From: Methanobacteriota archaeon
GTDB taxonomy: Archaea > Thermoplasmatota > Poseidoniia > Poseidoniales > Poseidoniaceae
Assembly: GCA_002689345.1 (NCBI GenBank)
Contig: NZFU01000022.1
Span: forward strand, 7,687-71,686
DNA length: 64,000 nucleotides
Direction of reading: 5' to 3'
The notes under the pieces were generated by a model. That model searched no databases, was not told the DNA's origin, and worked only from the letters and a program-made list of their open reading frames with translations. This document shows positions 1 through 64,000 of this stretch, one piece after another; the stretch's first letter is position 1; every line of letters starts with the position of its first letter. The position numbers and the translations under genes were made by a program.

Positions 1-1
1 T

Positions 2-3000
2 GACGAAAATAATGCTGCTAAACTAACAGGAAGTTCTACATCAGATTCAATCGAATTGATGATGGTTGCATCCACATGGGGAATTGAAGAAACCTCTTCT
101 CAATCTGTCAACCTATGTACTACTGAATCTGCAACTTGTAATCAACCATACCTAGAAATCACCTACGATTGGGATAGTAACGGACCTCCGGCTATTCCTA
201 CTCATGTCGCCCCATTGGACGGCCATTCAGTCTGGAATTTGTCCGGTCACAATCTATCGGGTAACACTATGCCAACTCTCGCATGGGATGGTAGTATTTC
301 TTGGACTGGAGACATGTTGATGCAGGTTTCGACAGATGCAGAGTACCGAAATATAATCCATTCTTTCGATACATCCTCTACTTCAGAATTCTCTGAAACT
401 GATGGGAATTGGTCTATCTCTGCAAATGATGCACTGCAAGATGGAATAATGTATCATTGGAGAATGGCTCAAGTTGATTCAACTACGAAACACCATTCTT
501 GGTGGTCTACTTCCTCTTTCCTAGTATCCGGCCTTGAATCAGAATATTTGCAAGCGAATGAAAGTATACTAAGGTTGTCGCATGGAAATGCAACAACTGC
601 AGGAGATGCTCCAAGTTGTGAAGACACGTATATCGACAGTGGAACTCCAAGTAACAACTACAACGGAGAAGATGAGATGCAAATCTCATACAACACATTC
701 CCTTCAGAAACATCAATCCTGATGGGATGCGACCTTACCAGTCATTTGTTGCCAAGTGGATATGCTGTGAAAACTGCTACCATGAAAATGCGACTTGCAG
801 ACTGGCCAACTGGTTCTCCAACCGTAGGTGCTTGGGAAAGTAGGCAACATAATTGGTCGGAATCTTCAGCAACATGGACCACATTTGATGGAACAAATAG
901 CTGGGGAACATCAGGAGCTAAAGGTTGGGAAAGAGCAGGGTTACTCGATTCTGAGACTCTAGGAAACTCCTATTCTGCAGGCGACTGGGTTGAATTTGAT
1001 ATCACCTTGGCGGTTCAGAATGCAATGCGTGAAGACAGGGCAGTAGACCTGGTTATTGGAGTAGTAGGAGTAGGTAGCGGTGCAGATAGAGATGCACTAT
1101 TCTATCCAAATCATGCTAACTCGGCTAATAGACCTGAGATTTCATTCGTATATGTACCAGGTTCTGATGCACTTCCTTCTGAACCAACACCTTTGACTCC
1201 ACTTAATGGGTCATGGTCAGTTGATAGTGGAATCAACCCTGCCCCAGATCAATCACCTCAATTAGCATGGAGTTTCTCCTCTACTGGAGTCAATGTAGGT
1301 GGATGGTCTATTGAATTAGACACCTCTAATTCATTCGACTCTCCAGATCTAATAATGGCCACAAGTTGGACAGATACTGGATTTGACCTCACTAACATGA
1401 CATATGACCTGAGTAGTTTATTGGAAACTGGAAACACTTGGCATTGGAGAGTCAGGGCAACAAGTACTACCAATCAAATTGGAAATTGGTCTTCAGTCTA
1501 TCACTTCTTGTTACCGGACATTACAACATGGGACCTCGGTTCTAATTCCTCTGCTGTAGAACTTCATCACAGAGATGCTATGCCTTCACTCAACCTTCCT
1601 AACTTCATCGACACTTGGGTGGCTGATTCAGGAGTTGGGGCAACTGCAGACCAATCTTCGTCTTCTACATTCAAGGTAGGAACAAATAGTACAGGAGTTA
1701 ATGCAACTGCTTTGATGAAAATTCCATTAACAGAATTACCTAATCCACAAAATGCGCATATTTCGAATGCTGTTCTAAACCTGTATGCGCAATTCGGCTC
1801 TGATACTGGAAATTCAATTTCTATTCATCCGGCTTTAGTAGCGTGGAATACTAGTGCTAATGGAACCACTTATGATGGTACAAATAATTGGTCATCACCA
1901 GGAGCTATGAGTGCTAATGATAGAGGAGTGATGTCCGATGTTAAATCAAGTGCATCCGCAGATTGGATGAACTTTGATGTTACCGAATTGGTTCAGGATG
2001 CATTTGCAAATGGTGAAACACACCTCTCGCTGATGATAGTTGGATCTATTGGCATGGGCCAGTCCGTATTCACATCTACCGACGGTGGTGTAAATGAAAG
2101 ACCATGGCTCAATTTGACTTGGACTACCGGTGCTGCATCTTCACCCGAATCAGCTGGTTCGAATGTTGCTCCTGCAGTAGATGAGATCATTTGGGACACA
2201 TCAACTCATGCACTCCTACCGGGAGATACTCCAAGTTTCACATGGACTCATTCCAACCCATCTAATGTTGATGATTGGAGACTATTCATTTGGGAAGACT
2301 ACTCCGATGAGAGGGCTGGATGGATCGTATATGATAGTCGTAAATCTACCAATGGCTGGGACATTACTAACTTAACATGGACATCTCCGTCTAGTTTGTC
2401 ATCTGGTGAATCCTACGAATGGTTTGTTCAACCGATTACCAACGATATACTTGGAGCACGTGGTAGTGACACAATATTCCATATTCCTGCAAATACTGGA
2501 AATAGCATCAATTCAACTGATGCAAACATCTCATTACAGGAAGGATTGATTGTAGAGGCATTAGATTACCCTGCAATATTTGTTGATACATTTGTGGATT
2601 CTGGCTCGGCTAATACAGCATTTGAAAGGAGTTCTGAATTGATAATGGGTCTCTCAAACTATTCCTCATCCTCCAATCATTATTCTCAGACAATGATGAC
2701 TATTGATTGGTCAGGCTTACCAATTCCTGCTTCGCATGAATTTGTTGATGCGGAATTGTCTCTTCACAAGATAAGTGGAGGAGAAGCAAACCAAGAGACT
2801 GTTAAGGTCGCTATCTGTGAGGTATTGGACACATGGAACTCTAGTGCTACTATGTCTGGACCAACTGGCGTAAACTCTTCTTGGAGTAATCCAAGATGTG
2901 ATGTACCATTTGAAATAGCAACTGTAGACCATCAAGACATTACCTCTCAATTTGATATCACTTACGCTGTACAACATGCGCATGCATCTGGACTAGACAA

Positions 3001-6000
3001 GGTGAATTTGATGTTCACGGTAGTGGGTAACAACTCGGATGAATGGCACTTTGCAAGTAGCAATTACAATGTTGATGTCGATGATAGGCCGGAAATAACA
3101 CTTACTTGGAGAACGGGTAATCAATGGTTACCATCTTCCCCAAGTAACTTATCTCCAGCTGATGGCACTACGTTGTGGAATACAACCTCATCTTTACCTC
3201 GCGGTGCTGATTCCATGGATTTCAATTTCACATCTCAAATTTCAAATGAATCAAGATGGATTGTTGAAGTCTCGCCTTCTCCACGATTTACTGAAGATGT
3301 ACAATTGATCGACTTAACTGACAACTCTACATTTGGAGGCATTTGGGATTATGCAAATCTAACATACACACTAGACACATCAGGAGATGCTGATGATTCA
3401 TGGGTATATTGGAGAGTAAGAGCAGAACAAGACCACAGGCTAGGAACTTGGTCCGCTCCTAACTCATACAGAGTACCAGGCGTAATAGGTTCAGATGATG
3501 GAGCAGGAAATAACACCGTGACGATGTATCAGGGCTCTGTTTTCGAAGAAAGTGGCTATTTGCCAACTATTCCTGATGCTACGATTGATTCAAACCGGGC
3601 AACTTCAAGTTTGGGTAACAATGGACAACTCGATCTGGGGATTTCATCTGGAGGTTCTGGTGAATCAAAGATTATGTTATCTTTCGATCTTTCTGAATTA
3701 CCATTCCCTGCTGCAATGACTCCTACTAGTGCACTATTGTCACTATACCGAAATAACGTATCAGGAACTTCATCTCTTACTGTAAGCGCGCATGCCTGTG
3801 ATACATTTACAGAAAATAGTGTAACTTGGAATAACGCTCCATCGTGTACTGTTGGTGAAGTTACACGTTCGACTATGTTAGTAGTACCAACCAATGGATG
3901 GCAGGTATGGGATATCACTTCACTAGCACAATCTAATGTAGCGAATGGAAATAATACTTTGACTGTGATGCTACAATCGGTTGGCTCACCATCTTCAGGA
4001 CATACATTCTATGATAATTCAGCTAGTGAATCATTTAGACCGAAATTGGTTCTTGATTACGTTGACAATGTGGATGGAGTTATTCCTCCTGCTCAACCTA
4101 CACTTACCTATCCGGGCGATGGAGATATTCTCTACAATACCAGTTCTTGGGTATTGGAATCACTAGATAAGCCTCAATTATCATGGAATAGTGTTACAAA
4201 TGCCACAGGATATATTGTGACTATTGCAAGTACAGATGGCCAACTGAAGTACAAGTCTTGGGAAGACTCTGAAATAAGTGGTACTACTTTCACGTTTAGC
4301 CAAGACCTCCTTGAAGGAGAAGTTTACAGTTGGTGGGTTCAAGCTATCAATGGCTCAATTCCGGGGCCATCATCAAGTCGTAGAACATTTGCGATAGGAT
4401 CACCTGTTGACCATTCATACAATGATGATCACACATGGACCTATACTTTCCAAACCGGAAATGAAGTTGCTGATTTGGGACACACAAATATCAGGGATTC
4501 ATACATTGGAAGTGGATTTGGTGATATGAACCACGGTTCTGAATCAATGAATGTTGGATTCAACTGTGAGGGTGCTAATACCGAATGTAGGTCAATAATT
4601 GCACTCGATAATAGTCAGGTACCATTGCCTTTAGGAGCGAAAATATATTATGCGGATTTGGTTTTGCAAATAGAGAATCCTCCTTCGGTGGCAATGGGTT
4701 TCAGTGTACATAGATTATTAACAAGCGCATGGAGTCAATCAGGCTCTACATGGAACAACTCTGCATCCAGCATACCTTGGAGTACTGGAGGAATGACTGC
4801 AGGCATAGATTATGAGGCCACACCAATCTCTGATGCCTTTTTCCAGATTGGAGATACTGAAGTATGGTTTGCTCTTGGTCACTCTAGTATGACTATGAAT
4901 GGTGACCACGGATGGATTATAATTGCAACATCATCCTCAGCAGATAGTATTGAATTCTATTCTAGTGAAAGTTCGCTAGAGAATCGACCAAAGATTTCAA
5001 TCCAATACACAGATGTTCATTCGGTTTCTATCTCACCTGCAGGTTCTACAACCGATGCAGATACTCAAGTTCAGTTTTCACATATTTTGAACGATGCATT
5101 AGGTGGAATGGTTGCAGAAGATGTCGAATGGTCAGCCAGTGATGGTTCAATCGACTATTCTGGATTATTTACTCCTGAGCATGTTGGGCTACACAATATT
5201 ACCGCTTGTTTCGGAGTTATATGTACTACTGAATCAATTACAGTAACTCCGGGTGCAGCAGATATTCTAGTTGTAGAAGATAGATTAGAAACAATTACTG
5301 CAGATGAGTCATTTACGATTGTTGCTGTAATCCATGACCAACATGGAAACATAGTTCCTGGATTGACAATAACATATACTCCATCTAATGGAACAATGAC
5401 TGGAACGACATTTTTCCCACACACATCGGGTAGTCAAACAGTATTAGTTGAGTGGGGTGAACAGAGCATCTTTGTTGATATCGAAGTATTAGCCGGCCTT
5501 CCTACACATTACATTACAAGTGGGTGTGAAGGAATCATACATGCTGGTGAGACTTGTCAATTAACTTGGACATTACATGACCAATATGAAAATATATTGA
5601 ATTTGGAGATTGGTGGTGGCATAACTTGGACTGCTGGCGGAGGTGTATTCACTGAAGACAACGGAACTTACTTTGCAATGACTGTCGGTAATTACAATAT
5701 CACTATGGCTTCAACAGGAGGAATAAATCATGTTATTCCAATAGAAGTAACAGATGGAGAAATGGCAAGTTTAGAAATCAATGCCTCCTCTACATTCGTC
5801 ACTGCTGATGATGTTGTATTCCTAAACACGACTCGTATTGATATTATGGGTAATCGCCTATCTGTTGTGATACCTCAGGAGAATTGGACTATTGCTGATG
5901 GAGATATTACTGCAGGTCAGCCGGCAGTATGGCACGCTCACCGAAGAGGAACAAAAACCCTAACTGCAAGTTATGCTGGAATTGATAGCAGTATTTCAAT

Positions 6001-7543
6001 TCAAGTAACTCAGGGAGTAATAGCCGGATTGACATTAACAATTGATGAAGAAGATGCAACCTCAACCCTACAAGAAATTACTGCAGATGATGAACTAACG
6101 ATCTATGCTTGGGCACATGATTCTGATGGTAACAAATGGTCTGAACAGGTCTCATGGTCAGTAGAGCATGTACAATTTGCGGACCAAAGTCTACTGCAAG
6201 AATTGACATATGGTAGTGAAACAAGATTTGCTCCTTTGAGGTCGTCTGAGGATTACTATACACTACGTGCTACTTACTCAGATAGTGAATTACCTGCCCC
6301 TCTAAGTGTTACATTACAGATTTCTGTAAGCCATGGAGATTTAGTCAAAGTGATATTACCAGGATTACCAGATAATCAAAATGAAGAAATTCTCAAAACT
6401 GCTGATGATGAATTATCATTCCAACCAGTATTGTATGATGGAGACAACAATACAATTGACCCCTCTATCATCTCTTACACCTTAGAAAACCGAGAAACTG
6501 GAGTTAAAACAAATATTACATCTACAATCATTGATGAGTCCGGAACATGGAATGCTACTTTGGTGGGTGAGTGGAAGATTACCGCTTGGGCTATTTCTGA
6601 AAATGGATATAATATTACTAGATATGCCAATATTACCGTAACCCATGGTGTTGCGAATTCTGTTGCTATTGATGTCATTGCAAATACTGCCACAGCAGGA
6701 GATAAATACACATTGACAATTACAGCAACTGACTATGATGGAAACACTTTCTTGACCGAAGTATTGTGGAAACAGGGCATTTCAGTACCTACTACAATTA
6801 GTGCCATAGATACTGGAATTTATGAGTGGAGTGCCACGACAGCTGGAGAACATACATTTGATTTCAATACTGGAAACCAAAAATTCGGTCAATGGACTGT
6901 TACGGTTTCAGCACACCATATTGTCGATAGAATTGAATTGACAATACTAGATGATTCTGCTCTACAGTTGGAATCGTATGAAATTGAAGTACATACATTT
7001 GATGCATGGAATAACGAGATACCGGTTCCACCAGAAACTCAGGTTAAATTGACAGGAAGAATGTCTGCTGAGGCTGGAGAAAATGGAATGTGGACTATCA
7101 CGACCATGGATGATGGTGAGCAAACAGTTACCATTACGGTTCACAATGAAGAAGTTTCAGACACTATAGTTGTTGAAGGTACTTTCATGGGATTCTTTGA
7201 ATCCGGAGGAACCCTATACTATGCTGGTGGTATCTTGGCGATTCTAGTCGTCCTAGTACTCCTAGTAGTCATCGTAATGGTTCTGCGTTCTGGCGGATCT
7301 GAGTATGATGATGAAGATGATGATGATTACGAGTATGATGATGATGACGATGATCTGCAACAAACTCAGGATTTAGGTCCTGGCCCTGGCGGTCCACCTC
7401 CTTCATCTGAGCCACAGCAACCCGATTGGGCGGTCGATTACCGAATCGATGATGACGATGGAACCGCATGGGCTGAGGCAGAGGATGGAACTTGGTACTA
7501 CTGGGATAATGACACATCTGGTTGGGAAGAATGGGCAGATTGA
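2..7543 (+). CDS. Giant surface protein, 5'-partial. It has at least 6 tandem FN3-like + DNRLRE-like supermodules, then Big_2-style Ig repeats, a C-terminal TM anchor and an acidic, Pro- and Trp-rich cytoplasmic tail
   Basis: Frame 2 has no stop from nt 2 (DENNAAKLTG... precedes the track start at 56), so the N-terminus lies upstream of the window. A module-ending motif recurs: NQPYLEITYDW (~145), NRPEISFVY (~1130), ERPWLNLTW (~2096), DRPEITLTW (~3085), FRPKLVLDY (~4036), NRPKISIQY (~4985). These alternate with FN3-like W(H/Y)WR(V/M).A segments. Ig-like repeats (...ITA...VTPG) span ~5010-7150. The TM is GGILAILVVLVLLVVIVMVL (~7222-7287), followed by a D/E-rich tail. Confidence 0.85.
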   Translation, partial: DENNAAKLTGSSTSDSIELMMVASTWGIEETSSQSVNLCTTESATCNQPYLEITYDWDSNGPPAIPTHVAPLDGHSVWNLSGHNLSGNTMPTLAWDGSISWTGDMLMQVSTDAEYRNIIHSFDTSSTSEFSETDGNWSISANDALQDGIMYHWRMAQVDSTTKHHSWWSTSSFLVSGLESEYLQANESILRLSHGNATTAGDAPSCEDTYIDSGTPSNNYNGEDEMQISYNTFPSETSILMGCDLTSHLLPSGYAVKTATMKMRLADWPTGSPTVGAWESRQHNWSESSATWTTFDGTNSWGTSGAKGWERAGLLDSETLGNSYSAGDWVEFDITLAVQNAMREDRAVDLVIGVVGVGSGADRDALFYPNHANSANRPEISFVYVPGSDALPSEPTPLTPLNGSWSVDSGINPAPDQSPQLAWSFSSTGVNVGGWSIELDTSNSFDSPDLIMATSWTDTGFDLTNMTYDLSSLLETGNTWHWRVRATSTTNQIGNWSSVYHFLLPDITTWDLGSNSSAVELHHRDAMPSLNLPNFIDTWVADSGVGATADQSSSSTFKVGTNSTGVNATALMKIPLTELPNPQNAHISNAVLNLYAQFGSDTGNSISIHPALVAWNTSANGTTYDGTNNWSSPGAMSANDRGVMSDVKSSASADWMNFDVTELVQDAFANGETHLSLMIVGSIGMGQSVFTSTDGGVNERPWLNLTWTTGAASSPESAGSNVAPAVDEIIWDTSTHALLPGDTPSFTWTHSNPSNVDDWRLFIWEDYSDERAGWIVYDSRKSTNGWDITNLTWTSPSSLSSGESYEWFVQPITNDILGARGSDTIFHIPANTGNSINSTDANISLQEGLIVEALDYPAIFVDTFVDSGSANTAFERSSELIMGLSNYSSSSNHYSQTMMTIDWSGLPIPASHEFVDAELSLHKISGGEANQETVKVAICEVLDTWNSSATMSGPTGVNSSWSNPRCDVPFEIATVDHQDITSQFDITYAVQHAHASGLDKVNLMFTVVGNNSDEWHFASSNYNVDVDDRPEITLTWRTGNQWLPSSPSNLSPADGTTLWNTTSSLPRGADSMDFNFTSQISNESRWIVEVSPSPRFTEDVQLIDLTDNSTFGGIWDYANLTYTLDTSGDADDSWVYWRVRAEQDHRLGTWSAPNSYRVPGVIGSDDGAGNNTVTMYQGSVFEESGYLPTIPDATIDSNRATSSLGNNGQLDLGISSGGSGESKIMLSFDLSELPFPAAMTPTSALLSLYRNNVSGTSSLTVSAHACDTFTENSVTWNNAPSCTVGEVTRSTMLVVPTNGWQVWDITSLAQSNVANGNNTLTVMLQSVGSPSSGHTFYDNSASESFRPKLVLDYVDNVDGVIPPAQPTLTYPGDGDILYNTSSWVLESLDKPQLSWNSVTNATGYIVTIASTDGQLKYKSWEDSEISGTTFTFSQDLLEGEVYSWWVQAINGSIPGPSSSRRTFAIGSPVDHSYNDDHTWTYTFQTGNEVADLGHTNIRDSYIGSGFGDMNHGSESMNVGFNCEGANTECRSIIALDNSQVPLPLGAKIYYADLVLQIENPPSVAMGFSVHRLLTSAWSQSGSTWNNSASSIPWSTGGMTAGIDYEATPISDAFFQIGDTEVWFALGHSSMTMNGDHGWIIIATSSSADSIEFYSSESSLENRPKISIQYTDVHSVSISPAGSTTDADTQVQFSHILNDALGGMVAEDVEWSASDGSIDYSGLFTPEHVGLHNITACFGVICTTESITVTPGAADILVVEDRLETITADESFTIVAVIHDQHGNIVPGLTITYTPSNGTMTGTTFFPHTSGSQTVLVEWGEQSIFVDIEVLAGLPTHYITSGCEGIIHAGETCQLTWTLHDQYENILNLEIGGGITWTAGGGVFTEDNGTYFAMTVGNYNITMASTGGINHVIPIEVTDGEMASLEINASSTFVTADDVVFLNTTRIDIMGNRLSVVIPQENWTIADGDITAGQPAVWHAHRRGTKTLTASYAGIDSSISIQVTQGVIAGLTLTIDEEDATSTLQEITADDELTIYAWAHDSDGNKWSEQVSWSVEHVQFADQSLLQELTYGSETRFAPLRSSEDYYTLRATYSDSELPAPLSVTLQISVSHGDLVKVILPGLPDNQNEEILKTADDELSFQPVLYDGDNNTIDPSIISYTLENRETGVKTNITSTIIDESGTWNATLVGEWKITAWAISENGYNITRYANITVTHGVANSVAIDVIANTATAGDKYTLTITATDYDGNTFLTEVLWKQGISVPTTISAIDTGIYEWSATTAGEHTFDFNTGNQKFGQWTVTVSAHHIVDRIELTILDDSALQLESYEIEVHTFDAWNNEIPVPPETQVKLTGRMSAEAGENGMWTITTMDDGEQTVTITVHNEEVSDTIVVEGTFMGFFESGGTLYYAGGILAILVVLVLLVVIVMVLRSGGSEYDDEDDDDYEYDDDDDDLQQTQDLGPGPGGPPPSSEPQQPDWAVDYRIDDDDGTAWAEAEDGTWYYWDNDTSGWEEWAD
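7301..7357 (+). repeat. Coding GAT/GAC/GAA-rich low-complexity run (EYDDEDDDDYEYDDDDDD)
   Basis: gagtatgatgatgaagatgatgatgattacgagtatgatgatgatgacgatgat lies in the cytoplasmic tail of the first giant protein. Confidence 0.9.
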
Positions 7544-7593
7544 GCTGTAACTTAGTAATACATTGAACATTTATTTTGTTGGGGGAGATTTCT

Positions 7594-10194
7594 GTGAAAA
7601 GAGGAGTGCTTTCATTATTGGTGGTACTTCTATTAGTCCAGATTTCGGCACCTGTTTTTGCAGCAACACCTGCAAGCATACAAATTGATTCACACACTCA
7701 AAGTGTCAGTGCCGATCAAGCTGTTAGGTTCAATGCAGTAGTAAAGGACTCTTCAGGTAGTCCAATCAATGAAGAAATCATTTGGAGTACAAGTTCTGGC
7801 ATTATTGATTCAGATGGCCTCTTTACTCCGGGATTAGCCGGACAAACAACTATCACAGCGAGTAGTGGGAATGTTAATTCAACTACAACAATTGATGTTG
7901 TACCTGGATGGCCAGTAGGTATTCAATCGGGATTCAATGTTACCGAAGTTAGTGTTGATGATGAGATTCAACTTAACGCTACACTTGTCGATAGAGCAGG
8001 GAATCCAGTACCTGGTGATTTAACTTGGCGATGTCAAAACGGAGAGATAGATCATACTAACAATACCTGGAAGCCAGATGAAGTAGGAAATGCAACTATG
8101 AGAATAATCTACTTGGAATTAGAGAATCAAGTGATTTTTAATGTAGTTCCTGGTGCTCCAAGTACGCTCGATTTGCCATTTGGATTAACTGTTCAGAGTG
8201 GTACAACGATTCACATCCAACCAACTGCCAAGGACGCATTAGGAAATGAAGTTGGAATATCTAAAGCCGGGGAATTAACTTGGACTGCTGAAAACGGTTC
8301 AATTTCACCAACTGGAGTGTATTTTGGTTCAGCCCCGGGAGTATGGAATATATCGGTCAATAGCACATCTGGAGCCATTGGCCAGGGGGTAATACGTGTA
8401 TTACCTGCACAAGCGACTGGCCTTGATATCGAAATGGATGTGACTCAGGCCAGAACTGGTTCATCAGTCATTTTATCTGCGATTCGAACCGATGTTTTAG
8501 GAAATTCAGGCCAAGTTATACTTCCATTGGCAAATTGGACTGTACCCACTGGTTCTCTCTCTATGGATGGGGATTCTGTAATATGGACACCATCTAGAAT
8601 TGGAGATTGGACAATTGGCGTCAACGACCAAGGGTTCTCGGCTACTATGCAGGTGAATGTTGTTCAGGGAGTCATCATTGGAATCGATGTACTTCTATCA
8701 GAAGATGTATTACGTTCTGGAGATTCAATTGTCGCTTCTGTATCAGCATATGATGCTGCTGGAAACCATAGAGCAGTTGATGGAGCATGGACTATTGCTA
8801 GTGAATTAGGTCCTGAAGATCAAGGTGGATGGATGCAATTGAGACCGGGCCCAACCGGAAACTACTCCATTTCAGCAACCTGGTTCGATAATGAAACTCA
8901 AACCGTTCATGATGTAGATTCAATTTTGAATATTATTCCAGGTGAATTAGCAAGAATTGTTCTTCCTGAGAGTGGTACGCGTGTACCATCAGATGGGGTA
9001 CTAAACCTTCAACCAATTTTTGAAGATGAATTTGAAAATATAGTAGATGATGTTCTAGTAACTTGGATAGTTGATGATGTTGACCTGACTATGGAAATAC
9101 GTTTAGCAGGTGAAAAATGGGCTCCATCTTCTCTAGGTATGCATGAGATTAGAGCAATGGCACAAGGGGTTTTCGCCATCACTGATGTTGAAGTTATTGC
9201 AGGCACTGCAAGGCATATCTCTACCGATTATGATGATGGAATACAAGTTGATAGTGGAGAGACCGTAGAAATTCAAATTTCAACAGCAGATGTTCATGGT
9301 AATCTTGCTCTCGCATCAAGCGTCGACTTCGATTACGATGACCCACAAGGAGAGATATCACCTTCATCCAAAGGTGATGGGTACTGGATTATCGAAGGTG
9401 GCGAGGCTGGAGAGTGGAATCTAAGATTCCAGACTGGGTCTGCAACCCTCGACGTTATGGTTACTGTTTCTCCTGGCCAACCGGTTAGATTACTGGCTGA
9501 AATTCCTGAACAAAACCCAGAAGAAGGAAGTGAGATGATTATCAGAATCTATGCCATTGACCAAGCGGGCAATAGAATTGATGTTCCTTCAGATGATGTT
9601 GAAATCAAATGTACTGTCGGTTCGACCAAACACATTTCTGGAGATACATATGAGGTATCTGTTGACCAAGCAGGACAATCGCAATCGTGTAATGCATACT
9701 GGAATGATTTAGTGGCACAACGTTTCTTCGATGTGGATGCGGTTTTGTTTGGAGGCGGACTTGGTGATTCTAATACTGCCCTAACAATGGTCTCGATTAT
9801 CATTTTCTTATTCATTGCAATCATGCTAGTTCTGATTCGCAAGATGAAGAGTGATAAAGAAGATGCCGACTATTGGGAAGATGATGATTTAGATGAATTT
9901 GAAGACGAAGATGAAGTCGAAGAAATCCAATCAAATGATGTGGCCAAAACAACTCCAGAAAAAGAGCAGGCAAAGCATGTTCCTGAGGTTGCTGCAAAAC
10001 AAGATACTGAAGCTGTTCAAGAAGAATCCAAAGAGCAGTTGCGAGCAAGACTTGCTGCTGAAGCAAAGCGCACTGGTGTTATGCAAGCAGCACCTGGTAC
10101 TGAACAGGGTAAAACCGGTTGGTACATAGATTCTAGTGGAGAATTAACTTCTTGGTTGGTTTCTGATAGCGGTGAATGGACTCGAATGTCCTGA
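7594..10194 (+). CDS. Surface protein made of ~8 Big_2-style Ig-like repeats, with a signal peptide, C-terminal TM anchor and charged cytoplasmic tail
   Basis: The track ORF starts at TTG 7576. GTG 7594 gives a classical signal peptide, (M)KRGVLSLLVVLLLVQISAPVFA|ATPAS, with GGGGGAG just upstream. Repeats of the type IQIDSHTQSVSADQAVRFNAVVKDSSGSPI...GLFTPGLAGQTTITA...VVPG occur. The TM is MVSIIIFLFIAIMLVLI (~9781-9840). The tail ends GKTGWYIDSSGELTSWLVSDSGEWTRMS. Confidence 0.8.
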   Translation: MKRGVLSLLVVLLLVQISAPVFAATPASIQIDSHTQSVSADQAVRFNAVVKDSSGSPINEEIIWSTSSGIIDSDGLFTPGLAGQTTITASSGNVNSTTTIDVVPGWPVGIQSGFNVTEVSVDDEIQLNATLVDRAGNPVPGDLTWRCQNGEIDHTNNTWKPDEVGNATMRIIYLELENQVIFNVVPGAPSTLDLPFGLTVQSGTTIHIQPTAKDALGNEVGISKAGELTWTAENGSISPTGVYFGSAPGVWNISVNSTSGAIGQGVIRVLPAQATGLDIEMDVTQARTGSSVILSAIRTDVLGNSGQVILPLANWTVPTGSLSMDGDSVIWTPSRIGDWTIGVNDQGFSATMQVNVVQGVIIGIDVLLSEDVLRSGDSIVASVSAYDAAGNHRAVDGAWTIASELGPEDQGGWMQLRPGPTGNYSISATWFDNETQTVHDVDSILNIIPGELARIVLPESGTRVPSDGVLNLQPIFEDEFENIVDDVLVTWIVDDVDLTMEIRLAGEKWAPSSLGMHEIRAMAQGVFAITDVEVIAGTARHISTDYDDGIQVDSGETVEIQISTADVHGNLALASSVDFDYDDPQGEISPSSKGDGYWIIEGGEAGEWNLRFQTGSATLDVMVTVSPGQPVRLLAEIPEQNPEEGSEMIIRIYAIDQAGNRIDVPSDDVEIKCTVGSTKHISGDTYEVSVDQAGQSQSCNAYWNDLVAQRFFDVDAVLFGGGLGDSNTALTMVSIIIFLFIAIMLVLIRKMKSDKEDADYWEDDDLDEFEDEDEVEEIQSNDVAKTTPEKEQAKHVPEVAAKQDTEAVQEESKEQLRARLAAEAKRTGVMQAAPGTEQGKTGWYIDSSGELTSWLVSDSGEWTRMS

Positions 10195-11862
10195 TCACTC
10201 TTCTTCTTCACAAGGGAAAGAGGAAAGGAATTGATCAATATCAATAACACCACTTCCTTCGGTATCTGCTTTGTGGAAGATGAATCTATATTCATCGTTT
10301 GAGAAGTATATCTCTAATGCTTTCATGGAAGAAATAAATTCACTCAAAGTGAGATGATTATTGTCATATATATCGGCGGCCTTGAATGCCGCATGTCGAA
10401 TCTTTAAATCTGAAGGTGATGGATTTGAAAACAATTGAGTAAACGTTTGGAATGGAGTGGTTTTATTCTTGTAGTGCCTCTTTCCATAAAGGTTGAATGT
10501 AGCGATTCCAATAACTACTGCCGCTAGACCACCAATAATCGCTTTTTGACCCATAATGAAAACTAAAATTCCACCGGCCAAAATTCCGAAAATTTGTAAC
10601 CAAGGGTATAGCGGAGATTTGAATTTAGGATGGTACCACTCGTGTGCAAAATTAGCCTTTCTAAGGACAATTACGCTAAGGTTGAGAACCATGATTACCA
10701 TTATTTGGAAGCCGGAAGCAAGTTTTGCGACATCCTTTACAGGTAAGGTTAGCATACAAATCGCCATAGTTAATGCTGTGATAATTATCGCCCAGTGTGG
10801 CGTTTCAAATTTGGTATTGACATCTTCTAAGGATTGAGGTAACAAGTTATATCTAGCCATTGCGAATAAAAACCTAGACGATGCAAGAACTCCTGATAAC
10901 GCACCAGATATCATTGTCAAGACCGCTAAAATTGCAATTGTGATTCCTATATTTGTAGATGCAACAGCATCTACGAATGCAAAGACTGGGTCCTCTCTAG
11001 CACTTCCGTCTTCATTCAGCCACCATGTTCCATCAACCGATGCCATCATGATGAAAGTCACCAAACAATACAGAATAGTCACAATAAGAAGAGAGTAAAG
11101 AATTCCATGAGGTAAATTCTTTTGTGGATTTTTAACTTCTCCACCGATTGCACCGACTTTGATTATTCCAGCATAAGCAACGAATACCAATGCTGCAGCC
11201 TCACCGAGTAATCTAGGGTCGTTCTTAGACACATCCAATGCGCCATCTATTGGGCGTGAGAAGTCAATGTCTGATCCGAATAATTGAACAAAACAAATGA
11301 TGAGAAGTAATATTGTTGTAAATGCCAAAATAGGAGTCTGGAATGATTTAACTTTCTTGATCCCAAAAATATTCAATACTGTAATCAGAACCAATGCAGA
11401 CATCGCCATTGTCATTGAATTGACTGTGACTTCAAAAAATGTAGTTACAGCATAAAGATAAGCAGAAAAACCAATCAATGCAAATGCTGATTTTAGCAAG
11501 AACGAAGCCCACAATCCCAAGCCACTTATGGTTCCTAAAACCGGACCAAACGTCCTTTCCAAATACACATACGAGCCACCACTTTCAGGCATTGTTGAGG
11601 CTAATTCAGATTTGGAAATAGCACCAGGCAACACCACTAGAGCTGCTAAAAGAAATGCTAACCAAATACCAGGTCCCATGATTTCTGCAGCGAACGATGG
11701 TAAAACGAAAAGACCTGAGCCAATCATTGCAGCGAGTGAGATGATTATTACTCCAATTAAATTTAATGACCTTTCCAACTGACTTTTAACATCGGAAACA
11801 ACTGAGATTATGTCGCCTTTTAGCAACTTTTCTGTGGTTGATTTGATTCCCATATCATCCAC
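10195..11862 (-). CDS. APC-superfamily amino acid/polyamine permease with a C-terminal cytoplasmic EF-hand-like pair
   Basis: About 12 predicted TM helices with typical APC features (IGSGLFVLP near the N-terminus, long hydrophobic core). The C-terminal 68 aa (nt 10198-10401) contain two helix-loop-helix units with the loops DIYDNNHLTLSE and DTEGSGVIDIDQ. Confidence 0.75.
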   Translation of the reverse strand: MDDMGIKSTTEKLLKGDIISVVSDVKSQLERSLNLIGVIIISLAAMIGSGLFVLPSFAAEIMGPGIWLAFLLAALVVLPGAISKSELASTMPESGGSYVYLERTFGPVLGTISGLGLWASFLLKSAFALIGFSAYLYAVTTFFEVTVNSMTMAMSALVLITVLNIFGIKKVKSFQTPILAFTTILLLIICFVQLFGSDIDFSRPIDGALDVSKNDPRLLGEAAALVFVAYAGIIKVGAIGGEVKNPQKNLPHGILYSLLIVTILYCLVTFIMMASVDGTWWLNEDGSAREDPVFAFVDAVASTNIGITIAILAVLTMISGALSGVLASSRFLFAMARYNLLPQSLEDVNTKFETPHWAIIITALTMAICMLTLPVKDVAKLASGFQIMVIMVLNLSVIVLRKANFAHEWYHPKFKSPLYPWLQIFGILAGGILVFIMGQKAIIGGLAAVVIGIATFNLYGKRHYKNKTTPFQTFTQLFSNPSPSDLKIRHAAFKAADIYDNNHLTLSEFISSMKALEIYFSNDEYRFIFHKADTEGSGVIDIDQFLSSFPCEEEE

Positions 11863-11960
11863 ATCATCATCGATAAATCAGTACCGCTAATTACTTTCAC
11901 AAGCCAAGAGTAGTTATTTATTGCTACATACCGTTATTACAAATGCCCGAACTTGATAAT

Positions 11961-13349
11961 TCAAACTTTAGCGATAACTTTCATTTCAACCGCAATAGGT
12001 GTTGGAAGTGCTCGAATTGCTAGGGTGGTTCGGGTAGGCCCAACTTTGCCTAGAGTTTCAGCCCAAACTTCATTGTAGCCTGAAAAATCACGGTCCATAT
12101 CAATCAAGAATGAGGTTACATCAATCACTTTGTCTAATGATGAGCCAGCCTCTTCTAAAATTCTAGAGATATTATTGATTACAGCCCTAGTTTGAGCCTT
12201 TATGTCATAATTGAGAGGGTTGCCTGACAAATCTTTGATCGGCCCTCCCGGAATAGAATTGTCACCTGGCTGTCTTGGACCTACTCCTGAAAGATAGATG
12301 AGGTCACCCTCTCTTCTTGCATGGGGATATGCACCTACTGGTTTTGGAGCCTTGTTGGTATTTACTGAATTCTTACTTTCAACAGGTTCGTGTAGTGCCG
12401 GTCCGGAATTGGAAACTACATGCTCTAATTCTTCTTCTGAAGAATCGAGAACATTTCGATCTCCTCCATAGAACTCAACATCATCCTCATCGTATTCTTT
12501 GTCGCCAGTACCATTTGATTCTGGGTTTAATATTACAACTGCAGCACCAGCACCATGTATTGGCTCATAGGCTAGAACTTCTCCAGTCAAGTCATTTCGA
12601 TTATCATTCATAGCTGATAGCCACCACATCGGTTTGAATGCAACGACTTTCTTTATTCTGATTTGGTCATGAATCGTTCTACTTAATTGCCCAATATCCT
12701 CTAAGCGGCCCTCGGATAAGAACTCCAAGATTTTCTGATTCCATTCATCATCTTTTAGAGAATGAATCCTATCTTCATGTGGCTGAATCGGTTCTGTGAA
12801 CATCCGATTTGAAAGTGACATAACAGATACTGCAACTACTTTCTTTCCTTGCTGCTTCACTACATCTAAACAAGATTTAGCCAAAACGGTGGTTTCTGCT
12901 CGATTGGAATATACATTGGTCGAGCAGATAACCGCGGGTATTCGATTGTCGGGATTTAGTAACTCTAATGCCACAACTGAACCAACATCTACTGGAAAAC
13001 CATCATACGCTACAGTTCTTGATTCAAGACCTCTTGCAATATTCGCCTTATTCCATGCATGAGCAAAATCCGTATCGATTCTCAATGAATAGTGAATACT
13101 ACCTAAATCGTGGAAATCTGCGTCTACCATCACCCATTCAGGATTAGGATCTGCCTGGATTTGATGACCGATAACGCTGGGCCAAAGTGTAGAATAAATG
13201 ATAATTAAATCTGCATCACTTTCTTCAATCTGCTTTCTTGCTTCATCATAAGCATCACGAATTCTTTGCCATCCCTCATTTTTCTCAGGGCATAATACAG
13301 GATGAGGATGTGCTGGAACGATTAGGGATTTTATTACCTCTCCAGACAT
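11961..13349 (-). CDS. Fusion protein: class III (LigB-type) extradiol dioxygenase alpha-like subunit (AmnA-like) + acidic linker + RidA/YjgF/L-PSP-family deaminase domain (AmnD-like)
   Basis: The N-terminal ~285 aa (LIVPAHPHPVLCPE..., DADLIIIYSTLWPS) parallel the neighbouring LigB-type subunit. The C-terminal 133 aa (nt 11964-12362) read NKAPKPVGAYPHARREGDLIYLSGVGP...TTLAIRALPTPIAVEMKVIA, typical of RidA. The start overlaps the upstream stop as TAATG. Confidence 0.7.
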   Translation of the reverse strand: MSGEVIKSLIVPAHPHPVLCPEKNEGWQRIRDAYDEARKQIEESDADLIIIYSTLWPSVIGHQIQADPNPEWVMVDADFHDLGSIHYSLRIDTDFAHAWNKANIARGLESRTVAYDGFPVDVGSVVALELLNPDNRIPAVICSTNVYSNRAETTVLAKSCLDVVKQQGKKVVAVSVMSLSNRMFTEPIQPHEDRIHSLKDDEWNQKILEFLSEGRLEDIGQLSRTIHDQIRIKKVVAFKPMWWLSAMNDNRNDLTGEVLAYEPIHGAGAAVVILNPESNGTGDKEYDEDDVEFYGGDRNVLDSSEEELEHVVSNSGPALHEPVESKNSVNTNKAPKPVGAYPHARREGDLIYLSGVGPRQPGDNSIPGGPIKDLSGNPLNYDIKAQTRAVINNISRILEEAGSSLDKVIDVTSFLIDMDRDFSGYNEVWAETLGKVGPTRTTLAIRALPTPIAVEMKVIAKV

Positions 13350-14245
13350 TATTCATCACTCCATTCACGGCATGGCCATTCCATAATGGCATTACCTGTG
13401 CCAATAATCGTCCCATATCCATGCAAAGTTGCTGGCTCTGTAGGCATACCCATCGCTGAAAGTAACCAAGTCAAAGCCCCTCCATCTGTTTCAGAAATTG
13501 CTTGTTCACAAAATTCAGGCATTTCATCGATGATTTGTTTTGATTTACCTTGGCGCATCAATTCAATCATTCTCATGTCCCACAAATGCATCGCATGACT
13601 AGTGATATGTTCCTTGCTCATATCTTCGGGCGGGTTTGTTTCGGTAACAAAATGACGATGAGAGAGTGAATTACTCGCTAATAACAAACATTTCTTTCCA
13701 CTATTTTCTATCGCTTTGATAGTCGAACGTCCTAATTCAAGCATCATTTCTTGCATGACCTCTACCGAATAATATGAAAGGCTACGATTAGATGAAATCG
13801 ACACGATTGGTTTATCCCATTCTGGCCTAACCATATGGCAGGATACAATTGTTCCATAATCTACTCTGAAATCAGGATTATTCATCATTTTAACAGACAT
13901 TCCTTCGGCCTTTGCTAAATCGTGAATGTCTTGTGCTAAATCTACATCAATAGTCAAATCATAATCAAACCTGAACAAATTTGGAAATACTGGGTCGACA
14001 CTCTTTGAACGACATTTCTCCACACCAATGAAATGAGTGCCAATGTAAGTTTGCCAATGTGGTGACATGACTACAATTACATCATAGTCAACATCTTTGA
14101 GCGATTCTCGCAATCTCTCATAACCCCAACGTAATTGCTCCCATCCTCCTTCAGAAACTGGTTCGTTTTGCTCAGGATTATCTGCATAAACTAGGTGAGG
14201 AGGGTGTGGTGCAATACATCCTGCAACAATACTACCCTTCGCCAT
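13349..14245 (-). CDS. Class III extradiol ring-cleavage dioxygenase, catalytic beta subunit (2-aminophenol 1,6-dioxygenase AmnB-like)
   Basis: MAKGSIVAGCIAPHPPHLVYADNPEQNEPVSEGGWEQLRWGYERL...SPHW...FRVDYGT...SNSLSHRHF...WDMRMIELMRQGK...GTGNAIMEW. From memory this closely follows AmnB/LigB-type beta subunits. Not verified by search. Confidence 0.75.
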   Translation of the reverse strand: MAKGSIVAGCIAPHPPHLVYADNPEQNEPVSEGGWEQLRWGYERLRESLKDVDYDVIVVMSPHWQTYIGTHFIGVEKCRSKSVDPVFPNLFRFDYDLTIDVDLAQDIHDLAKAEGMSVKMMNNPDFRVDYGTIVSCHMVRPEWDKPIVSISSNRSLSYYSVEVMQEMMLELGRSTIKAIENSGKKCLLLASNSLSHRHFVTETNPPEDMSKEHITSHAMHLWDMRMIELMRQGKSKQIIDEMPEFCEQAISETDGGALTWLLSAMGMPTEPATLHGYGTIIGTGNAIMEWPCREWSDE

Positions 14246-14300
14246 AACTCCGCCAAGAGGTTCCGCATCTTCTATTCATCGGCGACGACTGGCCCACAAT

Positions 14301-14711
14301 ATGGGAGAAAAACTCGACCTGAAATTTCGCCACGTGGTCTGGCCTACTTTTTTGGAAATTATATTGCTCTCAGTTTGTGTGCTCATTTTAGATGAAAACA
14401 AGTACCCCCCGGTAATTATTTCATTAATTCTAATGATTGCTTTTTCTCCATTACTAGCATACCTAACACGGTCTGGAAATAAGCGTGAACATGCGATTGG
14501 GGTAGGTATTGTTTGCGTACCAGTAGCTGGGTTATGGATAGTCGGACCTAATTATTTCAATGTCGCAATTCCGTTCCTAGTATGGGTTTGGCTGTGTGCA
14601 TCTTGGTCGAAAAAGGAACACCCGCCATTCCGCTATGGGATATGGCATGGGTTTGGAATTGCTTCCAGTATTCTTCCGGGCTCAATTTTAATCGGAGCAC
14701 TACTTCAGTAG
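14301..14711 (+). CDS. Small integral membrane protein (about 4 TM), function unknown
   Basis: The 136-aa ORF is strongly hydrophobic with Trp-rich helices. It is the only + strand gene inside a long - strand cluster. Its TAG (14709-14711) overlaps the panB stop (14705-14707) by 7 nt. Confidence 0.5.
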
Positions 14712-15520
14712 GATTCCTCATCATTAGGGAAATCTCCGCTCCTAACATCTGAGCAATAATTTTCAACCGCTCCTGTGATTTGGTTTTCCAAATCTAAATA
14801 TCGTCGTAAAAATCTCGGGCTAAAATCAGTTGTGATTCCTAGCATATCATGCAGAACTAGAACTTGTCCGTCACAGTCACCACCAGCTCCAATGCCAATC
14901 GTTGGAATTGAAATCGCTTCACTAACTTGTTTTGCTAGATGAGCAGGTATCTTCTCAAACACAATTGCAAAGCATCCCGCATCTTCCAATAACTTAGCAT
15001 CAGAGATCAATTTTGCAGCCTCTTCTTCTTCCTTGGCTCTTACGGTATATGTTCCGAATTTGTATATTGATTGAGGTGTTAGACCTAAGTGCCCCATTAC
15101 TGGTATTCCAGCTGTTAGAATTCTTTGAACACTTTCGACAATTTCAGAACCTCCTTCGAGTTTTACTGCATGACCTCCAGATTCTTTCATTATTCGGATT
15201 GCACTCTCAAGAGCTATTGCAGAATTCCCTTGATATGTACCAAATGGCATATCGACGACAATAAGTGCCCTATCTACGGCTCTTTCAACACATTGTGCAT
15301 GGTATATCATGTGTTCAAGACTCATAGGAACTGTCGTATCACGGCCAGCCATAACATTTGAAGCGGAGTCGCCAACAAGAATTACATCAACACCGCCACG
15401 GTCCACTAACTTAGCTAGACTGTAATCATATGCTGTCAACATAGTGATTTTTTCACCCGCCCTCTTCATTTCCTGAAGAGTGTGAGTGGTCACTTTGCGA
15501 GCGTTTGCATGTACTGACAT
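14705..15520 (-). CDS. panB: 3-methyl-2-oxobutanoate hydroxymethyltransferase (ketopantoate hydroxymethyltransferase)
   Basis: [36 protein letters not shown]...[10 protein letters not shown]...[10 protein letters not shown]...[14 protein letters not shown]. This is a full-length PanB signature. Confidence 0.9.
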
Positions 15521-15557
15521 GTGCGTGCCTCAAACAGTCCGACACGTATCTTAGCCT

Positions 15558-16937
15558 TCAATCTTCCATGACGCAAATATTGACTGCTTCGCTAAAGAAA
15601 CCAATGGACCAAAGACCACCTTCACGGCCAACACCGCTATCTTTTACTCCACCGAATGGAACTCGTAAATCACGGTGTAGCCATGTGTTAACCCACACCA
15701 TTCCTGATTCGATTTTCTCAGCTACTTGACGGCCCCTAGATTTAGACCAAACACTTCCGGCAAGACCGTATTGTGTACAGTTTGCCATCTCAATTGCTTC
15801 TTGTTCTGTTTCAAAGGAATGAACTGTAACTACTGGGCCAAAAATTTCCTCAGTAGCAGTTCTAGATGTATGCGATAATCCCGAAATTACTGTTGCATCG
15901 ATCCACGCACCTGCTTTGTCAGGAATACATCCTCCTGCCAAAACTTCACCACCTTCTTGCTTGGCTAATTCAATGTATGACATCACTTTCGAGCGATGCT
16001 CCTCACTAATTACAGGCCCTATTTCAAAATCTTGTAACTCGTGAAGATACTTTGCCATAAATTCATCATAAATCGAAGAATGAACTAGAACTCTTGAACC
16101 GCATAAACAAATCTGTCCTGAATTGAGGAATGATGCCCTAAGAACACCAGGAACTGCGATATCTAAATCAGCATCCTGCAATACTATTGATGAGTTTTTA
16201 CCACCTAATTCTAAACTTAATTTTTTGAACATTGGAGCCGCTGTTGCCGCTACTATTTTTCCTGTAGCGGTGCCTCCAGTAAAGGAAATTGCTTTGATTT
16301 CAGGATGCTCAACTATTGCTTGTCCAACCTCTGGACCGTAACCATTTACAATATTGAGAACGCCGTCTGGTAGCCCGATGTCAGTACAGATTCGCCCCAA
16401 GAAATGAGCGGTTAAAGGCGTTATTTCGCTTGGTTTAGCAATTACTGTATTTCCCATCAGTAAGGCTGGTGCTATCTTCCATGAAAGTAGGTAAAGAGGG
16501 AGATTCCAGGGTGAAATTAATCCAACCACTCCGATTGGTTTGCGAATTACATAATTTGTTGCATCTGCCATTTCAAAGGTTTCTGATTTTAGTGAACGTC
16601 CAAATTCTGCAAAGAATCTGAAGTTGTTTACTGAGCGATTAGCATCGACATCCAGGGCAACAGAATACGGTTTCCCTGTATCCAATGACTCCAATCGAGC
16701 CACTTCTTCGATTTGTAATTCCAATGCATTAGCTATCTTGTCAAGCCATACACATCTTTCTTCAATTGTTAGCCCGCTCCAAATAGGGAGTGCTGCTTTC
16801 GCTGCATTTACAGCATCATCTACATTTTTTGTTCGAGGAATCTTAGCGATTACTGAATTATCTAGAGGAGATATGTCGTCGAAAAATTCGTCAGGAGTTA
16901 CAAATTCCCCTCCTACTAAATTCTCTACCCGTATCAC
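15558..16937 (-). CDS. NAD(P)-dependent aldehyde dehydrogenase, 2-aminomuconic/2-hydroxymuconic semialdehyde dehydrogenase-like (AmnC/XylG-like)
   Basis: ALDH motifs are present: FTGGTATGK, LELGGKNS, GQICLCGSR (catalytic Cys), EEIFGPV. It has a GTG start, and GTGA overlaps the upstream stop. The subfamily call is inferred from the neighbouring AmnAB-like genes. Confidence 0.8.
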   Translation of the reverse strand: MIRVENLVGGEFVTPDEFFDDISPLDNSVIAKIPRTKNVDDAVNAAKAALPIWSGLTIEERCVWLDKIANALELQIEEVARLESLDTGKPYSVALDVDANRSVNNFRFFAEFGRSLKSETFEMADATNYVIRKPIGVVGLISPWNLPLYLLSWKIAPALLMGNTVIAKPSEITPLTAHFLGRICTDIGLPDGVLNIVNGYGPEVGQAIVEHPEIKAISFTGGTATGKIVAATAAPMFKKLSLELGGKNSSIVLQDADLDIAVPGVLRASFLNSGQICLCGSRVLVHSSIYDEFMAKYLHELQDFEIGPVISEEHRSKVMSYIELAKQEGGEVLAGGCIPDKAGAWIDATVISGLSHTSRTATEEIFGPVVTVHSFETEQEAIEMANCTQYGLAGSVWSKSRGRQVAEKIESGMVWVNTWLHRDLRVPFGGVKDSGVGREGGLWSIGFFSEAVNICVMED

Positions 16938-18049
16938 GCGTCCACCTCATAGTGCCACCTATCTTGGTCTGGGTCCCATTCATCCCAAGTTGGGATAGTT
17001 TCCAAGACTCCATTAAGTGATTCAGGAACAATTCCTGAAACAATGAACGCTTTTTGTCTGTGCAAAGGATATGGATTTCGTAATTCTATACCTAAACAAC
17101 CCAAAATCGACCTTGCGATATACCATGTAGCTTGGGAGTTCCAGCCATGAGCTATTTTCACTACAATCCCCAGACCTTTTGGATAGTCTGGATGTTCAAT
17201 CGCCATACCTAAGAGACCATCAGCACCCTCTTTTGCTATGACTTTACCTTCTCCGATTTTCAGTATTGTAGAATCCAATCTGTTGAATCCTCCAACCAAA
17301 TCTGGATGCCTGCACATCGCTTCCCAAATCCAATCTGAATCCTTATCTCTAACTAAACCAGCATAGATCTTAGCCAATTCTGACACTGTATTCGAAACAG
17401 TAGGAAGGCCACAACCATCCTTTGCAATACGCAAAGGAGTCCAATCATCACCTAGGTACCTTCTGATTTGCTCCATATATGCAGCAAATACCTGATGTGT
17501 GGGCAAAGTGTAACCTGCACGATTCCAACCCTTGGCCTTGCATCCTGCGAGTATTGCAGCATGCTCACCACTACAGGTGTGATACCAACGTCTAGGACGC
17601 CTCACTTGGCGACCAAATTGAATCAATGGCACATCCACTGGTGTAAGCATCAGCGGCCATTCTGCCTCGGTTAGAAGTGATTGTGCTGCCGCTACATGTT
17701 CAGTATCTCCATTATGGCTTGCAACTGCGATCGCTTTTTGCTCCCATGTATGGTCATCTAACTCTTTGGTGAATGCCTTAAGCATGAACGGTTTCATCAT
17801 TGAACGACCATAGCATAGGACATTTCCGCCAAATGAATGTATTACTTCATCACCATGACACCAAGCCACAGCACCGTGAATTGTGGTTTCTGAAACCCCA
17901 TTTCTTCTGTAATCAACCAAAGGTTCCCATTCAACATCTCGACCTGTAGGGATACCTTCAACATCCTCTCCCAATGGTGAGTTTGGATAGATAGCAGAAC
18001 CTGGTTTGCCAGGAGCTACAGCGGAATTTTTGTCGTGCCTAAGACTCAT
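16934..18049 (-). CDS. Asparaginase II family (PF06089-like) protein
   Basis: ETTIHGAVAW...GRSMMKPFMLKAF...ASHNGDTEHVAAAQSLL...CSGEHAAILAGC...KEGADGL. This matches my recollection of the Rhizobium-type asparaginase II family pattern (RS..KP.Q, SH.GE..H, CSGKHA). Confidence 0.6.
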   Translation of the reverse strand: MSLRHDKNSAVAPGKPGSAIYPNSPLGEDVEGIPTGRDVEWEPLVDYRRNGVSETTIHGAVAWCHGDEVIHSFGGNVLCYGRSMMKPFMLKAFTKELDDHTWEQKAIAVASHNGDTEHVAAAQSLLTEAEWPLMLTPVDVPLIQFGRQVRRPRRWYHTCSGEHAAILAGCKAKGWNRAGYTLPTHQVFAAYMEQIRRYLGDDWTPLRIAKDGCGLPTVSNTVSELAKIYAGLVRDKDSDWIWEAMCRHPDLVGGFNRLDSTILKIGEGKVIAKEGADGLLGMAIEHPDYPKGLGIVVKIAHGWNSQATWYIARSILGCLGIELRNPYPLHRQKAFIVSGIVPESLNGVLETIPTWDEWDPDQDRWHYEVDA

Positions 18050-18053
18050 TAAA

Positions 18054-19265
18054 TCACCCCAGTAACGGTACTACTTCGCTCCACCATGCTTCCATGTTAC
18101 GAATAACTCTCTCACTATCATGATTAAAGAAATCAAACCAGCACATTAAACGATCATCAGGATGAAACCTGTCCTTAACTTGTAAGGCAACATCCTCTGG
18201 ATTTCCAATCAGAGCATTATCGACTGCCTTTTCAACTTTCGAAGGGTCTAATGTTCCTTCCAATGCTTTCCAATACTCTCCCAACGCTAGACGTGCTTCT
18301 TCATGTGCAGCCTCAGTTTGCTCCTGTGGACTCAGGTGAGGTTCGGCATTTAGGAAAACAAATGTTGTCCTTGGCATGTCTCTTCTTTGCCATTTTCCGC
18401 CATCAGGGTGGAACAGTTTACTCATTCTTTCATGTGTTGAATCAATAATTTCCGGAGAGGTTATTGAAAGATTGAATACTTTGACCGGTAAGAAATTATT
18501 GACAAATTCCTGTGCTCTCGGGTCATGAGTTCCAGCGATTAATTCCAACTGTGAACGAGGCCAATTTTTGGGGATGATGGATATTTCCTCGAAATCGTAT
18601 CTTCTATCGATTTTTATTTTGTCAGCAGATTCACCTGCGGCTTCTTGTACAGCTTGCCAATCTTCATCGGAACGGAAATTATCTCTAGTAAGAATTGTTT
18701 CTCTGACATCATCTGAATGAATTGTGTCACCTCTTAATAATCTCAAAAATATCTCACTCGCTTCCATGAAAATTTGGCCCCGAAGTGCAGGCCAAGAGGC
18801 TTCTTCAATGGAGTTGCGTGGGACGATTCCGTATGGTCTTGCCATGAATTCAAATCGGCCAGCGCTAAACCCGACATGCAATTTTCTACTAGAATCCATA
18901 TGGGAAAGAAATTGAACTGTATTTGCTACTCTTTCCGCTTGAGCAATAGGACCTCCGCTGGCTAGAATACTTACCACTGCTGAACCTACGTCAATTCTCT
19001 TAGTTCTTCTAAATGATTCCATTGCTAGTTGACAAAAATCAGTACACAAACCAACTTCTCCTCTCCAATGTGGAACTACCGGTTTGGAATTCTGTTGCTG
19101 AGTTTGAGTAGACAAATGTGCTTGTGCTAGCCATGCAACTCCAAAACCTAAACGGTCTGCTGCCTCTAATTGATTATAATAATTGGAGAACATTTCTGAT
19201 TCACTAGGTGTAAATCCATTATGGTCGGGAGTCTGTGATATTGAGAAGAATATGTCGAACTCCAT
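18054..19265 (-). CDS. Luciferase-like (LLM class) flavin-dependent monooxygenase/oxidoreductase
   Basis: MEFDIFFSISQTPDHNGFTPSESEMFSNYYNQLEAADRLGFGVAWLAQAHLS is a typical LLM N-terminus, and the ~400-aa length fits. Confidence 0.7.
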   Translation of the reverse strand: MEFDIFFSISQTPDHNGFTPSESEMFSNYYNQLEAADRLGFGVAWLAQAHLSTQTQQQNSKPVVPHWRGEVGLCTDFCQLAMESFRRTKRIDVGSAVVSILASGGPIAQAERVANTVQFLSHMDSSRKLHVGFSAGRFEFMARPYGIVPRNSIEEASWPALRGQIFMEASEIFLRLLRGDTIHSDDVRETILTRDNFRSDEDWQAVQEAAGESADKIKIDRRYDFEEISIIPKNWPRSQLELIAGTHDPRAQEFVNNFLPVKVFNLSITSPEIIDSTHERMSKLFHPDGGKWQRRDMPRTTFVFLNAEPHLSPQEQTEAAHEEARLALGEYWKALEGTLDPSKVEKAVDNALIGNPEDVALQVKDRFHPDDRLMCWFDFFNHDSERVIRNMEAWWSEVVPLLG

Positions 19266-19270
19266 GTAAT

Positions 19271-19290
19271 CCCTCTCCTATGGGAGAGGG
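19271..19290. other. GC-rich perfect stem-loop (8 bp, loop TATG) in a 44-bp spacer
   Basis: CCCTCTCC-TATG-GGAGAGGG lies between the TPR-like gene stop (19310) and the LLM gene start (19265). Confidence 0.5.
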
Positions 19291-19309
19291 GCCCGATGTA
19301 TCAACATCA

Positions 19310-20107
19310 CTATTCAGCGGTAAGTTTGGAAACTCGTTCTCTCACTGGCTTGGGAACTACTTCCCCGGCTTCCATGAATACCGTCATTACCTCTGAAAGT
19401 TGGACCATGGCTTCATCTGGTTGGTTGGAAATTTCTGCTAAATCGGCCAACCCCCATCTCGAAACTAATATTCCAGATAACTCCTGCAATTCTGTTGCAA
19501 GGGCTAGAGATTCTATCAGCATAGCTTGTGCTTGGTCCAATTCACCCAAAGTAGAATGGGAATGTGCCAAATCTGCAAGTGCTTCCATACGCTCAAACTT
19601 CTCGGTTTCAGGAATTATCTCTAACCTTTTTTGCAGATGCAATTGACTGCGCTCAAAATCTTCTTCTGATTTAGCGATATGAGCAAGCAAAGCATGGCCA
19701 TAAATCATACCTTCTAAATCCTCTGCCTCCTCTCTGAGGCGCATTGAACGATTAGCAAATACTCCCGCTTCATCGCTGCCTAATGACATCAATGAAACAT
19801 GGTGGAATACACCTGCTGCTAATCCTGCTAATCCTTCTCTCTCTGAATGAACCCCTAGTCCAATTAATTCATCCTTAGTCGCCCCTTGATGCTTCAAGAG
19901 TTCGAACTGGCACCAACCTTGATCCTCTGGATTCAAAGAGACCTTACCGGCATGGTCCAGCAAACGCTCAACCAAAGCATCTCTTCCAAGTTCTCTCGCA
20001 AGGTCAACTAAGTGTAATGCAAGGCTTGTATTGACAGATTCAAGACCTTCGCCTTCTGCAAACATCTCGAGAACTTCTTCTGCTTGTGATTGATTCATTA
20101 CTGGCAA
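19310..20107 (-). CDS. Hypothetical all-helical (TPR-like repeat) protein
   Basis: The 265-aa acidic protein shows repeated amphipathic helix pairs (e.g. ALADLAHSHSTLGELDQAQAMLIESLALATEL). It has no catalytic motifs and is embedded in the co-directional cluster. Confidence 0.5.
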   Translation of the reverse strand: MPVMNQSQAEEVLEMFAEGEGLESVNTSLALHLVDLARELGRDALVERLLDHAGKVSLNPEDQGWCQFELLKHQGATKDELIGLGVHSEREGLAGLAAGVFHHVSLMSLGSDEAGVFANRSMRLREEAEDLEGMIYGHALLAHIAKSEEDFERSQLHLQKRLEIIPETEKFERMEALADLAHSHSTLGELDQAQAMLIESLALATELQELSGILVSRWGLADLAEISNQPDEAMVQLSEVMTVFMEAGEVVPKPVRERVSKLTAE

Positions 20108-20116
20108 AAAATCACC

Positions 20117-20902
20117 TCAAATAGAGCGCATTCTTCCGCCGTCAACTGCTAATGAAACTCCCCTTATTCTACTGGATATAGGCATGCAGAGATATGCTAT
20201 TGCTGCGCCGGTTTCGAGAGGGTCAATTAAGCGTCCAATTGGAACTTGTGACATCCATCCATGATGAATCTCATCAATACTCTTTCCTGTACGTTGATTG
20301 ATAGATTTCGCTAGTGAACCTAAACGGTCTGTATCTGTGAATCCTGGAAGAACATTGTTGATTGTGATACAAGGTGGTAATTCTCGGGACAAAGATTTCG
20401 CCCAAGATGCCATTGCACCTCTAAGAGTATTCGAAAGTCCGATATTTGGTATTGGTTCTCTTACCGATGTAGAAATTATATTCACAATGCGACCCATACC
20501 AGCAGCTTCCATCAGAGGAACCATTCCTTTGACCAAAGTATGAGCAGCATGCAAGTGACGTTTGAAGGGCGCTTCGAAATCTTCGATGGTATTGTCCAGT
20601 AGAGGACCCCCTGGAGGGCCTGCTGCATTATTGATTAGTATATGGCATTCTTCAATTGAAGAAATGAATTTGTCAATTGCTTCTTGATTCTCTAAATCAA
20701 GGCTTATTCCCGTATGTCCTTCACCTTCAAGCGTAGAAACAAAATCATGTGGATTTCTGCTTATTGCAGTTATCCTTGCACCCGCCTTCGCGAGCATTTG
20801 AGCAGTTGCTGCTCCAATTCCTTTAGATGCTCCACATACGATTGCATGCTTACCTGCTAATGCGGTATTTGAAAATGGATAGTCGTTTCCTAGCCAGTCC
20901 AT
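20117..20902 (-). CDS. Short-chain dehydrogenase/reductase (SDR)
   Basis: GKHAIVCGASKGIGAATAQMLAKAGARI (a TGxxxGxG-type Rossmann motif), NNAG, and a C-terminal ...VDGG. The track start at 20974 overlaps the upstream gene by 40 nt. ATG 20902 (MDWLGNDYPF) avoids this overlap. Confidence 0.8.
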   Translation of the reverse strand: MDWLGNDYPFSNTALAGKHAIVCGASKGIGAATAQMLAKAGARITAISRNPHDFVSTLEGEGHTGISLDLENQEAIDKFISSIEECHILINNAAGPPGGPLLDNTIEDFEAPFKRHLHAAHTLVKGMVPLMEAAGMGRIVNIISTSVREPIPNIGLSNTLRGAMASWAKSLSRELPPCITINNVLPGFTDTDRLGSLAKSINQRTGKSIDEIHHGWMSQVPIGRLIDPLETGAAIAYLCMPISSRIRGVSLAVDGGRMRSI

Positions 20903-20934
20903 ACCAATGCCAAGAGGCGCATGGTATTGAACCT

Positions 20935-21690
20935 TCACAGCCAATCTCGTATCGATTCGGCTTGTGTTAGCCAATCATCACTAGCGACATCGATGATTGA
21001 AAAGTGATCTCCGGGCAACCATAACTTCTGGACATTAGCACCCTTAGCACTCATTGCTCTAGCATAAGATTCAGATTGAGTCCAAGGAACTTCATCATCG
21101 TCTTTTCCATGAATTAGAAGAACTGCAGTTTTGGGGGGGTTATCAATCGGATTTACTCTTCTCCAAATTTCTTCATTGCCTTCGGGCAAGCAACCCATCC
21201 ATCGTCGCACTGCATCGCCATCATCAGATAAATTAGCATGATCTGCAGCGACTAAATCTGCAATCGGCGCTTGTGCAATTGTTAACCAAGGTTTACGTTC
21301 TGCAACTGAAGACATCATCAAAGCAAGATGACCTCCAGCTGAATGACCCATCACCATAGAGCGAATAATGTCGATTCCTGGCAACAAGGCAAGTTGACCC
21401 CAAGCCCGCATAATATCGGAAAGGGTGTCCATCCACACCCCCTCATCTCCCGGTGACCAACGTTTGAATTCAATATTCCAGGCAGCAATACCTTGTTCTG
21501 CAAGGTCCTCTGCGATTGGAGCCATCAAATCAAGAGTGTATTCATCTTTCCAAAAACCACCATGAATCAACATCACGCATGGAACTCCCTGATCCTTTTG
21601 GTAAGGAGATGGTTCATCAGGCATATACAGATCAGCGAACTGCCAATCTTCAGCACCCCATTGCATGCGGTCTACGGCCAAACAAATCAA
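20935..21690 (-). CDS. Alpha/beta hydrolase of the HGG(F/A)W...GHSAGG type (arylformamidase/kynurenine-formamidase-like esterase)
   Basis: VMLIHGGFW (oxyanion motif), VMGHSAGGHLA (nucleophile elbow), LLIHGKDDDEVP (Asp), PGDHFS (His). The specific substrate cannot be read from the sequence. Confidence 0.7.
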   Translation of the reverse strand: MICLAVDRMQWGAEDWQFADLYMPDEPSPYQKDQGVPCVMLIHGGFWKDEYTLDLMAPIAEDLAEQGIAAWNIEFKRWSPGDEGVWMDTLSDIMRAWGQLALLPGIDIIRSMVMGHSAGGHLALMMSSVAERKPWLTIAQAPIADLVAADHANLSDDGDAVRRWMGCLPEGNEEIWRRVNPIDNPPKTAVLLIHGKDDDEVPWTQSESYARAMSAKGANVQKLWLPGDHFSIIDVASDDWLTQAESIRDWL

Positions 21691-21691
21691 C

Positions 21692-23101
21692 TCATGGTGT
21701 GACTCGACTTCGGTCTCGAGGGAATAATACGGTTTCTCTGACGTTCTTTGAACCGGTTAGAACCATGAGTAAACGTGCCACTCCCAACCCCCATCCAGCG
21801 TGAGGAGGTGCCCCGTAGCGGAAGCCGTCTGTATAGAATGAAAAGTCCACAGGATCAAGTCCTTTGTTGCGTAAATTTTGTTCTAGTACGTCGACATTGT
21901 GTTCTCTTTGGCCACCACTAGTCATTTCATCACGACCATAATTTAGATCAAATCCACGAGATAATTGCTCTCCTGTTGCCCCTACATCGCCAGGTATGTG
22001 GTGGATATAGAATGGTTTCATCTCCATTGGCCAACGTGGTAAGAAGTGGAAACCAGGATACTTTGCAGCAATAATGTCGCAGTGAGATGAATCGATATCA
22101 TCTCCCCAAGAAATATCTTCGCCTGCATCCTGAATCATCTTGATTGCATCACAATACTCGATTCGTGGGAAGGGAAGGCTAGGAACTTCTACAGTAATTG
22201 GCTCATCACCTTGACTTGCTCTGTATTCGTTGATGATTTCGATCTGGTCTTGGTCGTGTTCTGCAACCATCTTCCAGATGTGGTGAATCATTCTTTCCTG
22301 AACACACATTACATCGTCATCATTCATCCAAGCACCTTCGATATCAAAGGATATGAATTCGTTTAGATGACGATAAGTATCGTGGTTTTCCGCCCTAAAT
22401 GCTGGTCCGATTTCAAACACTCTTTCCATACCACCAAGAATTGTCAATTGTTTGTACAATTGAGGGCTTTGCGATAGGAATGCAGGAGTGTCAAAGTACA
22501 TCATAGGGAACAAATTGGTGCCACCTTCGGATGCTGAAGCAATAATTTTTGGAGAATTAATCTCCTTGAAACCTTCTGTAATCAGATGATCCCTTCCATA
22601 TTGTAGAACTTTTGACCTGAGAGTGAACATTGCATTGACATGAGATCTTCGAAGATCTAAGAATCTGTTATCCAAACGAGTATCTAATCCAATTGAAACT
22701 GTGTCGGTCACACCCAATGGTAGAGGTGTTGCAGCCTGGGCTAGAACTGTGAATTTGGATGCTACTACTTCGTAAGTTGGCGGAGGAATTGGTTCACCTT
22801 CGGCAACTTTAGGAGGGCGCTTTTGAGCTACTTCTCCTACGATTTGGACTGTTGATTCACGAGAAAGACCTTGAGCGGTTTCTAATTCTTCATCGCTTAC
22901 TCCGCCTTGCTTTAGGAAGATCTGAACACGTCCAGTTCCATCTCTTACATCCATAAAGCAAATTTTACCCTTGCCGCGGTTTGCTTCCATGTATCCACAT
23001 ACTGTAACTTCGGTTCCAACTAGGCTTTCTCCTTCACTTTGAATTTGGCTCAAAGTATGTGTTCGGAATGAGGTCGGGTGCCAAACTGTGTCGCTCGCCA
23101 T
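21692..23101 (-). CDS. aspS: Aspartyl-tRNA synthetase, archaeal/eukaryotic type (class IIb)
   Basis: An OB anticodon-binding N-domain is followed by FLDLRR, GGMERVFEIGPAFRAE (motif 2), GGQREH and GAPPHAGWGLGVARL (motif 3). Confidence 0.9.
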   Translation of the reverse strand: MASDTVWHPTSFRTHTLSQIQSEGESLVGTEVTVCGYMEANRGKGKICFMDVRDGTGRVQIFLKQGGVSDEELETAQGLSRESTVQIVGEVAQKRPPKVAEGEPIPPPTYEVVASKFTVLAQAATPLPLGVTDTVSIGLDTRLDNRFLDLRRSHVNAMFTLRSKVLQYGRDHLITEGFKEINSPKIIASASEGGTNLFPMMYFDTPAFLSQSPQLYKQLTILGGMERVFEIGPAFRAENHDTYRHLNEFISFDIEGAWMNDDDVMCVQERMIHHIWKMVAEHDQDQIEIINEYRASQGDEPITVEVPSLPFPRIEYCDAIKMIQDAGEDISWGDDIDSSHCDIIAAKYPGFHFLPRWPMEMKPFYIHHIPGDVGATGEQLSRGFDLNYGRDEMTSGGQREHNVDVLEQNLRNKGLDPVDFSFYTDGFRYGAPPHAGWGLGVARLLMVLTGSKNVRETVLFPRDRSRVTP

Positions 23102-23169
23102 GCTTAGGGCGTGACACTTTCAAACAAGAAGTCATCGCTGGTAAAAACATAGATTTGATAGAGGATAAT

Positions 23170-24414
23170 ATGGGCCCATTAAACATGGCAGGGGATTTAT
23201 TCACATCTGAGAGTGTGTCCTCTGGACATCCTGACAAATTGTGTGATGCTATCAGTGATGCGATTGTTGATGCTTGTCTGCAAATTGATTGTAATGCCCG
23301 TGTAGCGGTTGAGACTAGCGTTAAAGGTGGAATTGAAAAAGGAATTATTCTCTTAGCCGGAGAAGTAACCCTTGAAGGAAATCACCCTGATTACGAGTCA
23401 ATTGCCCGCAATACTGCTGCCAGAATTGGATATAATTCTCACGACATTGGTTTTGATGCAACTACTATTGAGCGATGTGATGTAATTCAGAAGATTACCG
23501 AGCAAGCAGCCAATATCAGTCAGGGTGTTAATAATTCTGAGCAAGGTGCTGGAGATCAAGGTATAATGTTCGGTTTTGCATGTACTGAAACAGAGGCATA
23601 TGATGACCTAAAGGGACGGTATTTCCCCTTAGCCGCTGCATTATCTCAACGCCTAACTCGAAGGATGACAAATGCTCGAGAAGATGGAACTCTTCCATGG
23701 GCTCGCCCAGATGCAAAAAGTCAGGTAACTATCGAATACCAAAATGGAGTTCCAAAAAGAGTCCACACAGTTGTAATTGCCATTCAGCACGATAAACATC
23801 TGAAAGACCGTTTCGATGGTTCAGAAGAATCAGAATTGAACTTTGTTCGGGAAGAAATTTCTAAACATGTAGTCGAACATGCAATTCCTTCAGAATTATT
23901 ACTAAATTCATACAATCTAATCGTCAATGGAACTGGAAGATTTGCTGACCCGGGCGGACCATATGCTGATGCTGGATTAACAGGCAGGAAAATTATCGTT
24001 GATACTTATGGTGGCATGGGACGACACGGTGGTGGAGCGTTTTCCGGAAAGGACCCCTCAAAGGTGGACCGCTCGGCAGCTTATGCTGCGAGGTGGGCTG
24101 CAAAGCATGTGGTTGCTGCCGGATTAGCAACACGCTGTGAAATCCAATTATCCTACGTAATTGGAGTTGCAAAACCAGTCAGTATGAGGGTCGAATCTTT
24201 CGGAACTTCACAACTAAATGATGCTGAATTGACTGAGCGTGTTAATTTGGCATTCGATTTCACACCAAAATCAATTGCTAGAGACCTGGATTTATTGCGA
24301 CCGATTTATGCTTCCACGTCCGCAGGTGGCCATTTTGGAAGAACTCCTGGTGTTGATGGAGAATTCCCTTGGGAAAAATTAGACCAGGCAAAAATCAATT
24401 TGCTTCAGAACTGA
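23170..24414 (+). CDS. metK: S-adenosylmethionine synthetase, bacterial/eukaryotic MetK type
   Basis: FTSESVSSGHPDKLCDAISDAIVDACL, GAGDQGIMFGFA, DAKSQVT, GGPYADAGLTGRKIIVDTYGG, GGGAFSGKDPSKVDRSAAYAAR. The track start at 23059 overlaps aspS. The in-frame ATG 23170 (MGPLNMAGDLF) is more plausible. Confidence 0.9.
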   Translation: MGPLNMAGDLFTSESVSSGHPDKLCDAISDAIVDACLQIDCNARVAVETSVKGGIEKGIILLAGEVTLEGNHPDYESIARNTAARIGYNSHDIGFDATTIERCDVIQKITEQAANISQGVNNSEQGAGDQGIMFGFACTETEAYDDLKGRYFPLAAALSQRLTRRMTNAREDGTLPWARPDAKSQVTIEYQNGVPKRVHTVVIAIQHDKHLKDRFDGSEESELNFVREEISKHVVEHAIPSELLLNSYNLIVNGTGRFADPGGPYADAGLTGRKIIVDTYGGMGRHGGGAFSGKDPSKVDRSAAYAARWAAKHVVAAGLATRCEIQLSYVIGVAKPVSMRVESFGTSQLNDAELTERVNLAFDFTPKSIARDLDLLRPIYASTSAGGHFGRTPGVDGEFPWEKLDQAKINLLQN

Positions 24415-24419
24415 TTTCC

Positions 24420-24438
24420 ATCGGCCCTTAGGGCCGAT
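24420..24438. other. GC-rich perfect stem-loop (8 bp, loop TTA), 5 nt after the metK stop
   Basis: ATCGGCCC-TTA-GGGCCGAT. No oligo-T follows, so it is not a canonical terminator. Confidence 0.5.
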
Positions 24439-24471
24439 TGGATGAAATGCCAGCATTGAGTCGCAAACACC

Positions 24472-27400
24472 ATGTCGCGCAGAGTGAATGCACTCATCTT
24501 GGTCATTGTAATGGCTGTTGCACCCCTAGTTCCACTAGCAAGTGCACACCCTAACATCGGTTTATCTACCGATGTGAATCATGTTATCTTGTCACCGGGT
24601 GAAGCAACCAACATAACATTAACAATCGATAATAATGGATCAACTATCGAAACCTATTCCGTTGCTGTATCTGGATTCGATTCAGTATGGGAAATTATTC
24701 CAGCAGATTCCAATGTCACCAACGTAATCCCAACATTAAGTGCATCGACGACAATCGCTGTACGTTTAGCCACTAATGCTCTGCCAAGCAATTCTGGAAC
24801 ACTAACGATCACGGTTACTGAACCTGATGCAAATATTTCGAGTTCAATCGATGTACTAATCTCGGTACAGGCCCGATATCTTCCGGCAATCGATGCATCT
24901 AGTGCAGGAGATAATGGCCTGGTTCAAATGGCACCGGGAGATGAACTAAATCTATCGATATCTGTTACAAATAATGGAAATGTCGAAGATACAATTTTGC
25001 TTTCTGTAGATCAAACCCCTGATCTGGCAGGATTTTGGGCAAACTGGACAACCTCCGGAAATCAAAGTAATAATTCTTCAAACAATGGAACTGGAAATAA
25101 TTCTAGTAGTGGAAATACAACTATTTTGAATAATGTTCTGATGTTTGGTAATAGTTATACCCAATCTAATAATTTGAATCTAATGCTTGAAGATTTTGGA
25201 ATTGTTAATGCTGATGCGATTACCTCTGGTGGACAGAAATTATCAGGGCACTGGAATAATGTAAATACTCCAAGTCATGTATCTAACACGACACTTCGCG
25301 ATAACAACACGACATGGGATTATGTGATTTTACAAGATCAAAGTCAGGTTCCTGGTTTTTATCGCTCCAATAGTGACTGGATTGATAGCAAAAATGGCGC
25401 AGTATCTTTGGCTGGTGCAATTGATGATGAAAGTTCAGAAGCGGTTCTAATGATGACATGGGGCCGCAGAAGTGGAGATACAAACAATCCAACAATGTAT
25501 TCCAATTTCTCAGTAATGCAGGATAGATTAGAGGATGGATATATCGATTATCGAGACAATATGTCGAATTCTACTATTGATGTTTGGATTGCGCCGGTGG
25601 GTCTTGCATTCCAGCATATTCACGATGCAGTTAATGCTTCAGGCACAGATCCTACTACAAGTGGAAATACATTTTACGATTTGTATAGTTCAGATGGAAG
25701 TCACCCCTCGTTGTCAGGCAGTTATCTTGCAGCATGTGTTCTCTATGCCACTATGACTGGTGCTTCACCAGTTGGTTCTAACGATTCAATTTCATTGGCT
25801 AGCAATTTGAAATTGGAGTTACAACAGGCAGCGGCTGCTACCGTATTCAATGAAACTTCACACCTTTCTTACCCATGGCAAAATAATAACGCTACAACCT
25901 TGATGTCTAGCCCTCAAGGCTGGGAAGTTAGATTCCTAGACGATACAATGGACAATATGTCTGCAGGAGAAACAAGAATGGCTACATTAAAAGTTTCAAT
26001 TCCTGCTAATGAAAATCCTGGATATTATGGATTTGAATTATTTGCAGCTAGTGCCTTAGGTAATTTTTCACTGAGCACTACCATGGTGGTTAACGTTACA
26101 GCCGTGCATGATTTATCATTCACTCATATTGCAGGAGATATGTTGCTGCCTGGAGCAAATACAACATCTACAATACAAATCACCAGCCTCTCTACAGCAG
26201 ATGGCGATTGGACTTGGCAAACCGGAATTATATCTGGCAACTGCTCTGCACATTTAGCTGATTTACAAACAATGATTCCAGCCAGTGGCACATATGATAT
26301 TGAGATTGAGATTATTGCAAGTGCTAATACGCATGTTAATGATGAATGTGAAGTCTCTCTTCAAGGAATACTAGATATTGATTCATCAATTATGGAAGAT
26401 TATCAATTTTCAGTCACCGTTGGTGAGATGTGGGCTCTATCCATGGTTCTGCCAACATCGATTAAATTAGATGTTGATGAGGCTGAAACATTCAATGTTG
26501 TAGTCAGTAATGATGGTACAGAAGAAGATACGATTTCACTTATTGGGATTGACTCTGAAGGGGTTACATTCACCAATCCATCTCCTGTAACATTAGCGAG
26601 AGGAACTTCGGTTTATGTTGTAATGGAAGTTATGATAGATTCGGCATTAGTAGGAAATATCACTCTTGATTTCACTATGTCATCGACCAACAGTGGAGTA
26701 GGGAGCATAAACGAGAGTGGATTATTCGAAGTAAAAGAATACGCTGAGTTAGCGATGACAGGACCTGCAGATGGCCGAATTGTCATCACCCCTGGACAAA
26801 ACTCCTCGGTAATGCTCAATGTATCTAATGATGGTACAAGAGATCTAGAATTGTCTGTCTCGATCAGTGGTCTACCGAATGGAATAACTGTACTGCAGGG
26901 AATAGAGAATCTAAATCTAGATGCTGGCAGTTCTTCAGATATTGAACTTGAATTACTTGCGGCTTCTGGACTTCAACCTAGTAGTGCTACTTTTACAATA
27001 ACATTTGATGGCGGATGGTCATCAACACAATTGACTATGGATTTACAAATAGCCGATCGGCATGAAGTATTGGTAGATTCTAGTGAAGATCGAATCATTG
27101 CATCGCCATTGAGTGATTCGGAACTGACGGTATTGATTACAAATTTAGGTACTTCAACCGAAACGTTCGTTGCTAACATTGACAATTCACAGGTCAATGA
27201 TTGGTTCACGATAAGTGTTGATACCCTTTCACTTACCCTTGAATCTGGACAATCTGGAAGTATTACATTATCTGCTAGAGAAATTTCAGCAGGGGCACCA
27301 GTTAGTGGTAGCCCCTTGATAATTACAATTACCAGTACCGCTGATTCTGAAGTTACAGATTCGTTAGAAATAGAAATTGTCCCACAAGTTGCTGACGGCC

Positions 27401-28383
27401 TAATCACTGTAATGAGTGATGATGATGAAGCAGAACCTGGAGAAGCAATTTATGGTAATGTAATAATTACGAATCTTGGAACAGCTACCGACTCAATGAC
27501 AATCGATACCGTTGAAATGGATTGTAATATTGATGATGTCGCAATTGAGTTGGCACCAAGTATGTCATCTTCTCCTATCCCATGGTCATGTACTATTGGA
27601 GAAAATGAAAATGCAGGAATGAATGCATTGACATTTAGATTAACTTCTGCAACTCGCTCTAATATGATGGTCACTGCAACTGAAGCTTACACTGTAGAGC
27701 CGACCTGGAGTAGCAATGTTATTGCATTTACATTCGATAAAAATGACCTTGTTTTCGATGAAAGTATCGAACAACAAACGATTTCTATAACCGTTTGCAA
27801 TCAAGCAAATACCTATGTTGAGGGGAGTTTGGAATTAATTGGAAAGAATGAGCCACAGATGGATGGATTATTCTACCGAGCAGGTGAAACTGGTATCAAT
27901 TCGACATACAGTCTTGCTAGTAACGGTTGTCAAGACTTCCGCTTGATGCTAACTCCACTAAATCTAGATGGCTTCGATGCAGTTTTGACTATCAATTCAG
28001 TTAGTCAAGTTGAGGGGCAAACTGTTCGAGATGTATCGCCTGAATTAAGAGCAGAGGTAGCAGGCCCTCATCTCCCGCCTGATGGTTTGAATTTAGGACT
28101 CTTTGAATTGGACAATAAAAACTCACTAATTCTACTATCAACCGGATGGGTTCTTTCACTCTTGTTACTGGCATATATTCGCTTATTTAGAAAGCCTGTA
28201 GCCGAAGAAGAGGAAGAAGAGGAAGAAGAAATTCCACTTGGACCAAATGAAGTTCGTGTCGATGAATACAACAAGGTCACATGTTGTTCATGTGAAGCCA
28301 GATTAGGTGTACCTGAAGGAAGTGAGCCACCATTCAGATTTACTTGTCCTAAGTGTGACACCCGAATCCGAGTTGTTGAGTAA
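24472..28383 (+). CDS. Large S-layer-like surface protein with CARDB/NEW3-like Ig-fold repeats, an inserted SGNH/DUF4886-like domain, a C-terminal TM anchor, and a poly-Glu + zinc-ribbon cytoplasmic tail
   Basis: The signal peptide is MSRRVNALILVIVMAVAPLVPLASA. Repeats of the type LSPGEATNITLTIDNNGSTIETYSV and VVSNDGTEEDTISL occur. The SGNH-like block spans nt 25126-25776. The TM is LILLSTGWVLSLLLLAYI. E9 spans 28204-28230. CCSC...CPKC spans 28276-28356. Confidence 0.85.
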   Translation: MSRRVNALILVIVMAVAPLVPLASAHPNIGLSTDVNHVILSPGEATNITLTIDNNGSTIETYSVAVSGFDSVWEIIPADSNVTNVIPTLSASTTIAVRLATNALPSNSGTLTITVTEPDANISSSIDVLISVQARYLPAIDASSAGDNGLVQMAPGDELNLSISVTNNGNVEDTILLSVDQTPDLAGFWANWTTSGNQSNNSSNNGTGNNSSSGNTTILNNVLMFGNSYTQSNNLNLMLEDFGIVNADAITSGGQKLSGHWNNVNTPSHVSNTTLRDNNTTWDYVILQDQSQVPGFYRSNSDWIDSKNGAVSLAGAIDDESSEAVLMMTWGRRSGDTNNPTMYSNFSVMQDRLEDGYIDYRDNMSNSTIDVWIAPVGLAFQHIHDAVNASGTDPTTSGNTFYDLYSSDGSHPSLSGSYLAACVLYATMTGASPVGSNDSISLASNLKLELQQAAAATVFNETSHLSYPWQNNNATTLMSSPQGWEVRFLDDTMDNMSAGETRMATLKVSIPANENPGYYGFELFAASALGNFSLSTTMVVNVTAVHDLSFTHIAGDMLLPGANTTSTIQITSLSTADGDWTWQTGIISGNCSAHLADLQTMIPASGTYDIEIEIIASANTHVNDECEVSLQGILDIDSSIMEDYQFSVTVGEMWALSMVLPTSIKLDVDEAETFNVVVSNDGTEEDTISLIGIDSEGVTFTNPSPVTLARGTSVYVVMEVMIDSALVGNITLDFTMSSTNSGVGSINESGLFEVKEYAELAMTGPADGRIVITPGQNSSVMLNVSNDGTRDLELSVSISGLPNGITVLQGIENLNLDAGSSSDIELELLAASGLQPSSATFTITFDGGWSSTQLTMDLQIADRHEVLVDSSEDRIIASPLSDSELTVLITNLGTSTETFVANIDNSQVNDWFTISVDTLSLTLESGQSGSITLSAREISAGAPVSGSPLIITITSTADSEVTDSLEIEIVPQVADGLITVMSDDDEAEPGEAIYGNVIITNLGTATDSMTIDTVEMDCNIDDVAIELAPSMSSSPIPWSCTIGENENAGMNALTFRLTSATRSNMMVTATEAYTVEPTWSSNVIAFTFDKNDLVFDESIEQQTISITVCNQANTYVEGSLELIGKNEPQMDGLFYRAGETGINSTYSLASNGCQDFRLMLTPLNLDGFDAVLTINSVSQVEGQTVRDVSPELRAEVAGPHLPPDGLNLGLFELDNKNSLILLSTGWVLSLLLLAYIRLFRKPVAEEEEEEEEEIPLGPNEVRVDEYNKVTCCSCEARLGVPEGSEPPFRFTCPKCDTRIRVVE
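28204..28230 (+). repeat. Coding GAA/GAG run (nine consecutive Glu codons)
   Basis: gaa gaa gag gaa gaa gag gaa gaa gaa lies directly after the TM anchor of the 24472-28383 protein. Confidence 0.9.
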
Positions 28384-29148
28384 TCATCTCTTTTGAGCAA
28401 ATAAAAGGAAGGCTGTGTGGCCAAACGGACCATTGACAGGACGCATCCCGCCTTTGGAGGTTGTTCCCCATTGTCGTTCGATCAATTCACCAGCCCATTC
28501 AACAACTAGGCCAGCCTCTTCACATGATTTCCAGCACGCCTCTAGTTGCGAAGTTGTAGGTGCATAACAAGCGAGTCTACCTCCGTAATTCAGTTTAGGG
28601 GCGCAAGCCGAAATGGCAGGGGAGTGGACTGGCATATCGAGAATAATTGCGTCTAGATTCAAATCAGGAACTACATCTTCCACCATCCCTTCTAAATGCG
28701 TATGTTTAGGGAATTCTGCAAAACATTCACTCACTCTTTGAAGATTTAACAATCCAATTTTAGCATGCTCGTTTCTTGGTTCTGCTGTGACTAAATGTCC
28801 AGAGGAGCCTAGTACTCTAGCAAGGTGCATTGAAAGTCCACCTGAGCCCAACCCCGCCTCTAAAACGGTATCTCCAGAGCCAATTCCTAATTTTGTTATG
28901 AAAGCGCCAGCATCTTTGGAGGATATTGTCTGTGCTCTTCTAGCCATTCCAGAAATTAATTCAGGTAATCTTGGAGGTAGAATTCGCAGATATTTCTGAC
29001 CGATTAAAACCTCATCTCCTATAGCCGAATCTTTGAGTAGTGTAGCGGTATTGAACACTCCTAAACCCTTGTGTTTAACCATCTCATCGATTACTTCGAC
29101 AACATAAATCCGCCCCTCAGGTTCCATCAGGACTGCGTACTCTGCCAT
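28384..29148 (-). CDS. trmI: tRNA (adenine-N1)-methyltransferase, TrmI/Gcd14 family
   Basis: An N-terminal beta-domain (GRIYVVEV...) is followed by a SAM-binding motif VLEAGLGSGGLSMHLARVLGSSGHLVTAE and then DAIILDMP. The length (254 aa) is typical. Confidence 0.8.
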   Translation of the reverse strand: MAEYAVLMEPEGRIYVVEVIDEMVKHKGLGVFNTATLLKDSAIGDEVLIGQKYLRILPPRLPELISGMARRAQTISSKDAGAFITKLGIGSGDTVLEAGLGSGGLSMHLARVLGSSGHLVTAEPRNEHAKIGLLNLQRVSECFAEFPKHTHLEGMVEDVVPDLNLDAIILDMPVHSPAISACAPKLNYGGRLACYAPTTSQLEACWKSCEEAGLVVEWAGELIERQWGTTSKGGMRPVNGPFGHTAFLLFAQKR

Positions 29149-29185
29149 GCAACTCCGAGGAGAATGATACCAAGAACGATTCGCA

Positions 29186-29245
29186 TCATATTTTCAAATA
29201 TACCCCCGTAGGGGGTGTGACAAATACAGCGCATATTCAAATACC
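29186..29245. promoter_or_regulatory. Divergent promoter region: two copies of a CATATT(TT)CAAATA(T)ACC TATA-like box flanking a 6-bp GC hairpin
   Basis: catattttcaaatatacc (29186-29203) and catattcaaatacc (29232-29245) flank ACCCCC-GTA-GGGGGT (29202-29216). The right-hand box centre is ~28 nt upstream of the 29266 ATG, implying a leaderless or near-leaderless mRNA. Confidence 0.4.
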
Positions 29246-29265
29246 ATGTATAACGAGGCGAAGAC

Positions 29266-32200
29266 ATGAAGACCGTACGTGCTACTGCTTTCTCTATTGT
29301 TGCCTTAATGCTAATTAGCATACTTGCATCATTTGGAGGACTTGTTGCTGAAAATGAAAATATTAACTCTCAACTTGCTGATGAACCAGTTGAAATGGAG
29401 GCTACAAGCCCTGGTCACCCTGTTTTCGCAGAATATATGGGCGCACATTGGTGTGGACCCTGTATTACAGCTACAAATAATTTGAAAAATTTGTACAGCA
29501 CTAATGGAGGAGGAGGAACTCAATCCGCAGATTTTACTTTCGTATCATTTTGGGAATCTCAAACATCTGGATGGCCAGCTGATTCCCCAATCAATCGCAG
29601 ATCCCACATCCAAAACGCTCCAGGATACACCGGCGGAATCCCAGTTACGGTCTTTGGCGATGCACCGTCCGGCACATACTACACGGTAGGTGGGCAATCG
29701 TACGACAGTTACTACCAAAATGGTGGAAACATGCATAACGCAAACGATTACGCATTATCTGTTACTCAATCCGAAAACGGGAATAACATGGATATCGAAA
29801 TCACTGCTGTATACAGTGGTTCTGGCTCAAAGAACGTATACCTCTACGCAGCAGTAACTGAAGAGAAAGGATACGAACCGTACACAGCAGGTAGTGGCTC
29901 AGACCACCCACCAAATTTGTGGAAAAAGTGGCTACTAAACAGCGGAAGCAACGGATTCGAGACATTCACATTAACATCAGGTACACCAGTGACCAAAACT
30001 TGGACAGTACCAACTTCAACCGCAAGAGCAGTAAGCGGAATAAGTTCAGCTGATAACTTCCTCACAGTTGCAGCATTATTGGATGGAGATCACTCCTCTC
30101 ATCGCAATGTAATCTCTGCAGCAGACTCTAACATGGCACCAACTATTGACGTGGGCGTTAAGACTTTCACAACAAATAATCCATCTGCACCTAATGGCGG
30201 TTACATTAACGGTGACTTCATTGATCTTGAAGCAACCATCGTCAACAATGGAGTGGACGCATATAGTGACGGTGGAAGTGTAAAATTCTTCTACAAGGCA
30301 AATAATCAGCCAGTTTATGTTGGCCAAACTCATTCCCTTGCAACCTTTGCAAATAATGGAGATACACAAATCTTCAATGGTCAAATCGACACAACAAATA
30401 TTCCGGAAAGTGCATACCAAACTACATTCGGAGTTGAGATTTCAAACCTAGTTGCAGATAAATCAAGTAACAACAATGATGCTACTGAAATTATTCCTCA
30501 TGACTTGGAACCTGTTGCACGTAAGGCTCAAGTGATTGGAAGTAACGAAATTGAAAGAGGAGACGACTTCCTGGTTGAAGCAAAAACTACTTTCAACGAT
30601 GGAGTAGACACTGACACCTCGTTCTTCACATTTGAGTTGAAAGTAAAATCTGCTGATGAGACCGATTGGGATTTGTACCCCGGTATAGTCACAGGAGGGG
30701 ATGAAATATTCCAAGCAGGAACTGCAAATGAACACTGTCAGTTCTTGGTTAGTCCAGATATGGCAATGGGAGCAGGATATTATGACATCCAAGTACGTTC
30801 TATCGATTCCCGCTCACAAGAGAGTAATTGGCAAATTACCGAAAATGCTTTCGAATTAAAGAATGCACTTCCTATAATTAATTCTGAACCAGTACACAGC
30901 GTCAAAGTTGAGTCCGGAGATCAAAGTTCTTTAACAGTTGATGCCCAAGACCAAAGGGTCGACATCTCTGCTAATGTAATGGATGCTGAAACTGATTTGA
31001 AGGACCTTGTAATAACCAGCGACAGCCCTAATTTCATTGGGTGGCATAGTGAAACTGGTGAAATAGAAGTATACTTTGATACCATTCGATTCGTCAATGG
31101 CCAACCTGCAGCAAGTGGCATTGAAATTTCAGTCTTTGACGGAATAGATACTGCATTCGGTACCCTTCTTTTCAACGTGGTTGAAAACGGTCAACCTCGT
31201 TGGGCTGGTGTCGAAAAGCAATATGTAGACGAGGGCACTACTGCTTCTCTATTCTTGCTACCGTATCTTTCAGATACTGACGAAAATGGAAATGTAGTTT
31301 CTGCTGAAAATTTAAACATTGCAATCGTTGACAACACCAATGAGGAATTGTTGAATCTTACATTGAATGGTTTTACTTTGAATTTCGCTACCGCTGATGA
31401 TGATATCACTGGAGAAACAACTCTTAAGATTCGTGCAAGCGATGGACAAAGTGAATCTGACCAACTGATTACGATTGCAATCAATCCAATCAACGATGCC
31501 CCTAGACTGAATCTGTCTGAACTTGAGGGACTACGACTAAAGGTGGGAACTCAAAAGGTAATATTCCTAAATGAAATCTTGAGTGATGTTGATGGTGATG
31601 TCGATGATGTATATGTTACAGCTAGTAACCCAACTCCTGGAGCTGCTCGCATCAACATATTAGATAATACTCTGACCTTGTTGTGGGAAAATGAAGGGAT
31701 GCAGACTGTTACAATTCAGGTTGAAGACCGTTACGATTCAAACATCTATGTATTAGTTGTAGATGTCTACGATAGTATGCCATTACTAGTGGGTGATGGA
31801 CCAGATGCTGATTTGCGTGTCTCTGTGTCCAATGTTTACATTGGCGAGGTCCCGGAAGTTACAATGTTCTTGAATATGGATGATGTCACTGTTACTGACT
31901 TGACAACCACATGGAGATTGTGTAACGCAGAATATTGTTCACTACAAGAAATTCACGAGCATGATATCACTTCCAAGAGTGTTGGTTGGACCTTTGACCC
32001 AGTCAAGGGCCAAATCGATGATTCCGGTATGGCGCCATTCCATTACATTGAACTTGCAAAGGTAACCGCCATTGCATCCAATGGTGATAAATTCGAATTC
32101 AAGGATTCAATGAAGTGGACTGCAGATGAAATGCCACCAGGCCCTGATACAATGACTGATGAAGAAGTCGTTGAATTAGTCGCTGAACTTGATGCTGCAA

Positions 32201-32682
32201 TTGCAAAATTGAATACTGAAATTGAAGGATTAACTGAAGGCACTCCAGAATATGAAGAGGCAAAGGTTGAGCTTAATGAGTTAGAACAAGAGCGCAAAGA
32301 TGCTTGTGAATACACCACATGTATAACACAAAATTCTGGTTCTGGAGAAGATGTTGAAGAATCAACACTAGATCTAACAGTAATTTTAGCCGTAATTGGA
32401 GTGGTTATCATTGCACTATTAGCTGGATTAATGTTCATGCGCGGAGGCAATGGAGAAACATCTGAAGTGATGGTCAACTGGGCTAATGAATTACCTTCTA
32501 ATGATGTAGTTGCAAACTCGATGTATGGAGGAGCACAAGAGATCTTCCAGCAACCTGTTGCAGTACCTGCTACAGTGGTTCAACAAGTTCCTCCAGGAGC
32601 ACCACCTCTGCCAGCTGGCGGTCTACCTGCAGGCTGGACTATGGAGCAGTGGGCATATTACGGGCACCAGTACCAACAGTAA
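29266..32682 (+). CDS. Large surface protein with an N-terminal thioredoxin-fold-like WCGPC domain, Ig/cadherin-like repeats, a coiled coil, a TM anchor, and a Pro-rich WW-like cytoplasmic tail
   Basis: The signal peptide is MKTVRATAFSIVALMLISILASFGG. HWCGPC lies at 29446-29463. PINDAPRLNL and acidic repeat domains are cadherin-like. The coiled coil is EEVVELVAELDAAIAKLNTEIEGL. The TM is VILAVIGVVIIALLAGLMF. The tail ends ...PPGAPPLPAGGLPAGWTMEQWAYYGHQYQQ. Confidence 0.85.
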   Translation: MKTVRATAFSIVALMLISILASFGGLVAENENINSQLADEPVEMEATSPGHPVFAEYMGAHWCGPCITATNNLKNLYSTNGGGGTQSADFTFVSFWESQTSGWPADSPINRRSHIQNAPGYTGGIPVTVFGDAPSGTYYTVGGQSYDSYYQNGGNMHNANDYALSVTQSENGNNMDIEITAVYSGSGSKNVYLYAAVTEEKGYEPYTAGSGSDHPPNLWKKWLLNSGSNGFETFTLTSGTPVTKTWTVPTSTARAVSGISSADNFLTVAALLDGDHSSHRNVISAADSNMAPTIDVGVKTFTTNNPSAPNGGYINGDFIDLEATIVNNGVDAYSDGGSVKFFYKANNQPVYVGQTHSLATFANNGDTQIFNGQIDTTNIPESAYQTTFGVEISNLVADKSSNNNDATEIIPHDLEPVARKAQVIGSNEIERGDDFLVEAKTTFNDGVDTDTSFFTFELKVKSADETDWDLYPGIVTGGDEIFQAGTANEHCQFLVSPDMAMGAGYYDIQVRSIDSRSQESNWQITENAFELKNALPIINSEPVHSVKVESGDQSSLTVDAQDQRVDISANVMDAETDLKDLVITSDSPNFIGWHSETGEIEVYFDTIRFVNGQPAASGIEISVFDGIDTAFGTLLFNVVENGQPRWAGVEKQYVDEGTTASLFLLPYLSDTDENGNVVSAENLNIAIVDNTNEELLNLTLNGFTLNFATADDDITGETTLKIRASDGQSESDQLITIAINPINDAPRLNLSELEGLRLKVGTQKVIFLNEILSDVDGDVDDVYVTASNPTPGAARINILDNTLTLLWENEGMQTVTIQVEDRYDSNIYVLVVDVYDSMPLLVGDGPDADLRVSVSNVYIGEVPEVTMFLNMDDVTVTDLTTTWRLCNAEYCSLQEIHEHDITSKSVGWTFDPVKGQIDDSGMAPFHYIELAKVTAIASNGDKFEFKDSMKWTADEMPPGPDTMTDEEVVELVAELDAAIAKLNTEIEGLTEGTPEYEEAKVELNELEQERKDACEYTTCITQNSGSGEDVEESTLDLTVILAVIGVVIIALLAGLMFMRGGNGETSEVMVNWANELPSNDVVANSMYGGAQEIFQQPVAVPATVVQQVPPGAPPLPAGGLPAGWTMEQWAYYGHQYQQ

Positions 32683-32704
32683 TGAGTGACTAAACACTCA
32701 AATT

Positions 32705-34810
32705 ATGGTCTATGGTGTATGCCAAACGGCTAAAACGGACTGTGTTGGAGGACTAATTGTGAGCGGAGAAGAAATTGTTGACACACCTGACTCTGAGCAG
32801 CAGGATTCGACTCCAGAGATGGAAGAAGAAATGGTCACGATTTGGAGCCCAGAAGCTGCAGATAATATTGAAATCAATTCAACACCAATTGATGAGTGGG
32901 TTCGGGGTGTTGATTTCAAATCTACAGAAGATGTACCTATCCCTGAAAGATTAGTCGACCAAGTTATTGGGCAAGATGCAGGTTCAATTGTTATTCGTAA
33001 AGCTGCAGAACAACGCAGACACATGATGATGATTGGAGACCCAGGTACTGGTAAATCCATGCTCGCAAGGTCGATGACTGAGCTATTACCTCAAGATAAA
33101 CTCGAAGATATCCTTTGTTATCCGAATGAAGATGATGAAAATGAACCACGTGTTCGCACCGTACCAGCTGGTCGTGGCGACCGTATTGTTAAGAGCCAAA
33201 AAGAAGCGATCAAGATTCAGCGAGAAAAGAGTCAGAAGATGCTAATGATTGGTTTTGTAGCTGTGGCATTCTTGTTAGCGGTAGTTGCTATTCAAAGTGG
33301 CGATATTCTAACTCTACTGTTTGGAATGCTACTGCTGATGTTTGGATATATGTTCTTGCGTTCACGTATGGGAGGAGCTGATGAAGCCCGTATTCCGAAA
33401 GTACTTGTGAAACATCAAGGACAAGACTCCCCACCGTTTGTAGATGCTACTGGAACACTTTCTGGTAGCCTATTAGGTGATGTAAGACATGACCCCTTCC
33501 AAAGTGGTGGCATGGAAACTCCCGCCCATGATAGAGTTGAGCCTGGTGCTATTCACCGAGCCCATGGAGGTGTATTGTACATTGACGAGATCAATCTCCT
33601 AAGACTAGAGGAACAACAAGCACTCCTAACTGCAATGCAGGAGAGAGCATTCCCTATATCTGGACGTTCTGAGCGTTCAAGTGGTGCTCTAACTAAGACC
33701 GAAGCAGTACCTTGTGATTTCATATTGATTGCTGCAGGCAATCTAGATGCAATTCAGGGAATGCACCCTGCACTAAGAAGTCGTATCCGCGGATATGGAT
33801 ACGAAGTATATGTTAATTCACATATGCCTGACACAACCGCAAACCGAAGACGTCTAATCAGATTCATAGCACAAGAAGTTCGTAGAGATTTAGGAACTTC
33901 GAGAGAGATTCCCCACTTCGATAGATCTGGAGTCTCAGTCATTCTAAGAGAAGCACAACGTCGTGCTGGCCGTCGAGGTAAATTGTCGCTTAGATTACGT
34001 GAACTTGGTGGATTGGTTCGAATCGCAGGAGATTTAGCGTGTGAAGAAGGTGCAGAGTTGACTACCTCTCGCCACGTACTAGCTGCCAGAAATATTGCTA
34101 AACCACTTGAGCAGCAAGTTGCTGATAGAATGATCGAGCGCCGACTTGAATACTCCCTAATAGTGAATTCAGGGAATAGAATAGGTCGTGTCAATGGCCT
34201 AGCAGTACTTGGAGCAGATTCAGGACTTTCAGATTACAGTGGTATTATGTTACCAGTAGAAGCCCTTGTAACTCCATCTCTAGCGAGTGGTGGAAGGGTG
34301 TATGCTACTGGTGGACTTTCTGATTTGGCTAAAGAGAGCGTTACCAATGTAAGTGCGGTAATTAAGAAGTTGACAGGAAAGGATGTTTCTGATTATGACA
34401 TACATATCCAATTCGTCGATACTCATGGAGTCGATGGGGACTCTGCATCGATTACAATTGCTACCGCGATTATCTCTGCTTTAGAAAACATCCCAATTCG
34501 CCAAGATTTGGCTATGACGGGAAGCCTATCGGTCAGAGGAGAAGTTCTACCAATTGGCGGGGTTACTGCAAAGATCGAATCTGCAGCTAAAGCAGGAATC
34601 AAGACTGTCGTCATTCCACGTGCAAATGCACAAGATGTATTACTAGACCATCAATTCGAAGGAATAGAGGTTATTGCTGTTGATACACTCGATGAAGTAA
34701 TGGAACATGCATTGCTAATAGGCGACAAGAAAACTAGTTTGGTTGAACGATTATCTGCTGTTATCGATAGATTGACCCCAGAGGTATCACCAAGTAGTCA
34801 ACTTTCTTGA
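32705..34810 (+). CDS. lonB: Archaeal membrane-bound Lon protease (LonB)
   Basis: Walker A is GDPGTGKSM. Two TM helices are inserted in the AAA+ module ([19 protein letters not shown]...[15 protein letters not shown]). The protease domain carries the catalytic Ser context [17 protein letters not shown] and [14 protein letters not shown] (Lys). Confidence 0.9.
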
Positions 34811-34918
34811 TTCAGATTCATTTGAAGTCTTTTCAGCAGGTCTTGGGATTTCTCTAAAGACACATTTCATAAAAAAAACAGTGTATAACTCAAGTATTGG
34901 AAATGTTTGTCGCACAAT

Positions 34919-36337
34919 ATGGGAGAACATATTGAGCAAGGTGGGAATCATTCGTTTCATCGAAGAATTGCAACTATTTCTCATGCCGCAATCTTGCTAA
35001 CTATCTTGTGTTTGGCAATGATCCATCTTGAAAGTGTTCTCAAACCATTCTTCATTGCGCTTGGAATATATTTTGTCCTAAAGCCTGGTGCTGATTGGTT
35101 ATCCAAAAACCGTTTCCCGGTATTCTTGTCATACATTACTATGCTACTGCTATTCATTTTGATTATCACATCAGCAGCATTCTTTGCTTGGTCACAGGCT
35201 GAGAATTTAATTTCAGATGACGATAAGCAGGAAGAATACAATGACAAATTAGACAACAAGTGGAAGAAACTCAAGAATGTCCCGATCATTGGACCTGCGA
35301 TTAAAGAATCAGTCAAAGGTGATGGTGGCACACTAGGTGGTGATTTACAGAGTATAGGAATAGGCTCAGGCGGTTCTGCGACCGATCTCATCGCCTCAGT
35401 ACTGAGTCAAGTAGGTACAATGGTTACGACTAGTATAACCGTTCTATTCTTCCTAATATTCATTATTTTTGAGGCACATCTTCTGCCTGGCCGAATCGAA
35501 AGAGCATGGCCTGGAAGTGCAACTGAACGGGTAGATGTGATTAATTCCCAGATACAAGAAGGTATCAACACATACATCATTGTCAAAACCGGTTGTGGGA
35601 TTGGAAGTTCAATAATAGCGGCGGCAATAATGCTAATGTTTGATATCGATTTATGGTTCGTATGGGCTGTAATGACATTCATTCTGAATTATGTGCCATA
35701 CATTGGTTCACTAATTGCAACAATTCCGCCATTAATTCTAGGATTGATTGTATTGAAACCTGCTATGTTGATAATCATGACAATATTGTTACTTGTAAAT
35801 CAACAATTTTGGGGTAATTACATTGAAACAAAGTGGGCAGGACGTGCTTTGGATTTATCTCCAGTAGTTCTGTTACTGATTACTGCATTCTCATTCTGGC
35901 TTTGGGGAATTCTTGGGATGATTTTGGCAGTACCACTATTTGCAATTGTCAAGATTGTACTAGAGAACATCGAAGAAACAAGACCTATTGCTATACTTCT
36001 ATCCGAAAGAGCCCCTACACTACAAGAGGCATGGGAAGATGCACTAAAGGATGGAGTCCTTTCAGATGGCGAATCCCATAAATTATCTGAATTGCAAAAA
36101 ACCTTGGGGGTTTCGGATGCAGAGGTTTTACGAATTTCAGGGAAATCAGCCGCCATTACTATCCTGAAAAGAGGTCGTGCTAGACAGGATGAAATCGATA
36201 TCATCAATACAGTCCTAACAAATCGGTTGGGTTTGGATATATCTTTCGAAGTGGTTCCTGGTAAAATTTCAGCACCAATTAGAGATAAACTCTCCAAACT
36301 AATCGAATCATTAAATTCTGAATCGGAAGAAGAGTGA
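34919..36337 (+). CDS. AI-2E family transporter (PerM/UPF0118-like) with a ~110-aa soluble C-terminal extension
   Basis: A multi-TM core carries the family-typical segment LNYVPYIGSLIATIPPLILGL...NYIETKWAGRALDLSPVVLLL. The track start is TTG 34907, and the first ATG is at 34919. Confidence 0.75.
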   Translation: MGEHIEQGGNHSFHRRIATISHAAILLTILCLAMIHLESVLKPFFIALGIYFVLKPGADWLSKNRFPVFLSYITMLLLFILIITSAAFFAWSQAENLISDDDKQEEYNDKLDNKWKKLKNVPIIGPAIKESVKGDGGTLGGDLQSIGIGSGGSATDLIASVLSQVGTMVTTSITVLFFLIFIIFEAHLLPGRIERAWPGSATERVDVINSQIQEGINTYIIVKTGCGIGSSIIAAAIMLMFDIDLWFVWAVMTFILNYVPYIGSLIATIPPLILGLIVLKPAMLIIMTILLLVNQQFWGNYIETKWAGRALDLSPVVLLLITAFSFWLWGILGMILAVPLFAIVKIVLENIEETRPIAILLSERAPTLQEAWEDALKDGVLSDGESHKLSELQKTLGVSDAEVLRISGKSAAITILKRGRARQDEIDIINTVLTNRLGLDISFEVVPGKISAPIRDKLSKLIESLNSESEEE

Positions 36338-36616
36338 TCAGAGAGTTTCTCGGAGTAACTTTTCTAATTCGGTATTGATCATCAAAATCAGAGTTCCAAA
36401 CTCAGGTGGGATATTTGGGTCCTCATATAACTCCTCGAGTTTAGCTTGTGTAATCGCTATACGAATGTCCATTTCCTTTGATTTATTCAATAGCCATTGT
36501 TCACAAGCTTCCTTAGCACCCTTACGGATATTGCGTGGTACTTTAGGGTCATCAATCTGATTGATAACTGTGGCTATTTGGCCCAACTTTGTTTCGATGT
36601 CGGACATAGTAATCAA
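36338..36616 (-). CDS. UPF0147 family small archaeal protein
   Basis: DDPKVPRNIRKGAKEACEQWL...DPNIPPEFGTLILMINTELEKL matches the two conserved helical motifs I recall for UPF0147 (D..VPRN.R..A ... DPN.P...RT.IW). Confidence 0.7.
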   Translation of the reverse strand: MITMSDIETKLGQIATVINQIDDPKVPRNIRKGAKEACEQWLLNKSKEMDIRIAITQAKLEELYEDPNIPPEFGTLILMINTELEKLLRETL

Positions 36617-36686
36617 CTGTACAAAGACTCGTACAAAAGGTGCTCAAGAGTGTCGGCTTTAAGGTGATTGCCGCTATCCGTCCAAC

Positions 36687-37667
36687 ATGGATTCAGCAGA
36701 AGTCATCTCCTGGACTCGGTTAATTGTGCTTTTTGGAGCCCTTGGAATAGCAGCATGGCTCGACCATAAAGAGAGGAGAGTCCCGAATGATTTTTGGATT
36801 ACTTGGTCTAAACCTGCAATATTTCTTTGGACTCTAGATCTGCTAGTTTCCCAGGCTCAGTGGTATGTTTATGCAACTGCTGCAGGTATGGTAGCTTATG
36901 CCTCAATAGCAGTCATCGGACGTCCTACAATTAAGGATATTAGTTCAGGAAAACGCTTAGATATTGCAGTTAGCATATGGTACCTCATTGGAATAATAGG
37001 TGTTATTCAGGGTCTTGTATTACACTCTAATGAAAATTTACTTTCGGTCATATCAGGTGAAGCCAGCGAAGACTCAATATTGTGGTGGTCAACATTTGCA
37101 GTATTTATTCCAATATTCCTAGTAGACATGGCTTGGAGAATGCGTTTGATACATGGTGGTGCTGATTGTAAAGGCTTGATGTGGATATCAATCCTAGTGC
37201 CATCCTGGTCGAGTATTCCAATCCTATTCCCTGATTCGATGGAGTCTGCAACAATAGCAATGCCTCCCGCAATTGCGCTCCTAGTATGGGGGGGTCTGGC
37301 ATTCTTGGTTTTACCATTAGTTATGGTTGTCAAGAACTTGATGAATGGAAATACAACTTTGAAATTGATTTGGCATGCCGAAAAAATGGACATCGATAAT
37401 GTACTCAAAAGCCATGTTTGGTTATTATCTACAATTGCTGAAATGCCAAGCGGTGAAAAGAAAATACTTCACCGAACTAGAGCACCGAGAAAAACCCCAA
37501 CCGTTGAACAATTGACTGCACAAATCGATGTATTGAAGGAAAATGGGGTTGAAGAAGTATGGGTGACAAGAAAATACCCGTTACTAGTATTCTTATGGCC
37601 AGCAATAATTCCACTATTCTTGATAGGTGGACCAATGGCATACATCATGCCACTAATTGGGCTATGA
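36687..37667 (+). CDS. flaK: A24-family aspartic membrane peptidase, FlaK/PibD-like preflagellin (prepilin) peptidase
   Basis: The first catalytic Asp lies in AAWLDHKERRVPND and the second in the GxGD-like IHGGADCKGLMWI. The C-terminal region EEVWVTRKYPLLVFLWPAIIPLFLIGGP parallels the Methanococcus FlaK tail (EEIWVTPQIPLIIP...) as I recall it. Confidence 0.75.
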   Translation: MDSAEVISWTRLIVLFGALGIAAWLDHKERRVPNDFWITWSKPAIFLWTLDLLVSQAQWYVYATAAGMVAYASIAVIGRPTIKDISSGKRLDIAVSIWYLIGIIGVIQGLVLHSNENLLSVISGEASEDSILWWSTFAVFIPIFLVDMAWRMRLIHGGADCKGLMWISILVPSWSSIPILFPDSMESATIAMPPAIALLVWGGLAFLVLPLVMVVKNLMNGNTTLKLIWHAEKMDIDNVLKSHVWLLSTIAEMPSGEKKILHRTRAPRKTPTVEQLTAQIDVLKENGVEEVWVTRKYPLLVFLWPAIIPLFLIGGPMAYIMPLIGL

Positions 37668-37817
37668 TCAAATACCCTTGCGTTCGATATTCTTTGGGCG
37701 TAGACCCTTGTATCCACACTTGCGGCATGCCGCAGCACGGACTGCATTGCGTGCGTTACACTTCATGCAAATCTTTCTGTGAAGCAAACGTGCTTCTGCC
37801 TCAGGGAATCGAGCCAT
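37668..37817 (-). CDS. rpl40e: 50S ribosomal protein L40e
   Basis: [49 protein letters not shown] has the CxxC...CxxC zinc ribbon and near-canonical archaeal L40e sequence. The track ORF's 32-aa N-terminal extension is discarded. Confidence 0.9.
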
Positions 37818-37905
37818 GATGCCGGCGACCAACTTCCGGTATTTAACCCAAACCCGTGTCGAAATTACCCACTGTTTGAAGCACCGAGGCCCCGTGGAGT
37901 CATTT

Positions 37906-38679
37906 GTGCGCATAATCAGGTTGCCTGGAATACATCATGATGCCAACGCAGTCATCTTCTCAGGAAGTGATTCTAATGTGTTAGTAGATGCAGGGACCAC
38001 ATGGTATCAGATGCTCCAAGTGGAGCGTATTGCTGGTCACATGGACAATAAGAAACTCAATAGAATTCTATTGACCAGCCGCCGATATCCATTCGCAGGT
38101 GCGGCAAAACACATTGCAGAATCTCATGGAGATATACCAATTCATGTTCATCCGGATGCGATATCTGTATTGGAGACCGGCGATTTTTATTCAACATGGG
38201 CGAACCGCTATGATTCGGATATGCCAAGTACCAAATGCGAACCTGTTGAACAAGGAGACGTTTTTGAGTTGGGAGATGGGTCACTGTTCAGTTTGTCATT
38301 ACCAGGCCATTGTACAGATGGCATGGGATACTATGAGAGAGACAGAGGAGTTTTGGTAACTGGTGCTGTATTGCCTAGAGCAGATACTCCATGCCGCTGG
38401 GATATGCCAGGAGGTAGTTTACCGGAACTAATTACATCTCTGAAAACGATTCATGACCTTTCTCCGAGTAGTATTGTTCCTGCCAGGGGACCTACTATCA
38501 AAGGTAGTGGGCGAATTGATGAAGTTCTAAATCAGCACCTCAATTTCTTGGAGGGCTGTCTCGAAAACGAGGGGGAAGTACCCCGAAGTTGGCCTAGGCC
38601 TGCTCGAACAGCCTACTTCTTGGTATCAGATCCGCCTTGGCCACTAATAGAGAAAGAAGTCTCAAGCAAGAGCGAGTGA
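37906..38679 (+). CDS. Metallo-beta-lactamase-fold protein with a degenerate HxHxDH motif. Start uncertain (37816-37906)
   Basis: NVLVDAGT and [12 protein letters not shown] are MBL-like. TSRRYPFAG occupies the position of HxHxDH. ATG 37816 overlaps the rpl40e start codon, and there are in-frame GTGs at 37894 and 37906. Confidence 0.55.
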
Positions 38680-39159
38680 TTTTTGTCCCGTCCACGAGAC
38701 TACCTTTCTCTCCCATCCTTGCTGAATGTGAAGGTCTTGACCAATTATTCGTAGTGCAGACGCTGGCCCGTCTAATTCGAACAGATTCACTACACGATTT
38801 GGCACACTAGGCCCGACCATGAATACGGTTCCATTCTCACAGCCAACTAGTATACTTTCTCCACTAATCGAAGAAGCACATAGTGAACGTATTTTCGATT
38901 TACCTACTACGAACCTATCTATTACTTCCATTTTGGCAAGTGAAATCATATTTACTCCACCATATTCATCGCCTGCTACTATTCTTTCAACCATTCCACT
39001 AGGACCGATTAATCCTAACAAAACACTCGCTTGGGCTTCTATTCTAACTCTTCTTTGCCGACCGCCTTTCGGTTTCCAAACAATGGTTGCGTCGTCCATT
39101 GCGACTACGCATCCATCAGCTGTAACCATCGAGCGAATCACTGTTCTCAATTGTCTCAT
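38662..39159 (-). CDS. Hypothetical protein (beta-rich)
   Basis: The 189-aa track ORF starts at TTG 39231. ATG 39159 (MRQLRTVIRSM...) is the more plausible start. No motif recognised. Its 3' end overlaps the convergent MBL-fold gene by 18 nt. Confidence 0.4.
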   Translation of the reverse strand: MRQLRTVIRSMVTADGCVVAMDDATIVWKPKGGRQRRVRIEAQASVLLGLIGPSGMVERIVAGDEYGGVNMISLAKMEVIDRFVVGKSKIRSLCASSISGESILVGCENGTVFMVGPSVPNRVVNLFELDGPASALRIIGQDLHIQQGWERKVVSWTGQKSLALA

Positions 39160-39227
39160 GACAACTGAATTGCTGGCCTTAGGTCTACTTTCATTTCCCA
39201 CACCCGTTGGGTGAAAGTGAAAGTGAA

Positions 39228-39518
39228 TCAATAGTGTGAACTTGTGTCGTCCTTGTTATCCTTCTTCCATGCCTTGTAACAGCCCTTACAGACACGGACA
39301 CGGTTCTTTCTAACGGAGAAGGTTCCTTCGCCCCAAGTATCAATGGCATTCTCTTGACTAAGGGAGCGTCCGCCCTTGTGTTTGTCTGCAAAACCATCAC
39401 AACTTGAAATTCCACAAGGGATTTCCCCTGGCTTCTCAACTTTGGTGGTATTGGCCTTCTTGCGCTTGCTAGAAGGGACTCTTACCTTTCGCTGGACACG
39501 GTTGGTTCGTCGGCTCAT
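39228..39518 (-). CDS. Small, highly basic Cys-rich (putative zinc-binding) protein of unknown function
   Basis: The 96-aa protein has a Lys/Arg-rich N-terminus, MSRRTNRVQRKVRVPSSKRKKANTTK. Its cysteines are arranged as CGISSC...CKGC. It lies immediately downstream of tfb on the same strand. Confidence 0.5.
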   Translation of the reverse strand: MSRRTNRVQRKVRVPSSKRKKANTTKVEKPGEIPCGISSCDGFADKHKGGRSLSQENAIDTWGEGTFSVRKNRVRVCKGCYKAWKKDNKDDTSSHY

Positions 39519-39556
39519 ACATCACATGCGGTAGCAACGGACAAATGAATATATCT

Positions 39557-40582
39557 TCAATTTTGACTGGATTCACCTATGCTCTTGAAGATACCTTCGA
39601 TTAGGCGATTAAGCCCACGCAGGGTTACTTCCGATACGTTTGCAACTTCACAAATCTCTGCTTGGGTTCTCTTATGTCCGGATTCGGCAGCTGCTTTGTA
39701 AATCAAAGCTGCAGCAACACCCATAGGTTTCTTACCTTGCCAAATCTCAACATGTGGTTGTAAGGCCAACCACAGTCTGTCAACTTGTAGTTGAGTATTT
39801 GGAGGCAACTTTAGATCACTAATGAATCGTCCAAAGTAATCTGATGGTGATGAAATCTTATGCATATTGAACTTGCGAGAGATGTGACGAATCATACGAG
39901 ATAACTCCTTTTCGTCTACTTCGAAGGCTTTTGATATGTCTGGAATCTGGCGAGGGACTCCTTCTTTGCGAGCAACAAGGTATGTGCACGCTGCGGTAAC
40001 ACCTGCTATCGAGCGACCAGTGACGAATCCTTGGTGAGACAGTATCTTGTAAAGACGGCATACTTCCTCATTCATTGACTTAGGGAGTCCTGATTTGTCT
40101 CGAACAGTTTGGTTAGCCTTAACCAGATTACGAGCGCGGCTTTGACGAGTTTTGGAGCGCTCATCATAGACACGACGGCGACGCCAATCTCTTCGGGCCT
40201 TTGCAGACATACCCAATCGCCCTGCTGCACCACTAGTAAGGTCTGATTTTGAAATTGAAGTATTGAGGCCTTTGTCAGCTAGGGTGTAGGTAGCAGGAGC
40301 ACCTACGCGTGAGCGATCAGAGGTGTTGTCGTAATTGGTCCAATCTGCGCCAGGGTCGATACTATTCTCTTCAACAACCAATCCGCAACCTCCACAAGAT
40401 ATCTCGCCACGAGAGGAGTCTGTGTTCCAGTCGATGACTCCACACTCGTCACAAGGCTTGGTATGGCCCTCGGTAATTCGTCGCTGCGGACGACTTGTGC
40501 CAAGTCCCTTACGGGCAATATTGTCGCGCTGCATATTCATCTTATCTTCCGCCAGGCGGCGGGTTTTGTCGTCTTGTTCCAT
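39557..40582 (-). CDS. tfb: Transcription initiation factor IIB (TFB)
   Basis: The zinc ribbon is CDECGVIDWNTDSSRGEISCGGCGLVVEEN. Two cyclin-fold repeats follow, ending in a helix-turn-helix segment (RTQAEICEVANVSEVTLRG). Confidence 0.9.
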   Translation of the reverse strand: MEQDDKTRRLAEDKMNMQRDNIARKGLGTSRPQRRITEGHTKPCDECGVIDWNTDSSRGEISCGGCGLVVEENSIDPGADWTNYDNTSDRSRVGAPATYTLADKGLNTSISKSDLTSGAAGRLGMSAKARRDWRRRRVYDERSKTRQSRARNLVKANQTVRDKSGLPKSMNEEVCRLYKILSHQGFVTGRSIAGVTAACTYLVARKEGVPRQIPDISKAFEVDEKELSRMIRHISRKFNMHKISSPSDYFGRFISDLKLPPNTQLQVDRLWLALQPHVEIWQGKKPMGVAAALIYKAAAESGHKRTQAEICEVANVSEVTLRGLNRLIEGIFKSIGESSQN

Positions 40583-40613
40583 GTCTAGTCAACCCCGAGT
40601 TATGTAGTTAGGT

Positions 40614-40637
40614 CACAGGCTTATATAGATTCCTGTG
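40614..40637 (-). promoter_or_regulatory. Candidate tfb promoter: a TATA-like element bracketed by a 6-bp inverted repeat
   Basis: The minus strand reads CACAGG-AATCTATATAAG-CCTGTG. The TATATAA centre lies ~43 nt upstream of the tfb ATG (40582), compatible with an archaeal TATA at about -26 and a short leader. Confidence 0.35.
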
Positions 40638-40887
40638 GCATTCCCGCTTGTTAAGTGCCAGACTGCCCTATCGGCGAACCTTTTTCCTTGCTAACAATAG
40701 TAATGTGTCGCCGCCTTATTTAAAGTCGTGGTTTTGATGTATCAATAACGTACAATCTAGAGGCAGAATCATAGATTCTAGAATTTGTCTTAAGCGAATT
40801 ATTTTCGGTTAAAATGGTTGATTTTCAGTGAAATGGAACAGCGCATAGTTCATGCACTCTATGGTATGCGCTAGAGATGGGAATACT

Positions 40888-42174
40888 ATGCCAGCCACAG
40901 TTGTACTCGGCGCCCAATGGGGAGATGAAGGCAAGGGAAAGCTTGTCGACCGCTTAGCAGAAAACGCTACCTGGGTAGCAAGATTTCAAGGTGGAAACAA
41001 TGCAGGGCATACTGTCGTATTAGGCGATAGAGTCCTGAAATTCCACCTATTGCCATCAGGAATAACCCGTGAAGAATGCGGATTGGTCTTAGGCGATGGC
41101 ATGGTAATTGACCCATGGGTCTTGGATAGAGAGTTGAATGATTGGGTTGAAGGTGGAGGAAAAGATCCCGCTGGCCACCGATTATTCATATCTAATCGCG
41201 CTCACATTATCCTTCCATATCACACCTATATCGATGGCCTAGACAAGAAGATCGGCACCACTGGTAGAGGCATAGGGCCTACATATGCTGACAAAATCAA
41301 TCGTATTGGACTTCGTTTCGCAGACCTTCCTTACTGTAACTTTGAAGAAATGGCAGAAAGACAGAATCAATCTTTGGAAGATGCAGGTTGCCGCCAAAGA
41401 GTAACAGCTTCTGAACTAGAAGAACAGATTGGTTGGATTCGCCAGCGTTTCGCAAGCGCCATTACTGACACAGGTATTCTTCTTGATAACGCTTTGAAGA
41501 TGGGAGAGAGAATTATTTTGGAAGGTGCTCAAGGATGTCTGTTAGATATTGACCAAGGAACATTCCCCTTCGTGACATCGTCTGTAACATCCAGAGGAAA
41601 TGCAACACACGGCGCTGGAATACATCCCGGTCATGTTGAATCGGTAATTGGCATCACTAAAGCCTACATCACCCGTGTTGGAAACGGACACATGCCAACA
41701 GAATTATTCGACGAAGATGGAGATCACCTAGGCACAGTAGGACACGAATTTGGCACCACCACTGGAAGAAAGCGCCGATGTGGCTGGTTTGATGCGGTTG
41801 TTATGCGTCATGCAAATAGAATCAATGGATTTACAGAATTAGCCCTAACAAAACTCGATGTCTTAGGCGGATTAGATGAAATCAAAATTTGTGTAGGATA
41901 CAAAATGGGTGATGCAGAAATAAATGAGATGCCTGCGAGTGCTATTGCATTGGAAGACTGTGAACCAATTTATGTTACAATGCCGGGATTCCCTTCACAC
42001 TCATTGGAAGAATGGTTGGGGATTGCTCGAAGATGTAATTCGCAAGAAATAGGATTTACAGGACTCCCTGCAGCCGCCCAAAATTACATCAAAAAATTAG
42101 AATCACTTCTTGGAGTAACAATCTCATCCGTCGGGCTTGGCCCAGACCGTGATGCAACTGTTGACCGCGTGTGA
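40888..42174 (+). CDS. purA: Adenylosuccinate synthetase
   Basis: MPATVVLGAQWGDEGKGKLVD, GGNNAGHTV, TTGRGIGPTY, GTTTGRKRRCGWFD. ATG 40888 gives the canonical N-terminus, whereas the track start at 40852 adds 12 aa. Confidence 0.9.
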   Translation: MPATVVLGAQWGDEGKGKLVDRLAENATWVARFQGGNNAGHTVVLGDRVLKFHLLPSGITREECGLVLGDGMVIDPWVLDRELNDWVEGGGKDPAGHRLFISNRAHIILPYHTYIDGLDKKIGTTGRGIGPTYADKINRIGLRFADLPYCNFEEMAERQNQSLEDAGCRQRVTASELEEQIGWIRQRFASAITDTGILLDNALKMGERIILEGAQGCLLDIDQGTFPFVTSSVTSRGNATHGAGIHPGHVESVIGITKAYITRVGNGHMPTELFDEDGDHLGTVGHEFGTTTGRKRRCGWFDAVVMRHANRINGFTELALTKLDVLGGLDEIKICVGYKMGDAEINEMPASAIALEDCEPIYVTMPGFPSHSLEEWLGIARRCNSQEIGFTGLPAAAQNYIKKLESLLGVTISSVGLGPDRDATVDRV

Positions 42175-42210
42175 AGTCTCAAAAGGGAGAAGCCTACCCG
42201 CAGGGATTAG

Positions 42211-42286
42211 GGGCGCTTAGCTCAGTTGGAAGAGTGCTTGGTTTGCAACCAAGATGCCGGGGGTTCAAATCCCCCAGCGTCCACCA
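42211..42286 (+). tRNA. tRNA-Ala (anticodon UGC), 3' CCA encoded
   Basis: Hand-folded cloverleaf. The acceptor is GGGCGCT/AGCGTCC with the G3:U70 alanine identity pair. The D arm is GCTC-AGTTGGAA-GAGT. The anticodon arm is CTTGG-TTTGCAA-CCAAG. The T arm is GGGGG-TTCAAAT-CCCCC. The discriminator is A, followed by CCA. Confidence 0.9.
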
Positions 42287-42414
42287 CCCTTAATCTTCAA
42301 TTGATGTCACGAGTCCTATAGGTCTCATTCGGCAGTAAATTTACCCCATTATATTGGGCGGATTGATTTGTTTAGACCACCAACATTCAAGAGTCTTGAG
42401 AAACAGGCTACTCC

Positions 42415-43728
42415 ATGGTAGAGATGCCCCCGGTTGGCAAACGTGTCAGAATGGTGGCAGAAGGTCCAGCAGGAAGTACATCTCACGAAGGTGTAGTCCT
42501 ACCTGGAGCCGCACAAGACCATATCACAATTAAATTGGTCAATGGCTACAATGTTAGTTATCCACTAAACACCGTGACATCAATTGATGAAATTGGCGAT
42601 AGAACTCCAAATACAAGTTCTACTGGAAAGGTCGAGCAAAACCAACATCTCCCCAAAGTAACAATCATTCACACTGGAGGTACGATTGCATCTAAGGTGG
42701 ACTATGCAACAGGTGCTGTAATCGCAAGATTTGAGCCTGAAGAATTGCTGTCAAGTGTACCTGAGATCCTAGAAATTGCAAATCTCGATGCTGTGAAATT
42801 AGGCAATATGTGGTCCGATGATATCAGGCCAATTCACTGGAACAAAATGATTGATGCGTGTCAAGAAGCATTTGATTCTGGCTCGGTTGGAGTAGTAATT
42901 ACTCATGGTACCGACACCCTACACATCAGCGCAGCTGCTCTTTCATTTGCATTCGCTGGAAATGGAGGGAAACCAGCCGGTAGAATTGTCTTCACCGGCT
43001 CCCAAAGATCTTCTGACAGAGCATCGTCCGATGCTACTGAAAATCTTCTATCAGCAGTCTATTGGGCTGCAAATGGTCCAGAAGTAACCGGTGACCGAGA
43101 TGCTGCTGTCACAGTAATGCATGCTGGTTCAGGCGATGGTGTCTGCGCAGTAAGCCCTGGCGTAGGAGTAAGAAAGATGCATTCAACCAAAAGAGATGCA
43201 TTCCAAATGGTAAATGGAGAAAGGATTGGAGAAATTACAATCTCCAGAAATGGTCTATCGCACACTACAACATCTAGCACTCAGAATCGAAGCGTAGAGA
43301 CACCTACAAAATATGACACGAGCATCAGGATTGCTCAATTTCTCGCAGGACCACACCTTCATTCCGATTTACTAGAAGCCGCAGAAAGTGCAGGATATTC
43401 TGCTTTGATGATTCATGGCACCGGATTAGGCCACTTGCCGATTGAAAATCCGAATGGTGATGCGCCTGAAAATGATAAACTCGCAGAGTATATCCAATCA
43501 TGCTCTATTCCGGTAATAGTTGCGAATCAATGTATCAATGGACCTATCGACCTAAATGTATATTCCAAGGGTAGAAATCAACAAGAAATCGGCATACTAG
43601 GCCATGGAACTACCTCTTCTCCTGAGGCTTTGTTAGCGAAGGTACACTGGGCATTATCCAATGGTAAAGACTTGAAAATACTTTCAGAAAACCTGTGTGG
43701 AGAGAATCAATCATCATTGAGAAATTGA
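42415..43728 (+). CDS. gatD: Glutamyl-tRNA(Gln) amidotransferase subunit D
   Basis: The N-terminal GatD-specific domain is HEGVVLPG...ITIKLVNGYNVSY. The asparaginase-like domain carries IIHTGGTIASKVDY and ITHGTDTL. The ~437-aa length fits. Confidence 0.85.
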   Translation: MVEMPPVGKRVRMVAEGPAGSTSHEGVVLPGAAQDHITIKLVNGYNVSYPLNTVTSIDEIGDRTPNTSSTGKVEQNQHLPKVTIIHTGGTIASKVDYATGAVIARFEPEELLSSVPEILEIANLDAVKLGNMWSDDIRPIHWNKMIDACQEAFDSGSVGVVITHGTDTLHISAAALSFAFAGNGGKPAGRIVFTGSQRSSDRASSDATENLLSAVYWAANGPEVTGDRDAAVTVMHAGSGDGVCAVSPGVGVRKMHSTKRDAFQMVNGERIGEITISRNGLSHTTTSSTQNRSVETPTKYDTSIRIAQFLAGPHLHSDLLEAAESAGYSALMIHGTGLGHLPIENPNGDAPENDKLAEYIQSCSIPVIVANQCINGPIDLNVYSKGRNQQEIGILGHGTTSSPEALLAKVHWALSNGKDLKILSENLCGENQSSLRN

Positions 43729-43766
43729 CCGCTTCAATGAAGAACCGCAAAGGAGTGGAAGGAAAT

Positions 43767-45329
43767 ATGTCGAAGGATTCGAGTGATGCGCTCGAGGACT
43801 TGAGGTACCGTCGCGAGCAAACTCGCTTGGGTGGTGGCCTAAAGCGCCAAGAGAGCATTCGAGTCTCCGGTAGAGGAACTGCTAGGGACCGTATTCGCAA
43901 TCTATTGGATGAAGATTCATTTGTTGAAGTTGATACTTTCCTCACCCACAGAACGGCAGATCATGGAATGTTCATGCATGAGACACTAGGAGATGGTGTC
44001 GTATGCGGGCATGGTACCGTTGATGGGCGACGTATCTATTGCTTCGCTCAGGATTTCTCTGTCCATGGAGGAAGCATGGGCGAAATGCATGCCCGTAAGA
44101 TTGCTAAAGTTGTGGAGATGGCTGAACGCACCAAGGTCCCTATCGTAGGGATTTGGGATGGTGGAGGACAGCGTGCCCAAGATGGGATTGCTGCACTTGG
44201 TGGAACTGGAGAACTTCTTGACAAATTAGTTCAATGTTCAGGTAGAATTCCGATGATTTCTCTAGTATTAGGTCCAGTTGTAGGTGTATCTGCACTAGGT
44301 GCTAGTCTTGCAGATTTCACAATTCTTGGTAATGAACATGGGCAATTATTCATGTCATCTCCTCTAGAAACACCAGAGTGTATCAGTGGAGAAGTAGATG
44401 CTGCTGGCTTAGGAGGCGCAACATTACATGCAAGCCGTTCTGGAATTGCTTGCTTAATTGCTGATGATGAAGAGGAAGCGTGTGCATTGGCAATAGACAT
44501 CCTAGGATTCTTGCCAGACAACAATATGGCTAGCCCACCGGTTGAGCCAACTGCAGATGAGGCTACTCGATTAAATCCAGATCTGGCCACATTAGTTCCA
44601 GATAACCCAAATCGGCCATATGATATGGTGAAAGTTATCGAAGAGATTGTCGATGATGGTATCTTCATGGAATTGTTCAATTCTTATGCCGAAAATATTG
44701 TCATAGGTTATGCTAGACTAGATGGTAAGTCGATAGGAATAGTTGCAAACCAACCCAAGGTTCTAGCAGGGTGCTTGGACATTGATGCATCGATTAAAGC
44801 AGCTAGATTCATCAGGACATGTGATGCATTCAACATTCCCTTGGTTACCTTTGAAGACGTGCCTGGTTTCTTGCCAGGGGTAGTCCAAGAATGGGGAGGA
44901 ATCATCCGACACGGAGCAAAATTACTGTTCGCATATGCTGAAGCTACCGTTCCTAAGATGACTTTGGTAACAAGAAAAGCATATGGCGGAGCTTATTTGG
45001 CGATGAGTTGTAAGCACCTACAATCCGATTACAATATTGCTTGGCCTACTGCTGAACTTGCAGTAATGGGGGCCGAAGGAGCAGTAAACATCATTCATAG
45101 AAGAGAAATTGCTGCTGCTGATGAAGATAAGAAAGAGGAGACTAGACTACAATTAGTCGACGAATATAAATCGAAATTTGGCGACCCATATGTTGCCGCT
45201 CGCAATGGTTGGTTAGACGATGTAATTGAGCCTGAGGAAAGTCGTTTGAGATTAATCCGTGCTCTTAGAATTCTATCATCAAAGAGAGAATGGTCTCCAC
45301 CAAAGAAACATGGAAACATTCCATTGTGA
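43767..45329 (+). CDS. pccB: Acyl-CoA (propionyl-CoA/methylmalonyl-CoA) carboxyltransferase beta subunit
   Basis: LGGGLKRQESIRVSGRGTARDRIRNLLDEDSFVEVD, FAQDFSVHGGSMGEMHARKI, GYARLDGKSIGIVANQP, ...PKMTLVTRKAYGGAYLAM. ATG 43767 (preceded by GGAGTGGAAGG) avoids overlap with gatD. Confidence 0.85.
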   Translation: MSKDSSDALEDLRYRREQTRLGGGLKRQESIRVSGRGTARDRIRNLLDEDSFVEVDTFLTHRTADHGMFMHETLGDGVVCGHGTVDGRRIYCFAQDFSVHGGSMGEMHARKIAKVVEMAERTKVPIVGIWDGGGQRAQDGIAALGGTGELLDKLVQCSGRIPMISLVLGPVVGVSALGASLADFTILGNEHGQLFMSSPLETPECISGEVDAAGLGGATLHASRSGIACLIADDEEEACALAIDILGFLPDNNMASPPVEPTADEATRLNPDLATLVPDNPNRPYDMVKVIEEIVDDGIFMELFNSYAENIVIGYARLDGKSIGIVANQPKVLAGCLDIDASIKAARFIRTCDAFNIPLVTFEDVPGFLPGVVQEWGGIIRHGAKLLFAYAEATVPKMTLVTRKAYGGAYLAMSCKHLQSDYNIAWPTAELAVMGAEGAVNIIHRREIAAADEDKKEETRLQLVDEYKSKFGDPYVAARNGWLDDVIEPEESRLRLIRALRILSSKREWSPPKKHGNIPL

Positions 45330-47792
45330 TCAATCTACACTCTGCTTCCTTGATTGAATCAGGTATCCTACTAGAAGGATAGCAAGTAGACCAAGGCCAA
45401 TTGGTAGTACCCAATCTCCTATTGCAACTTCGGAACCAGTATCATCTTGAGATATTACTACCTTGGTGAATTCAACATCCTGTGTTGCAGTGTTAGACCA
45501 TTCTTGCGCATGCCCATCCCAAACCTTCACCTCGACCGAGTAGGTCCCATCAGGGCCTTGACTATTTTGAGTAATACAAGTCATCATCTTATCGCCGGTA
45601 CATTCTGTTCCATCTTCGATAGATTCACCAGCAAGGGTCACTGAATATAATAATCCAACATCCCCATCAGAATCTGAAATAGTCCAAAGGACGGTCATCA
45701 TTCCTCCTGAAACATCGATTGATGAAATACCGACAACCGGTAAGTCAGGGACTGACTTTGTAGTGACTGTAAGATTCATGCTTGAAACATTGAAGCCATC
45801 ACTAACATTAATTTCAAACTGACTAGTTCCATGTAAGTCTAGGTTTCCTATCAAAACCAATTCACTGCCAGATAGAGAATATGTCACGATATCAGATTGT
45901 CCCGAAATGCTGTATGTCAATTCATCATTATCGACATTTACCGTATAATTTTCTAGTTGTAATGTAAGAACTCCGTCTTCATCCATTTCAACTTCGATGC
46001 TAGATTCTAGTAACTCAATCGGGTCATCAACAGCCTCAATATTGATTGGAACGAATAATTGTATATGTTCAGTAACGCCATCTGAAACATGGAATTCTAG
46101 TAATTCTGCACCATTCCAATGTACTTGAGGGTCGATTAATACAACCGATTGTGAAGAATTAATTCTCAGACCAGGATATTCTCTTGAGATCACTATCTCC
46201 AATTCCTCCCCTTCAGGGTCGCTTACATAATTAGAGAAATCAATTACGATGTTTTCTCCATCTTCAACCGATAGTTGTTGAGGGATATTTGTAGTTTGGA
46301 TAACCGGGTCGTTTACGGGTAGTACCGTTACATTAACGGTGATATTGGCCATATCTTGTCCTGCGGCTAAAGTCAGGTTCATTTGAACTGTACCATCCCA
46401 TTCTTGGTCTGCTACATGAGCGATTGATAATTCGGATACCGAATTGTTAACCAATAAACGATTTGAATTATCATCGACTAATTGCGCATCGAAAAAGATG
46501 AGTTCTTCCCCATCTGGGTCCGATGCAAATAGGTCAGGATAAACAATTACTGAGGAATGTTGGTCTAGTGAAACATTTGGTAATGGTTCGTTGACCTCCA
46601 ATGGCATTCCCACTCGAGTAACAATAATTTCAAGCCAATCTGAGAATGAATAATCTGCAACTCTTAACTCGATTAATGCTGGACCAGGAGATAGTGATGA
46701 GCCATTAATGGTACAAGATGCTAACCCATTTTGTAGAACTCCGTCGATGAGATCACCATTTGGCAATAGGCATGAAACATTACCTGTAGCAGGACTGTCA
46801 TCTCTCATCGTCACACTTGAAGAAATTGTAAATGATTGATTCAGCATTACTGGATTTAGTGTCGATGAAATGTTCTCCATTTGGTACAACCTAGAACGAG
46901 ATAAATCTTCATCAAAGTAAGAATTATCATCTGAAGAAACTGATTTATCCTCTCGATTAAACGCTGCTTGATAGGCATCATCATCACCTCTTAATGACAG
47001 ATTTAGATATGGTAGAATATGTTCTAACGCATGGATTTGCTGCTGCTCACGACCCATATTTGAATCTCCATCGGCCAACCTTTCCCAGAATGTATCACTC
47101 TCTTGATATCCAATGTGATTTGCACCAAGAGGGTGCATTACTTGCCAAGCTCCTGGCCAATCTTCCAAATATTTCAGCACGTTCTCATCAGCAGGTGCGA
47201 TATCATCCGTGGTGCCTGTCAAAAATAGTGCTGAAGAGGGGCGTGAAAGGAGAACAGGAACTGTATTACTAGTCGATGCTCCTTCAAGACCTAAGCCAAA
47301 TAATCCATCGATTCCATACATCCCACTCTTTACTATTTCAGCCGCAAAATGTGCTCCGGTTCCATGGCCTCCGAAGGAAATATGATTCAATGCAAACATA
47401 TTCTCTGCATCTGGTACAGAGGAAAATGTCCCATTATTCCAACCTCCCAAATAATATTCTAAATCATCCCAATCTGTCCCGTCTTCGACAACCAAACTGA
47501 TGTATCCCCACAAGGCTAATTCATCTTGTAACCAAATGTACTGGTCGACATCTTCAGACTCATCTGCAAAAAATACTACTACTGCAAAAGGTCCGTTCTG
47601 CGCCATATTTACTTCTTCGCCATCTGCTATTGAGGGATAGGATAGGCGGTAGCTACCAGTAATCGTCGGTTCTTCATCGAACTGTTCTAGCTGCCAACCT
47701 ACAAAACCAGAATTTAAATTTTGATTTGGAAAAGACTCGGCTAAAACAGTAGGAAGCAATAATATTGCAACTATAGCAATTATTCGCTTCAC
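45330..47792 (-). CDS. Surface protein with an N-terminal alpha/beta-hydrolase-like domain (nucleophile Ser replaced by Gly), cadherin-like repeats and a C-terminal TM anchor
   Basis: The GTG start overlaps the aroE stop (GTGA). The signal peptide is (M)KRIIAIVAILLLPTVLA. HISFGGHGTGAHFAAE occupies the GxSxG position. VNDPVIQT and VDDPIEL are cadherin-like linkers. The TM is WVLPIGLGLLAILLVGYLI, with a very short tail SRKQSVD. Confidence 0.8.
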   Translation of the reverse strand: MKRIIAIVAILLLPTVLAESFPNQNLNSGFVGWQLEQFDEEPTITGSYRLSYPSIADGEEVNMAQNGPFAVVVFFADESEDVDQYIWLQDELALWGYISLVVEDGTDWDDLEYYLGGWNNGTFSSVPDAENMFALNHISFGGHGTGAHFAAEIVKSGMYGIDGLFGLGLEGASTSNTVPVLLSRPSSALFLTGTTDDIAPADENVLKYLEDWPGAWQVMHPLGANHIGYQESDTFWERLADGDSNMGREQQQIHALEHILPYLNLSLRGDDDAYQAAFNREDKSVSSDDNSYFDEDLSRSRLYQMENISSTLNPVMLNQSFTISSSVTMRDDSPATGNVSCLLPNGDLIDGVLQNGLASCTINGSSLSPGPALIELRVADYSFSDWLEIIVTRVGMPLEVNEPLPNVSLDQHSSVIVYPDLFASDPDGEELIFFDAQLVDDNSNRLLVNNSVSELSIAHVADQEWDGTVQMNLTLAAGQDMANITVNVTVLPVNDPVIQTTNIPQQLSVEDGENIVIDFSNYVSDPEGEELEIVISREYPGLRINSSQSVVLIDPQVHWNGAELLEFHVSDGVTEHIQLFVPINIEAVDDPIELLESSIEVEMDEDGVLTLQLENYTVNVDNDELTYSISGQSDIVTYSLSGSELVLIGNLDLHGTSQFEINVSDGFNVSSMNLTVTTKSVPDLPVVGISSIDVSGGMMTVLWTISDSDGDVGLLYSVTLAGESIEDGTECTGDKMMTCITQNSQGPDGTYSVEVKVWDGHAQEWSNTATQDVEFTKVVISQDDTGSEVAIGDWVLPIGLGLLAILLVGYLIQSRKQSVD

Positions 47793-48730
47793 CCTAAATG
47801 CACCTCCACTGCAACTAATCTAGTCATCAAAAGAGATAGAGATGGTAAACTCTCAGCATATTTTGGTGCCCAAAGATTTGCCCAAGCAAACAGATGCTGA
47901 GCACACAATAACCAGCGGCCATCTGCATTGTTTGCCAAATGGGAAATCCGCTCATCAAAGTCGCCTTCCATCGACTCATAGCGAACTAAAATATCTCCAC
48001 CATCATCATCAAAATTAACTGTCAAATCATGCTGGTCATCGCATAGATCCCAAGGCCCATCTTCTTCAAGAAGACGATTTCCTCCTAATTGTTTAATCCG
48101 ACCACCATTCATAGTCCAAGATGCTGCAACTGAACGGGCTGCACCTCCACCACCGGTAATGCCCAAAACTCCGTCCTTAGAATGACCAAATGCTTCTGCA
48201 ACAAGGCTGAAGCCGGCTCCATCGGTAGATGCAGCCCACCATGCACGACCATCCCAACGCAGCGAATTTACAGAACGAATATCCATTGAATTGTCAACAT
48301 ACCTAACCGCTGCTGCAGATAATTGGTGCTTTAGAGGAGATGTCAATGACATCCAAACCTCTTCAACATCAAAGCCATGGCTTTCAAATTCGTGTGGGGG
48401 CATGTTTGCATTTGGTAGACGACTGTCGGCTTCTGAATGCTCCATACTTGCATTAACCGCTCGCTCCAACAAGGTATTTGCTCTAAACTTACCAAGAGGT
48501 GAACCGACCAATCCCCAATCGGGAGGAGAAGGTAAAGTTCCAGCATAACCCCATGCTAAGGCGTTTTCAACGCCATCTGTTGGTATTACTACCACTCCTT
48601 TTAATCCAGGTAAAACTATTCCTTCTGTTCTAGAAAGATGAGCATGAACAATTGCGGTAAGCACTGGCGATAAGGAATGCTCGATTGGCATTCCAGCAAC
48701 ACCATGACGCACCTTCCCCATAGAACTCAA
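47789..48730 (-). CDS. aroE: Shikimate dehydrogenase-like protein
   Basis: GVAGMPIEHSLSPVL (G.PI.HS.SP motif), SLTSPLKHQ, NSLRWDG...ASTDGAGF, GITGGGGAARSVA. It diverges from the canonical enzyme, so substrate specificity is uncertain. Confidence 0.65.
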   Translation of the reverse strand: MSSMGKVRHGVAGMPIEHSLSPVLTAIVHAHLSRTEGIVLPGLKGVVVIPTDGVENALAWGYAGTLPSPPDWGLVGSPLGKFRANTLLERAVNASMEHSEADSRLPNANMPPHEFESHGFDVEEVWMSLTSPLKHQLSAAAVRYVDNSMDIRSVNSLRWDGRAWWAASTDGAGFSLVAEAFGHSKDGVLGITGGGGAARSVAASWTMNGGRIKQLGGNRLLEEDGPWDLCDDQHDLTVNFDDDGGDILVRYESMEGDFDERISHLANNADGRWLLCAQHLFAWANLWAPKYAESLPSLSLLMTRLVAVEVHLG

Positions 48731-48827
48731 CCCTATGTTCCAGTACTTGAATAAGCCTATAATTAGGGCTATTTCACTTGAGCAATATTGGGCAACGGTG
48801 AATTATGAGTTAGACTTAGGCAAGTAC

Positions 48828-49133
48828 ATGGCAGCAGCTGATAGAGGTTCTCTCATCTGGTTCATGATGGCGGTCACTCAAATTTGGCTTTCATTAAAAT
48901 TAATGGAAGAAGTTGATGCAGCGATTACATCACTTTTCGGAACAGGAGCCGCTGCGTGTTTCCTTTTAGCACTGGTTGTATTTAGAAAGGAACAACGAGA
49001 AATGGTGTTAAACCCGATGGGGCATATAGAAAAAGAAGTCCACCAAGATTCTATTAAAAAACAGGGCAAAGGAGTTATGTGGGCCGTTGGTTCTTGGATA
49101 TTAGCCTTAATTTTTGGGTCGATTCTCCTCTGA
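48828..49133 (+). CDS. Small membrane protein (2-3 TM), unknown function
   Basis: The track ORF starts at 48735, 4 nt from the divergent aroE start. ATG 48828 (MAAADRGSLIWFMMAVTQIWL...) leaves room for promoters. The protein has hydrophobic helices and no motif. Confidence 0.45.
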   Translation: MAAADRGSLIWFMMAVTQIWLSLKLMEEVDAAITSLFGTGAAACFLLALVVFRKEQREMVLNPMGHIEKEVHQDSIKKQGKGVMWAVGSWILALIFGSILL

Positions 49134-49373
49134 GTGGGTTTAATGGTTAGTGAAATATTAGACATATACGTAGATGAAGTAGATGATGGCTCAGAGGAAT
49201 TATTGATTGGTTTTTGGCCAATAATAAAACGAGTTATTCTTTTATTCTTTCCTCTTTGGATCATTCTAATCGGTTTTGCTGCTGGACTAAATATGTTCAT
49301 TACATCCATTTTGGCAGGAATTTCGGTCTCGGTAGTAGTTGTTTTTGAAAAAATCAAGGTACGAAACCTTTGA
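49134..49373 (+). CDS. Small membrane protein (2 TM), unknown function
   Basis: The 79-aa protein has an acidic N-terminus followed by two hydrophobic helices. GTG 49134 abuts the preceding TGA, and an alternative ATG lies at 49143. Confidence 0.4.
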   Translation: MGLMVSEILDIYVDEVDDGSEELLIGFWPIIKRVILLFFPLWIILIGFAAGLNMFITSILAGISVSVVVVFEKIKVRNL

Positions 49374-49428
49374 GCAATACCAACAATAATGTCATTAAGT
49401 AAAGATTACAGCGGAGTATGGGGTCGAA

Positions 49429-50055
49429 ATGGGATTATTAGGAACTATTGCAGATTTTGTAGGCGTTTCTGCTCCTGAACCGATTGAAATTATATTCATA
49501 GCATGTGCCTTTTTCGGGACTATATTCCTCTTGCTGATGATGCTTCTAATGCTAGTCGGAGATATTTTTGGAGGTGTAGTTGATTCCGCATTTGACACAG
49601 ATATTTCAATGGACTCTAGTTTAGCCATGGAATTATTCAGTATTCAAGGGATTTCTGCTGCAATTATGATGTTTGGTATGACAGGTATGTTCACGATGGA
49701 ATCTACTGGAATGGAGGTTCTTGCTGTAATTATTGGAGGTATCTCAGCTGTCGCTTCTTTATTCATGGTAAAGAATATGCTGAAGGGTATTAAAAATTTA
49801 CAAGCAGATGGAACCATGAAGCACGATGATGCTATTGGAAAGAAAGGGCACGTCTATTCCCGAATAAGAAAGAATAGTACTGGTGAAATTCAGGTTAGCG
49901 TAGATGGAACTCTGCGTACGGTAGAAGCACGTTCCATGGATAAGAATATACATATTCCCACTGGCGAACTTATCAAAGTCGTCGATGTGATAGGTGCAAC
50001 AATGATTGTTGAACCACTAAATGATGATGATTTTTCATCGACTGAAGAAGAATAA
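49429..50055 (+). CDS. NfeD/YqiJ-like membrane protein (partner of flotillin)
   Basis: An N-terminal multi-TM region is followed by a C-terminal OB-fold-like NfeD segment, GKKGHVYSRIRKNSTGEIQVSVDGTLRTVEARS...GELIKVVDVIGATMIVEPL. It lies immediately upstream of an SPFH gene, which is the classic arrangement. Confidence 0.7.
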   Translation: MGLLGTIADFVGVSAPEPIEIIFIACAFFGTIFLLLMMLLMLVGDIFGGVVDSAFDTDISMDSSLAMELFSIQGISAAIMMFGMTGMFTMESTGMEVLAVIIGGISAVASLFMVKNMLKGIKNLQADGTMKHDDAIGKKGHVYSRIRKNSTGEIQVSVDGTLRTVEARSMDKNIHIPTGELIKVVDVIGATMIVEPLNDDDFSSTEEE

Positions 50056-50064
50056 GGTGATTTT

Positions 50065-51453
50065 ATGGACGGAGCAGGTTGGTTAATAGGGATTGGTTTT
50101 GGATTAATTTTGATTCTATTTGTAATGGTGTTATTAGTTATAACAAGATACAAAAGATGTGCTTCTGACGAAATATTGGTCGTTTATGGACGCGTAAAAG
50201 GAGGTCGTGCATCACGTTGTATCCACGGTGGTGCAACAATGGTATGGCCTTTGATTCAGGATTACAAGAAACTGAGCCTGATTCCAATGACGATTAACAT
50301 CCCATTGACCAATGCTCTTTCGCAAGAGAACATCAGAATCAATGTTCCTTCAACTTTCACTGTTGGTATCAGTACTGACCCAACAATCATGAACAATGCT
50401 GCAGAACGTCTTCTGCACCTAACCCCTACCCAGATTGAAGCAATGGCTTCCGAGATTATCTTCGGTCAACTTCGTCTGACTGTTGCTTCCCTAACAATTA
50501 GGCAAATCAACTCCGACCGTGACCAATTCTTTGAGTCAATTCGTGACAACGTAGGTCATGAACTTAACAAGTTAGGATTGAACCTAATCAACGTTAACAT
50601 CACTGACATTACTGATGATTCTGACTTCATTGAGAGTATTGGACAGAAGGCTGCTGCAGGTGCAGTTAACGCTGCTAAGGCTGATGTTGCTGCTGCAAAC
50701 CGTGATGGTGACATCGGGCAAGCAGAAGCAAACCGAACTCGTGACATTCAGGTCGCTGAAAATCAGGCTGCTGCTGAAATTGGAAAGAAGGGTGCTAATG
50801 CTTCACAACGTAAGGAAGTTGCAGTACTCGAAGCGACTGCAATCGAAGGAGAGAATACATCCAGAGCAAGTATTGCTGAATACAACGCTACCCTTGCAGA
50901 AAAGGAAGCGGAAGCAATGCAGAGAGCGGAAGTTGCCAAGAGGGCTGCAGAGATGGAAGTTCAAAAGGCACAATATATGCTAGAGCAAGAGAGACTCAAG
51001 GCTGAAGAAATCGTTCGTGAAGAGATCGCAAAGACTCAGATCGAGATTGCTGCAGAGGCAGAAGCAGAACGCCAGCGCCGTGTCGCAGGTGGTGAAGCAG
51101 ATGCTATTCTTGCAAAGTACCGTGCTGAAGCAGAAGGTGTACAAGCTGTCCTAGAAGCAAAGGCTGCTGGTTATAGCAACCTAGTTGCAAGTGCAGGTGG
51201 CGATGCAAAGGCTGCTGCAACCTTGCTAATGGTTGAGAAGATAGAAAATATCGTAGCCCGCCAGGTAGAAGCAATCTCCAACTTGAAGATCGACAAGATT
51301 ACCGTTTGGGATTCAGCAGGTGGTGGCAATGGAGAAGGCTCCACTGCTAACTTCGTATCTAGCCTAATTCACTCACTACCGCCAGTCCACGATGTGGCTA
51401 AGATGGCAGGTGTAGACCTACCTGATTACTTGGGTAGTATGAAAGAGGATTGA
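50065..51453 (+). CDS. Flotillin-like SPFH/band-7 protein (YqiK/FloT-like)
   Basis: An N-terminal hairpin TM is followed by the SPFH domain (ILVVYGR...GGATMVWPLIQDYKKLSL...) and a long Ala/Glu-rich coiled coil (AEAEAERQRRVAGGEADAILAKYRAEAEG). Confidence 0.85.
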   Translation: MDGAGWLIGIGFGLILILFVMVLLVITRYKRCASDEILVVYGRVKGGRASRCIHGGATMVWPLIQDYKKLSLIPMTINIPLTNALSQENIRINVPSTFTVGISTDPTIMNNAAERLLHLTPTQIEAMASEIIFGQLRLTVASLTIRQINSDRDQFFESIRDNVGHELNKLGLNLINVNITDITDDSDFIESIGQKAAAGAVNAAKADVAAANRDGDIGQAEANRTRDIQVAENQAAAEIGKKGANASQRKEVAVLEATAIEGENTSRASIAEYNATLAEKEAEAMQRAEVAKRAAEMEVQKAQYMLEQERLKAEEIVREEIAKTQIEIAAEAEAERQRRVAGGEADAILAKYRAEAEGVQAVLEAKAAGYSNLVASAGGDAKAAATLLMVEKIENIVARQVEAISNLKIDKITVWDSAGGGNGEGSTANFVSSLIHSLPPVHDVAKMAGVDLPDYLGSMKED

Positions 51454-51490
51454 AACCGGCTTTAGCGGTCCCTAAAGGGACCGTGGTTTC
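51452..51490. other. Two-tier stem-loop overlapping and following the flotillin stop codon
   Basis: The inner stem is CGGTCCC-TAAA-GGGACCG (51466-51483). The outer stem is GAAACC (51452-51457) / GGTTTC (51485-51490). Confidence 0.45.
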
Positions 51491-51502
51491 AAGAACCCTC
51501 AA

Positions 51503-53233
51503 ATGCGCCATGGGGTCATGCAGAGTGACCTCGAGATTGCGAGATCCGCACAAATGGAAGATATATCAGCCATAGCTTGGAAGCTTGGCATTGGTGATGA
51601 TGAGATCATGCCAATGGGGAGTGGTAAAGCGAAAATCACTTGGCAAGCACTGAAAGGTAGGCTATCAAAACCTCAAGGTTCACTAATCCTAGTTACCAGT
51701 GTAAATCCGACTCCATTCGGTGAAGGAAAGACCGTAACTACCATCGGACTAACTCAAGCCCTAAATCGCATAGGAAAAAGAGCAACCTGCGTGATTAGAG
51801 AGCCGTCTATGGGACCGGTATTTGGAATCAAAGGCGGGGCTGCTGGAGGAGGGAAATCACAAGTTCTTCCAATGGAAGATATCAACCTACATTTCACAGG
51901 AGACTTACATGCAGTTACCAGTGCTCATAACCTTCTATCATCAATGATAGATAATCATCTCAAACATGGTAATGACCAGAATATTGATTCCACCCGAATC
52001 ATTTGGCCAAGAGTTGTTGACCTCAATGATAGAGCGGTTAGAAACATCACAGTGGGCCTAGGAGGACCTGTAAATGGAGTTGTTAGAGAAGACCGCTTTG
52101 ATATCACAGCTGCTAGTGAAGTAATGGCTATTCTAGTTCTTGCATCAGACTATGCGAATTTACGAAAGCGTTTGGGAGATATTGTTGTTGGACAACGAGG
52201 CGATGGCTCACCGGTCAAGGCAGAAGACATCGGTGCGGCTGGAGCGATGAGCCTACTCTTACGTGATGCGTTTTTGCCGAACCTAGTTCAAACTCTAGAG
52301 GGAGACCCTGCATTTATCCACGGAGGTCCATTCGCAAATATTGCTCATGGTAATTCATCTATCATTGCAGATAAATTAGCATTAGGTGCTGCAGATTTCG
52401 TTGTTACTGAAGCAGGATTTGGTTCTGACATGGGTGCTGAAAAGTTCATGCATATCAAAGCCGCAAATTCTGGAAAATCACCAGACTGTGTGGTAATGAA
52501 TGTCACAGTTCGTTCAATGAAATTACACGGAGGAGCCTTTGGAAAACGCGCTGCTAGAAGACCTTCAAAAGAAGAAATAGAGACTGAAAATGTCGATGCT
52601 GTAAGAAGTGGAGCACAAAGTAATCTAGACAGGCATATTCGAAATATGTCTCAATTTGGAATGCCAGTAATTGTATCAGTTAATCGATTTGCAAGCGATA
52701 CCGATGCAGAATTAGACTGCCTAATCGATTGTGCAAGTTCATCTGGCGCTGCCGGTGTCTGCTTGACTGAAGTCCATGCGAAAGGAGGTGCAGGAGGAGC
52801 GGCATTAGCAAAAGCGGTAGTATCTGCTTGTCAAGACCACATCGCTGCAGGAAGGCCATTCACTCCACTATTCAATAATAATACACCAATTGAGGAAAAA
52901 GCGCTTCGTGTTGCAACTCGAATTTATGGAGCTGATGGAATAAACATTCATGCAAAGGCGGACAGACAACTCAAGCAAATCAAATCGTGGGGATATGGAA
53001 ATCTACCAGTATGTATGGCAAAGACACAATATTCATTCAGCCATGACCCTAATCTCTTAGGCGCACCATCCGGTTTCGAAGTACCTATTCGAGAATTTAG
53101 ATTAAATTCTGGCGCAGGATTTGTCGTAGCAGTGCTCGGTGAAATTATGACCATGCCAGGGCTTCCTAAACGCCCCGCTGCTGCCGACATGGACATGGAT
53201 GAAGATGGAAATCTACTCGGCGTATTCGGGTGA
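51503..53233 (+). CDS. fhs: Formate--tetrahydrofolate ligase
   Basis: SDLEIARSAQMEDISAIAWKLGI, TPFGEGKTVTTIGL, EPSMGPVFGIKGGAAGGG, PAFIHGGPFANIAHG, VTEAGFGSDMGAEKF. An alternative start lies at ATG 51518. Confidence 0.9.
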   Translation: MRHGVMQSDLEIARSAQMEDISAIAWKLGIGDDEIMPMGSGKAKITWQALKGRLSKPQGSLILVTSVNPTPFGEGKTVTTIGLTQALNRIGKRATCVIREPSMGPVFGIKGGAAGGGKSQVLPMEDINLHFTGDLHAVTSAHNLLSSMIDNHLKHGNDQNIDSTRIIWPRVVDLNDRAVRNITVGLGGPVNGVVREDRFDITAASEVMAILVLASDYANLRKRLGDIVVGQRGDGSPVKAEDIGAAGAMSLLLRDAFLPNLVQTLEGDPAFIHGGPFANIAHGNSSIIADKLALGAADFVVTEAGFGSDMGAEKFMHIKAANSGKSPDCVVMNVTVRSMKLHGGAFGKRAARRPSKEEIETENVDAVRSGAQSNLDRHIRNMSQFGMPVIVSVNRFASDTDAELDCLIDCASSSGAAGVCLTEVHAKGGAGGAALAKAVVSACQDHIAAGRPFTPLFNNNTPIEEKALRVATRIYGADGINIHAKADRQLKQIKSWGYGNLPVCMAKTQYSFSHDPNLLGAPSGFEVPIREFRLNSGAGFVVAVLGEIMTMPGLPKRPAAADMDMDEDGNLLGVFG

Positions 53234-53239
53234 AGGATA

Positions 53240-54268
53240 ATGCAGGTCATCAAGCGCGAGTTTGGTATGTATCGTATTCGCATCGATTGTGAAGACGACC
53301 TATGGGCATTAGCCAGACTTTGTGTAAAGGGCCGAAGCATTGGCATGCTTGGAGAACGTAGAGACCAAACTACTGCAGGCCAAGAAGGTGGTCGTGCTAA
53401 GGCTGCTGAAAGGAAAAAAATGTGGATTAAGTTAGCCATTGAATCTAACGAATTCCATACCTTTGCAGATACATTGAGAGTTCATGGAATAATCGAAGAG
53501 GCTCAGTTTGATCAAGGAAGTCATCACACTCATATTGTCGAGGTTAGAGACGAAGTTGAACTGACCTCTCACAAGGAATTCCCAAAAGTTGACCAGGACC
53601 TAATCAAACAAGCCTGTTCTGATAGTGGTAAAGCAAAGGTTGTCATCATTGTTGTAGAAACAGATGAGGCGATTCTATTCGAAGTTAGTAGTCGAGGAGT
53701 AAGAGAGGTCTCAACCTGGACTATGCGTGGAGGTGGAAAATATACTGGAGCGAAATTAAGTGAAGGTGTATCGAAATCATTCTATGAAAAAATCTCAAGA
53801 GAAGCAAACGATTCCATTCCAGAAGGTACACCTATTGTGATTTGTGGGCCAGGACACGCTAGAGAGAAATTAGCCCCGCTAATCAATGGAGCAAAGAAAT
53901 TGATCGCTACAAGTATGGGAGGAAGAGGGGCTGCAAACGAAGTGATATCTGAAGGCCTTGCTGGAGATATTCTCTCAGAGCATGCTGTAGTCCGTGAAAC
54001 TGCTCTACTTGAAGAAGTATGGAGACGTATTTCCACGAATGGCCCTGTGGCATATGGCAGAGAAATGATTGAGAAAGCACTGGAGGAAGGTGCTATCGAA
54101 ACACTGCTTGTCAGTGCTGATTTATTACGGGAATCCGATTGGGAAAATATCGTTTCAAGTTTATCGGACATTGGTGCTAAATTAGTTCAATGTTCAACTG
54201 ACCATGACGCTGGTGAGCAATTACTAGGCATGGGTGGAGCGGTGGCTTTACTCAGATTCAAGGTGTAA
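53240..54268 (+). CDS. pelA: Pelota (archaeal Dom34) mRNA surveillance / ribosome rescue factor
   Basis: The N-terminal Sm-like domain carries CEDDLWALARLC. The central domain and the eRF1-like C-domain are also present (VAYGREMIEKALEEGAIETLLVSADLLR...GGAVALLRFKV). Confidence 0.85.
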   Translation: MQVIKREFGMYRIRIDCEDDLWALARLCVKGRSIGMLGERRDQTTAGQEGGRAKAAERKKMWIKLAIESNEFHTFADTLRVHGIIEEAQFDQGSHHTHIVEVRDEVELTSHKEFPKVDQDLIKQACSDSGKAKVVIIVVETDEAILFEVSSRGVREVSTWTMRGGGKYTGAKLSEGVSKSFYEKISREANDSIPEGTPIVICGPGHAREKLAPLINGAKKLIATSMGGRGAANEVISEGLAGDILSEHAVVRETALLEEVWRRISTNGPVAYGREMIEKALEEGAIETLLVSADLLRESDWENIVSSLSDIGAKLVQCSTDHDAGEQLLGMGGAVALLRFKV

Positions 54269-54270
54269 AT

Positions 54271-54552
54271 ATGTACAGTCGTTGGTTTCATGAAATCGAA
54301 GGTGATTTGCGCCAAGAGATGAAGGGCCTTAGATGGCTATTGATTCGTCAGCAAGATTTGGTCAACGCCACATCAGCCTGGATGTTTGCTGAACTTGATG
54401 GCACCCTAATTGGGGTTGACCATAGAGGTGTATCGTTTAACTCCGGAATTCATAATCGGGCAATTCATCTATTGATTGTAGATGATGATAATGGAATCAA
54501 TGGAATTACTAAGGTAGTAACAACAGGTGAACTTGAGGACCATATTTGGTAA
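54271..54552 (+). CDS. Hypothetical small protein
   Basis: The 93-aa ORF starts 2 nt after the pelota stop, and its TAA abuts the convergent PolD stop. No recognisable motif. Confidence 0.4.
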   Translation: MYSRWFHEIEGDLRQEMKGLRWLLIRQQDLVNATSAWMFAELDGTLIGVDHRGVSFNSGIHNRAIHLLIVDDDNGINGITKVVTTGELEDHIW

Positions 54553-56079
54553 TCATGCGAATGGTATTGATACTGACTTGTGCGTACCAAGATTGACTAT
54601 AGTTAGCATACAAGGTTTAGGCTGAAACCCTAACATTCGCTGATATGAGGTTTGATCTTGCCATGTTGAAGAACAAACTAAGGTTGTACCTCGGAAATCG
54701 ATACATGCATGTCCATGAACGTGACCGGTCACAAAAATGTCTGGAACTTCTCGGATTACTAGGCCATCTTCTGGCTCAGGAGACAAAGGTGTCTTTCCTC
54801 CCCATTGTGGAGCGAGATGTCTGCGTCTAAGCATTTGACGCATTGCTTCTACAGGGTCGCGATAAGTTACGTTACGAAGTCCTGCAACGAAATCGTCAAT
54901 CGATTTACCATGATAGGAAAGTAGTCTTACTCCATCAAGACTGAAATCGCAAGGATTTCCAACGAAAGTTGTTGTATTGAAGTCCTGTTGAATATCCGGC
55001 TCAAGAGTAGGTTGAGGCTCAGCAGGTCTTACCGCATCGTGGTTACCTGGTAACATGATACATTCAACCCACTCAGGCAATAATTCTAGCAGTTCGGCGA
55101 ACCTTGAATACTGACCATACAAGTCTTTTATCGCTAATTCTTTATCTTGACCGGGATAAATTCCCACGCCATCTACACAATCACCTGACAAAACAAGATA
55201 CTTGATTGTACGAGCCAGAGGGTCGGTATTGAACCAATGTACCATCTTGTGCCACTGAGCTTCTAGGAATGTTTTACTTCCCACGTGTATATCAGACAGG
55301 AAGGCAACTGAAACACCTTGTTCTGCAAAGTTCTTATCGTGGCTATCTTGCATAGGGAAATGTAAATCATCGATGTAAAACATATCACCATTTTGTGAAA
55401 AGGTACCTGACACCCCAATTACATCATCAGGCATCAGTCCCGATTCAACTACTTGGGCGTGCTCAATTACTCGATCTTCACCTTTGCGATTCATCAATAA
55501 ACAATTCATTTCACCACTCGAATCTTCAAGAGCGAACATGAGATGACCATTTTTTGTGTGCCTCGGACCATTCACTAAACCGATGGCAACTGCAATGTTT
55601 TCTCGACCTTGAAAGCGACCTTTCTCGGCTTGCAATCGAGCGATTTCCATAGGCCTTCTAGGCAAATTGGAATTTGCGATAATCAATTTACGCAAACGCT
55701 CAAGGCGGTCATTGAATGCATTATTGATATCACCCATTTTCCCTTCAGTTGTACTATTTCCTGTAACGTCATAATGCACTTTTATGTCAATCATAGCATC
55801 GACAGCATCCATTGGAAAATCTTCACGATTCCAATCTGGCATATTGTTCCGCATCGAGATTTGCTCAGGTTGTGATTCAACTATTGGGGCAATAACTCTA
55901 CCAGGGTTATTGGAAGGTATCATATCTACCGACATCAAGCCCTTTACACCTTTAGAATGGAGTTCTGCAATTAGCCCCAAAGGGTCATGATATTGCTCCA
56001 AGCGTTCCTTAACACCACGGTTGACAATCAGTCCCGCACTCATAAGGTGCTGGAGAATCTCGCCCCAACCGGTTGCCAT
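54553..56079 (-). CDS. DNA polymerase II (PolD) small subunit DP1
   Basis: The calcineurin-like phosphoesterase motifs are VAFLSDIHVGS, LSGDCVDG, LPGNHD and TGHVHG. An OB-fold region and an N-terminal helical domain are also present. The ~508-aa length fits. Confidence 0.85.
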   Translation of the reverse strand: MATGWGEILQHLMSAGLIVNRGVKERLEQYHDPLGLIAELHSKGVKGLMSVDMIPSNNPGRVIAPIVESQPEQISMRNNMPDWNREDFPMDAVDAMIDIKVHYDVTGNSTTEGKMGDINNAFNDRLERLRKLIIANSNLPRRPMEIARLQAEKGRFQGRENIAVAIGLVNGPRHTKNGHLMFALEDSSGEMNCLLMNRKGEDRVIEHAQVVESGLMPDDVIGVSGTFSQNGDMFYIDDLHFPMQDSHDKNFAEQGVSVAFLSDIHVGSKTFLEAQWHKMVHWFNTDPLARTIKYLVLSGDCVDGVGIYPGQDKELAIKDLYGQYSRFAELLELLPEWVECIMLPGNHDAVRPAEPQPTLEPDIQQDFNTTTFVGNPCDFSLDGVRLLSYHGKSIDDFVAGLRNVTYRDPVEAMRQMLRRRHLAPQWGGKTPLSPEPEDGLVIREVPDIFVTGHVHGHACIDFRGTTLVCSSTWQDQTSYQRMLGFQPKPCMLTIVNLGTHKSVSIPFA

Positions 56080-56132
56080 ATTTCCAAGACGAAATCGGAT
56101 GTTCTTGAGGTGTTCGGATAAATTATCGAGAA

Positions 56133-56876
56133 TTACTCATTCCCATTATTTTCCCATGAAACATCTGTATCGTCTCCAATGGCCTTACCGGGGTCTTGCC
56201 AAGATTCATCTTGCCATGGAGCACCTGCTGAAGCCTGCACAGCTTTGCGTGCTTTTTCAGCATCAGATTTGGCACTTTTTACAGCAGCATCAGCAGCAGC
56301 TTTCTGTTTTATTGCAATTGCATCTTCTTGCCTAACCTTTGCCTTATCCCAACAATCGATTGCGGTTTTTAGAGCAAAATGTACGAATGAAATTTTATTC
56401 TCACGACGTGAACCACCCATCTGCACCGATTCTGCATTTGCCCAGTGTGCCGACGCGATTCCGACATAGACAAGACCAACTGGCTTGTTTGAATTTAATG
56501 CTACAGGTCCAGCAATCCCTGTAATTGAAATCGCAATATCCGCTCCAGATCTTTCTCTCGCTCCTTCAGCCATTTGTATTGCAACTGTTGCATTTACTGC
56601 ACCTTTGGAATCGAGAATATCTTGCTGGACATTCAATTCATTGATTTTAGATTCATAAGAATAGCAGACCCAACTTTGCCCAAACCATTCACTGGCTCCA
56701 GAGATGTCGGTAAGTGTACTTGCCAGAAGCCCACCTGTGCAAGATTCTGCCAATGTAATAGTGGCTTTTACTTCCTTCAAGCGTCGCACCAAGCGAGCCG
56801 CCAAGGCTTGGACTTCCTCATCCATCAGATACCCACGAGAGTCGATACTTCTTGAAGTTAGAGGGGTGTCATTCAA
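56133..56876 (-). CDS. CinA C-terminal-domain / PncC-like nicotinamide-nucleotide amidohydrolase with an Ala/Lys-rich, Trp-acidic C-terminal extension
   Basis: ITLAESCTGGLLASTLTDISGASEWF and ISITGIAGP are CinA/PncC signatures. The last ~70 aa are low-complexity (AADAAVKSAKSDAEKARKAV...WQDESWQDP). Confidence 0.75.
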   Translation of the reverse strand: MNDTPLTSRSIDSRGYLMDEEVQALAARLVRRLKEVKATITLAESCTGGLLASTLTDISGASEWFGQSWVCYSYESKINELNVQQDILDSKGAVNATVAIQMAEGARERSGADIAISITGIAGPVALNSNKPVGLVYVGIASAHWANAESVQMGGSRRENKISFVHFALKTAIDCWDKAKVRQEDAIAIKQKAAADAAVKSAKSDAEKARKAVQASAGAPWQDESWQDPGKAIGDDTDVSWENNGNE

Positions 56877-56901
56877 AAAGAGTTGCCAATTAGGCCTAGT
56901 T

Positions 56902-56974
56902 GGGCCCGTGGTCTAGCGGTTATGACACCTCGCTTACACCGAGTTGATCGTGGGTTCGATTCCCACCGGGCCCA
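56902..56974 (+). tRNA. tRNA-Val (anticodon UAC), CCA not encoded
   Basis: Hand-folded. The acceptor is GGGCCCG/CGGGCCC. The D arm is GTC(T)-AGCGGTTA-(T)GAC. The anticodon arm is (C)CTCG-CTTACAC-CGAG(T) with one C:U mismatch at 27:43. The variable loop is TGATC. The T arm is GTGGG-TTCGATT-CCCAC. The discriminator is A. Confidence 0.85.
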
Positions 56975-57024
56975 CTATTGAAAATGACCTCTCAGTGCAA
57001 CGTTTATCGACGACACGATTAGAT

Positions 57025-57690
57025 TCAGAGGCCAAGATATGGTCGTAAATCATCGAGGTTTTTCGATTCAACAACTGTGACGCCTGCTTCAGAAAAAGCA
57101 TTTTTGGCAGTTTCTCGCTGTGGATTAAATCCAATGAATGTTGAGCCCTCTATTCTCATAGACAAATCCATACTTGAATCTCCTACTGAAACTAATCTAT
57201 TTGGTGGACAGTCAAGGATTTCAAGCAATCTATTAATCGAAGTATATTTCTCCATAGATGGAACTCTTACTATACCCTCATCTAATAGCCAACCATCCTC
57301 ATCAAATTCAAACCCATTTGCAATCCAATCATCTGCACTTACTAGACCAGCGATTGATTGAACAAATAAATCCACGCCAGCTGATACAATAGCGACATGA
57401 ATTCCAGCCGCTTTCAAATCAGCGACTAATTCTTTTGCACCCTTCATTAATTTACATCCAGAATATGCTCTAAAGAGGTCATCACGATGGATTTTCTCTT
57501 GTTTATCCTTCCATAGAGCAATATCTGCTGCCATGAATTGGCTGTCAGTTAATTTGCCAGCCATGAATTCTTGAAGTAAATCTTTGGAGTCTGTTCCAAA
57601 GTGATCATGAATTGTTTTCCAAGAAGATATGGAATCGGCAAGAACTCCATCACAGTCAAATGCAACGCATAGTGGCTTCTCCAAATCCAT
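57025..57690 (-). CDS. HAD-superfamily phosphatase (phosphoserine phosphatase-like)
   Basis: Motif I is VAFDCDGVLADS. Motif II is IVSAG. Motif IV is VSVGDSSMD. ATG 57690 (MDLEKPLCVAFDCDG) gives the normal HAD N-terminus, and the track extension to 57798 is discarded. Confidence 0.75.
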   Translation of the reverse strand: MDLEKPLCVAFDCDGVLADSISSWKTIHDHFGTDSKDLLQEFMAGKLTDSQFMAADIALWKDKQEKIHRDDLFRAYSGCKLMKGAKELVADLKAAGIHVAIVSAGVDLFVQSIAGLVSADDWIANGFEFDEDGWLLDEGIVRVPSMEKYTSINRLLEILDCPPNRLVSVGDSSMDLSMRIEGSTFIGFNPQRETAKNAFSEAGVTVVESKNLDDLRPYLGL

Positions 57691-57770
57691 CCCCTCACTA
57701 AATGGGAGCAGGCTATCGCACTTGGACTTGTTGAAAGTAGAAAGAAGTAAAGTGGTTACAGAGGGGAGGG

Positions 57771-57792
57771 CCCCAGGACCAAAGTCCTGGGG
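57771..57792. other. GC-rich perfect stem-loop (9 bp, loop CAAA)
   Basis: CCCCAGGAC-CAAA-GTCCTGGGG. Confidence 0.5.
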
Positions 57793-57815
57793 CCACACTC
57801 CTTTGTGGGGCTTCC

Positions 57816-57842
57816 CCCATCCCTAAGGATGGGTATTTTTTT
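57816..57842 (+). terminator. Stem-loop followed by a T-run (intrinsic-terminator-like on the + strand)
   Basis: CCCATCC-CTAA-GGATGGG is followed by TATTTTTTT. The T-run follows the hairpin only when read on the + strand, although the flanking protein genes are on the - strand. Confidence 0.4.
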
Positions 57843-57862
57843 GCGTACAATTAGAGGCAACC

Positions 57863-57886
57863 CATCCTCCCTCGAAAGGGAGGATG
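57863..57886. other. GC-rich stem-loop (9-10 bp), 15 nt downstream of the giant gene's stop
   Basis: CATCCTCCC(T)-CGAA-(A)GGGAGGATG. Its 5' arm shares CCCATCC with the neighbouring hairpin. Confidence 0.5.
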
Positions 57887-57901
57887 AGAAGTTCTCAATC
57901 T

Positions 57902-58420
57902 TCAACCAAGGTTGTTCCAAGTTCTTAGAACAGATGCCTGACTGGTTGGAGGCACATAGCTAACTGACAAGAATACATCCTCAATCAGGTTGCCATCTGC
58001 ATCAACAGACTTGACATATATGGTGTCGCCAGTGTCGAAACTTGACTTCACTGCACCGCCTTCACTACCAACTGCGTCGGTAAAGGTCACCATACTATCT
58101 GAGTTACCAGGGTAGAATCCATACACTGTAGGATCTGCCAAATTGTAAGACTCAGATACTGAGACACCATTCGATGTGTAGCTCAGTGATACCTGTATTG
58201 CTTGAGTTGCCAATTCTACTTGGCTACCTGTAACAACAATACGATGGAAATCACCGTTCGATTCAACATCGAAACTCATACGAGGAACTCCCTTTGCAGA
58301 TGTGTCTGCAAGGCTAGATGCCCAGACGTATATTACACCAGATAGAACCACTGTGATTGCAACCATTAGGATGGTAGCAATAACTGGGCTCACCGCTTGC
58401 TCGTCGTCTTCAAGAATCAT
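57902..58420 (-). other. Archaeal type IV pilin-like module (Pilin_N/DUF1628-like). It is either the C-terminal domain of the giant protein or a nested gene starting at ATG 58420
   Basis: The 172 aa read MILEDDEQ-AVSPVIATILMVAITVVLSGVIYVWASSL, followed by a ~135-aa beta-rich domain. The hydrophobic core is near-identical to the conserved (A/G)VSPVIGVILMVAITV motif of archaeal pilin-like proteins as I recall it. There is no stop codon between it and the upstream adhesin. Confidence 0.65.
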
Positions 58421-61400
58421 CTCTTCAAGAGATGCTTCTTCTTCATCACGGCGGCTCTGTAGAACCAGAGCGCTGACGAATAGACCAGCAGCGCTGATTG
58501 CAATGATTGAAGGTGCGAATGATGGTACATCCGCAGTTCCAATCAAGCGTACAACTGTTGGTAGATCCTGTCCAGTAGCTTCAGTAGTCTTACCGAAGGT
58601 ACGTGGTTGTGCACAATCTGAACCATTGTCATCAGTGCTCATTAGGTTGTTACACCAATCTTGGTCTTCTAGCATTGGTCGGCGTTGGCTTTCAAGCATA
58701 CCAGATGGGTTTCCATCTTCATCTACACTAGACATTCCAACTTCACCAGGACAACTCCAAGCTTCTCCTTGAATACCGTTACTATCGACACATGCGTGTG
58801 CCATAGGGAACTTGTACTCGAAGAAACGATCTGCAGGAGATGCTGCAAGGTTACATTCTTCATCAACACATGTTAGAACATCGACCTCGACCCAGATTCT
58901 GGAACTTGTTGAAGTTATGAAGACATAGTCTGAAACTTCAAGTGTATCTCCATATGCAGGTGGCTCGACATACTGTGTACCAAGGGAAACATACTCCTCG
59001 CCGTTAGGGTCGTCGTTGTTGTATCCATTGCTGTGGAAGGTTACTTCCAGCATGTGGTCGTAGTTGTATGGTCCTTCATCTCCACCATGACCGATTGTGA
59101 CAGTAGTTGGCACGAAGGTCTTAGGCATGATGTTCGAAACTTCATTGTAGTCAAATCCGAGTACGCCATCTAGGAAGTAATCAGGTACATTCTCTGCGAC
59201 GTTGTCAACACGTATGTACAATGTTTCAGTAGCTTCTCCTTGCATGTAATTACCAGTGTTAGCACCATTCAAACCGTAATCATTGATGTAATTAGGTATG
59301 TAAGATGGGTAATCTGCTGAGTCGTGTAGGTACAAGTTGATCGGACAGAATTCTCCAGAACTTGGGTTCTGCTGATGAATTCCCTGGTTGTTCAGGTAGT
59401 CGATTTCCCATTCAGGTGCGTTAGTTGTAGCATCCTTGATTAGATCGAATACAATCTCGTCACCAATGATTGTTGCAGAGAAGTAGTCTTCATAGTCACA
59501 ATCAGTTGCCTTGACGATAGACCATACTAGGTCTGCATCTTCATGATCATTGTCATGCTTCATAGCAGCAAGGTCGTAAGTCAAGTTGTCAACGTTCTCG
59601 TCATCTTCAGTTAGAGTGACCTTCCATGGGAAGTTTGGAACTTCTCCATTTCCGTCAGAGATTACTATTCCATCTTCACGGTCCCAATCTAGAATTTGTG
59701 GAGCGTCGTTCACAGGAGTAACTGCGAAGTCAACTTCGTAGCTAATCGCATCTGTGTTCTCTCCAACCCATCCATATGCTAGACAGATTGTGTCGCTCAT
59801 TCCAGTTGGTGTGCCATCAGGGTAGTACTGAGGTACGAAGGATGCAAGTCCTAGGTATAGGTTGTAACATCCTGTAACAGTAATTGGACCATATACTGGG
59901 TGATCGACTGGGTAGTCAACCAACCAAGTGTATGATACACAACTTGCTCTGACATCTGTGGTACGACCTAGGTAGGTGTTTGCACAGTATCCACCATCAT
60001 CGTTCAGAGTTAGTACGATTGTACACTCGCCACCAAGTTCGTTAGCAGCGTTCTCTGTAATGGTCAACTCGTTGTTGGTAACTGTAACTGAGTATGCTGG
60101 ACATGGGTCATATCCACCGGTTGTGGTGTATCCGTTAGGGAATACGCCATCCCAAGTGGTAGTGAATGAATCAACATCCACGCCATATGCTTCCAACCAG
60201 AAGTCAGTGTAGTTCAATCCGTTGTATACCTTAGCGTTAGCATCGATTGTACTGTCACAGCCATCATCTGAGCGAACTGCGGTAACCTTGTCACCGTTAG
60301 AGTCCATGTATTCCTGGTACCATACAGATCCACAGCCGTTCTGGGCTAGTAGGTATGTTAGCAGAGTTACATCGTTCAGAGTTGGTAGTGTGTAGGTACC
60401 GTTTGGCGAGATACTAGATGGGTCACCAGACATTGCTATGTCTTGGAATCCACCGTTAGCAGTAACTGCATCTCCAGCTTCAGCGAATAATGCTGCAACA
60501 CTGGAGTACTTCTTCTGGACCCAGTATGGATCGACTGTTACATCGTCACCCTTGATCGAAGCTCCCCATGTGTATAGCTGAGGTTGCTCGTTTGCCATGT
60601 CGTTGCTTGCCATGTCTATAACATAGGAGCCGGTTGCGTTAGCAGCAGATCCTAGGACCTTGCTGACACTTCCAAATCCTTCGTCAAGGACGTTCAGGTT
60701 ACCTGCACCGTCATCAGAGAAGACTGGCATACAGTCTGCACGTGCTGAGTTACAGATAATCGGTGCATCGTTAACATTCACTACTGTGAAGGTAATTGTT
60801 GCACTGTCTGTCAATCCATGACTGTCTTCAACACCGAAGTGGAAGACATAGGAACCGAACTGGTCGTTGTCAGGAGTGATGGTCATTGTCTGAGTAGATA
60901 GACTGCTATCTAGAAGCATTGTTGGGCTTCTAGTAGGGTCTAGGTCATCAGCAACGGTCCAAGACAGAGTGCTTTCTGCATCCTGTACATCGTCAGCCTT
61001 GTCGGTCAAGGTTAGTGTGTAAGCACCACTGTCTTCGTTGACTGTTACATCAACCAAGTTCTGGATAACTGGACACGCACGCTTGATATCGATGGATTCA
61101 GCAACGTTTGTGCTCATGTCGACCGAAGTTATTGTTCCCCAATCTTCAGCGCATTCTGCATCAACCTTGACTGAAATGTCGTAGGTCTTTGCATCGCTTG
61201 GACTGTTGGAACCAACATAGCTACGGTAAATTAGCAAGTGGTTGCGTAGTTCATCTCCAGCAGCAAGATCACTGTGACCCATGAGGAGTGTTAACTCGTC
61301 AGTGAAAGTCTGTGCGTTTGCTCCTGCAACAAATGCTTGCTCTGGGTGAACAGATGCGATTGCGCCTGTTGATTCATCCTGAACAATTACAATCATTCTA

Positions 61401-64000
61401 ACTGTGCTCGCTGGCTCACCGATACAACTCCAAGGAATTGCGATCTCTGTGTCTGTGTCACCAGAGTGTCCGATGTAGGAAGATAATCCTCCACAAGACG
61501 ATGTGACGTCAGACCAGCCTGTGAAGCCGTTGACCTTCAGACCGGAGTTACCAGAGTTACCATCTTCTGCCCAGAAGACATAGTCCGCTGCGAATGGCAG
61601 AGAGTGTGCGACATACCAGCTTTCACCGGTTGTGTCTCCACCTGTGCTCGAATCGATGTAAATCTGCAAGTCTGCAGATCCCATATCGACACCAGTCAAT
61701 GACATGTACAAGTTGTTAGCATCCCATGTAGTAAGGAAATCCTCGGATAGACCATTGCTGGACATTACACCAGGCATTGCATCATCAGATGGGTTCTTGT
61801 CGTTACCATACCACTCTTCCATGTCGCCATCAGCGTTCATGTAAGGTGCACGGTATGCAGGTGAAACATATGCTGCTTGAGCACCGTCAGTGGACTGAAT
61901 TAGTAGTCCAATGTCAGATGCTGAGCCACCCTTGTGGGTGACATCAAGGTCTAGCAAGTTTCCTTCATGGATAACAGCGGTTGCATCTACTACTAACTTA
62001 GCAGCAGTTACTGTGTTACCAACTGAAGTTACTGTGACATAGGAACCTGCGTCGATTTGGGTTGTTGAGTCTGCCCATGTGACATTCTCAACGGATCCTT
62101 CTGCACCACCGTCTGCCATTAGAGCAGTTGTAGCATCAGAGTCTCCACCATTCCAGCGGAAGTTCACAGCGTCAGAGTTCAATCCATACATACCAGAGGT
62201 ATCCATGTCAGTAGCATCGAATGAGGATGTACCGGTTATGTACATTGCAGATCCAGAGCTGTCAGCGATTAGTTGTGCACCATCGACTACAACATCTGTA
62301 TCTTCAGCGTAAGCACCGTAGTCGCCACCAGATAGTAGCGCATCTCCACTCAGAGTCATTGAACCACCGAACTGCTCGATTGCAGTTCCGAATCCTGATA
62401 CAGATGTTCCATCTAGAGTGATTTCATCATTTGTACCAACTACGTTAACACCAACGGATGTGAATCCGCTGCTGCTACCGGTTGAAACTACAATTGAACC
62501 ATACATCCACGAGTGGACACTACAATGGTAATCGTAAGTGCCTGCTGTGGTGAATGTCTTGGTGTAAGTAGATCCAAGGTTCATTGTTCCGCCAGATCCC
62601 CATGTGGAATCGTTAGCGGTTACATCGTGAGCTTCACCAGTACCACTGTTGTTGTAGTATTCGTTTGCTCTCCAGCGAATAGTGTCGCCTTCGTTGATGC
62701 TTACAGATACAGGTGAGTATGCGTTAGCATTAATCTGTACTGTGTACACTGAACCGCCGCTTCCACCAACTGCTGCCAGAGTAGAACCAGAGTCTACAAG
62801 GTCACAGCCATCGGTTACGATTGCGTTCTCCATTACACTAACTGTGTTACCACCAGTGTTAACCACTGAGGAACCACAATCTTCAGCCCAAATTCCGATT
62901 GCTGCTGGAGCACTGCGGCCTGGGGACTGAGAGATGTCGTTGTTGGTCACGTTAGCGTTGAATCCGTACTTGACACCGTCAATCAGAATTCCACCATCTG
63001 CATCGACTAGTGTGTTACCGTCGATTACACCGTGTCCATCCTTGACATAGATACCAGCCTTTGATGCATCAGATGCACCGTTGATGGTGTTATCTATAAT
63101 GTTCCAATCAAGTGCGCCACGCATGTAGATCGCTTCCTGAGAATTGGAGAAGGTATTTCCTTCAATCAATAAATCAGTCGTTGTTCTGTCTTGTGTGTAC
63201 ACACCATACAATGGTGAGGATGAACCACTGAACTCGTTGTTAGTGATTTCTACACCGTCGCTGTATGAATTGAGCGAGAACCAAATATCAATAGTCTCAG
63301 AGTTGATGAATTCGTTATTTTCAATAATTGCATCATCAGCACCCCAGAAGGACTGGGTGTAAGCGTACGAGAATCCGGTTCGTGTTAGGTAAACACCAAC
63401 ACCACAGTTTGTCATGACGTTGTTTGCGATGGTGGTGTTATTTCCACCAGCGTTCAAACACATATCCTGATATGCTACAGATCCTGTTACAGGCATAGTT
63501 CTGAAGTGAGTCATTGTGTTGTTTTGGATGTTGAAGAAATCAGCTTCCCAAACATATGCACTCCAAGTAGACTTGTATCCGAATGTGGTAACAATTGATG
63601 CTAATCCGGTAATAGTTGAATCCTGAATATCAGGGACAACATCGTTCCATCCATTGTAACCAATCTTGATTCCTTGTGCATCACCATCATCGATTGCTGT
63701 TGAGACCCAATTTGTGTTGTGGGCATACAAGCGAGCACCGTATGGGTATGTAGACCAGACGTTCATTGAATCATAGTAAATATATGATCCAGTAGACAAG
63801 ATCGTACTTCCATTTAGAGAAACATCAGTGTTTCCATCTATGTACCAGTATCCTACGTCAAGCATTACAACCTTGTTTTTCATGTCGGTTGGTGTAGCAC
63901 CATAGTATCCATACTCCTTCAAACCGGAAGTGTAAGTTCTACCGGTTGAACTGGAAGTACTTAGACCAGGACAGTTCTGTACGTATACGAATGAACTGCT
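57902..64000 (-). CDS. Giant surface protein, 5'-partial (frame open to the window's right edge). It contains a right-handed beta-helix (PbH1/NosD-like) region, a cupredoxin domain, cadherin-like and other beta domains, a TM anchor, an acidic linker and a C-terminal archaeal pilin-like module
   Basis: The track start at 63922 is a TTG, and the frame continues without a stop to nt 64000 (SSSFVYVQNCPGLSTSSSTGRTYTSGL precedes it). Beta-helix repeats include NNTIANNVMTNCGVGVYL, IENNEFINS, ITNNEFSGS and IEGNTFSNS. The cupredoxin ligand pattern is H...C-S-V-H-S-W-M. VNVNDAPIICN and TPVNDAPQILDW are present. The TM is PSFAPSIIAISAAGLFVSALVLQ. Confidence 0.85.
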   Translation of the reverse strand, partial: SSSFVYVQNCPGLSTSSSTGRTYTSGLKEYGYYGATPTDMKNKVVMLDVGYWYIDGNTDVSLNGSTILSTGSYIYYDSMNVWSTYPYGARLYAHNTNWVSTAIDDGDAQGIKIGYNGWNDVVPDIQDSTITGLASIVTTFGYKSTWSAYVWEADFFNIQNNTMTHFRTMPVTGSVAYQDMCLNAGGNNTTIANNVMTNCGVGVYLTRTGFSYAYTQSFWGADDAIIENNEFINSETIDIWFSLNSYSDGVEITNNEFSGSSSPLYGVYTQDRTTTDLLIEGNTFSNSQEAIYMRGALDWNIIDNTINGASDASKAGIYVKDGHGVIDGNTLVDADGGILIDGVKYGFNANVTNNDISQSPGRSAPAAIGIWAEDCGSSVVNTGGNTVSVMENAIVTDGCDLVDSGSTLAAVGGSGGSVYTVQINANAYSPVSVSINEGDTIRWRANEYYNNSGTGEAHDVTANDSTWGSGGTMNLGSTYTKTFTTAGTYDYHCSVHSWMYGSIVVSTGSSSGFTSVGVNVVGTNDEITLDGTSVSGFGTAIEQFGGSMTLSGDALLSGGDYGAYAEDTDVVVDGAQLIADSSGSAMYITGTSSFDATDMDTSGMYGLNSDAVNFRWNGGDSDATTALMADGGAEGSVENVTWADSTTQIDAGSYVTVTSVGNTVTAAKLVVDATAVIHEGNLLDLDVTHKGGSASDIGLLIQSTDGAQAAYVSPAYRAPYMNADGDMEEWYGNDKNPSDDAMPGVMSSNGLSEDFLTTWDANNLYMSLTGVDMGSADLQIYIDSSTGGDTTGESWYVAHSLPFAADYVFWAEDGNSGNSGLKVNGFTGWSDVTSSCGGLSSYIGHSGDTDTEIAIPWSCIGEPASTVRMIVIVQDESTGAIASVHPEQAFVAGANAQTFTDELTLLMGHSDLAAGDELRNHLLIYRSYVGSNSPSDAKTYDISVKVDAECAEDWGTITSVDMSTNVAESIDIKRACPVIQNLVDVTVNEDSGAYTLTLTDKADDVQDAESTLSWTVADDLDPTRSPTMLLDSSLSTQTMTITPDNDQFGSYVFHFGVEDSHGLTDSATITFTVVNVNDAPIICNSARADCMPVFSDDGAGNLNVLDEGFGSVSKVLGSAANATGSYVIDMASNDMANEQPQLYTWGASIKGDDVTVDPYWVQKKYSSVAALFAEAGDAVTANGGFQDIAMSGDPSSISPNGTYTLPTLNDVTLLTYLLAQNGCGSVWYQEYMDSNGDKVTAVRSDDGCDSTIDANAKVYNGLNYTDFWLEAYGVDVDSFTTTWDGVFPNGYTTTGGYDPCPAYSVTVTNNELTITENAANELGGECTIVLTLNDDGGYCANTYLGRTTDVRASCVSYTWLVDYPVDHPVYGPITVTGCYNLYLGLASFVPQYYPDGTPTGMSDTICLAYGWVGENTDAISYEVDFAVTPVNDAPQILDWDREDGIVISDGNGEVPNFPWKVTLTEDDENVDNLTYDLAAMKHDNDHEDADLVWSIVKATDCDYEDYFSATIIGDEIVFDLIKDATTNAPEWEIDYLNNQGIHQQNPSSGEFCPINLYLHDSADYPSYIPNYINDYGLNGANTGNYMQGEATETLYIRVDNVAENVPDYFLDGVLGFDYNEVSNIMPKTFVPTTVTIGHGGDEGPYNYDHMLEVTFHSNGYNNDDPNGEEYVSLGTQYVEPPAYGDTLEVSDYVFITSTSSRIWVEVDVLTCVDEECNLAASPADRFFEYKFPMAHACVDSNGIQGEAWSCPGEVGMSSVDEDGNPSGMLESQRRPMLEDQDWCNNLMSTDDNGSDCAQPRTFGKTTEATGQDLPTVVRLIGTADVPSFAPSIIAISAAGLFVSALVLQSRRDEEEASLEEMILEDDEQAVSPVIATILMVAITVVLSGVIYVWASSLADTSAKGVPRMSFDVESNGDFHRIVVTGSQVELATQAIQVSLSYTSNGVSVSESYNLADPTVYGFYPGNSDSMVTFTDAVGSEGGAVKSSFDTGDTIYVKSVDADGNLIEDVFLSVSYVPPTSQASVLRTWNNLG
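62486..62749 (-). other. Cupredoxin (type 1 blue copper, amicyanin/plastocyanin-like) domain within the giant protein
   Basis: VYTVQINANAYSPVSVSINEGDTIRWRAN...GEAHDVTA...YTKTFTTAGTYDYHCSVHSWMYGSIVV. The His...Cys-x2-His-x2-Met ligand spacing is as in amicyanin-type sites. Confidence 0.7.

What the first reader, a model, noticed from the sequence alone, without database searches (positions are those of the whole stretch)
7222..7543. Adhesin cytoplasmic tail 1: acidic run, Pro-rich stretch, and a terminal WW-domain-like Trp motif
After the TM anchor the tail has three parts:
- EYDDEDDDDYEYDDDDDD;
- GPGPGGPPPSSEPQQP;
- a terminal W-AEAED-G-T-W-Y-Y-W-D-N-D-T-S-G-W-E-E-W-AD (nt 7469-7540).

The first and last Trp are 21 residues apart. 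There is a central G-x-(W)-Y-Y aromatic strand and a D-N-D-T turn. This is the spacing and order of a WW domain (W...G..YY.N..T....W), though the terminal Pro is missing.

Related motifs end two other surface proteins in this window (10108-10191 and 32602-32679). One of those also carries PPLP, a classic WW-ligand type.

Tails combining WW-like modules and proline-rich ligands on single-pass cadherin/Ig-like adhesins would resemble a eukaryote-style receptor-to-cytoplasm coupling or tail-tail lattice system in an archaeon.
Basis: inference. Interest (0 to 1): 0.6.

Follow-up and report, generated by a model that had tools for sequence, protein, structure and literature searches.

The report
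Trp-rich tail-end module, marine archaea
The giant surface protein of this Marine Group II archaeon ends inside the cell in a real, conserved 40-residue tryptophan-rich beta-sheet mini-domain on an acidic tether; about 15 unrelated membrane proteins per genome share it, it fails the tests for a true WW domain, and its partner is unknown.

Summary
The tail is as described: TM helix (7217-7285), acidic run (7301-7354), Pro/Gly stretch (7376-7423) and a Trp-rich end (7421-7540).

- **Not composition.** A leave-one-out profile scores the Trp motif at 25-29 bits; the best of 5000 shuffles scores 14.6.
- **Shared module.** It closes 13 proteins with unrelated ectodomains, opens one type II protein, and ends one soluble protein in this 1.68 Mb Poseidoniaceae genome.
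- **Conserved.** It is present in orthologues across all Poseidoniaceae and five Thalassarchaeaceae-type genera. It was absent from the sister order and 230 other genomes of the phylum.
- **Fold.** AlphaFold gives a confident (pLDDT 89) four-stranded meander. This resembles a single propeller blade more than a WW domain.
- **No family match.** WW, DUF2510 and EAGR-box models all fail. Pfam and NCBIfam hold nothing.
- **The two "related" tails.** One is a doubtful, distant relative. It has its own helix plus three strands. The PPLP tail is an unrelated module that also occurs in 13 genomes lacking this one, so there is no obligate WW-PPLP pairing.

The most likely role is a tethered cytoplasmic docking or clustering module. 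That role is inferred, not shown.

The parts
2..7543 (+). 3' 7.5 kb of the giant surface-protein gene. The window cuts its 5' end; in the genome the frame is 3052 codons stop to stop. It has a signal peptide, CBM96 modules and Ig-like repeats.
7217..7285 (+). Single transmembrane helix YYAGGILAILVVLVLLVVIVMVL, followed by Arg (positive-inside), so the tail is cytoplasmic.
7286..7420 (+). 45-aa tether, net charge -18. It holds the acidic Asp/Glu/Tyr run (7301-7354) and the Gly/Pro-rich spacer (from 7376; it runs to 7423, so its last residue is also the first residue of the module). Among 19 orthologues the tether is 33-64 aa. The acidic-aromatic character is kept; the Pro-rich part is variable and absent in family f3.
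7421..7540 (+). Module A, 40 aa: PDWAVDYRIDDDDGTAWAEAEDGTWYYWDNDTSGWEEWAD. Predicted four-stranded antiparallel meander with strands at residues 4-9, 16-20, 25-29 and 34-37.
7576..10194 (+). Neighbouring 872-aa Ig-repeat surface protein. The gene pair is conserved across Poseidoniaceae genera. TM helix at 9778-9837.
10027..10191 (+). Private 55-aa tail module of the neighbour: helix LRARLAAEAKRTG, then GVMQAAPGT.QG, then three strands GWYI / LTSWLV / WTR. pLDDT 94.5. At best a distant relative of module A.
32590..32679 (+). Module B, PPGAPPLPAGGLPAGWTMEQWAYYGHQYQQ, at the end of the 1138-aa surface protein (29266-32682). A different, order-wide tail module, unrelated to module A.

Best explanation
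The end of the tail is one copy of an undescribed mini-domain ('module A') specific to Poseidoniales. It is about 35-40 residues long, very acidic and Trp-rich, and is predicted to fold on its own into a four-stranded antiparallel beta-meander.

Consensus: h-x-V-D-E-D-G-T-E-W-Y-E-D-x-x-G-x-W-W-Y-R-x(4-6)-W-x-E-W.

It hangs in the cytoplasm at the far end of a 23-148-residue acidic, low-complexity tether behind the membrane anchor. The same module ends about a dozen surface proteins per genome whose ectodomains are unrelated, one polytopic protein and one soluble protein. It also starts one N-in type II protein.

**Shown**
- The family is real and is not a product of composition.
- It always lies on the predicted cytoplasmic side.
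- It is conserved across the order.
- The predicted fold is confident.
- No described family matches it.

**Inferred**
- It is a protein-protein docking unit on a flexible leash.
- It plugs a co-distributed set of accessory surface proteins into one shared cytoplasmic partner, or into each other by edge-strand or aromatic-face association.
- This would cluster, position or retain those proteins.
- The acidic run would keep the leash extended and away from the membrane.
For: **Family and chance**
- 15 copies in this genome.
- Leave-one-out score of 25-29 bits against a maximum of 14.6 in 5000 shuffles.

**Position and topology**
- Of the 61 full-length, single-module matches among database representatives, 58 end within 4 residues of the C-terminus.
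- Basic residues follow the TM helix. The one N-terminal copy precedes a TM helix, and one carrier has no TM helix at all. All of this is consistent with a cytoplasmic location.

**Carriers are unrelated**
- Ectodomains include CBM96/Ig, TSP3, WD40 and FG-GAP/fn3.
- 12 of 69 type-I-like ORFs carry module A. Modules A, B and C and the Zn-ribbon ends were never found on the same tail.

**Distribution**
- 2-15 copies in every Poseidoniaceae genome and in five Thalassarchaeaceae-type genera.
- None in five small-genome genera, the sister order, or 230 other genomes of the phylum.

**Orthologues**
- In 19 orthologues the module is conserved (mean identity 55%). The tether varies from 33 to 64 aa, and its mean identity of 41% is inflated by low complexity.

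**Fold**
- AlphaFold2 gives pLDDT 88.8 with four strands.

**Co-distribution**
- Two unrelated carriers, the giant adhesin and the FG-GAP protein, are present in 5/5 module-positive Thalassarchaeaceae-type genera tested. Both are absent from 13/13 module-negative genomes.

**Multivalency**
- Natural tails exist with 2 and 5 tandem copies.

**Undescribed**
- No hit in Pfam-A or NCBIfam, and no paper found.
Against: - No partner was identified.
- The two co-occurrence tests both came out negative. Neither the archaellum nor the order-wide polyproline protein tracks the module.
- Self-association could not be tested, because no multimer prediction was available.
- The joint presence and absence of carriers may reflect a single genome-streamlining event rather than functional linkage.
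- The fold is a prediction for a 40-residue peptide from a 40-sequence alignment.
- A 4-strand sheet with aromatics on both faces might need a partner in order to fold at all.
Confidence: 0.6

Rival explanations
1. It is a true, divergent WW domain. It would bind proline-rich peptides, namely the PP[LIV]P core of module-B tails, the order-wide polyproline protein, or its own Pro-rich spacer. This would give a tail-tail or tail-adaptor lattice.
For: - The pattern W..(D)G.(W/Y)YY..(D/N)....W..aromatic resembles WW domains.
- One canonical copy hits Pfam WW_2 at E 0.008.
- Bacterial look-alike modules found by the same profile hit Pfam WW at E 0.006-0.1.
- The FE65 WW domain appears at E 0.74 in the PDB profile search.
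- Pro-rich segments and a cytoplasmic polyproline protein exist in the same cells.
Against: - No hit reaches a curated cut-off.
- The Pfam WW model finds none of the tails in six genomes.
- hhalign probability against a WW alignment is 1.2%.
- Four strands are predicted, and no WW entry is among the top 50 fold matches.
- The conserved Trp spacing is 18, and an aromatic replaces the Pro.
- Module B and the polyproline protein occur in 13 genomes without module A.
- The Pro-rich spacer is not conserved.
Confidence: 0.12
2. It is a free-standing beta-propeller blade. Copies from different tails would co-assemble in trans into a propeller-like ring, or complete an open propeller, beneath the membrane.
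For: - Four-stranded meander.
- The best structural matches are tectonin, WD40 and HIRA beta units (TMq 0.6-0.72, rmsd 1.4-2.2 A).
- The profile picks up PQQ-type designer propellers and tectonin-like repeats at the hairpin level.
- Tandem copies exist.
Against: - All Foldseek E-values are 0.36 or higher, and any 4-strand meander matches blades.
- Sequence matches cover only a 16-residue hairpin, summed over repeats.
- Copy number per genome varies from 2 to 15.
- Tandem copies in the bacterial example are separated by roughly 20-aa acidic linkers, like beads on a string.
- No multi-blade partner resembling the module exists in the genome.
Confidence: 0.13
3. It is not an interaction module. 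It would be a fast-folding cap that fixes topology or stability: a knob that keeps the highly acidic tail inside the cell, resists extraction of the anchor under load, or protects the C-terminus from cytoplasmic proteases.
For: - It sits at the extreme end in nearly all carriers.
- Trp-zipper-like cross-strand aromatics suit a tiny, very stable fold.
- No partner was found.
Against: - The same module occurs at an N-terminus and on a soluble protein.
- It is conserved in sequence across unrelated carriers far more than a mere stable hairpin requires.
- Other tails in the same genome manage with quite different ends.
Confidence: 0.1

Closest known systems
WW domain (Pfam PF00397; e.g. FBP28, Pin1, YAP65 WW)
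   Same: About 30-40 residues. All-beta, Trp/Tyr-rich, with Gly/Asp/Asn turns. Used in eukaryotes as a cytoplasmic protein-docking unit. The order of aromatic positions is similar.
   Different: Four predicted strands, not three. Conserved Trp pair 18 apart rather than 20-23. No terminal Pro. No significant HMM, profile-profile or fold match. An extra N-terminal strand. Net charge about -10.
Single blade of a beta-propeller (tectonin, WD40, PQQ type)
   Same: Four-stranded antiparallel meander of the same size. Best, though weak, structural matches. DG-turn plus aromatic hairpin motif.
   Different: Occurs singly at a chain end, not as 4-10 tandem blades closing a ring. No family-level sequence match.
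EAGR box with acidic and proline-rich (APR) domain of Mycoplasma terminal-organelle proteins (MG200, MG312/HMW1, MG386; PF16713; PMC9262362)
   Same: The same three ingredients in cytoplasmic proteins that couple adhesins to the cell interior: an acidic stretch, a Pro-rich stretch, and a roughly 30-residue aromatic- and glycine-rich box.
   Different: The EAGR-box HMM finds no Poseidoniales tail. EAGR boxes sit in soluble cytoskeletal proteins, not on the adhesins' own tails. Bacteria, not archaea. This is an analogy of design only.
Proteome-wide C-terminal sorting tags (PGF-CTERM/archaeosortase, LPXTG/sortase)
   Same: One short C-terminal element shared by many unrelated surface proteins of a lineage.
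   Different: Those tags are a motif plus TM helix plus a few basic residues, and they are cleaved. Here a folded domain lies 23-148 residues beyond the TM helix, and it also occurs at an N-terminus and on a soluble protein.

Membership tests
WW domain (PF00397 / WW_2 PF23518) | Match to the family HMM at or above the curated cut-off | tested here: not met
   No hit on this tail at E<=10. The best Pfam hit on a Poseidoniales copy is WW_2 at 16.1 bits against a cut-off of 27. PF00397 finds no tail in six genomes. Only 3 of 40 members give sub-threshold WW or WW_2 hits.
WW domain (PF00397 / WW_2 PF23518) | Two signature Trp 20-23 residues apart and a Pro three residues after the second | tested here: not met
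   The family-conserved Trp are 18 apart (W17, W35). Position +3 is W/F/Y/H/L, never Pro, in Poseidoniales copies.
WW domain (PF00397 / WW_2 PF23518) | Three-stranded twisted antiparallel sheet that superposes on solved WW domains | tested here: not met
   AlphaFold2 gives four strands. No WW entry among the 50 best Foldseek matches in the PDB.
WW domain (PF00397 / WW_2 PF23518) | Binds proline-rich or phospho-Ser/Thr-Pro peptides | not testable with these tools
   Needs ITC, NMR or a multimer prediction. Indirectly, the candidate Pro-rich ligands do not co-vary with the module.
Beta-propeller blade | Four-stranded antiparallel meander | tested here: met
   Strands at residues 4-9, 16-20, 25-29 and 34-37, pLDDT 88.8.
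Beta-propeller blade | Significant structural or sequence match to a propeller repeat family | tested here: inconclusive
   Tectonin, WD40 and HIRA matches have TMq 0.6-0.72 but E>=0.36. HMM hits to designer propellers cover only a 16-residue hairpin, summed over repeats.
Beta-propeller blade | Four or more tandem blades closing a ring in one chain or a defined oligomer | tested here: not met
   One copy per protein in this genome. Rare tails carry 2 or 5 copies separated by linkers. The oligomeric state could not be tested.
EAGR box (PF16713) | Match to the family HMM | tested here: not met
   No tail hit in six Poseidoniales genomes. Only noise at E>=0.07 elsewhere.
DUF2510 (PF10708) | Match to the family HMM | tested here: not met
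   Only noise (E>=0.06), none at any tail. No hit in hmmscan of the tails.
C-terminal sorting signal (PGF-CTERM type) | Signature motif directly before a terminal TM helix plus a short basic tail | tested here: not met
   The module lies 23-148 residues after the TM helix, is predicted to fold, and also occurs N-terminally and on a protein without a TM helix.

The most novel reading that the evidence does not exclude
Poseidoniales may sort much of their surface proteome by a cytoplasmic 'tail code'. Several distinct tail-end modules, never seen together on one tail, each sit on a charged leash: A (this one), B (PPxP..GLPxGWTMEQW), C, zinc ribbons and others. Module A would be a free-standing blade-like or WW-like unit. 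It would link a co-inherited set of accessory adhesins to one another, or to an unknown sub-membrane scaffold. That would be an archaeal form of outside-in coupling. It would be comparable in design to eukaryotic receptor tails or the Mycoplasma EAGR/APR terminal-organelle proteins, but evolved independently.
Probability: 0.2. Interest if true: 0.8.

Novelty: new variant of a known kind. Interest (0 to 1): 0.55.

Why it matters
Marine Group II archaea are among the most abundant planktonic archaea and remain uncultured. How their huge surface proteins are anchored, organised or connected to the cell interior is unknown.

A folded cytoplasmic module shared by about a sixth of the single-pass surface proteins implies a common intracellular partner or a self-associating layer. 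It is conserved across the order and is gained or lost together with its carriers.

The module is only 40 residues long. It can be synthesised and used directly as bait or for structure work, so it offers a practical way into the cell biology of an uncultured lineage.

It also shows that a WW-like sequence pattern can arise on a different four-strand scaffold. That is a caution for motif-based annotation.

Tried and rejected
- **Composition.** Rejected by shuffles.
- **Known families.** Pfam-A on tails, whole proteins and all 40 aligned members, and NCBIfam, give no family.
- **Specific HMMs.** WW, DUF2510 and EAGR-box models run on six genomes hit no tail.
- **PDB by profile.** Only hairpin-level hits to designer propellers and choline-binding repeats.
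- **Module A related to module B.** hhalign 0.2%. Rejected.
- **Module B as an obligate partner of A.** B is present in 13 genomes without A. Rejected as obligate.
- **Link to the archaellum.** Archaellin is absent from five A-positive genomes (genera g3, g4, g17) and present in all three genomes of the A-negative genus g10. Rejected.
- **Polyproline protein C26_429 as an A-specific ligand.** The protein and its poly-Pro stretch are order-wide, including A-negative genomes. Not discriminating.
- **Tail swapping in A-negative genomes.** Both carriers tested are simply absent there.
- **Viral copies.** None in IMG/VR by pattern plus tblastn, which is a weak test for a 35-aa query (one search failed for lack of conserved columns).
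- **Close relatives of the neighbour gene.** A related-loci search of genome contigs found nothing.
- **Fold search with the neighbour's tail model.** Nothing meaningful.
- **Literature.** Three searches found no description.
- **Neighbourhood of the soluble carrier C9_251.** Nothing telling.
Full report
**Observation.** The window opens inside a giant gene (2..7543, +). In the genome (contig C46) the frame is 3052 codons long and starts with a signal peptide. Its end reads as follows, with coordinates:

- TM helix YYAGGILAILVVLVLLVVIVMVL (7217-7285)
- Arg
- EYDDEDDDDYEYDDDDDD (7301-7354)
- GPGPGGPPPSSEPQQP (7376-7423)
- DWAVDYRIDDDDGTAWAEAEDGTWYYWDNDTSGWEEWAD, then stop

**Is it chance?** A scan of all six-frame ORFs of the 1.68 Mb assembly (GC 0.43) found the same kind of ending on many large ORFs. 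Fifteen copies were aligned (A1). A profile built without this tail scores it at 25.3-29.1 bits. The best of 5000 shuffles of the same residues reaches 14.6. Composition does not explain the motif.

**Who carries it.** The carriers fall into four groups:

- Twelve are type-I proteins: signal peptide, large ectodomain, one TM helix, then a tail.
- One is polytopic.
- One (C9_251) has no TM helix.
- One (C48_404) has the module at its N-terminus, about 100 residues before a pilin-like helix, so that copy is also on the N-in side.

Basic residues follow each TM helix. Ectodomains are unrelated: CBM96/Ig, Ig, TSP3, WD40, FG-GAP/fn3, or no known domain. Tethers between helix and module are 23-148 aa long with net charge -4 to -37.

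In a rough census, 12 of 69 type-I-like ORFs end in module A, 6 in module B, 2 in a third motif and 4 in zinc ribbons. No tail carries two of these modules.

**Organism and distribution.** The adjacent Lon protease is 88-94% identical to Candidatus Poseidoniaceae MAGs, that is Marine Group II. The A1 profile gave these results:

- 2-15 copies in every genome of the window's family
- copies in a second family
- copies in five genera of the third family
- none in five small-genome (1.3-1.6 Mb) genera of that third family
- none in the sister order
- none in 230 further genomes of the phylum

Against 1.84 billion representative proteins, 80 score E<=0.001. Most are short metagenomic fragments that end in the module. 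Of the 61 full-length single-module matches, 58 end within 4 residues of the C-terminus. The rest are repeat proteins (choline-binding, PQQ- or tectonin-type) matched only hairpin by hairpin.

**Orthologues.** Twenty tails of the giant adhesin were fetched from four Poseidoniaceae genera and two genera of the third family; 19 could be compared. They keep the design R + acidic/Tyr run + spacer + module. The module consensus is DTSW.V.HRVDDDGTEWAEDENGTWWYR....EW.EW.. with mean identity 55%. The tether varies from 33 to 64 aa. The (G/S/A)P spacer is absent from the third-family orthologues.

**Fold.** AlphaFold2 on a 40-sequence alignment (A3) gives pLDDT 88.8 and four strands at residues 4-9, 16-20, 25-29 and 34-37. 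Foldseek against the PDB finds nothing significant (best E 0.36). The best superpositions are four-strand units of HIRA, tectonin-2 and WD40 blades (TMq 0.6-0.72). No WW domain is among the top 50.

**WW membership.** Every test failed:

- Pfam gives nothing on this tail.
- One canonical copy hits WW_2 at 16 bits, against a cut-off of 27.
- Only 3 of 40 members give sub-threshold WW-type hits, and the two PF00397 hits appear to come from a non-Poseidoniales look-alike.
- The WW model run over six genomes hits no tail.
- The PDB profile search lists one WW domain, at E 0.74.
- The conserved Trp are 18 apart, and an aromatic replaces the Pro.

DUF2510 and the Mycoplasma EAGR box, both recalled as possible relatives, also fail. 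NCBIfam has nothing. No paper was found.

**The two 'related' tails.**

*The neighbour (7576-10194).* It ends GWYIDSSGELTSWLVSDSGEWTRMS.
- Left out of the profile, it scores 8.1 bits, which 24 of 5000 shuffles reach.
- Its orthologue profile aligns to A3 in the same register at 83% probability. That falls to 9.9% once its own row is removed.
- Its tail is a private, highly conserved 55-residue unit: a helix followed by three strands, pLDDT 94.5, with no structural match.

*The third tail (32590-32679).* It belongs to module B, PPxP..GLPxGWTMEQWxYYG.
- It is unrelated to module A.
- It is present in 31/31 Poseidoniales genomes tested, including the 13 without module A, and in 0/7 of the sister order.
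- Its PPLP is therefore part of another module, not a dedicated ligand of this one.

**Search for a partner or context.**
- Archaellin does not track module A.
- A cytoplasmic polyproline protein (C26_429) is order-wide, and its poly-Pro stretch is also present in A-negative genomes.
- No viral copy was found.
- The giant adhesin and the FG-GAP carrier are both present in 5/5 A-positive genera of the third family and absent from 13/13 A-negative genomes. The module disappears because its carriers disappear together. This may be a single streamlining event.

**Interpretation.** What is shown is a new, lineage-specific mini-domain that faces the cytoplasm and sits at the end of an acidic leash on many unrelated membrane proteins. 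The function is inferred: docking to a shared partner, or mutual association. It rests on five observations:

- the module is shared between unrelated carriers
- it is tethered
- it does not depend on which chain end it occupies
- it occurs on a soluble protein
- natural tails exist with 2 and 5 tandem copies

The nearest design analogue is the Mycoplasma combination of an acidic and Pro-rich domain with an aromatic-glycine box in adhesin-coupling proteins (PMC9262362). There is no detectable homology to it.

**Earlier notes.** Notes from this scan on other Poseidoniales genomes describe the same modules. I treated them as leads. Here I independently reproduced the family, its distribution, the blade-like fold and the failure of the WW tests.

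Noticed in passing
window 28276-28380 (gene 24472-28383, +): The 1303-aa surface protein ends in a poly-Glu run plus a CxxC...CxxC zinc ribbon on the cytoplasmic side (Pfam Zn_ribbon_FGT1_2, E 2.5e-5). Four type-I ORFs of the genome end in such ribbons.
   Followed up: partly
window 32590-32679: Module B, PPxP..GLPxGWTMEQWxYYG, closes at least 8 large ORFs in this genome. It is found in all 31 Poseidoniales genomes tested and in none of 7 genomes of the sister order.
   Followed up: partly
window 57902-64000 (-): A >2000-aa adhesin continues past its TM helix into a short acidic linker and an archaeal type IV pilin-like module (Pfam Pilin_N, E 5.5e-8).
   Followed up: no
genome contig C48:9176-10387 (-), outside the window: A 404-codon ORF has module A at the N-terminus, then a Q/S/T/P/Y-rich linker, then a pilin-like helix (LVPAIIIVLSGILYVWASSLA) and TSP3-type repeats. 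It is the only N-terminal copy in this genome. An ORF of similar length (403 aa) with a module-A hit is present in at least one genome of the same genus.
   Followed up: partly
genome contigs C27, C33, C71, C58, C22, C4, C7 (outside the window): Other recurring tail ends on big type-I ORFs: EFPQW..IQ.YFDQGW.IESL..W; GY..E.ARAYA.Q[YH]F; and terminal ..LDDL. These suggest several more tail classes.
   Followed up: no
window 7301-7354 and loci L091-L110: The membrane-proximal acidic run always has Tyr or Trp sprinkled through it (DYDDDDDYDDDDDD). This holds in 19 orthologues, including those of the third family. It is a conserved acidic-aromatic patch with no explanation.
   Followed up: partly
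proteins P0012 (909 aa) and P0091 (278 aa), public metagenomes: P0012 looks bacterial: signal peptide, TM helix, then five tandem TDENGNTFYVDDNGAYYYYD..TEQW.PC modules and a long QPMYGQPQYQQ repeat in the cytoplasmic tail. Its modules give weak Pfam WW hits. P0091 is a TM-anchored tail with two module-A copies in tandem.
   Followed up: partly
window 7544-7575 and loci L124-L143: The giant adhesin and the 860-875-aa Ig-repeat protein form a same-strand gene pair 32 nt apart. The pair is kept across at least four Poseidoniaceae genera.
   Followed up: partly
genome contig C26:29931-31217 (-), outside the window: Cytoplasmic polyproline protein (LPPPPGLPPMPMPPPPGMP...) with a coiled coil and a duplicated acidic C-terminal module. 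It is found in most genomes of every Poseidoniales genus tested (25 of 27 genomes).
   Followed up: partly

What the first reader, a model, noticed from the sequence alone, without database searches (positions are those of the whole stretch)
57902..58525. A complete archaeal type IV pilin-like module fused in frame behind the membrane anchor of a >2000-aa adhesin
The minus-strand ORF runs without a stop through five segments:
- the huge ectodomain;
- TM1, PSFAPSIIAISAAGLFVSALVLQ (nt 58457-58525);
- a 20-aa acidic linker, SRRDEEEASLEEMILEDDEQ;
- AVSPVIATILMVAITVVLSGVIYVW (nt 58310-58396);
- a ~135-aa beta-rich domain ending at the stop (57902).

The last 172 aa begin at an internal ATG (58418-58420). 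They look like a full-length stand-alone archaeal pilin/DUF1628 precursor, with a short charged leader and then the near-invariant (A/G)VSPVI..ILMVAITV hydrophobic core.

The other five large surface proteins in this window all stop shortly after TM anchor + tail. This one therefore carries an extra module.

There are two readings:
- A nested or independently translated pilin gene.
- A real fusion whose topology (N-out, TM1, cytoplasmic acidic loop, TM2, C-out) presents a class-III-signal-like site at the cytoplasmic face. A FlaK/PibD-type peptidase (one is encoded at 36687-37667) could then sever adhesin from pilin, or the pilin H-domain could plug the adhesin into a pilus-like fibre.

I do not know of either arrangement having been described.

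Caveat: the residue at -2 of the would-be cleavage site is Gln (EQ|AV), not the usual Lys/Arg, so processing cannot be assumed.
Basis: partly seen in the sequence, partly recalled or inferred. Interest (0 to 1): 0.8.

Follow-up and report, generated by a model that had tools for sequence, protein, structure and literature searches.

The report
Giant archaeal adhesin ending in pilin
The giant surface adhesin of the ocean's most abundant planktonic archaea ends in a conserved module made of a sorting-signal-like membrane helix, a short cytoplasmic linker and a complete type IV pilin, so one gene probably yields both an adhesin and a pilus subunit.

Summary
The minus-strand ORF (57902 to beyond 64000) runs without a stop through ectodomain, TM1, acidic linker, a Pilin_N/class-III-type helix and a beta-sandwich head.

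It is not an assembly error or a nested gene. All 80 best species-level Poseidoniales loci keep the same in-frame fusion. Full-length orthologues are 4,372-5,559 aa and start with Sec-type signal peptides. "Stand-alone" calls of this module trace to scaffold gaps, ambiguous bases, internal-start calls or likely chimeric contigs.

- TM1 is not generic. It carries a near-invariant V-P-S-F-A-P-S motif, a helix and an Arg pair, like a tripartite archaeosortase sorting signal. In one related locus a paralogue ends at VPGFAPS-TM-RRRR next to an archaeosortase-family gene.
- The same cassette ends at least three other large-protein families.
- Genuine stand-alone pilins share a near-identical helix and the same acidic-x-Ala cleavage context, which weakens the Gln caveat.

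Best reading (inferred, about 0.55): an A24 prepilin peptidase cuts after the invariant Ala on the cytoplasmic face, releasing a mature pilin and leaving the adhesin with a now C-terminal sorting signal.

I found no description in the literature. Cleavage and assembly are untested.

The parts
57902..64000 (-). 3' 6.1 kb (2,032 codons) of a giant surface-protein gene. The frame is open to the window edge, so the N-terminus lies outside the window. Orthologues are 4,372-5,559 aa.
   Evidence: frame. (orthologue lengths and N-terminal signal peptides). (Big_9, cadherin-like and cupredoxin domains).
58778..59164 (-). Membrane-proximal beta-rich ectodomain (129 aa). In the paralogues that lack the membrane hairpin, this domain lies only about 20 residues upstream of a pilin-head homologue.
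   Evidence: 40% identity over 129 aa to P0139. (coordinates). (five beta-strands, block pLDDT about 60-79).
58508..58528 (-). Signature motif V-P-S-F-A-P-S abutting TM1. It resembles the motif part of a tripartite PGF-CTERM-type sorting signal.
   Evidence: V 80/80, P 73, S 80, F 80, A 78, P 80, S 74 across 80 Poseidoniales species; the related VPGFAPS signal lies at a true C-terminus beside an archaeosortase-family gene in L215.
58457..58507 (-). TM1 hydrophobic core, IIAISAAGLFVSALVLQ. Inferred orientation is outside to inside.
   Evidence: helix 50-77 of the model, low confidence; mid-helix Gly 80/80, Phe 73, Val 79, Leu 79.
58397..58456 (-). Cytoplasmic linker SRRDEEEASLEEMILEDDEQ. It starts with an Arg pair and ends in the leader-like context hydrophobic(-7), D/E(-5), D(-4), D/E(-3), x(-2).
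   Evidence: distance from the Arg pair to the Ala is 17-21 residues; -3 is D/E in 78/80; -4 is D in 75/80; -7 is M/L/I/F in 80/80; -2 is uncharged in 78/80.
58319..58396 (-). Class-III-signal-type hydrophobic helix, AVSPVIATILMVAITVVLSGVIYVWA. The predicted prepilin-peptidase cut lies after Ala (codon 58396-58394) and before Val (58393-58391).
   Evidence: Pilin_N, TIGR02537; 24 of the 26 residues are invariant in 80 species while synonymous sites vary; mean third-position identity 0.52; near-identical helix in stand-alone pilins.
57905..58291 (-). Pilin head, a beta-sandwich of about 129 aa, followed by the stop codon at 57902-57904.
   Evidence: block pLDDT 83-95. (Foldseek: archaellins, the 8REY pilin, FlaF and FlaG). 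(44% identity to the head homologue in P0139).
36687..37667 (+). Candidate A24 (FlaK/PibD-type) prepilin peptidase, about 20 kb away on the opposite strand.
   Evidence: Arc_PepC_II 32.7 bits, cut-off 29.9. (FlaK_Arch 29.5 bits, far below its equivalog cut-off of 330). (GGAD aligned to the FlaK GGGD motif).

Best explanation
The last ~215 residues of this giant surface protein form a conserved composite C-terminal cassette with three parts:
1. A sorting-signal-like element: the V-P-S-F-A-P-S motif, a TM helix and an Arg pair.
2. A cytoplasmic linker of 17-21 residues (Arg pair to Ala) whose end mimics the leader of this lineage's pilins: acidic, acidic, x, Ala.
3. A complete archaeal type IV pilin: a class-III-type hydrophobic helix plus a beta-sandwich head.

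**Proposed mechanism.**
- The N-terminal signal peptide sends the ectodomain out through Sec.
- TM1 stops transfer.
- The linker stays in the cytoplasm.
- The pilin helix re-inserts N-in/C-out and places the head outside, next to the adhesin's membrane-proximal domain.
- An A24 prepilin peptidase (candidate at 36687-37667) then cuts after the invariant Ala.

**Products.**
- (a) A mature pilin whose first 26 residues are almost identical to those of the lineage's stand-alone pilins, so it can enter the same filament.
- (b) The adhesin, now ending in motif-TM-RR-short tail, which is a true C-terminal tripartite signal that may be processed further.

**Shown:** the architecture, its conservation, its recurrence in other families, and the pilin fold.

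**Inferred:** the topology, the cleavage, the entry into a filament, and any second processing step.
For: **The fusion is real and ancient.**
- 80 of 80 best GTDB species-representative loci, nearly all labelled Poseidoniales or related archaea, keep it in frame.
- In 113 protein hits, every sequence that extends more than about 25 aa upstream of AVSPVI shows TM1 plus linker.
- Full-length orthologues are 4,372-5,559 aa with N-terminal signal peptides.

**The pilin part is under pilin-type constraint.**
- 24 of the 26 helix residues are invariant while third-codon identity averages only 0.52.
- -1 is Ala in 80/80 and -3 is D/E in 78/80.
- In 92 genuine stand-alone leaders of the same clade, -1 is A/G/S in 92/92 and -3 is D/E in 83/92.
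- Profile hits are above curated cut-offs, and the fold matches filament subunits, including a pilin from the same phylum.

**Stand-alone pilins with a near-identical helix are abundant** in marine metagenomes (at least 120 loci).

**The cassette is modular.**
- Among the 187 sequences retrieved after the first protein search, 44 of 45 internal [AGS]-V-S-P-V-I-type sites are preceded by the P[SG]F-type motif plus a TM helix.
- It ends a Gly-rich family (P0241, P0255), P0225 and the beta-helix protein P0137. Their linkers are basic or mixed, and all have a charged -2 residue.

**A related locus links the parts.** The P0225 locus encodes, in order, the fusion, a canonical pilin (MKRFMSREKR|AVSPVI), a distant paralogue ending VPGFAPS-TM-RRRRSGQ*, and an archaeosortase-family protein (TIGR04178 38.8 bits, cut-off 23).

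**An A24 peptidase is encoded in the window**.

**Published background.**
- Class III processing takes place before the hydrophobic domain, at the cytoplasmic face of the membrane (PMC4371748).
- All Poseidoniaceae genera carry an archaellum-type operon, which Rinke et al. propose serves adhesion (PMC6461757).
Against: - No direct evidence of cleavage or assembly exists.
- The -2 residue is uncharged in 78 of 80 Poseidoniales fusions, against 21 of 92 stand-alone leaders. A charged -2 is reported as important for archaeal prepilin peptidases (PMC4371748).
- The linker is net acidic. Its only basic residues sit 17-21 positions upstream of the cut.
- No pilus ATPase or platform gene lies near the gene, either in the window or in orthologous loci. 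None lies near the stand-alone pilin genes either.
- Paralogues without the membrane hairpin use the same head as an ordinary ectodomain, so the head need not polymerise.
- The peptidase assignment rests on weak scores.
- Co-occurrence of the fusion and the stand-alone pilin in one genome was not shown directly.
Confidence: 0.55

Rival explanations
1. **Uncleaved two-helix hairpin anchor.** The pilin-like helix serves only as a second membrane anchor. The head acts as a static, ArlF/ArlG-like envelope-binding or adhesin-stabilising domain, and no peptidase or filament is involved.
For: - The -2 residue is uncharged in 78/80 fusions and the linker is net acidic.
- No assembly machinery lies nearby.
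- Foldseek also matches the soluble domains of FlaF (4P94) and FlaG (5TUH), which are pilin-like but static.
- JGI names family members 'FlaG/FlaF family flagellin'.
- The hairpin-less paralogues P0139, P0144 and P0146 place the same head inside an ordinary ectodomain.
Against: - A mere anchor does not explain 24 of 26 helix residues being invariant, nor the invariant Ala at -1 and D/E at -3, over lineages whose heads are below 50% identical and whose synonymous sites have diverged.
- The same residues are conserved in genuine N-terminal prepilins.
- Other adhesins in the window make do with unconserved single TM anchors.
- In sister families the linker is a textbook basic leader with a charged -2.
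Confidence: 0.25
2. **Sequential double processing with hand-over to a pilus** (an extension of the best explanation). The prepilin peptidase cuts first, which turns motif-TM-RR into a true C-terminal sorting signal. An archaeosortase-family enzyme then cuts at the PSFAPS motif. The adhesin is freed from TM1 or lipid-anchored, stays docked on the pilin head, and is carried on a type IV filament.
For: - TM1 has all three parts of a tripartite sorting signal, with a near-invariant motif and conserved intra-helix residues. Haft takes such features as signs of processing by an intramembrane enzyme (10.1101/2023.06.07.544157).
- In L215/L216 a distant paralogue ends at VPGFAPS-TM-RRRRSGQ* directly beside an archaeosortase-family gene.
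- P0137 carries a 'choice-of-anchor Q' domain (98 bits). By its naming convention (from my own knowledge) this marks proteins that carry varied C-terminal sorting signals.
- In the hairpin-less paralogues the head lies about 20 residues downstream of the membrane-proximal domain.
Against: - I found no archaeosortase in the window or in 2.1 Mb of held loci apart from L215/L216.
- TM1 gets no PGF-CTERM or other sorting-signal hit in the Poseidoniales sequences, and only sub-threshold hits elsewhere.
- The motif occurs once, not many times, in the sequence I could examine.
- Docking of the head on the adhesin is not shown. The 420-aa AlphaFold2 model was low confidence and no coordinates were available.
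Confidence: 0.3
3. **Nested or independently translated pilin gene.** The pilin is made from the internal ATG at 58420-58418, and the read-through fusion is incidental.
For: - An ATG lies 8 codons before the Ala codon in the window.
- 62 of 80 loci have some ATG within 12 codons upstream.
- Gene callers often start there.
Against: - The hydrophobic -7 position is Met in only 27 of 80 loci.
- 18 of 80 loci have no ATG and 12 of 80 have no canonical start in the 12 upstream codons.
- Only 23 of 80 have any Shine-Dalgarno-like core, whereas true stand-alone pilin genes have about 350 nt of non-coding leader with GGAGG.
- Synonymous sites show no overlapping constraint.
- No stop codon ever separates the two parts.
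Confidence: 0.03
4. **Assembly or sequencing artefact.** A missed frameshift, stop or chimeric join has fused two ordinary adjacent genes.
For: - Some database entries call a separate pilin of 174-183 aa.
- Chimeric contigs across the shared helix probably do exist.
Against: - The same in-frame junction appears in 80 independent species-level assemblies and in many metagenomes.
- The separate calls I examined trace to a scaffold gap (L001), ambiguous bases (L002) or long-read frameshifts (L003).
Confidence: 0.01

Closest known systems
Archaeal type IV pilins of the Pilin_N/DUF1628 type (for example Haloferax volcanii PilA1-6)
   Same: - The hydrophobic helix is nearly the same (VSPVI...ILMVAITV).
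- Ala at -1.
- A cleavage context such as DA|VS or RA|VS (PMC4371748).
- A helix plus a beta-sandwich head.
- Genes that lie away from the assembly machinery.
   Different: - Those are proteins of about 150 aa with the signal at the extreme N-terminus.
- Here the 'leader' is a secreted ectodomain of more than 4,000 aa plus a TM helix and linker.
- The -2 residue is usually uncharged.
CdiPB, major type IV pilin of Cuniculiplasma divulgatum (PDB 8REY; PMC12448462)
   Same: - Second-best structural match (Foldseek E 1.9e-4, 20% identity).
- Same phylum (Thermoplasmatota).
- An 11-residue leader is removed, and the gene is remote from the machinery.
   Different: - A stand-alone 135-aa precursor.
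- Shown by cryo-EM to form a filament. Nothing of the kind is shown here.
PGF-CTERM / archaeosortase A and related tripartite C-terminal sorting signals
   Same: - A motif abutting a TM helix, followed by an Arg cluster.
- Conserved residues inside the helix.
- Placed at the end of large surface proteins.
- In one related locus, adjacent to an archaeosortase-family gene.
   Different: - The motif is PSFAPS, not PGF.
- No HMM match reaches threshold.
- The element is not C-terminal but is followed by about 190 residues.
- No archaeosortase was found for the Poseidoniales lineage.
Modular type IV pilins (Streptococcus sanguinis PilB; PMC8179133) and the large N-terminal-signal pilins of this same clade (P0158, P0249)
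   Same: One polypeptide combines a pilin module with an adhesive or other functional module.
   Different: - In those the pilin module is N-terminal and the extra module is grafted onto its C-terminus, so a normal N-terminal class III signal works.
- Here the order is reversed and a membrane hairpin is needed.
ArlF/ArlG (FlaF/FlaG) archaellum stator proteins
   Same: - An N-terminal pilin-like helix plus a beta-sandwich.
- Weak fold matches.
- The automatic JGI name.
   Different: - Small stand-alone proteins encoded in the archaellum operon.
- The module here matches Pilin_N and keeps the cleavage-site residues.
Internal cleavage of tandem precursors by a signal-processing peptidase (mitochondrial MPP on Arg5,6; PMC8734313)
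   Same: This is a conceptual parallel only: a peptidase that normally removes N-terminal targeting signals matures a composite precursor at an internal signal-like site.
   Different: Unrelated enzyme, compartment and organisms.

Membership tests
Archaeal type IV pilin / class III signal peptide substrate | Profile match to the pilin N-terminal domain above curated cut-offs | tested here: met
   PF07790 scores 38.8 bits against a cut-off of 25.2. TIGR02537 scores 45.5 bits against a cut-off of 20.
Archaeal type IV pilin / class III signal peptide substrate | The signal peptide lies at the N-terminus of the precursor, with a short leader | tested here: not met
   The site lies about 1,860 residues into the in-window ORF and about 4,190-5,370 residues into full-length orthologues.
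Archaeal type IV pilin / class III signal peptide substrate | G/A/S at position -1 | tested here: met
   Ala in 80 of 80 species.
Archaeal type IV pilin / class III signal peptide substrate | Charged residue at position -2 (FlaFind rule; PMC4371748) | tested here: not met
   The window has Gln, and the residue is uncharged in 78 of 80 species. The rule is not strict in this clade: 21 of 92 stand-alone leaders are also uncharged at -2. Sister cassette families have D or E at -2.
Archaeal type IV pilin / class III signal peptide substrate | N-terminal helix plus beta-rich head, as in filament subunits | tested here: met
   AlphaFold2 gives helix 90-116 and a sandwich at 126-247 with block pLDDT 83-95. 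The top Foldseek hits are 5Z1L, 8REY, 8RH5 and 9EQ7.
Archaeal type IV pilin / class III signal peptide substrate | Cleavage by an A24 prepilin peptidase, and assembly by a PilB/PilC-type or ArlI/ArlJ-type machine | not testable with these tools
   A candidate peptidase is encoded in the window. No ATPase or platform gene lies in the window or in the flanks examined. The lineage is reported to carry an archaellum-type operon (PMC6461757, PMC6336850).
Tripartite C-terminal sorting signal (PGF-CTERM / archaeosortase type) | A signature motif abutting a TM helix, followed by an Arg cluster | tested here: met
   V[PA]SFAPS, then a helix of about 17 residues, then RR. Conservation is 73-80 of 80 for the motif and 78-80 of 80 for RR.
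Tripartite C-terminal sorting signal (PGF-CTERM / archaeosortase type) | Location at or very near the protein C-terminus | tested here: not met
   The element is followed by a 20-residue linker and a 164-aa pilin module. It would become C-terminal only after cleavage at A|V, which is an inference.
Tripartite C-terminal sorting signal (PGF-CTERM / archaeosortase type) | HMM match to a curated sorting-signal model | tested here: not met
   The window TM1 gets no hit at E<=10. Elsewhere the hits are sub-threshold only: P0137 scores 14.8 bits on Heimdall-CTERM (cut-off 24), and the L215 paralogue scores 13.5 bits on PGF_CTERM (cut-off 24.5).
Tripartite C-terminal sorting signal (PGF-CTERM / archaeosortase type) | Co-occurrence or adjacency with a cognate exosortase/archaeosortase | tested here: inconclusive
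   Adjacent in L215/L216, in an archaeon of undetermined taxon. No homologue was detected in the window or in the roughly 2.1 Mb of held loci (phmmer with the L215 enzyme). NCBIfam scans of ten further window ORFs gave none. Whole genomes could not be scanned.
Modular type IV pilins (PilB-type) | Pilin module at the N-terminus, with the functional module grafted C-terminally | tested here: not met
   The order is reversed: the adhesin comes first and the pilin last.

The most novel reading that the evidence does not exclude
The cassette would be a new kind of composite C-terminal sorting domain that two membrane proteases read in sequence.
- First, an A24 prepilin peptidase cuts at an internal class III site on the cytoplasmic face.
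- This releases a pilin and unmasks a PSFAPS-TM-RR signal.
- An archaeosortase-type enzyme then processes that signal.
- The multi-thousand-residue adhesin is freed from its helix and stays docked on its own pilin head.
- The adhesin is thereby loaded onto a type IV filament.

This would be a built-in, one-to-one way of arming pili with giant adhesins in the ocean's dominant planktonic archaea, and in at least three other protein families.
Probability: 0.25. Interest if true: 0.9.

Novelty: new variant of a known kind. Interest (0 to 1): 0.75.

Why it matters
Class III (prepilin) signal peptides are defined as N-terminal. A conserved internal one, sitting behind a second membrane helix at the end of adhesins of about 4,400-5,600 aa, would extend what prepilin peptidases can process and how pilins are supplied.

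It would also give a concrete, testable link between two surface features of Marine Group II archaea. These uncultured organisms dominate surface-ocean archaeal plankton, and particle attachment is thought to be central to their ecology. The two features are their giant adhesins and their type IV filament machinery.

The apparent combination with an archaeosortase-type signal suggests a new composite sorting domain. It could be catalogued across genomes and used to predict which surface proteins are coupled to filaments.

Tried and rejected
- **Stand-alone calls.** The 174-183-aa calls (P0014, P0090, P0109) are not evidence for two genes. They trace to a scaffold gap at FAPS, ambiguous bases and long-read frameshifts respectively.
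- **Hybrid pilins.** P0016, P0017 and P0071 have a stand-alone leader with a fusion-type head. P0016 and P0017 join the stand-alone locus's 5' region to the HAD-gene region downstream of the fusion gene. P0071 joins that 5' region to a fusion-type head and ends just after the stop. Two of the three contigs have about 1.5x coverage, and one ends in adapter-like sequence. I treat them as probable chimeras, not recombinants.
- **Gene conversion.** Recent gene conversion does not explain the invariant helix. Third-position identity is 0.52, and the fusion and stand-alone helices differ systematically (SGVI against AGVL).
- **True N-terminus.** I could not reach it from the loci, because the 10-kb flanks end inside the gene. 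The upstream stops in L024, L083 and L090 are frameshifts or ambiguous bases. It was obtained instead from full-length representatives.
- **Nearby pilus machinery or archaeosortase.** None in the window, in L217 (upstream of an orthologue), in L214 or in L218.
- **Context of the stand-alone pilin genes.** Their neighbours are GT2, MetAP, Sua5, an RDD-family protein and a helicase, with no machinery.
- **Homologue search with the L215 archaeosortase.** It returned only itself. phmmer against all held ORFs found only the L215/L216 copies.
- **AlphaFold2 of the last 420 aa**, to test docking of the head on the membrane-proximal domain. Confidence was low (pLDDT 66.7, pTM 0.53) and no coordinates were available, so it was uninformative.
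- **Literature.** Nine full-text searches and nine papers read. I found no mention of an internal or C-terminal class III signal, or of a pilin fused behind an adhesin.
- **Taxon.** The taxon of the other cassette families (L214, L215, L218) could not be determined.

Full report
**1. The observation**

The minus-strand frame that ends at the stop 57902-57904 is open all the way to the window edge at 64000. The window therefore holds only the last 2,032 codons of the gene.
- ...GTADVPSFAPSIIAISAAGLFVSALVLQ (TM1, 58525-58457)
- SRRDEEEASLEEMILEDDEQ (58456-58397)
- AVSPVIATILMVAITVVLSGVIYVWA (from 58396)
- a ~135-aa tail running to the stop

The last 172 aa match Pfam Pilin_N (38.8 bits, cut-off 25.2) and TIGR02537 (45.5 bits, cut-off 20). 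AlphaFold2 on a 51-sequence alignment predicts a helix followed by a beta-sandwich with block pLDDT 83-95. The best PDB matches are archaellins and CdiPB, the type IV pilin of Cuniculiplasma divulgatum, an organism from the same phylum.

No other pilin motif occurs in the window. The other big surface proteins end in a TM helix plus a charged tail. ORF 36687-37667 is a weak but above-threshold A24-family match (Arc_PepC_II) with GGAD aligned to the GxGD motif of FlaK.

**2. Real fusion, not an artefact or a nested gene**

A search with the last 250 aa found 858 relatives. In the 113 I tabulated, every sequence that extends more than about 25 residues upstream of AVSPVI shows the same TM1 and linker.

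The short "stand-alone" calls I examined dissolve on inspection:
- L001 has a scaffold gap exactly at FAPS.
- L002 has a continuous frame with ambiguous bases upstream.
- L003 is a long-read contig riddled with frameshifts.

A scan of one genome per GTDB species found 544 relatives. The 80 best are nearly all labelled Poseidoniales, Poseidoniaceae or related archaea. All 80 carry the in-frame fusion, usually with the frame still open more than 3,380 residues upstream at the edge of the flank.

A profile search of 1.84 billion representative proteins returned full-length orthologues of 4,372-5,559 aa. They have N-terminal Sec-type signal peptides and the cassette at the extreme C-terminus. NCBI auto-names one of these, a 4,578-aa protein, [quoted passage not shown]. 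So pipelines see the domain, but I found nothing written about it.

Independent translation is not a conserved feature:
- 18 of 80 loci have no ATG in the 12 codons before the Ala codon.
- Only 23 have any Shine-Dalgarno-like core.
- Synonymous sites are free to vary.

**3. The pilin part behaves like a working pilin**

Across 80 species, 24 of the 26 helix residues are invariant, and the other two barely vary. Third-codon identity averages only 0.52. That pattern means protein-level purifying selection, not recent DNA homogenisation.

Upstream of the helix:
- -1 is Ala in 80/80.
- -3 is D/E in 78/80.
- -4 is Asp in 75/80.
- -7 is hydrophobic in 80/80.
- The distance from the Arg pair to the Ala is held at 17-21 residues.

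Genuine stand-alone pilins with a near-identical helix (AGVL in place of SGVI) are common. A leader-specific DNA pattern recovered at least 120 metagenome loci with the leader M[KNQR]NENRNEE|AVSPVI. Where I inspected the 5' region, these genes have a long non-coding leader and a GGAGG site.

In 92 representative stand-alone leaders of this pilin clade:
- -1 is A/G/S in all 92.
- -3 is D/E in 83.
- -2 is uncharged in 21, including Q, S, T, A and M.

So the fusion linker ends in the same "acidic, acidic, x, Ala" context as native leaders. The shift to an uncharged -2 (78 of 80) is systematic and could mean slower processing or none. The published rule holds that a charged -2 matters for archaeal peptidases (PMC4371748).

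**4. TM1 is not a generic anchor**

In 80 species the segment reads V(80) P(73) S(80) F(80) A(78) P(80) S(74). A helix follows with an invariant mid-helix Gly and near-invariant Phe, Val and Leu, then R(78) R(80).

This is the three-part design of C-terminal sorting signals: a motif abutting a TM helix, then an Arg cluster. Haft argues that conserved residues inside the helix point to an intramembrane processing enzyme (10.1101/2023.06.07.544157). No curated sorting-signal HMM reaches threshold.

**5. The cassette recurs in other proteins**

The sequences retrieved by the representative search and the cluster look-up showed the same arrangement at the end of unrelated large proteins. That arrangement is motif, TM helix, basic cluster, linker, [DE][AG]|VSPVI, pilin. 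The families are:
- A Gly-rich family: P0241 (2,360 aa), P0255 (2,382 aa), P0207 and others. P0241 and P0255 have N-terminal signal anchors and basic linkers with a charged -2, for example SRRKKKGRGKDDD|AVSPVI.
- P0225 (1,167 aa).
- P0137 (2,785 aa), a beta-helix protein with a "choice-of-anchor Q" domain and a TPGFVPS motif.

Of 45 internal pilin-type sites in the 187 sequences retrieved after the first protein search, 44 are preceded by the motif plus a TM helix. The one exception is a mis-called start.

The P0225 locus is the most telling. In order it encodes:
- the fusion gene;
- 13 nt later, a canonical pilin (MKRFMSREKR|AVSPVIATILLVSITVV...);
- a distantly paralogous 1,127-aa secreted protein that ends ...VPGFAPSITLVVTCLLAVALVGSRRRRSGQ*;
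- a convergent 284-aa exosortase/archaeosortase-family protein (TIGR04178 38.8 bits, cut-off 23).

Here the same motif-TM-Arg element is a true C-terminal signal beside its likely enzyme, and its paralogue simply continues into linker plus pilin.

I could not find an archaeosortase in the window or in any other held locus. Whole Poseidoniales genomes could not be scanned.

**6. Hairpin-less paralogues**

P0139 (707 aa), P0144 and P0146 contain the adhesin's membrane-proximal domain. For P0139 this is 40% identical over 129 aa. About 20 residues later comes a homologue of the pilin head (44% over 133 aa, E 1e-28). There is no TM1, linker or pilin helix in between. Asp-rich DxDxDG-type repeats and an ordinary TM anchor follow.

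This supports the inferred topology, with both domains outside and next to each other. It also hints that the head contacts the adhesin. Equally, it shows that the head can serve as a plain ectodomain, which feeds the main rival.

**7. Mechanism**

Most likely (about 0.55):
- The ectodomain is exported through Sec.
- TM1 stops transfer.
- The Arg pair and linker stay in the cytoplasm.
- The pilin helix re-inserts and places the head outside.
- An A24 peptidase cuts after the Ala at the cytoplasmic face, where class III processing is known to occur (PMC4371748).

One gene would then yield a pilin able to join the filament built from the stand-alone pilins. It would also yield an adhesin whose new C-terminus is a bona fide tripartite signal with a short acidic tail.

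Two steps are more speculative (about 0.25-0.3): whether an archaeosortase-type enzyme then acts, and whether the adhesin rides on the filament.

The main rival (about 0.25) is an uncleaved hairpin anchor with an ArlF/ArlG-like static head.

All Poseidoniaceae genera are reported to carry an archaellum-type operon without chemotaxis genes, and Rinke et al. interpret it as adhesive (PMC6461757; see also PMC6336850). No dedicated machinery lies near the fusion gene or near the stand-alone pilin genes. That is also common for archaeal pilins (PMC12448462).

**8. Comparison with what is known, and novelty**

The parts are known: DUF1628-type pilins, class III signals, tripartite sorting signals and giant adhesins. 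The arrangement is not.
- The class III site is internal rather than N-terminal, so a defining feature fails.
- The sorting-signal-like element is not C-terminal, so a defining feature fails.
- The module order is the reverse of bacterial modular pilins (PMC8179133).

Two surveys of archaeal type IV systems (PMC4858521; bioRxiv 10.64898/2026.04.22.720090) do not mention it, and nine literature searches found nothing.

I file it as a new variant of known kinds. It is well established as architecture, and its processing is still to be tested.

Noticed in passing
window 56-7543, 7576-10194, 29266-32682 (C-terminal ends); P0139 C-terminus: The cytoplasmic tails of the other large surface proteins end in recurring Trp/Tyr-rich repeats, for example ...DGTWYYWDNDTSGWEEWAD*...GKTGWYIDSSGELTSWLVSDSGEWTRMS* and ...EGTHWYLANNGEHWYSTDDGYRVFEES*. 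This may be a shared cytoplasmic docking motif. The tail of 24472-28383 ends instead in a CxxC...CxxC zinc-ribbon-like motif.
   Followed up: no
window 57826-57886, and about 57776-57800: GC-rich inverted repeats lie just downstream of the adhesin-pilin stop codon: 57863-57872 with 57877-57886 (10 nt, perfect) and 57826-57834 with 57860-57868. There is also a GGCCCCAGGAC...GTCCTGGGGCC palindrome. They look terminator-like.
   Followed up: partly
window ~62486-62743 (ORF aa 394-479): A cupredoxin/plastocyanin-like domain sits inside the adhesin ectodomain (Pfam Copper-bind 28.3 bits, above its cut-off of 21.2). This is unusual for an adhesin.
   Followed up: no
L212 (P0017), L213 (P0016), L011 (P0071): These short contigs carry the promoter and leader of the stand-alone pilin gene followed by a fusion-type head. 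L212 and L213 continue into the HAD-gene region downstream of the fusion gene. Two of the three have about 1.5x coverage. They are probably assembly chimeras across the shared helix-coding repeat, which creates false 'stand-alone' versions of the module in protein databases.
   Followed up: yes
P0139, P0144, P0146 (representative-search hits): These paralogues have the membrane-proximal domain and a pilin-head homologue only about 20 residues apart, with no membrane hairpin between them. Asp-rich DxDxDG-type repeats and a normal TM anchor follow.
   Followed up: partly
L215 7539-15936 / L216: A compact locus in an archaeon of undetermined taxon encodes an adhesin-pilin fusion, a canonical pilin, a distantly paralogous protein ending in a PGFAPS C-terminal signal, and an archaeosortase-family gene. 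An HGSNAT/acyltransferase-family membrane protein lies next to it, and one also lies near the fusion gene in L214.
   Followed up: partly
L050 (NZEQ01000026.1): This contig is deposited as 'Verrucomicrobiales bacterium' but carries the Poseidoniales cassette. It is probably mis-binned.
   Followed up: no
L214 17365-20127: The gene after the Gly-rich fusion protein P0241 is a tandem paralogue with a closely similar N-terminal signal-anchor region. It is cut by the contig end.
   Followed up: no
P0312, P0314, P0331 (hits to the P0241 cassette): The head domain of the second cassette family also occurs behind lipoprotein-like or Sec-type signal peptides, with no pilin helix. These heads therefore move between pilin, cassette and ordinary secreted contexts.
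   Followed up: no
window 32705-34810, 50065-51453, 54553-56079: The neighbours are ordinary housekeeping genes (LonB, a flotillin, the DNA polymerase II small subunit). The order HAD, CinA, polymerase subunit downstream of the adhesin gene is conserved in close relatives. More distant orthologues keep HAD but continue differently.
   Followed up: partly
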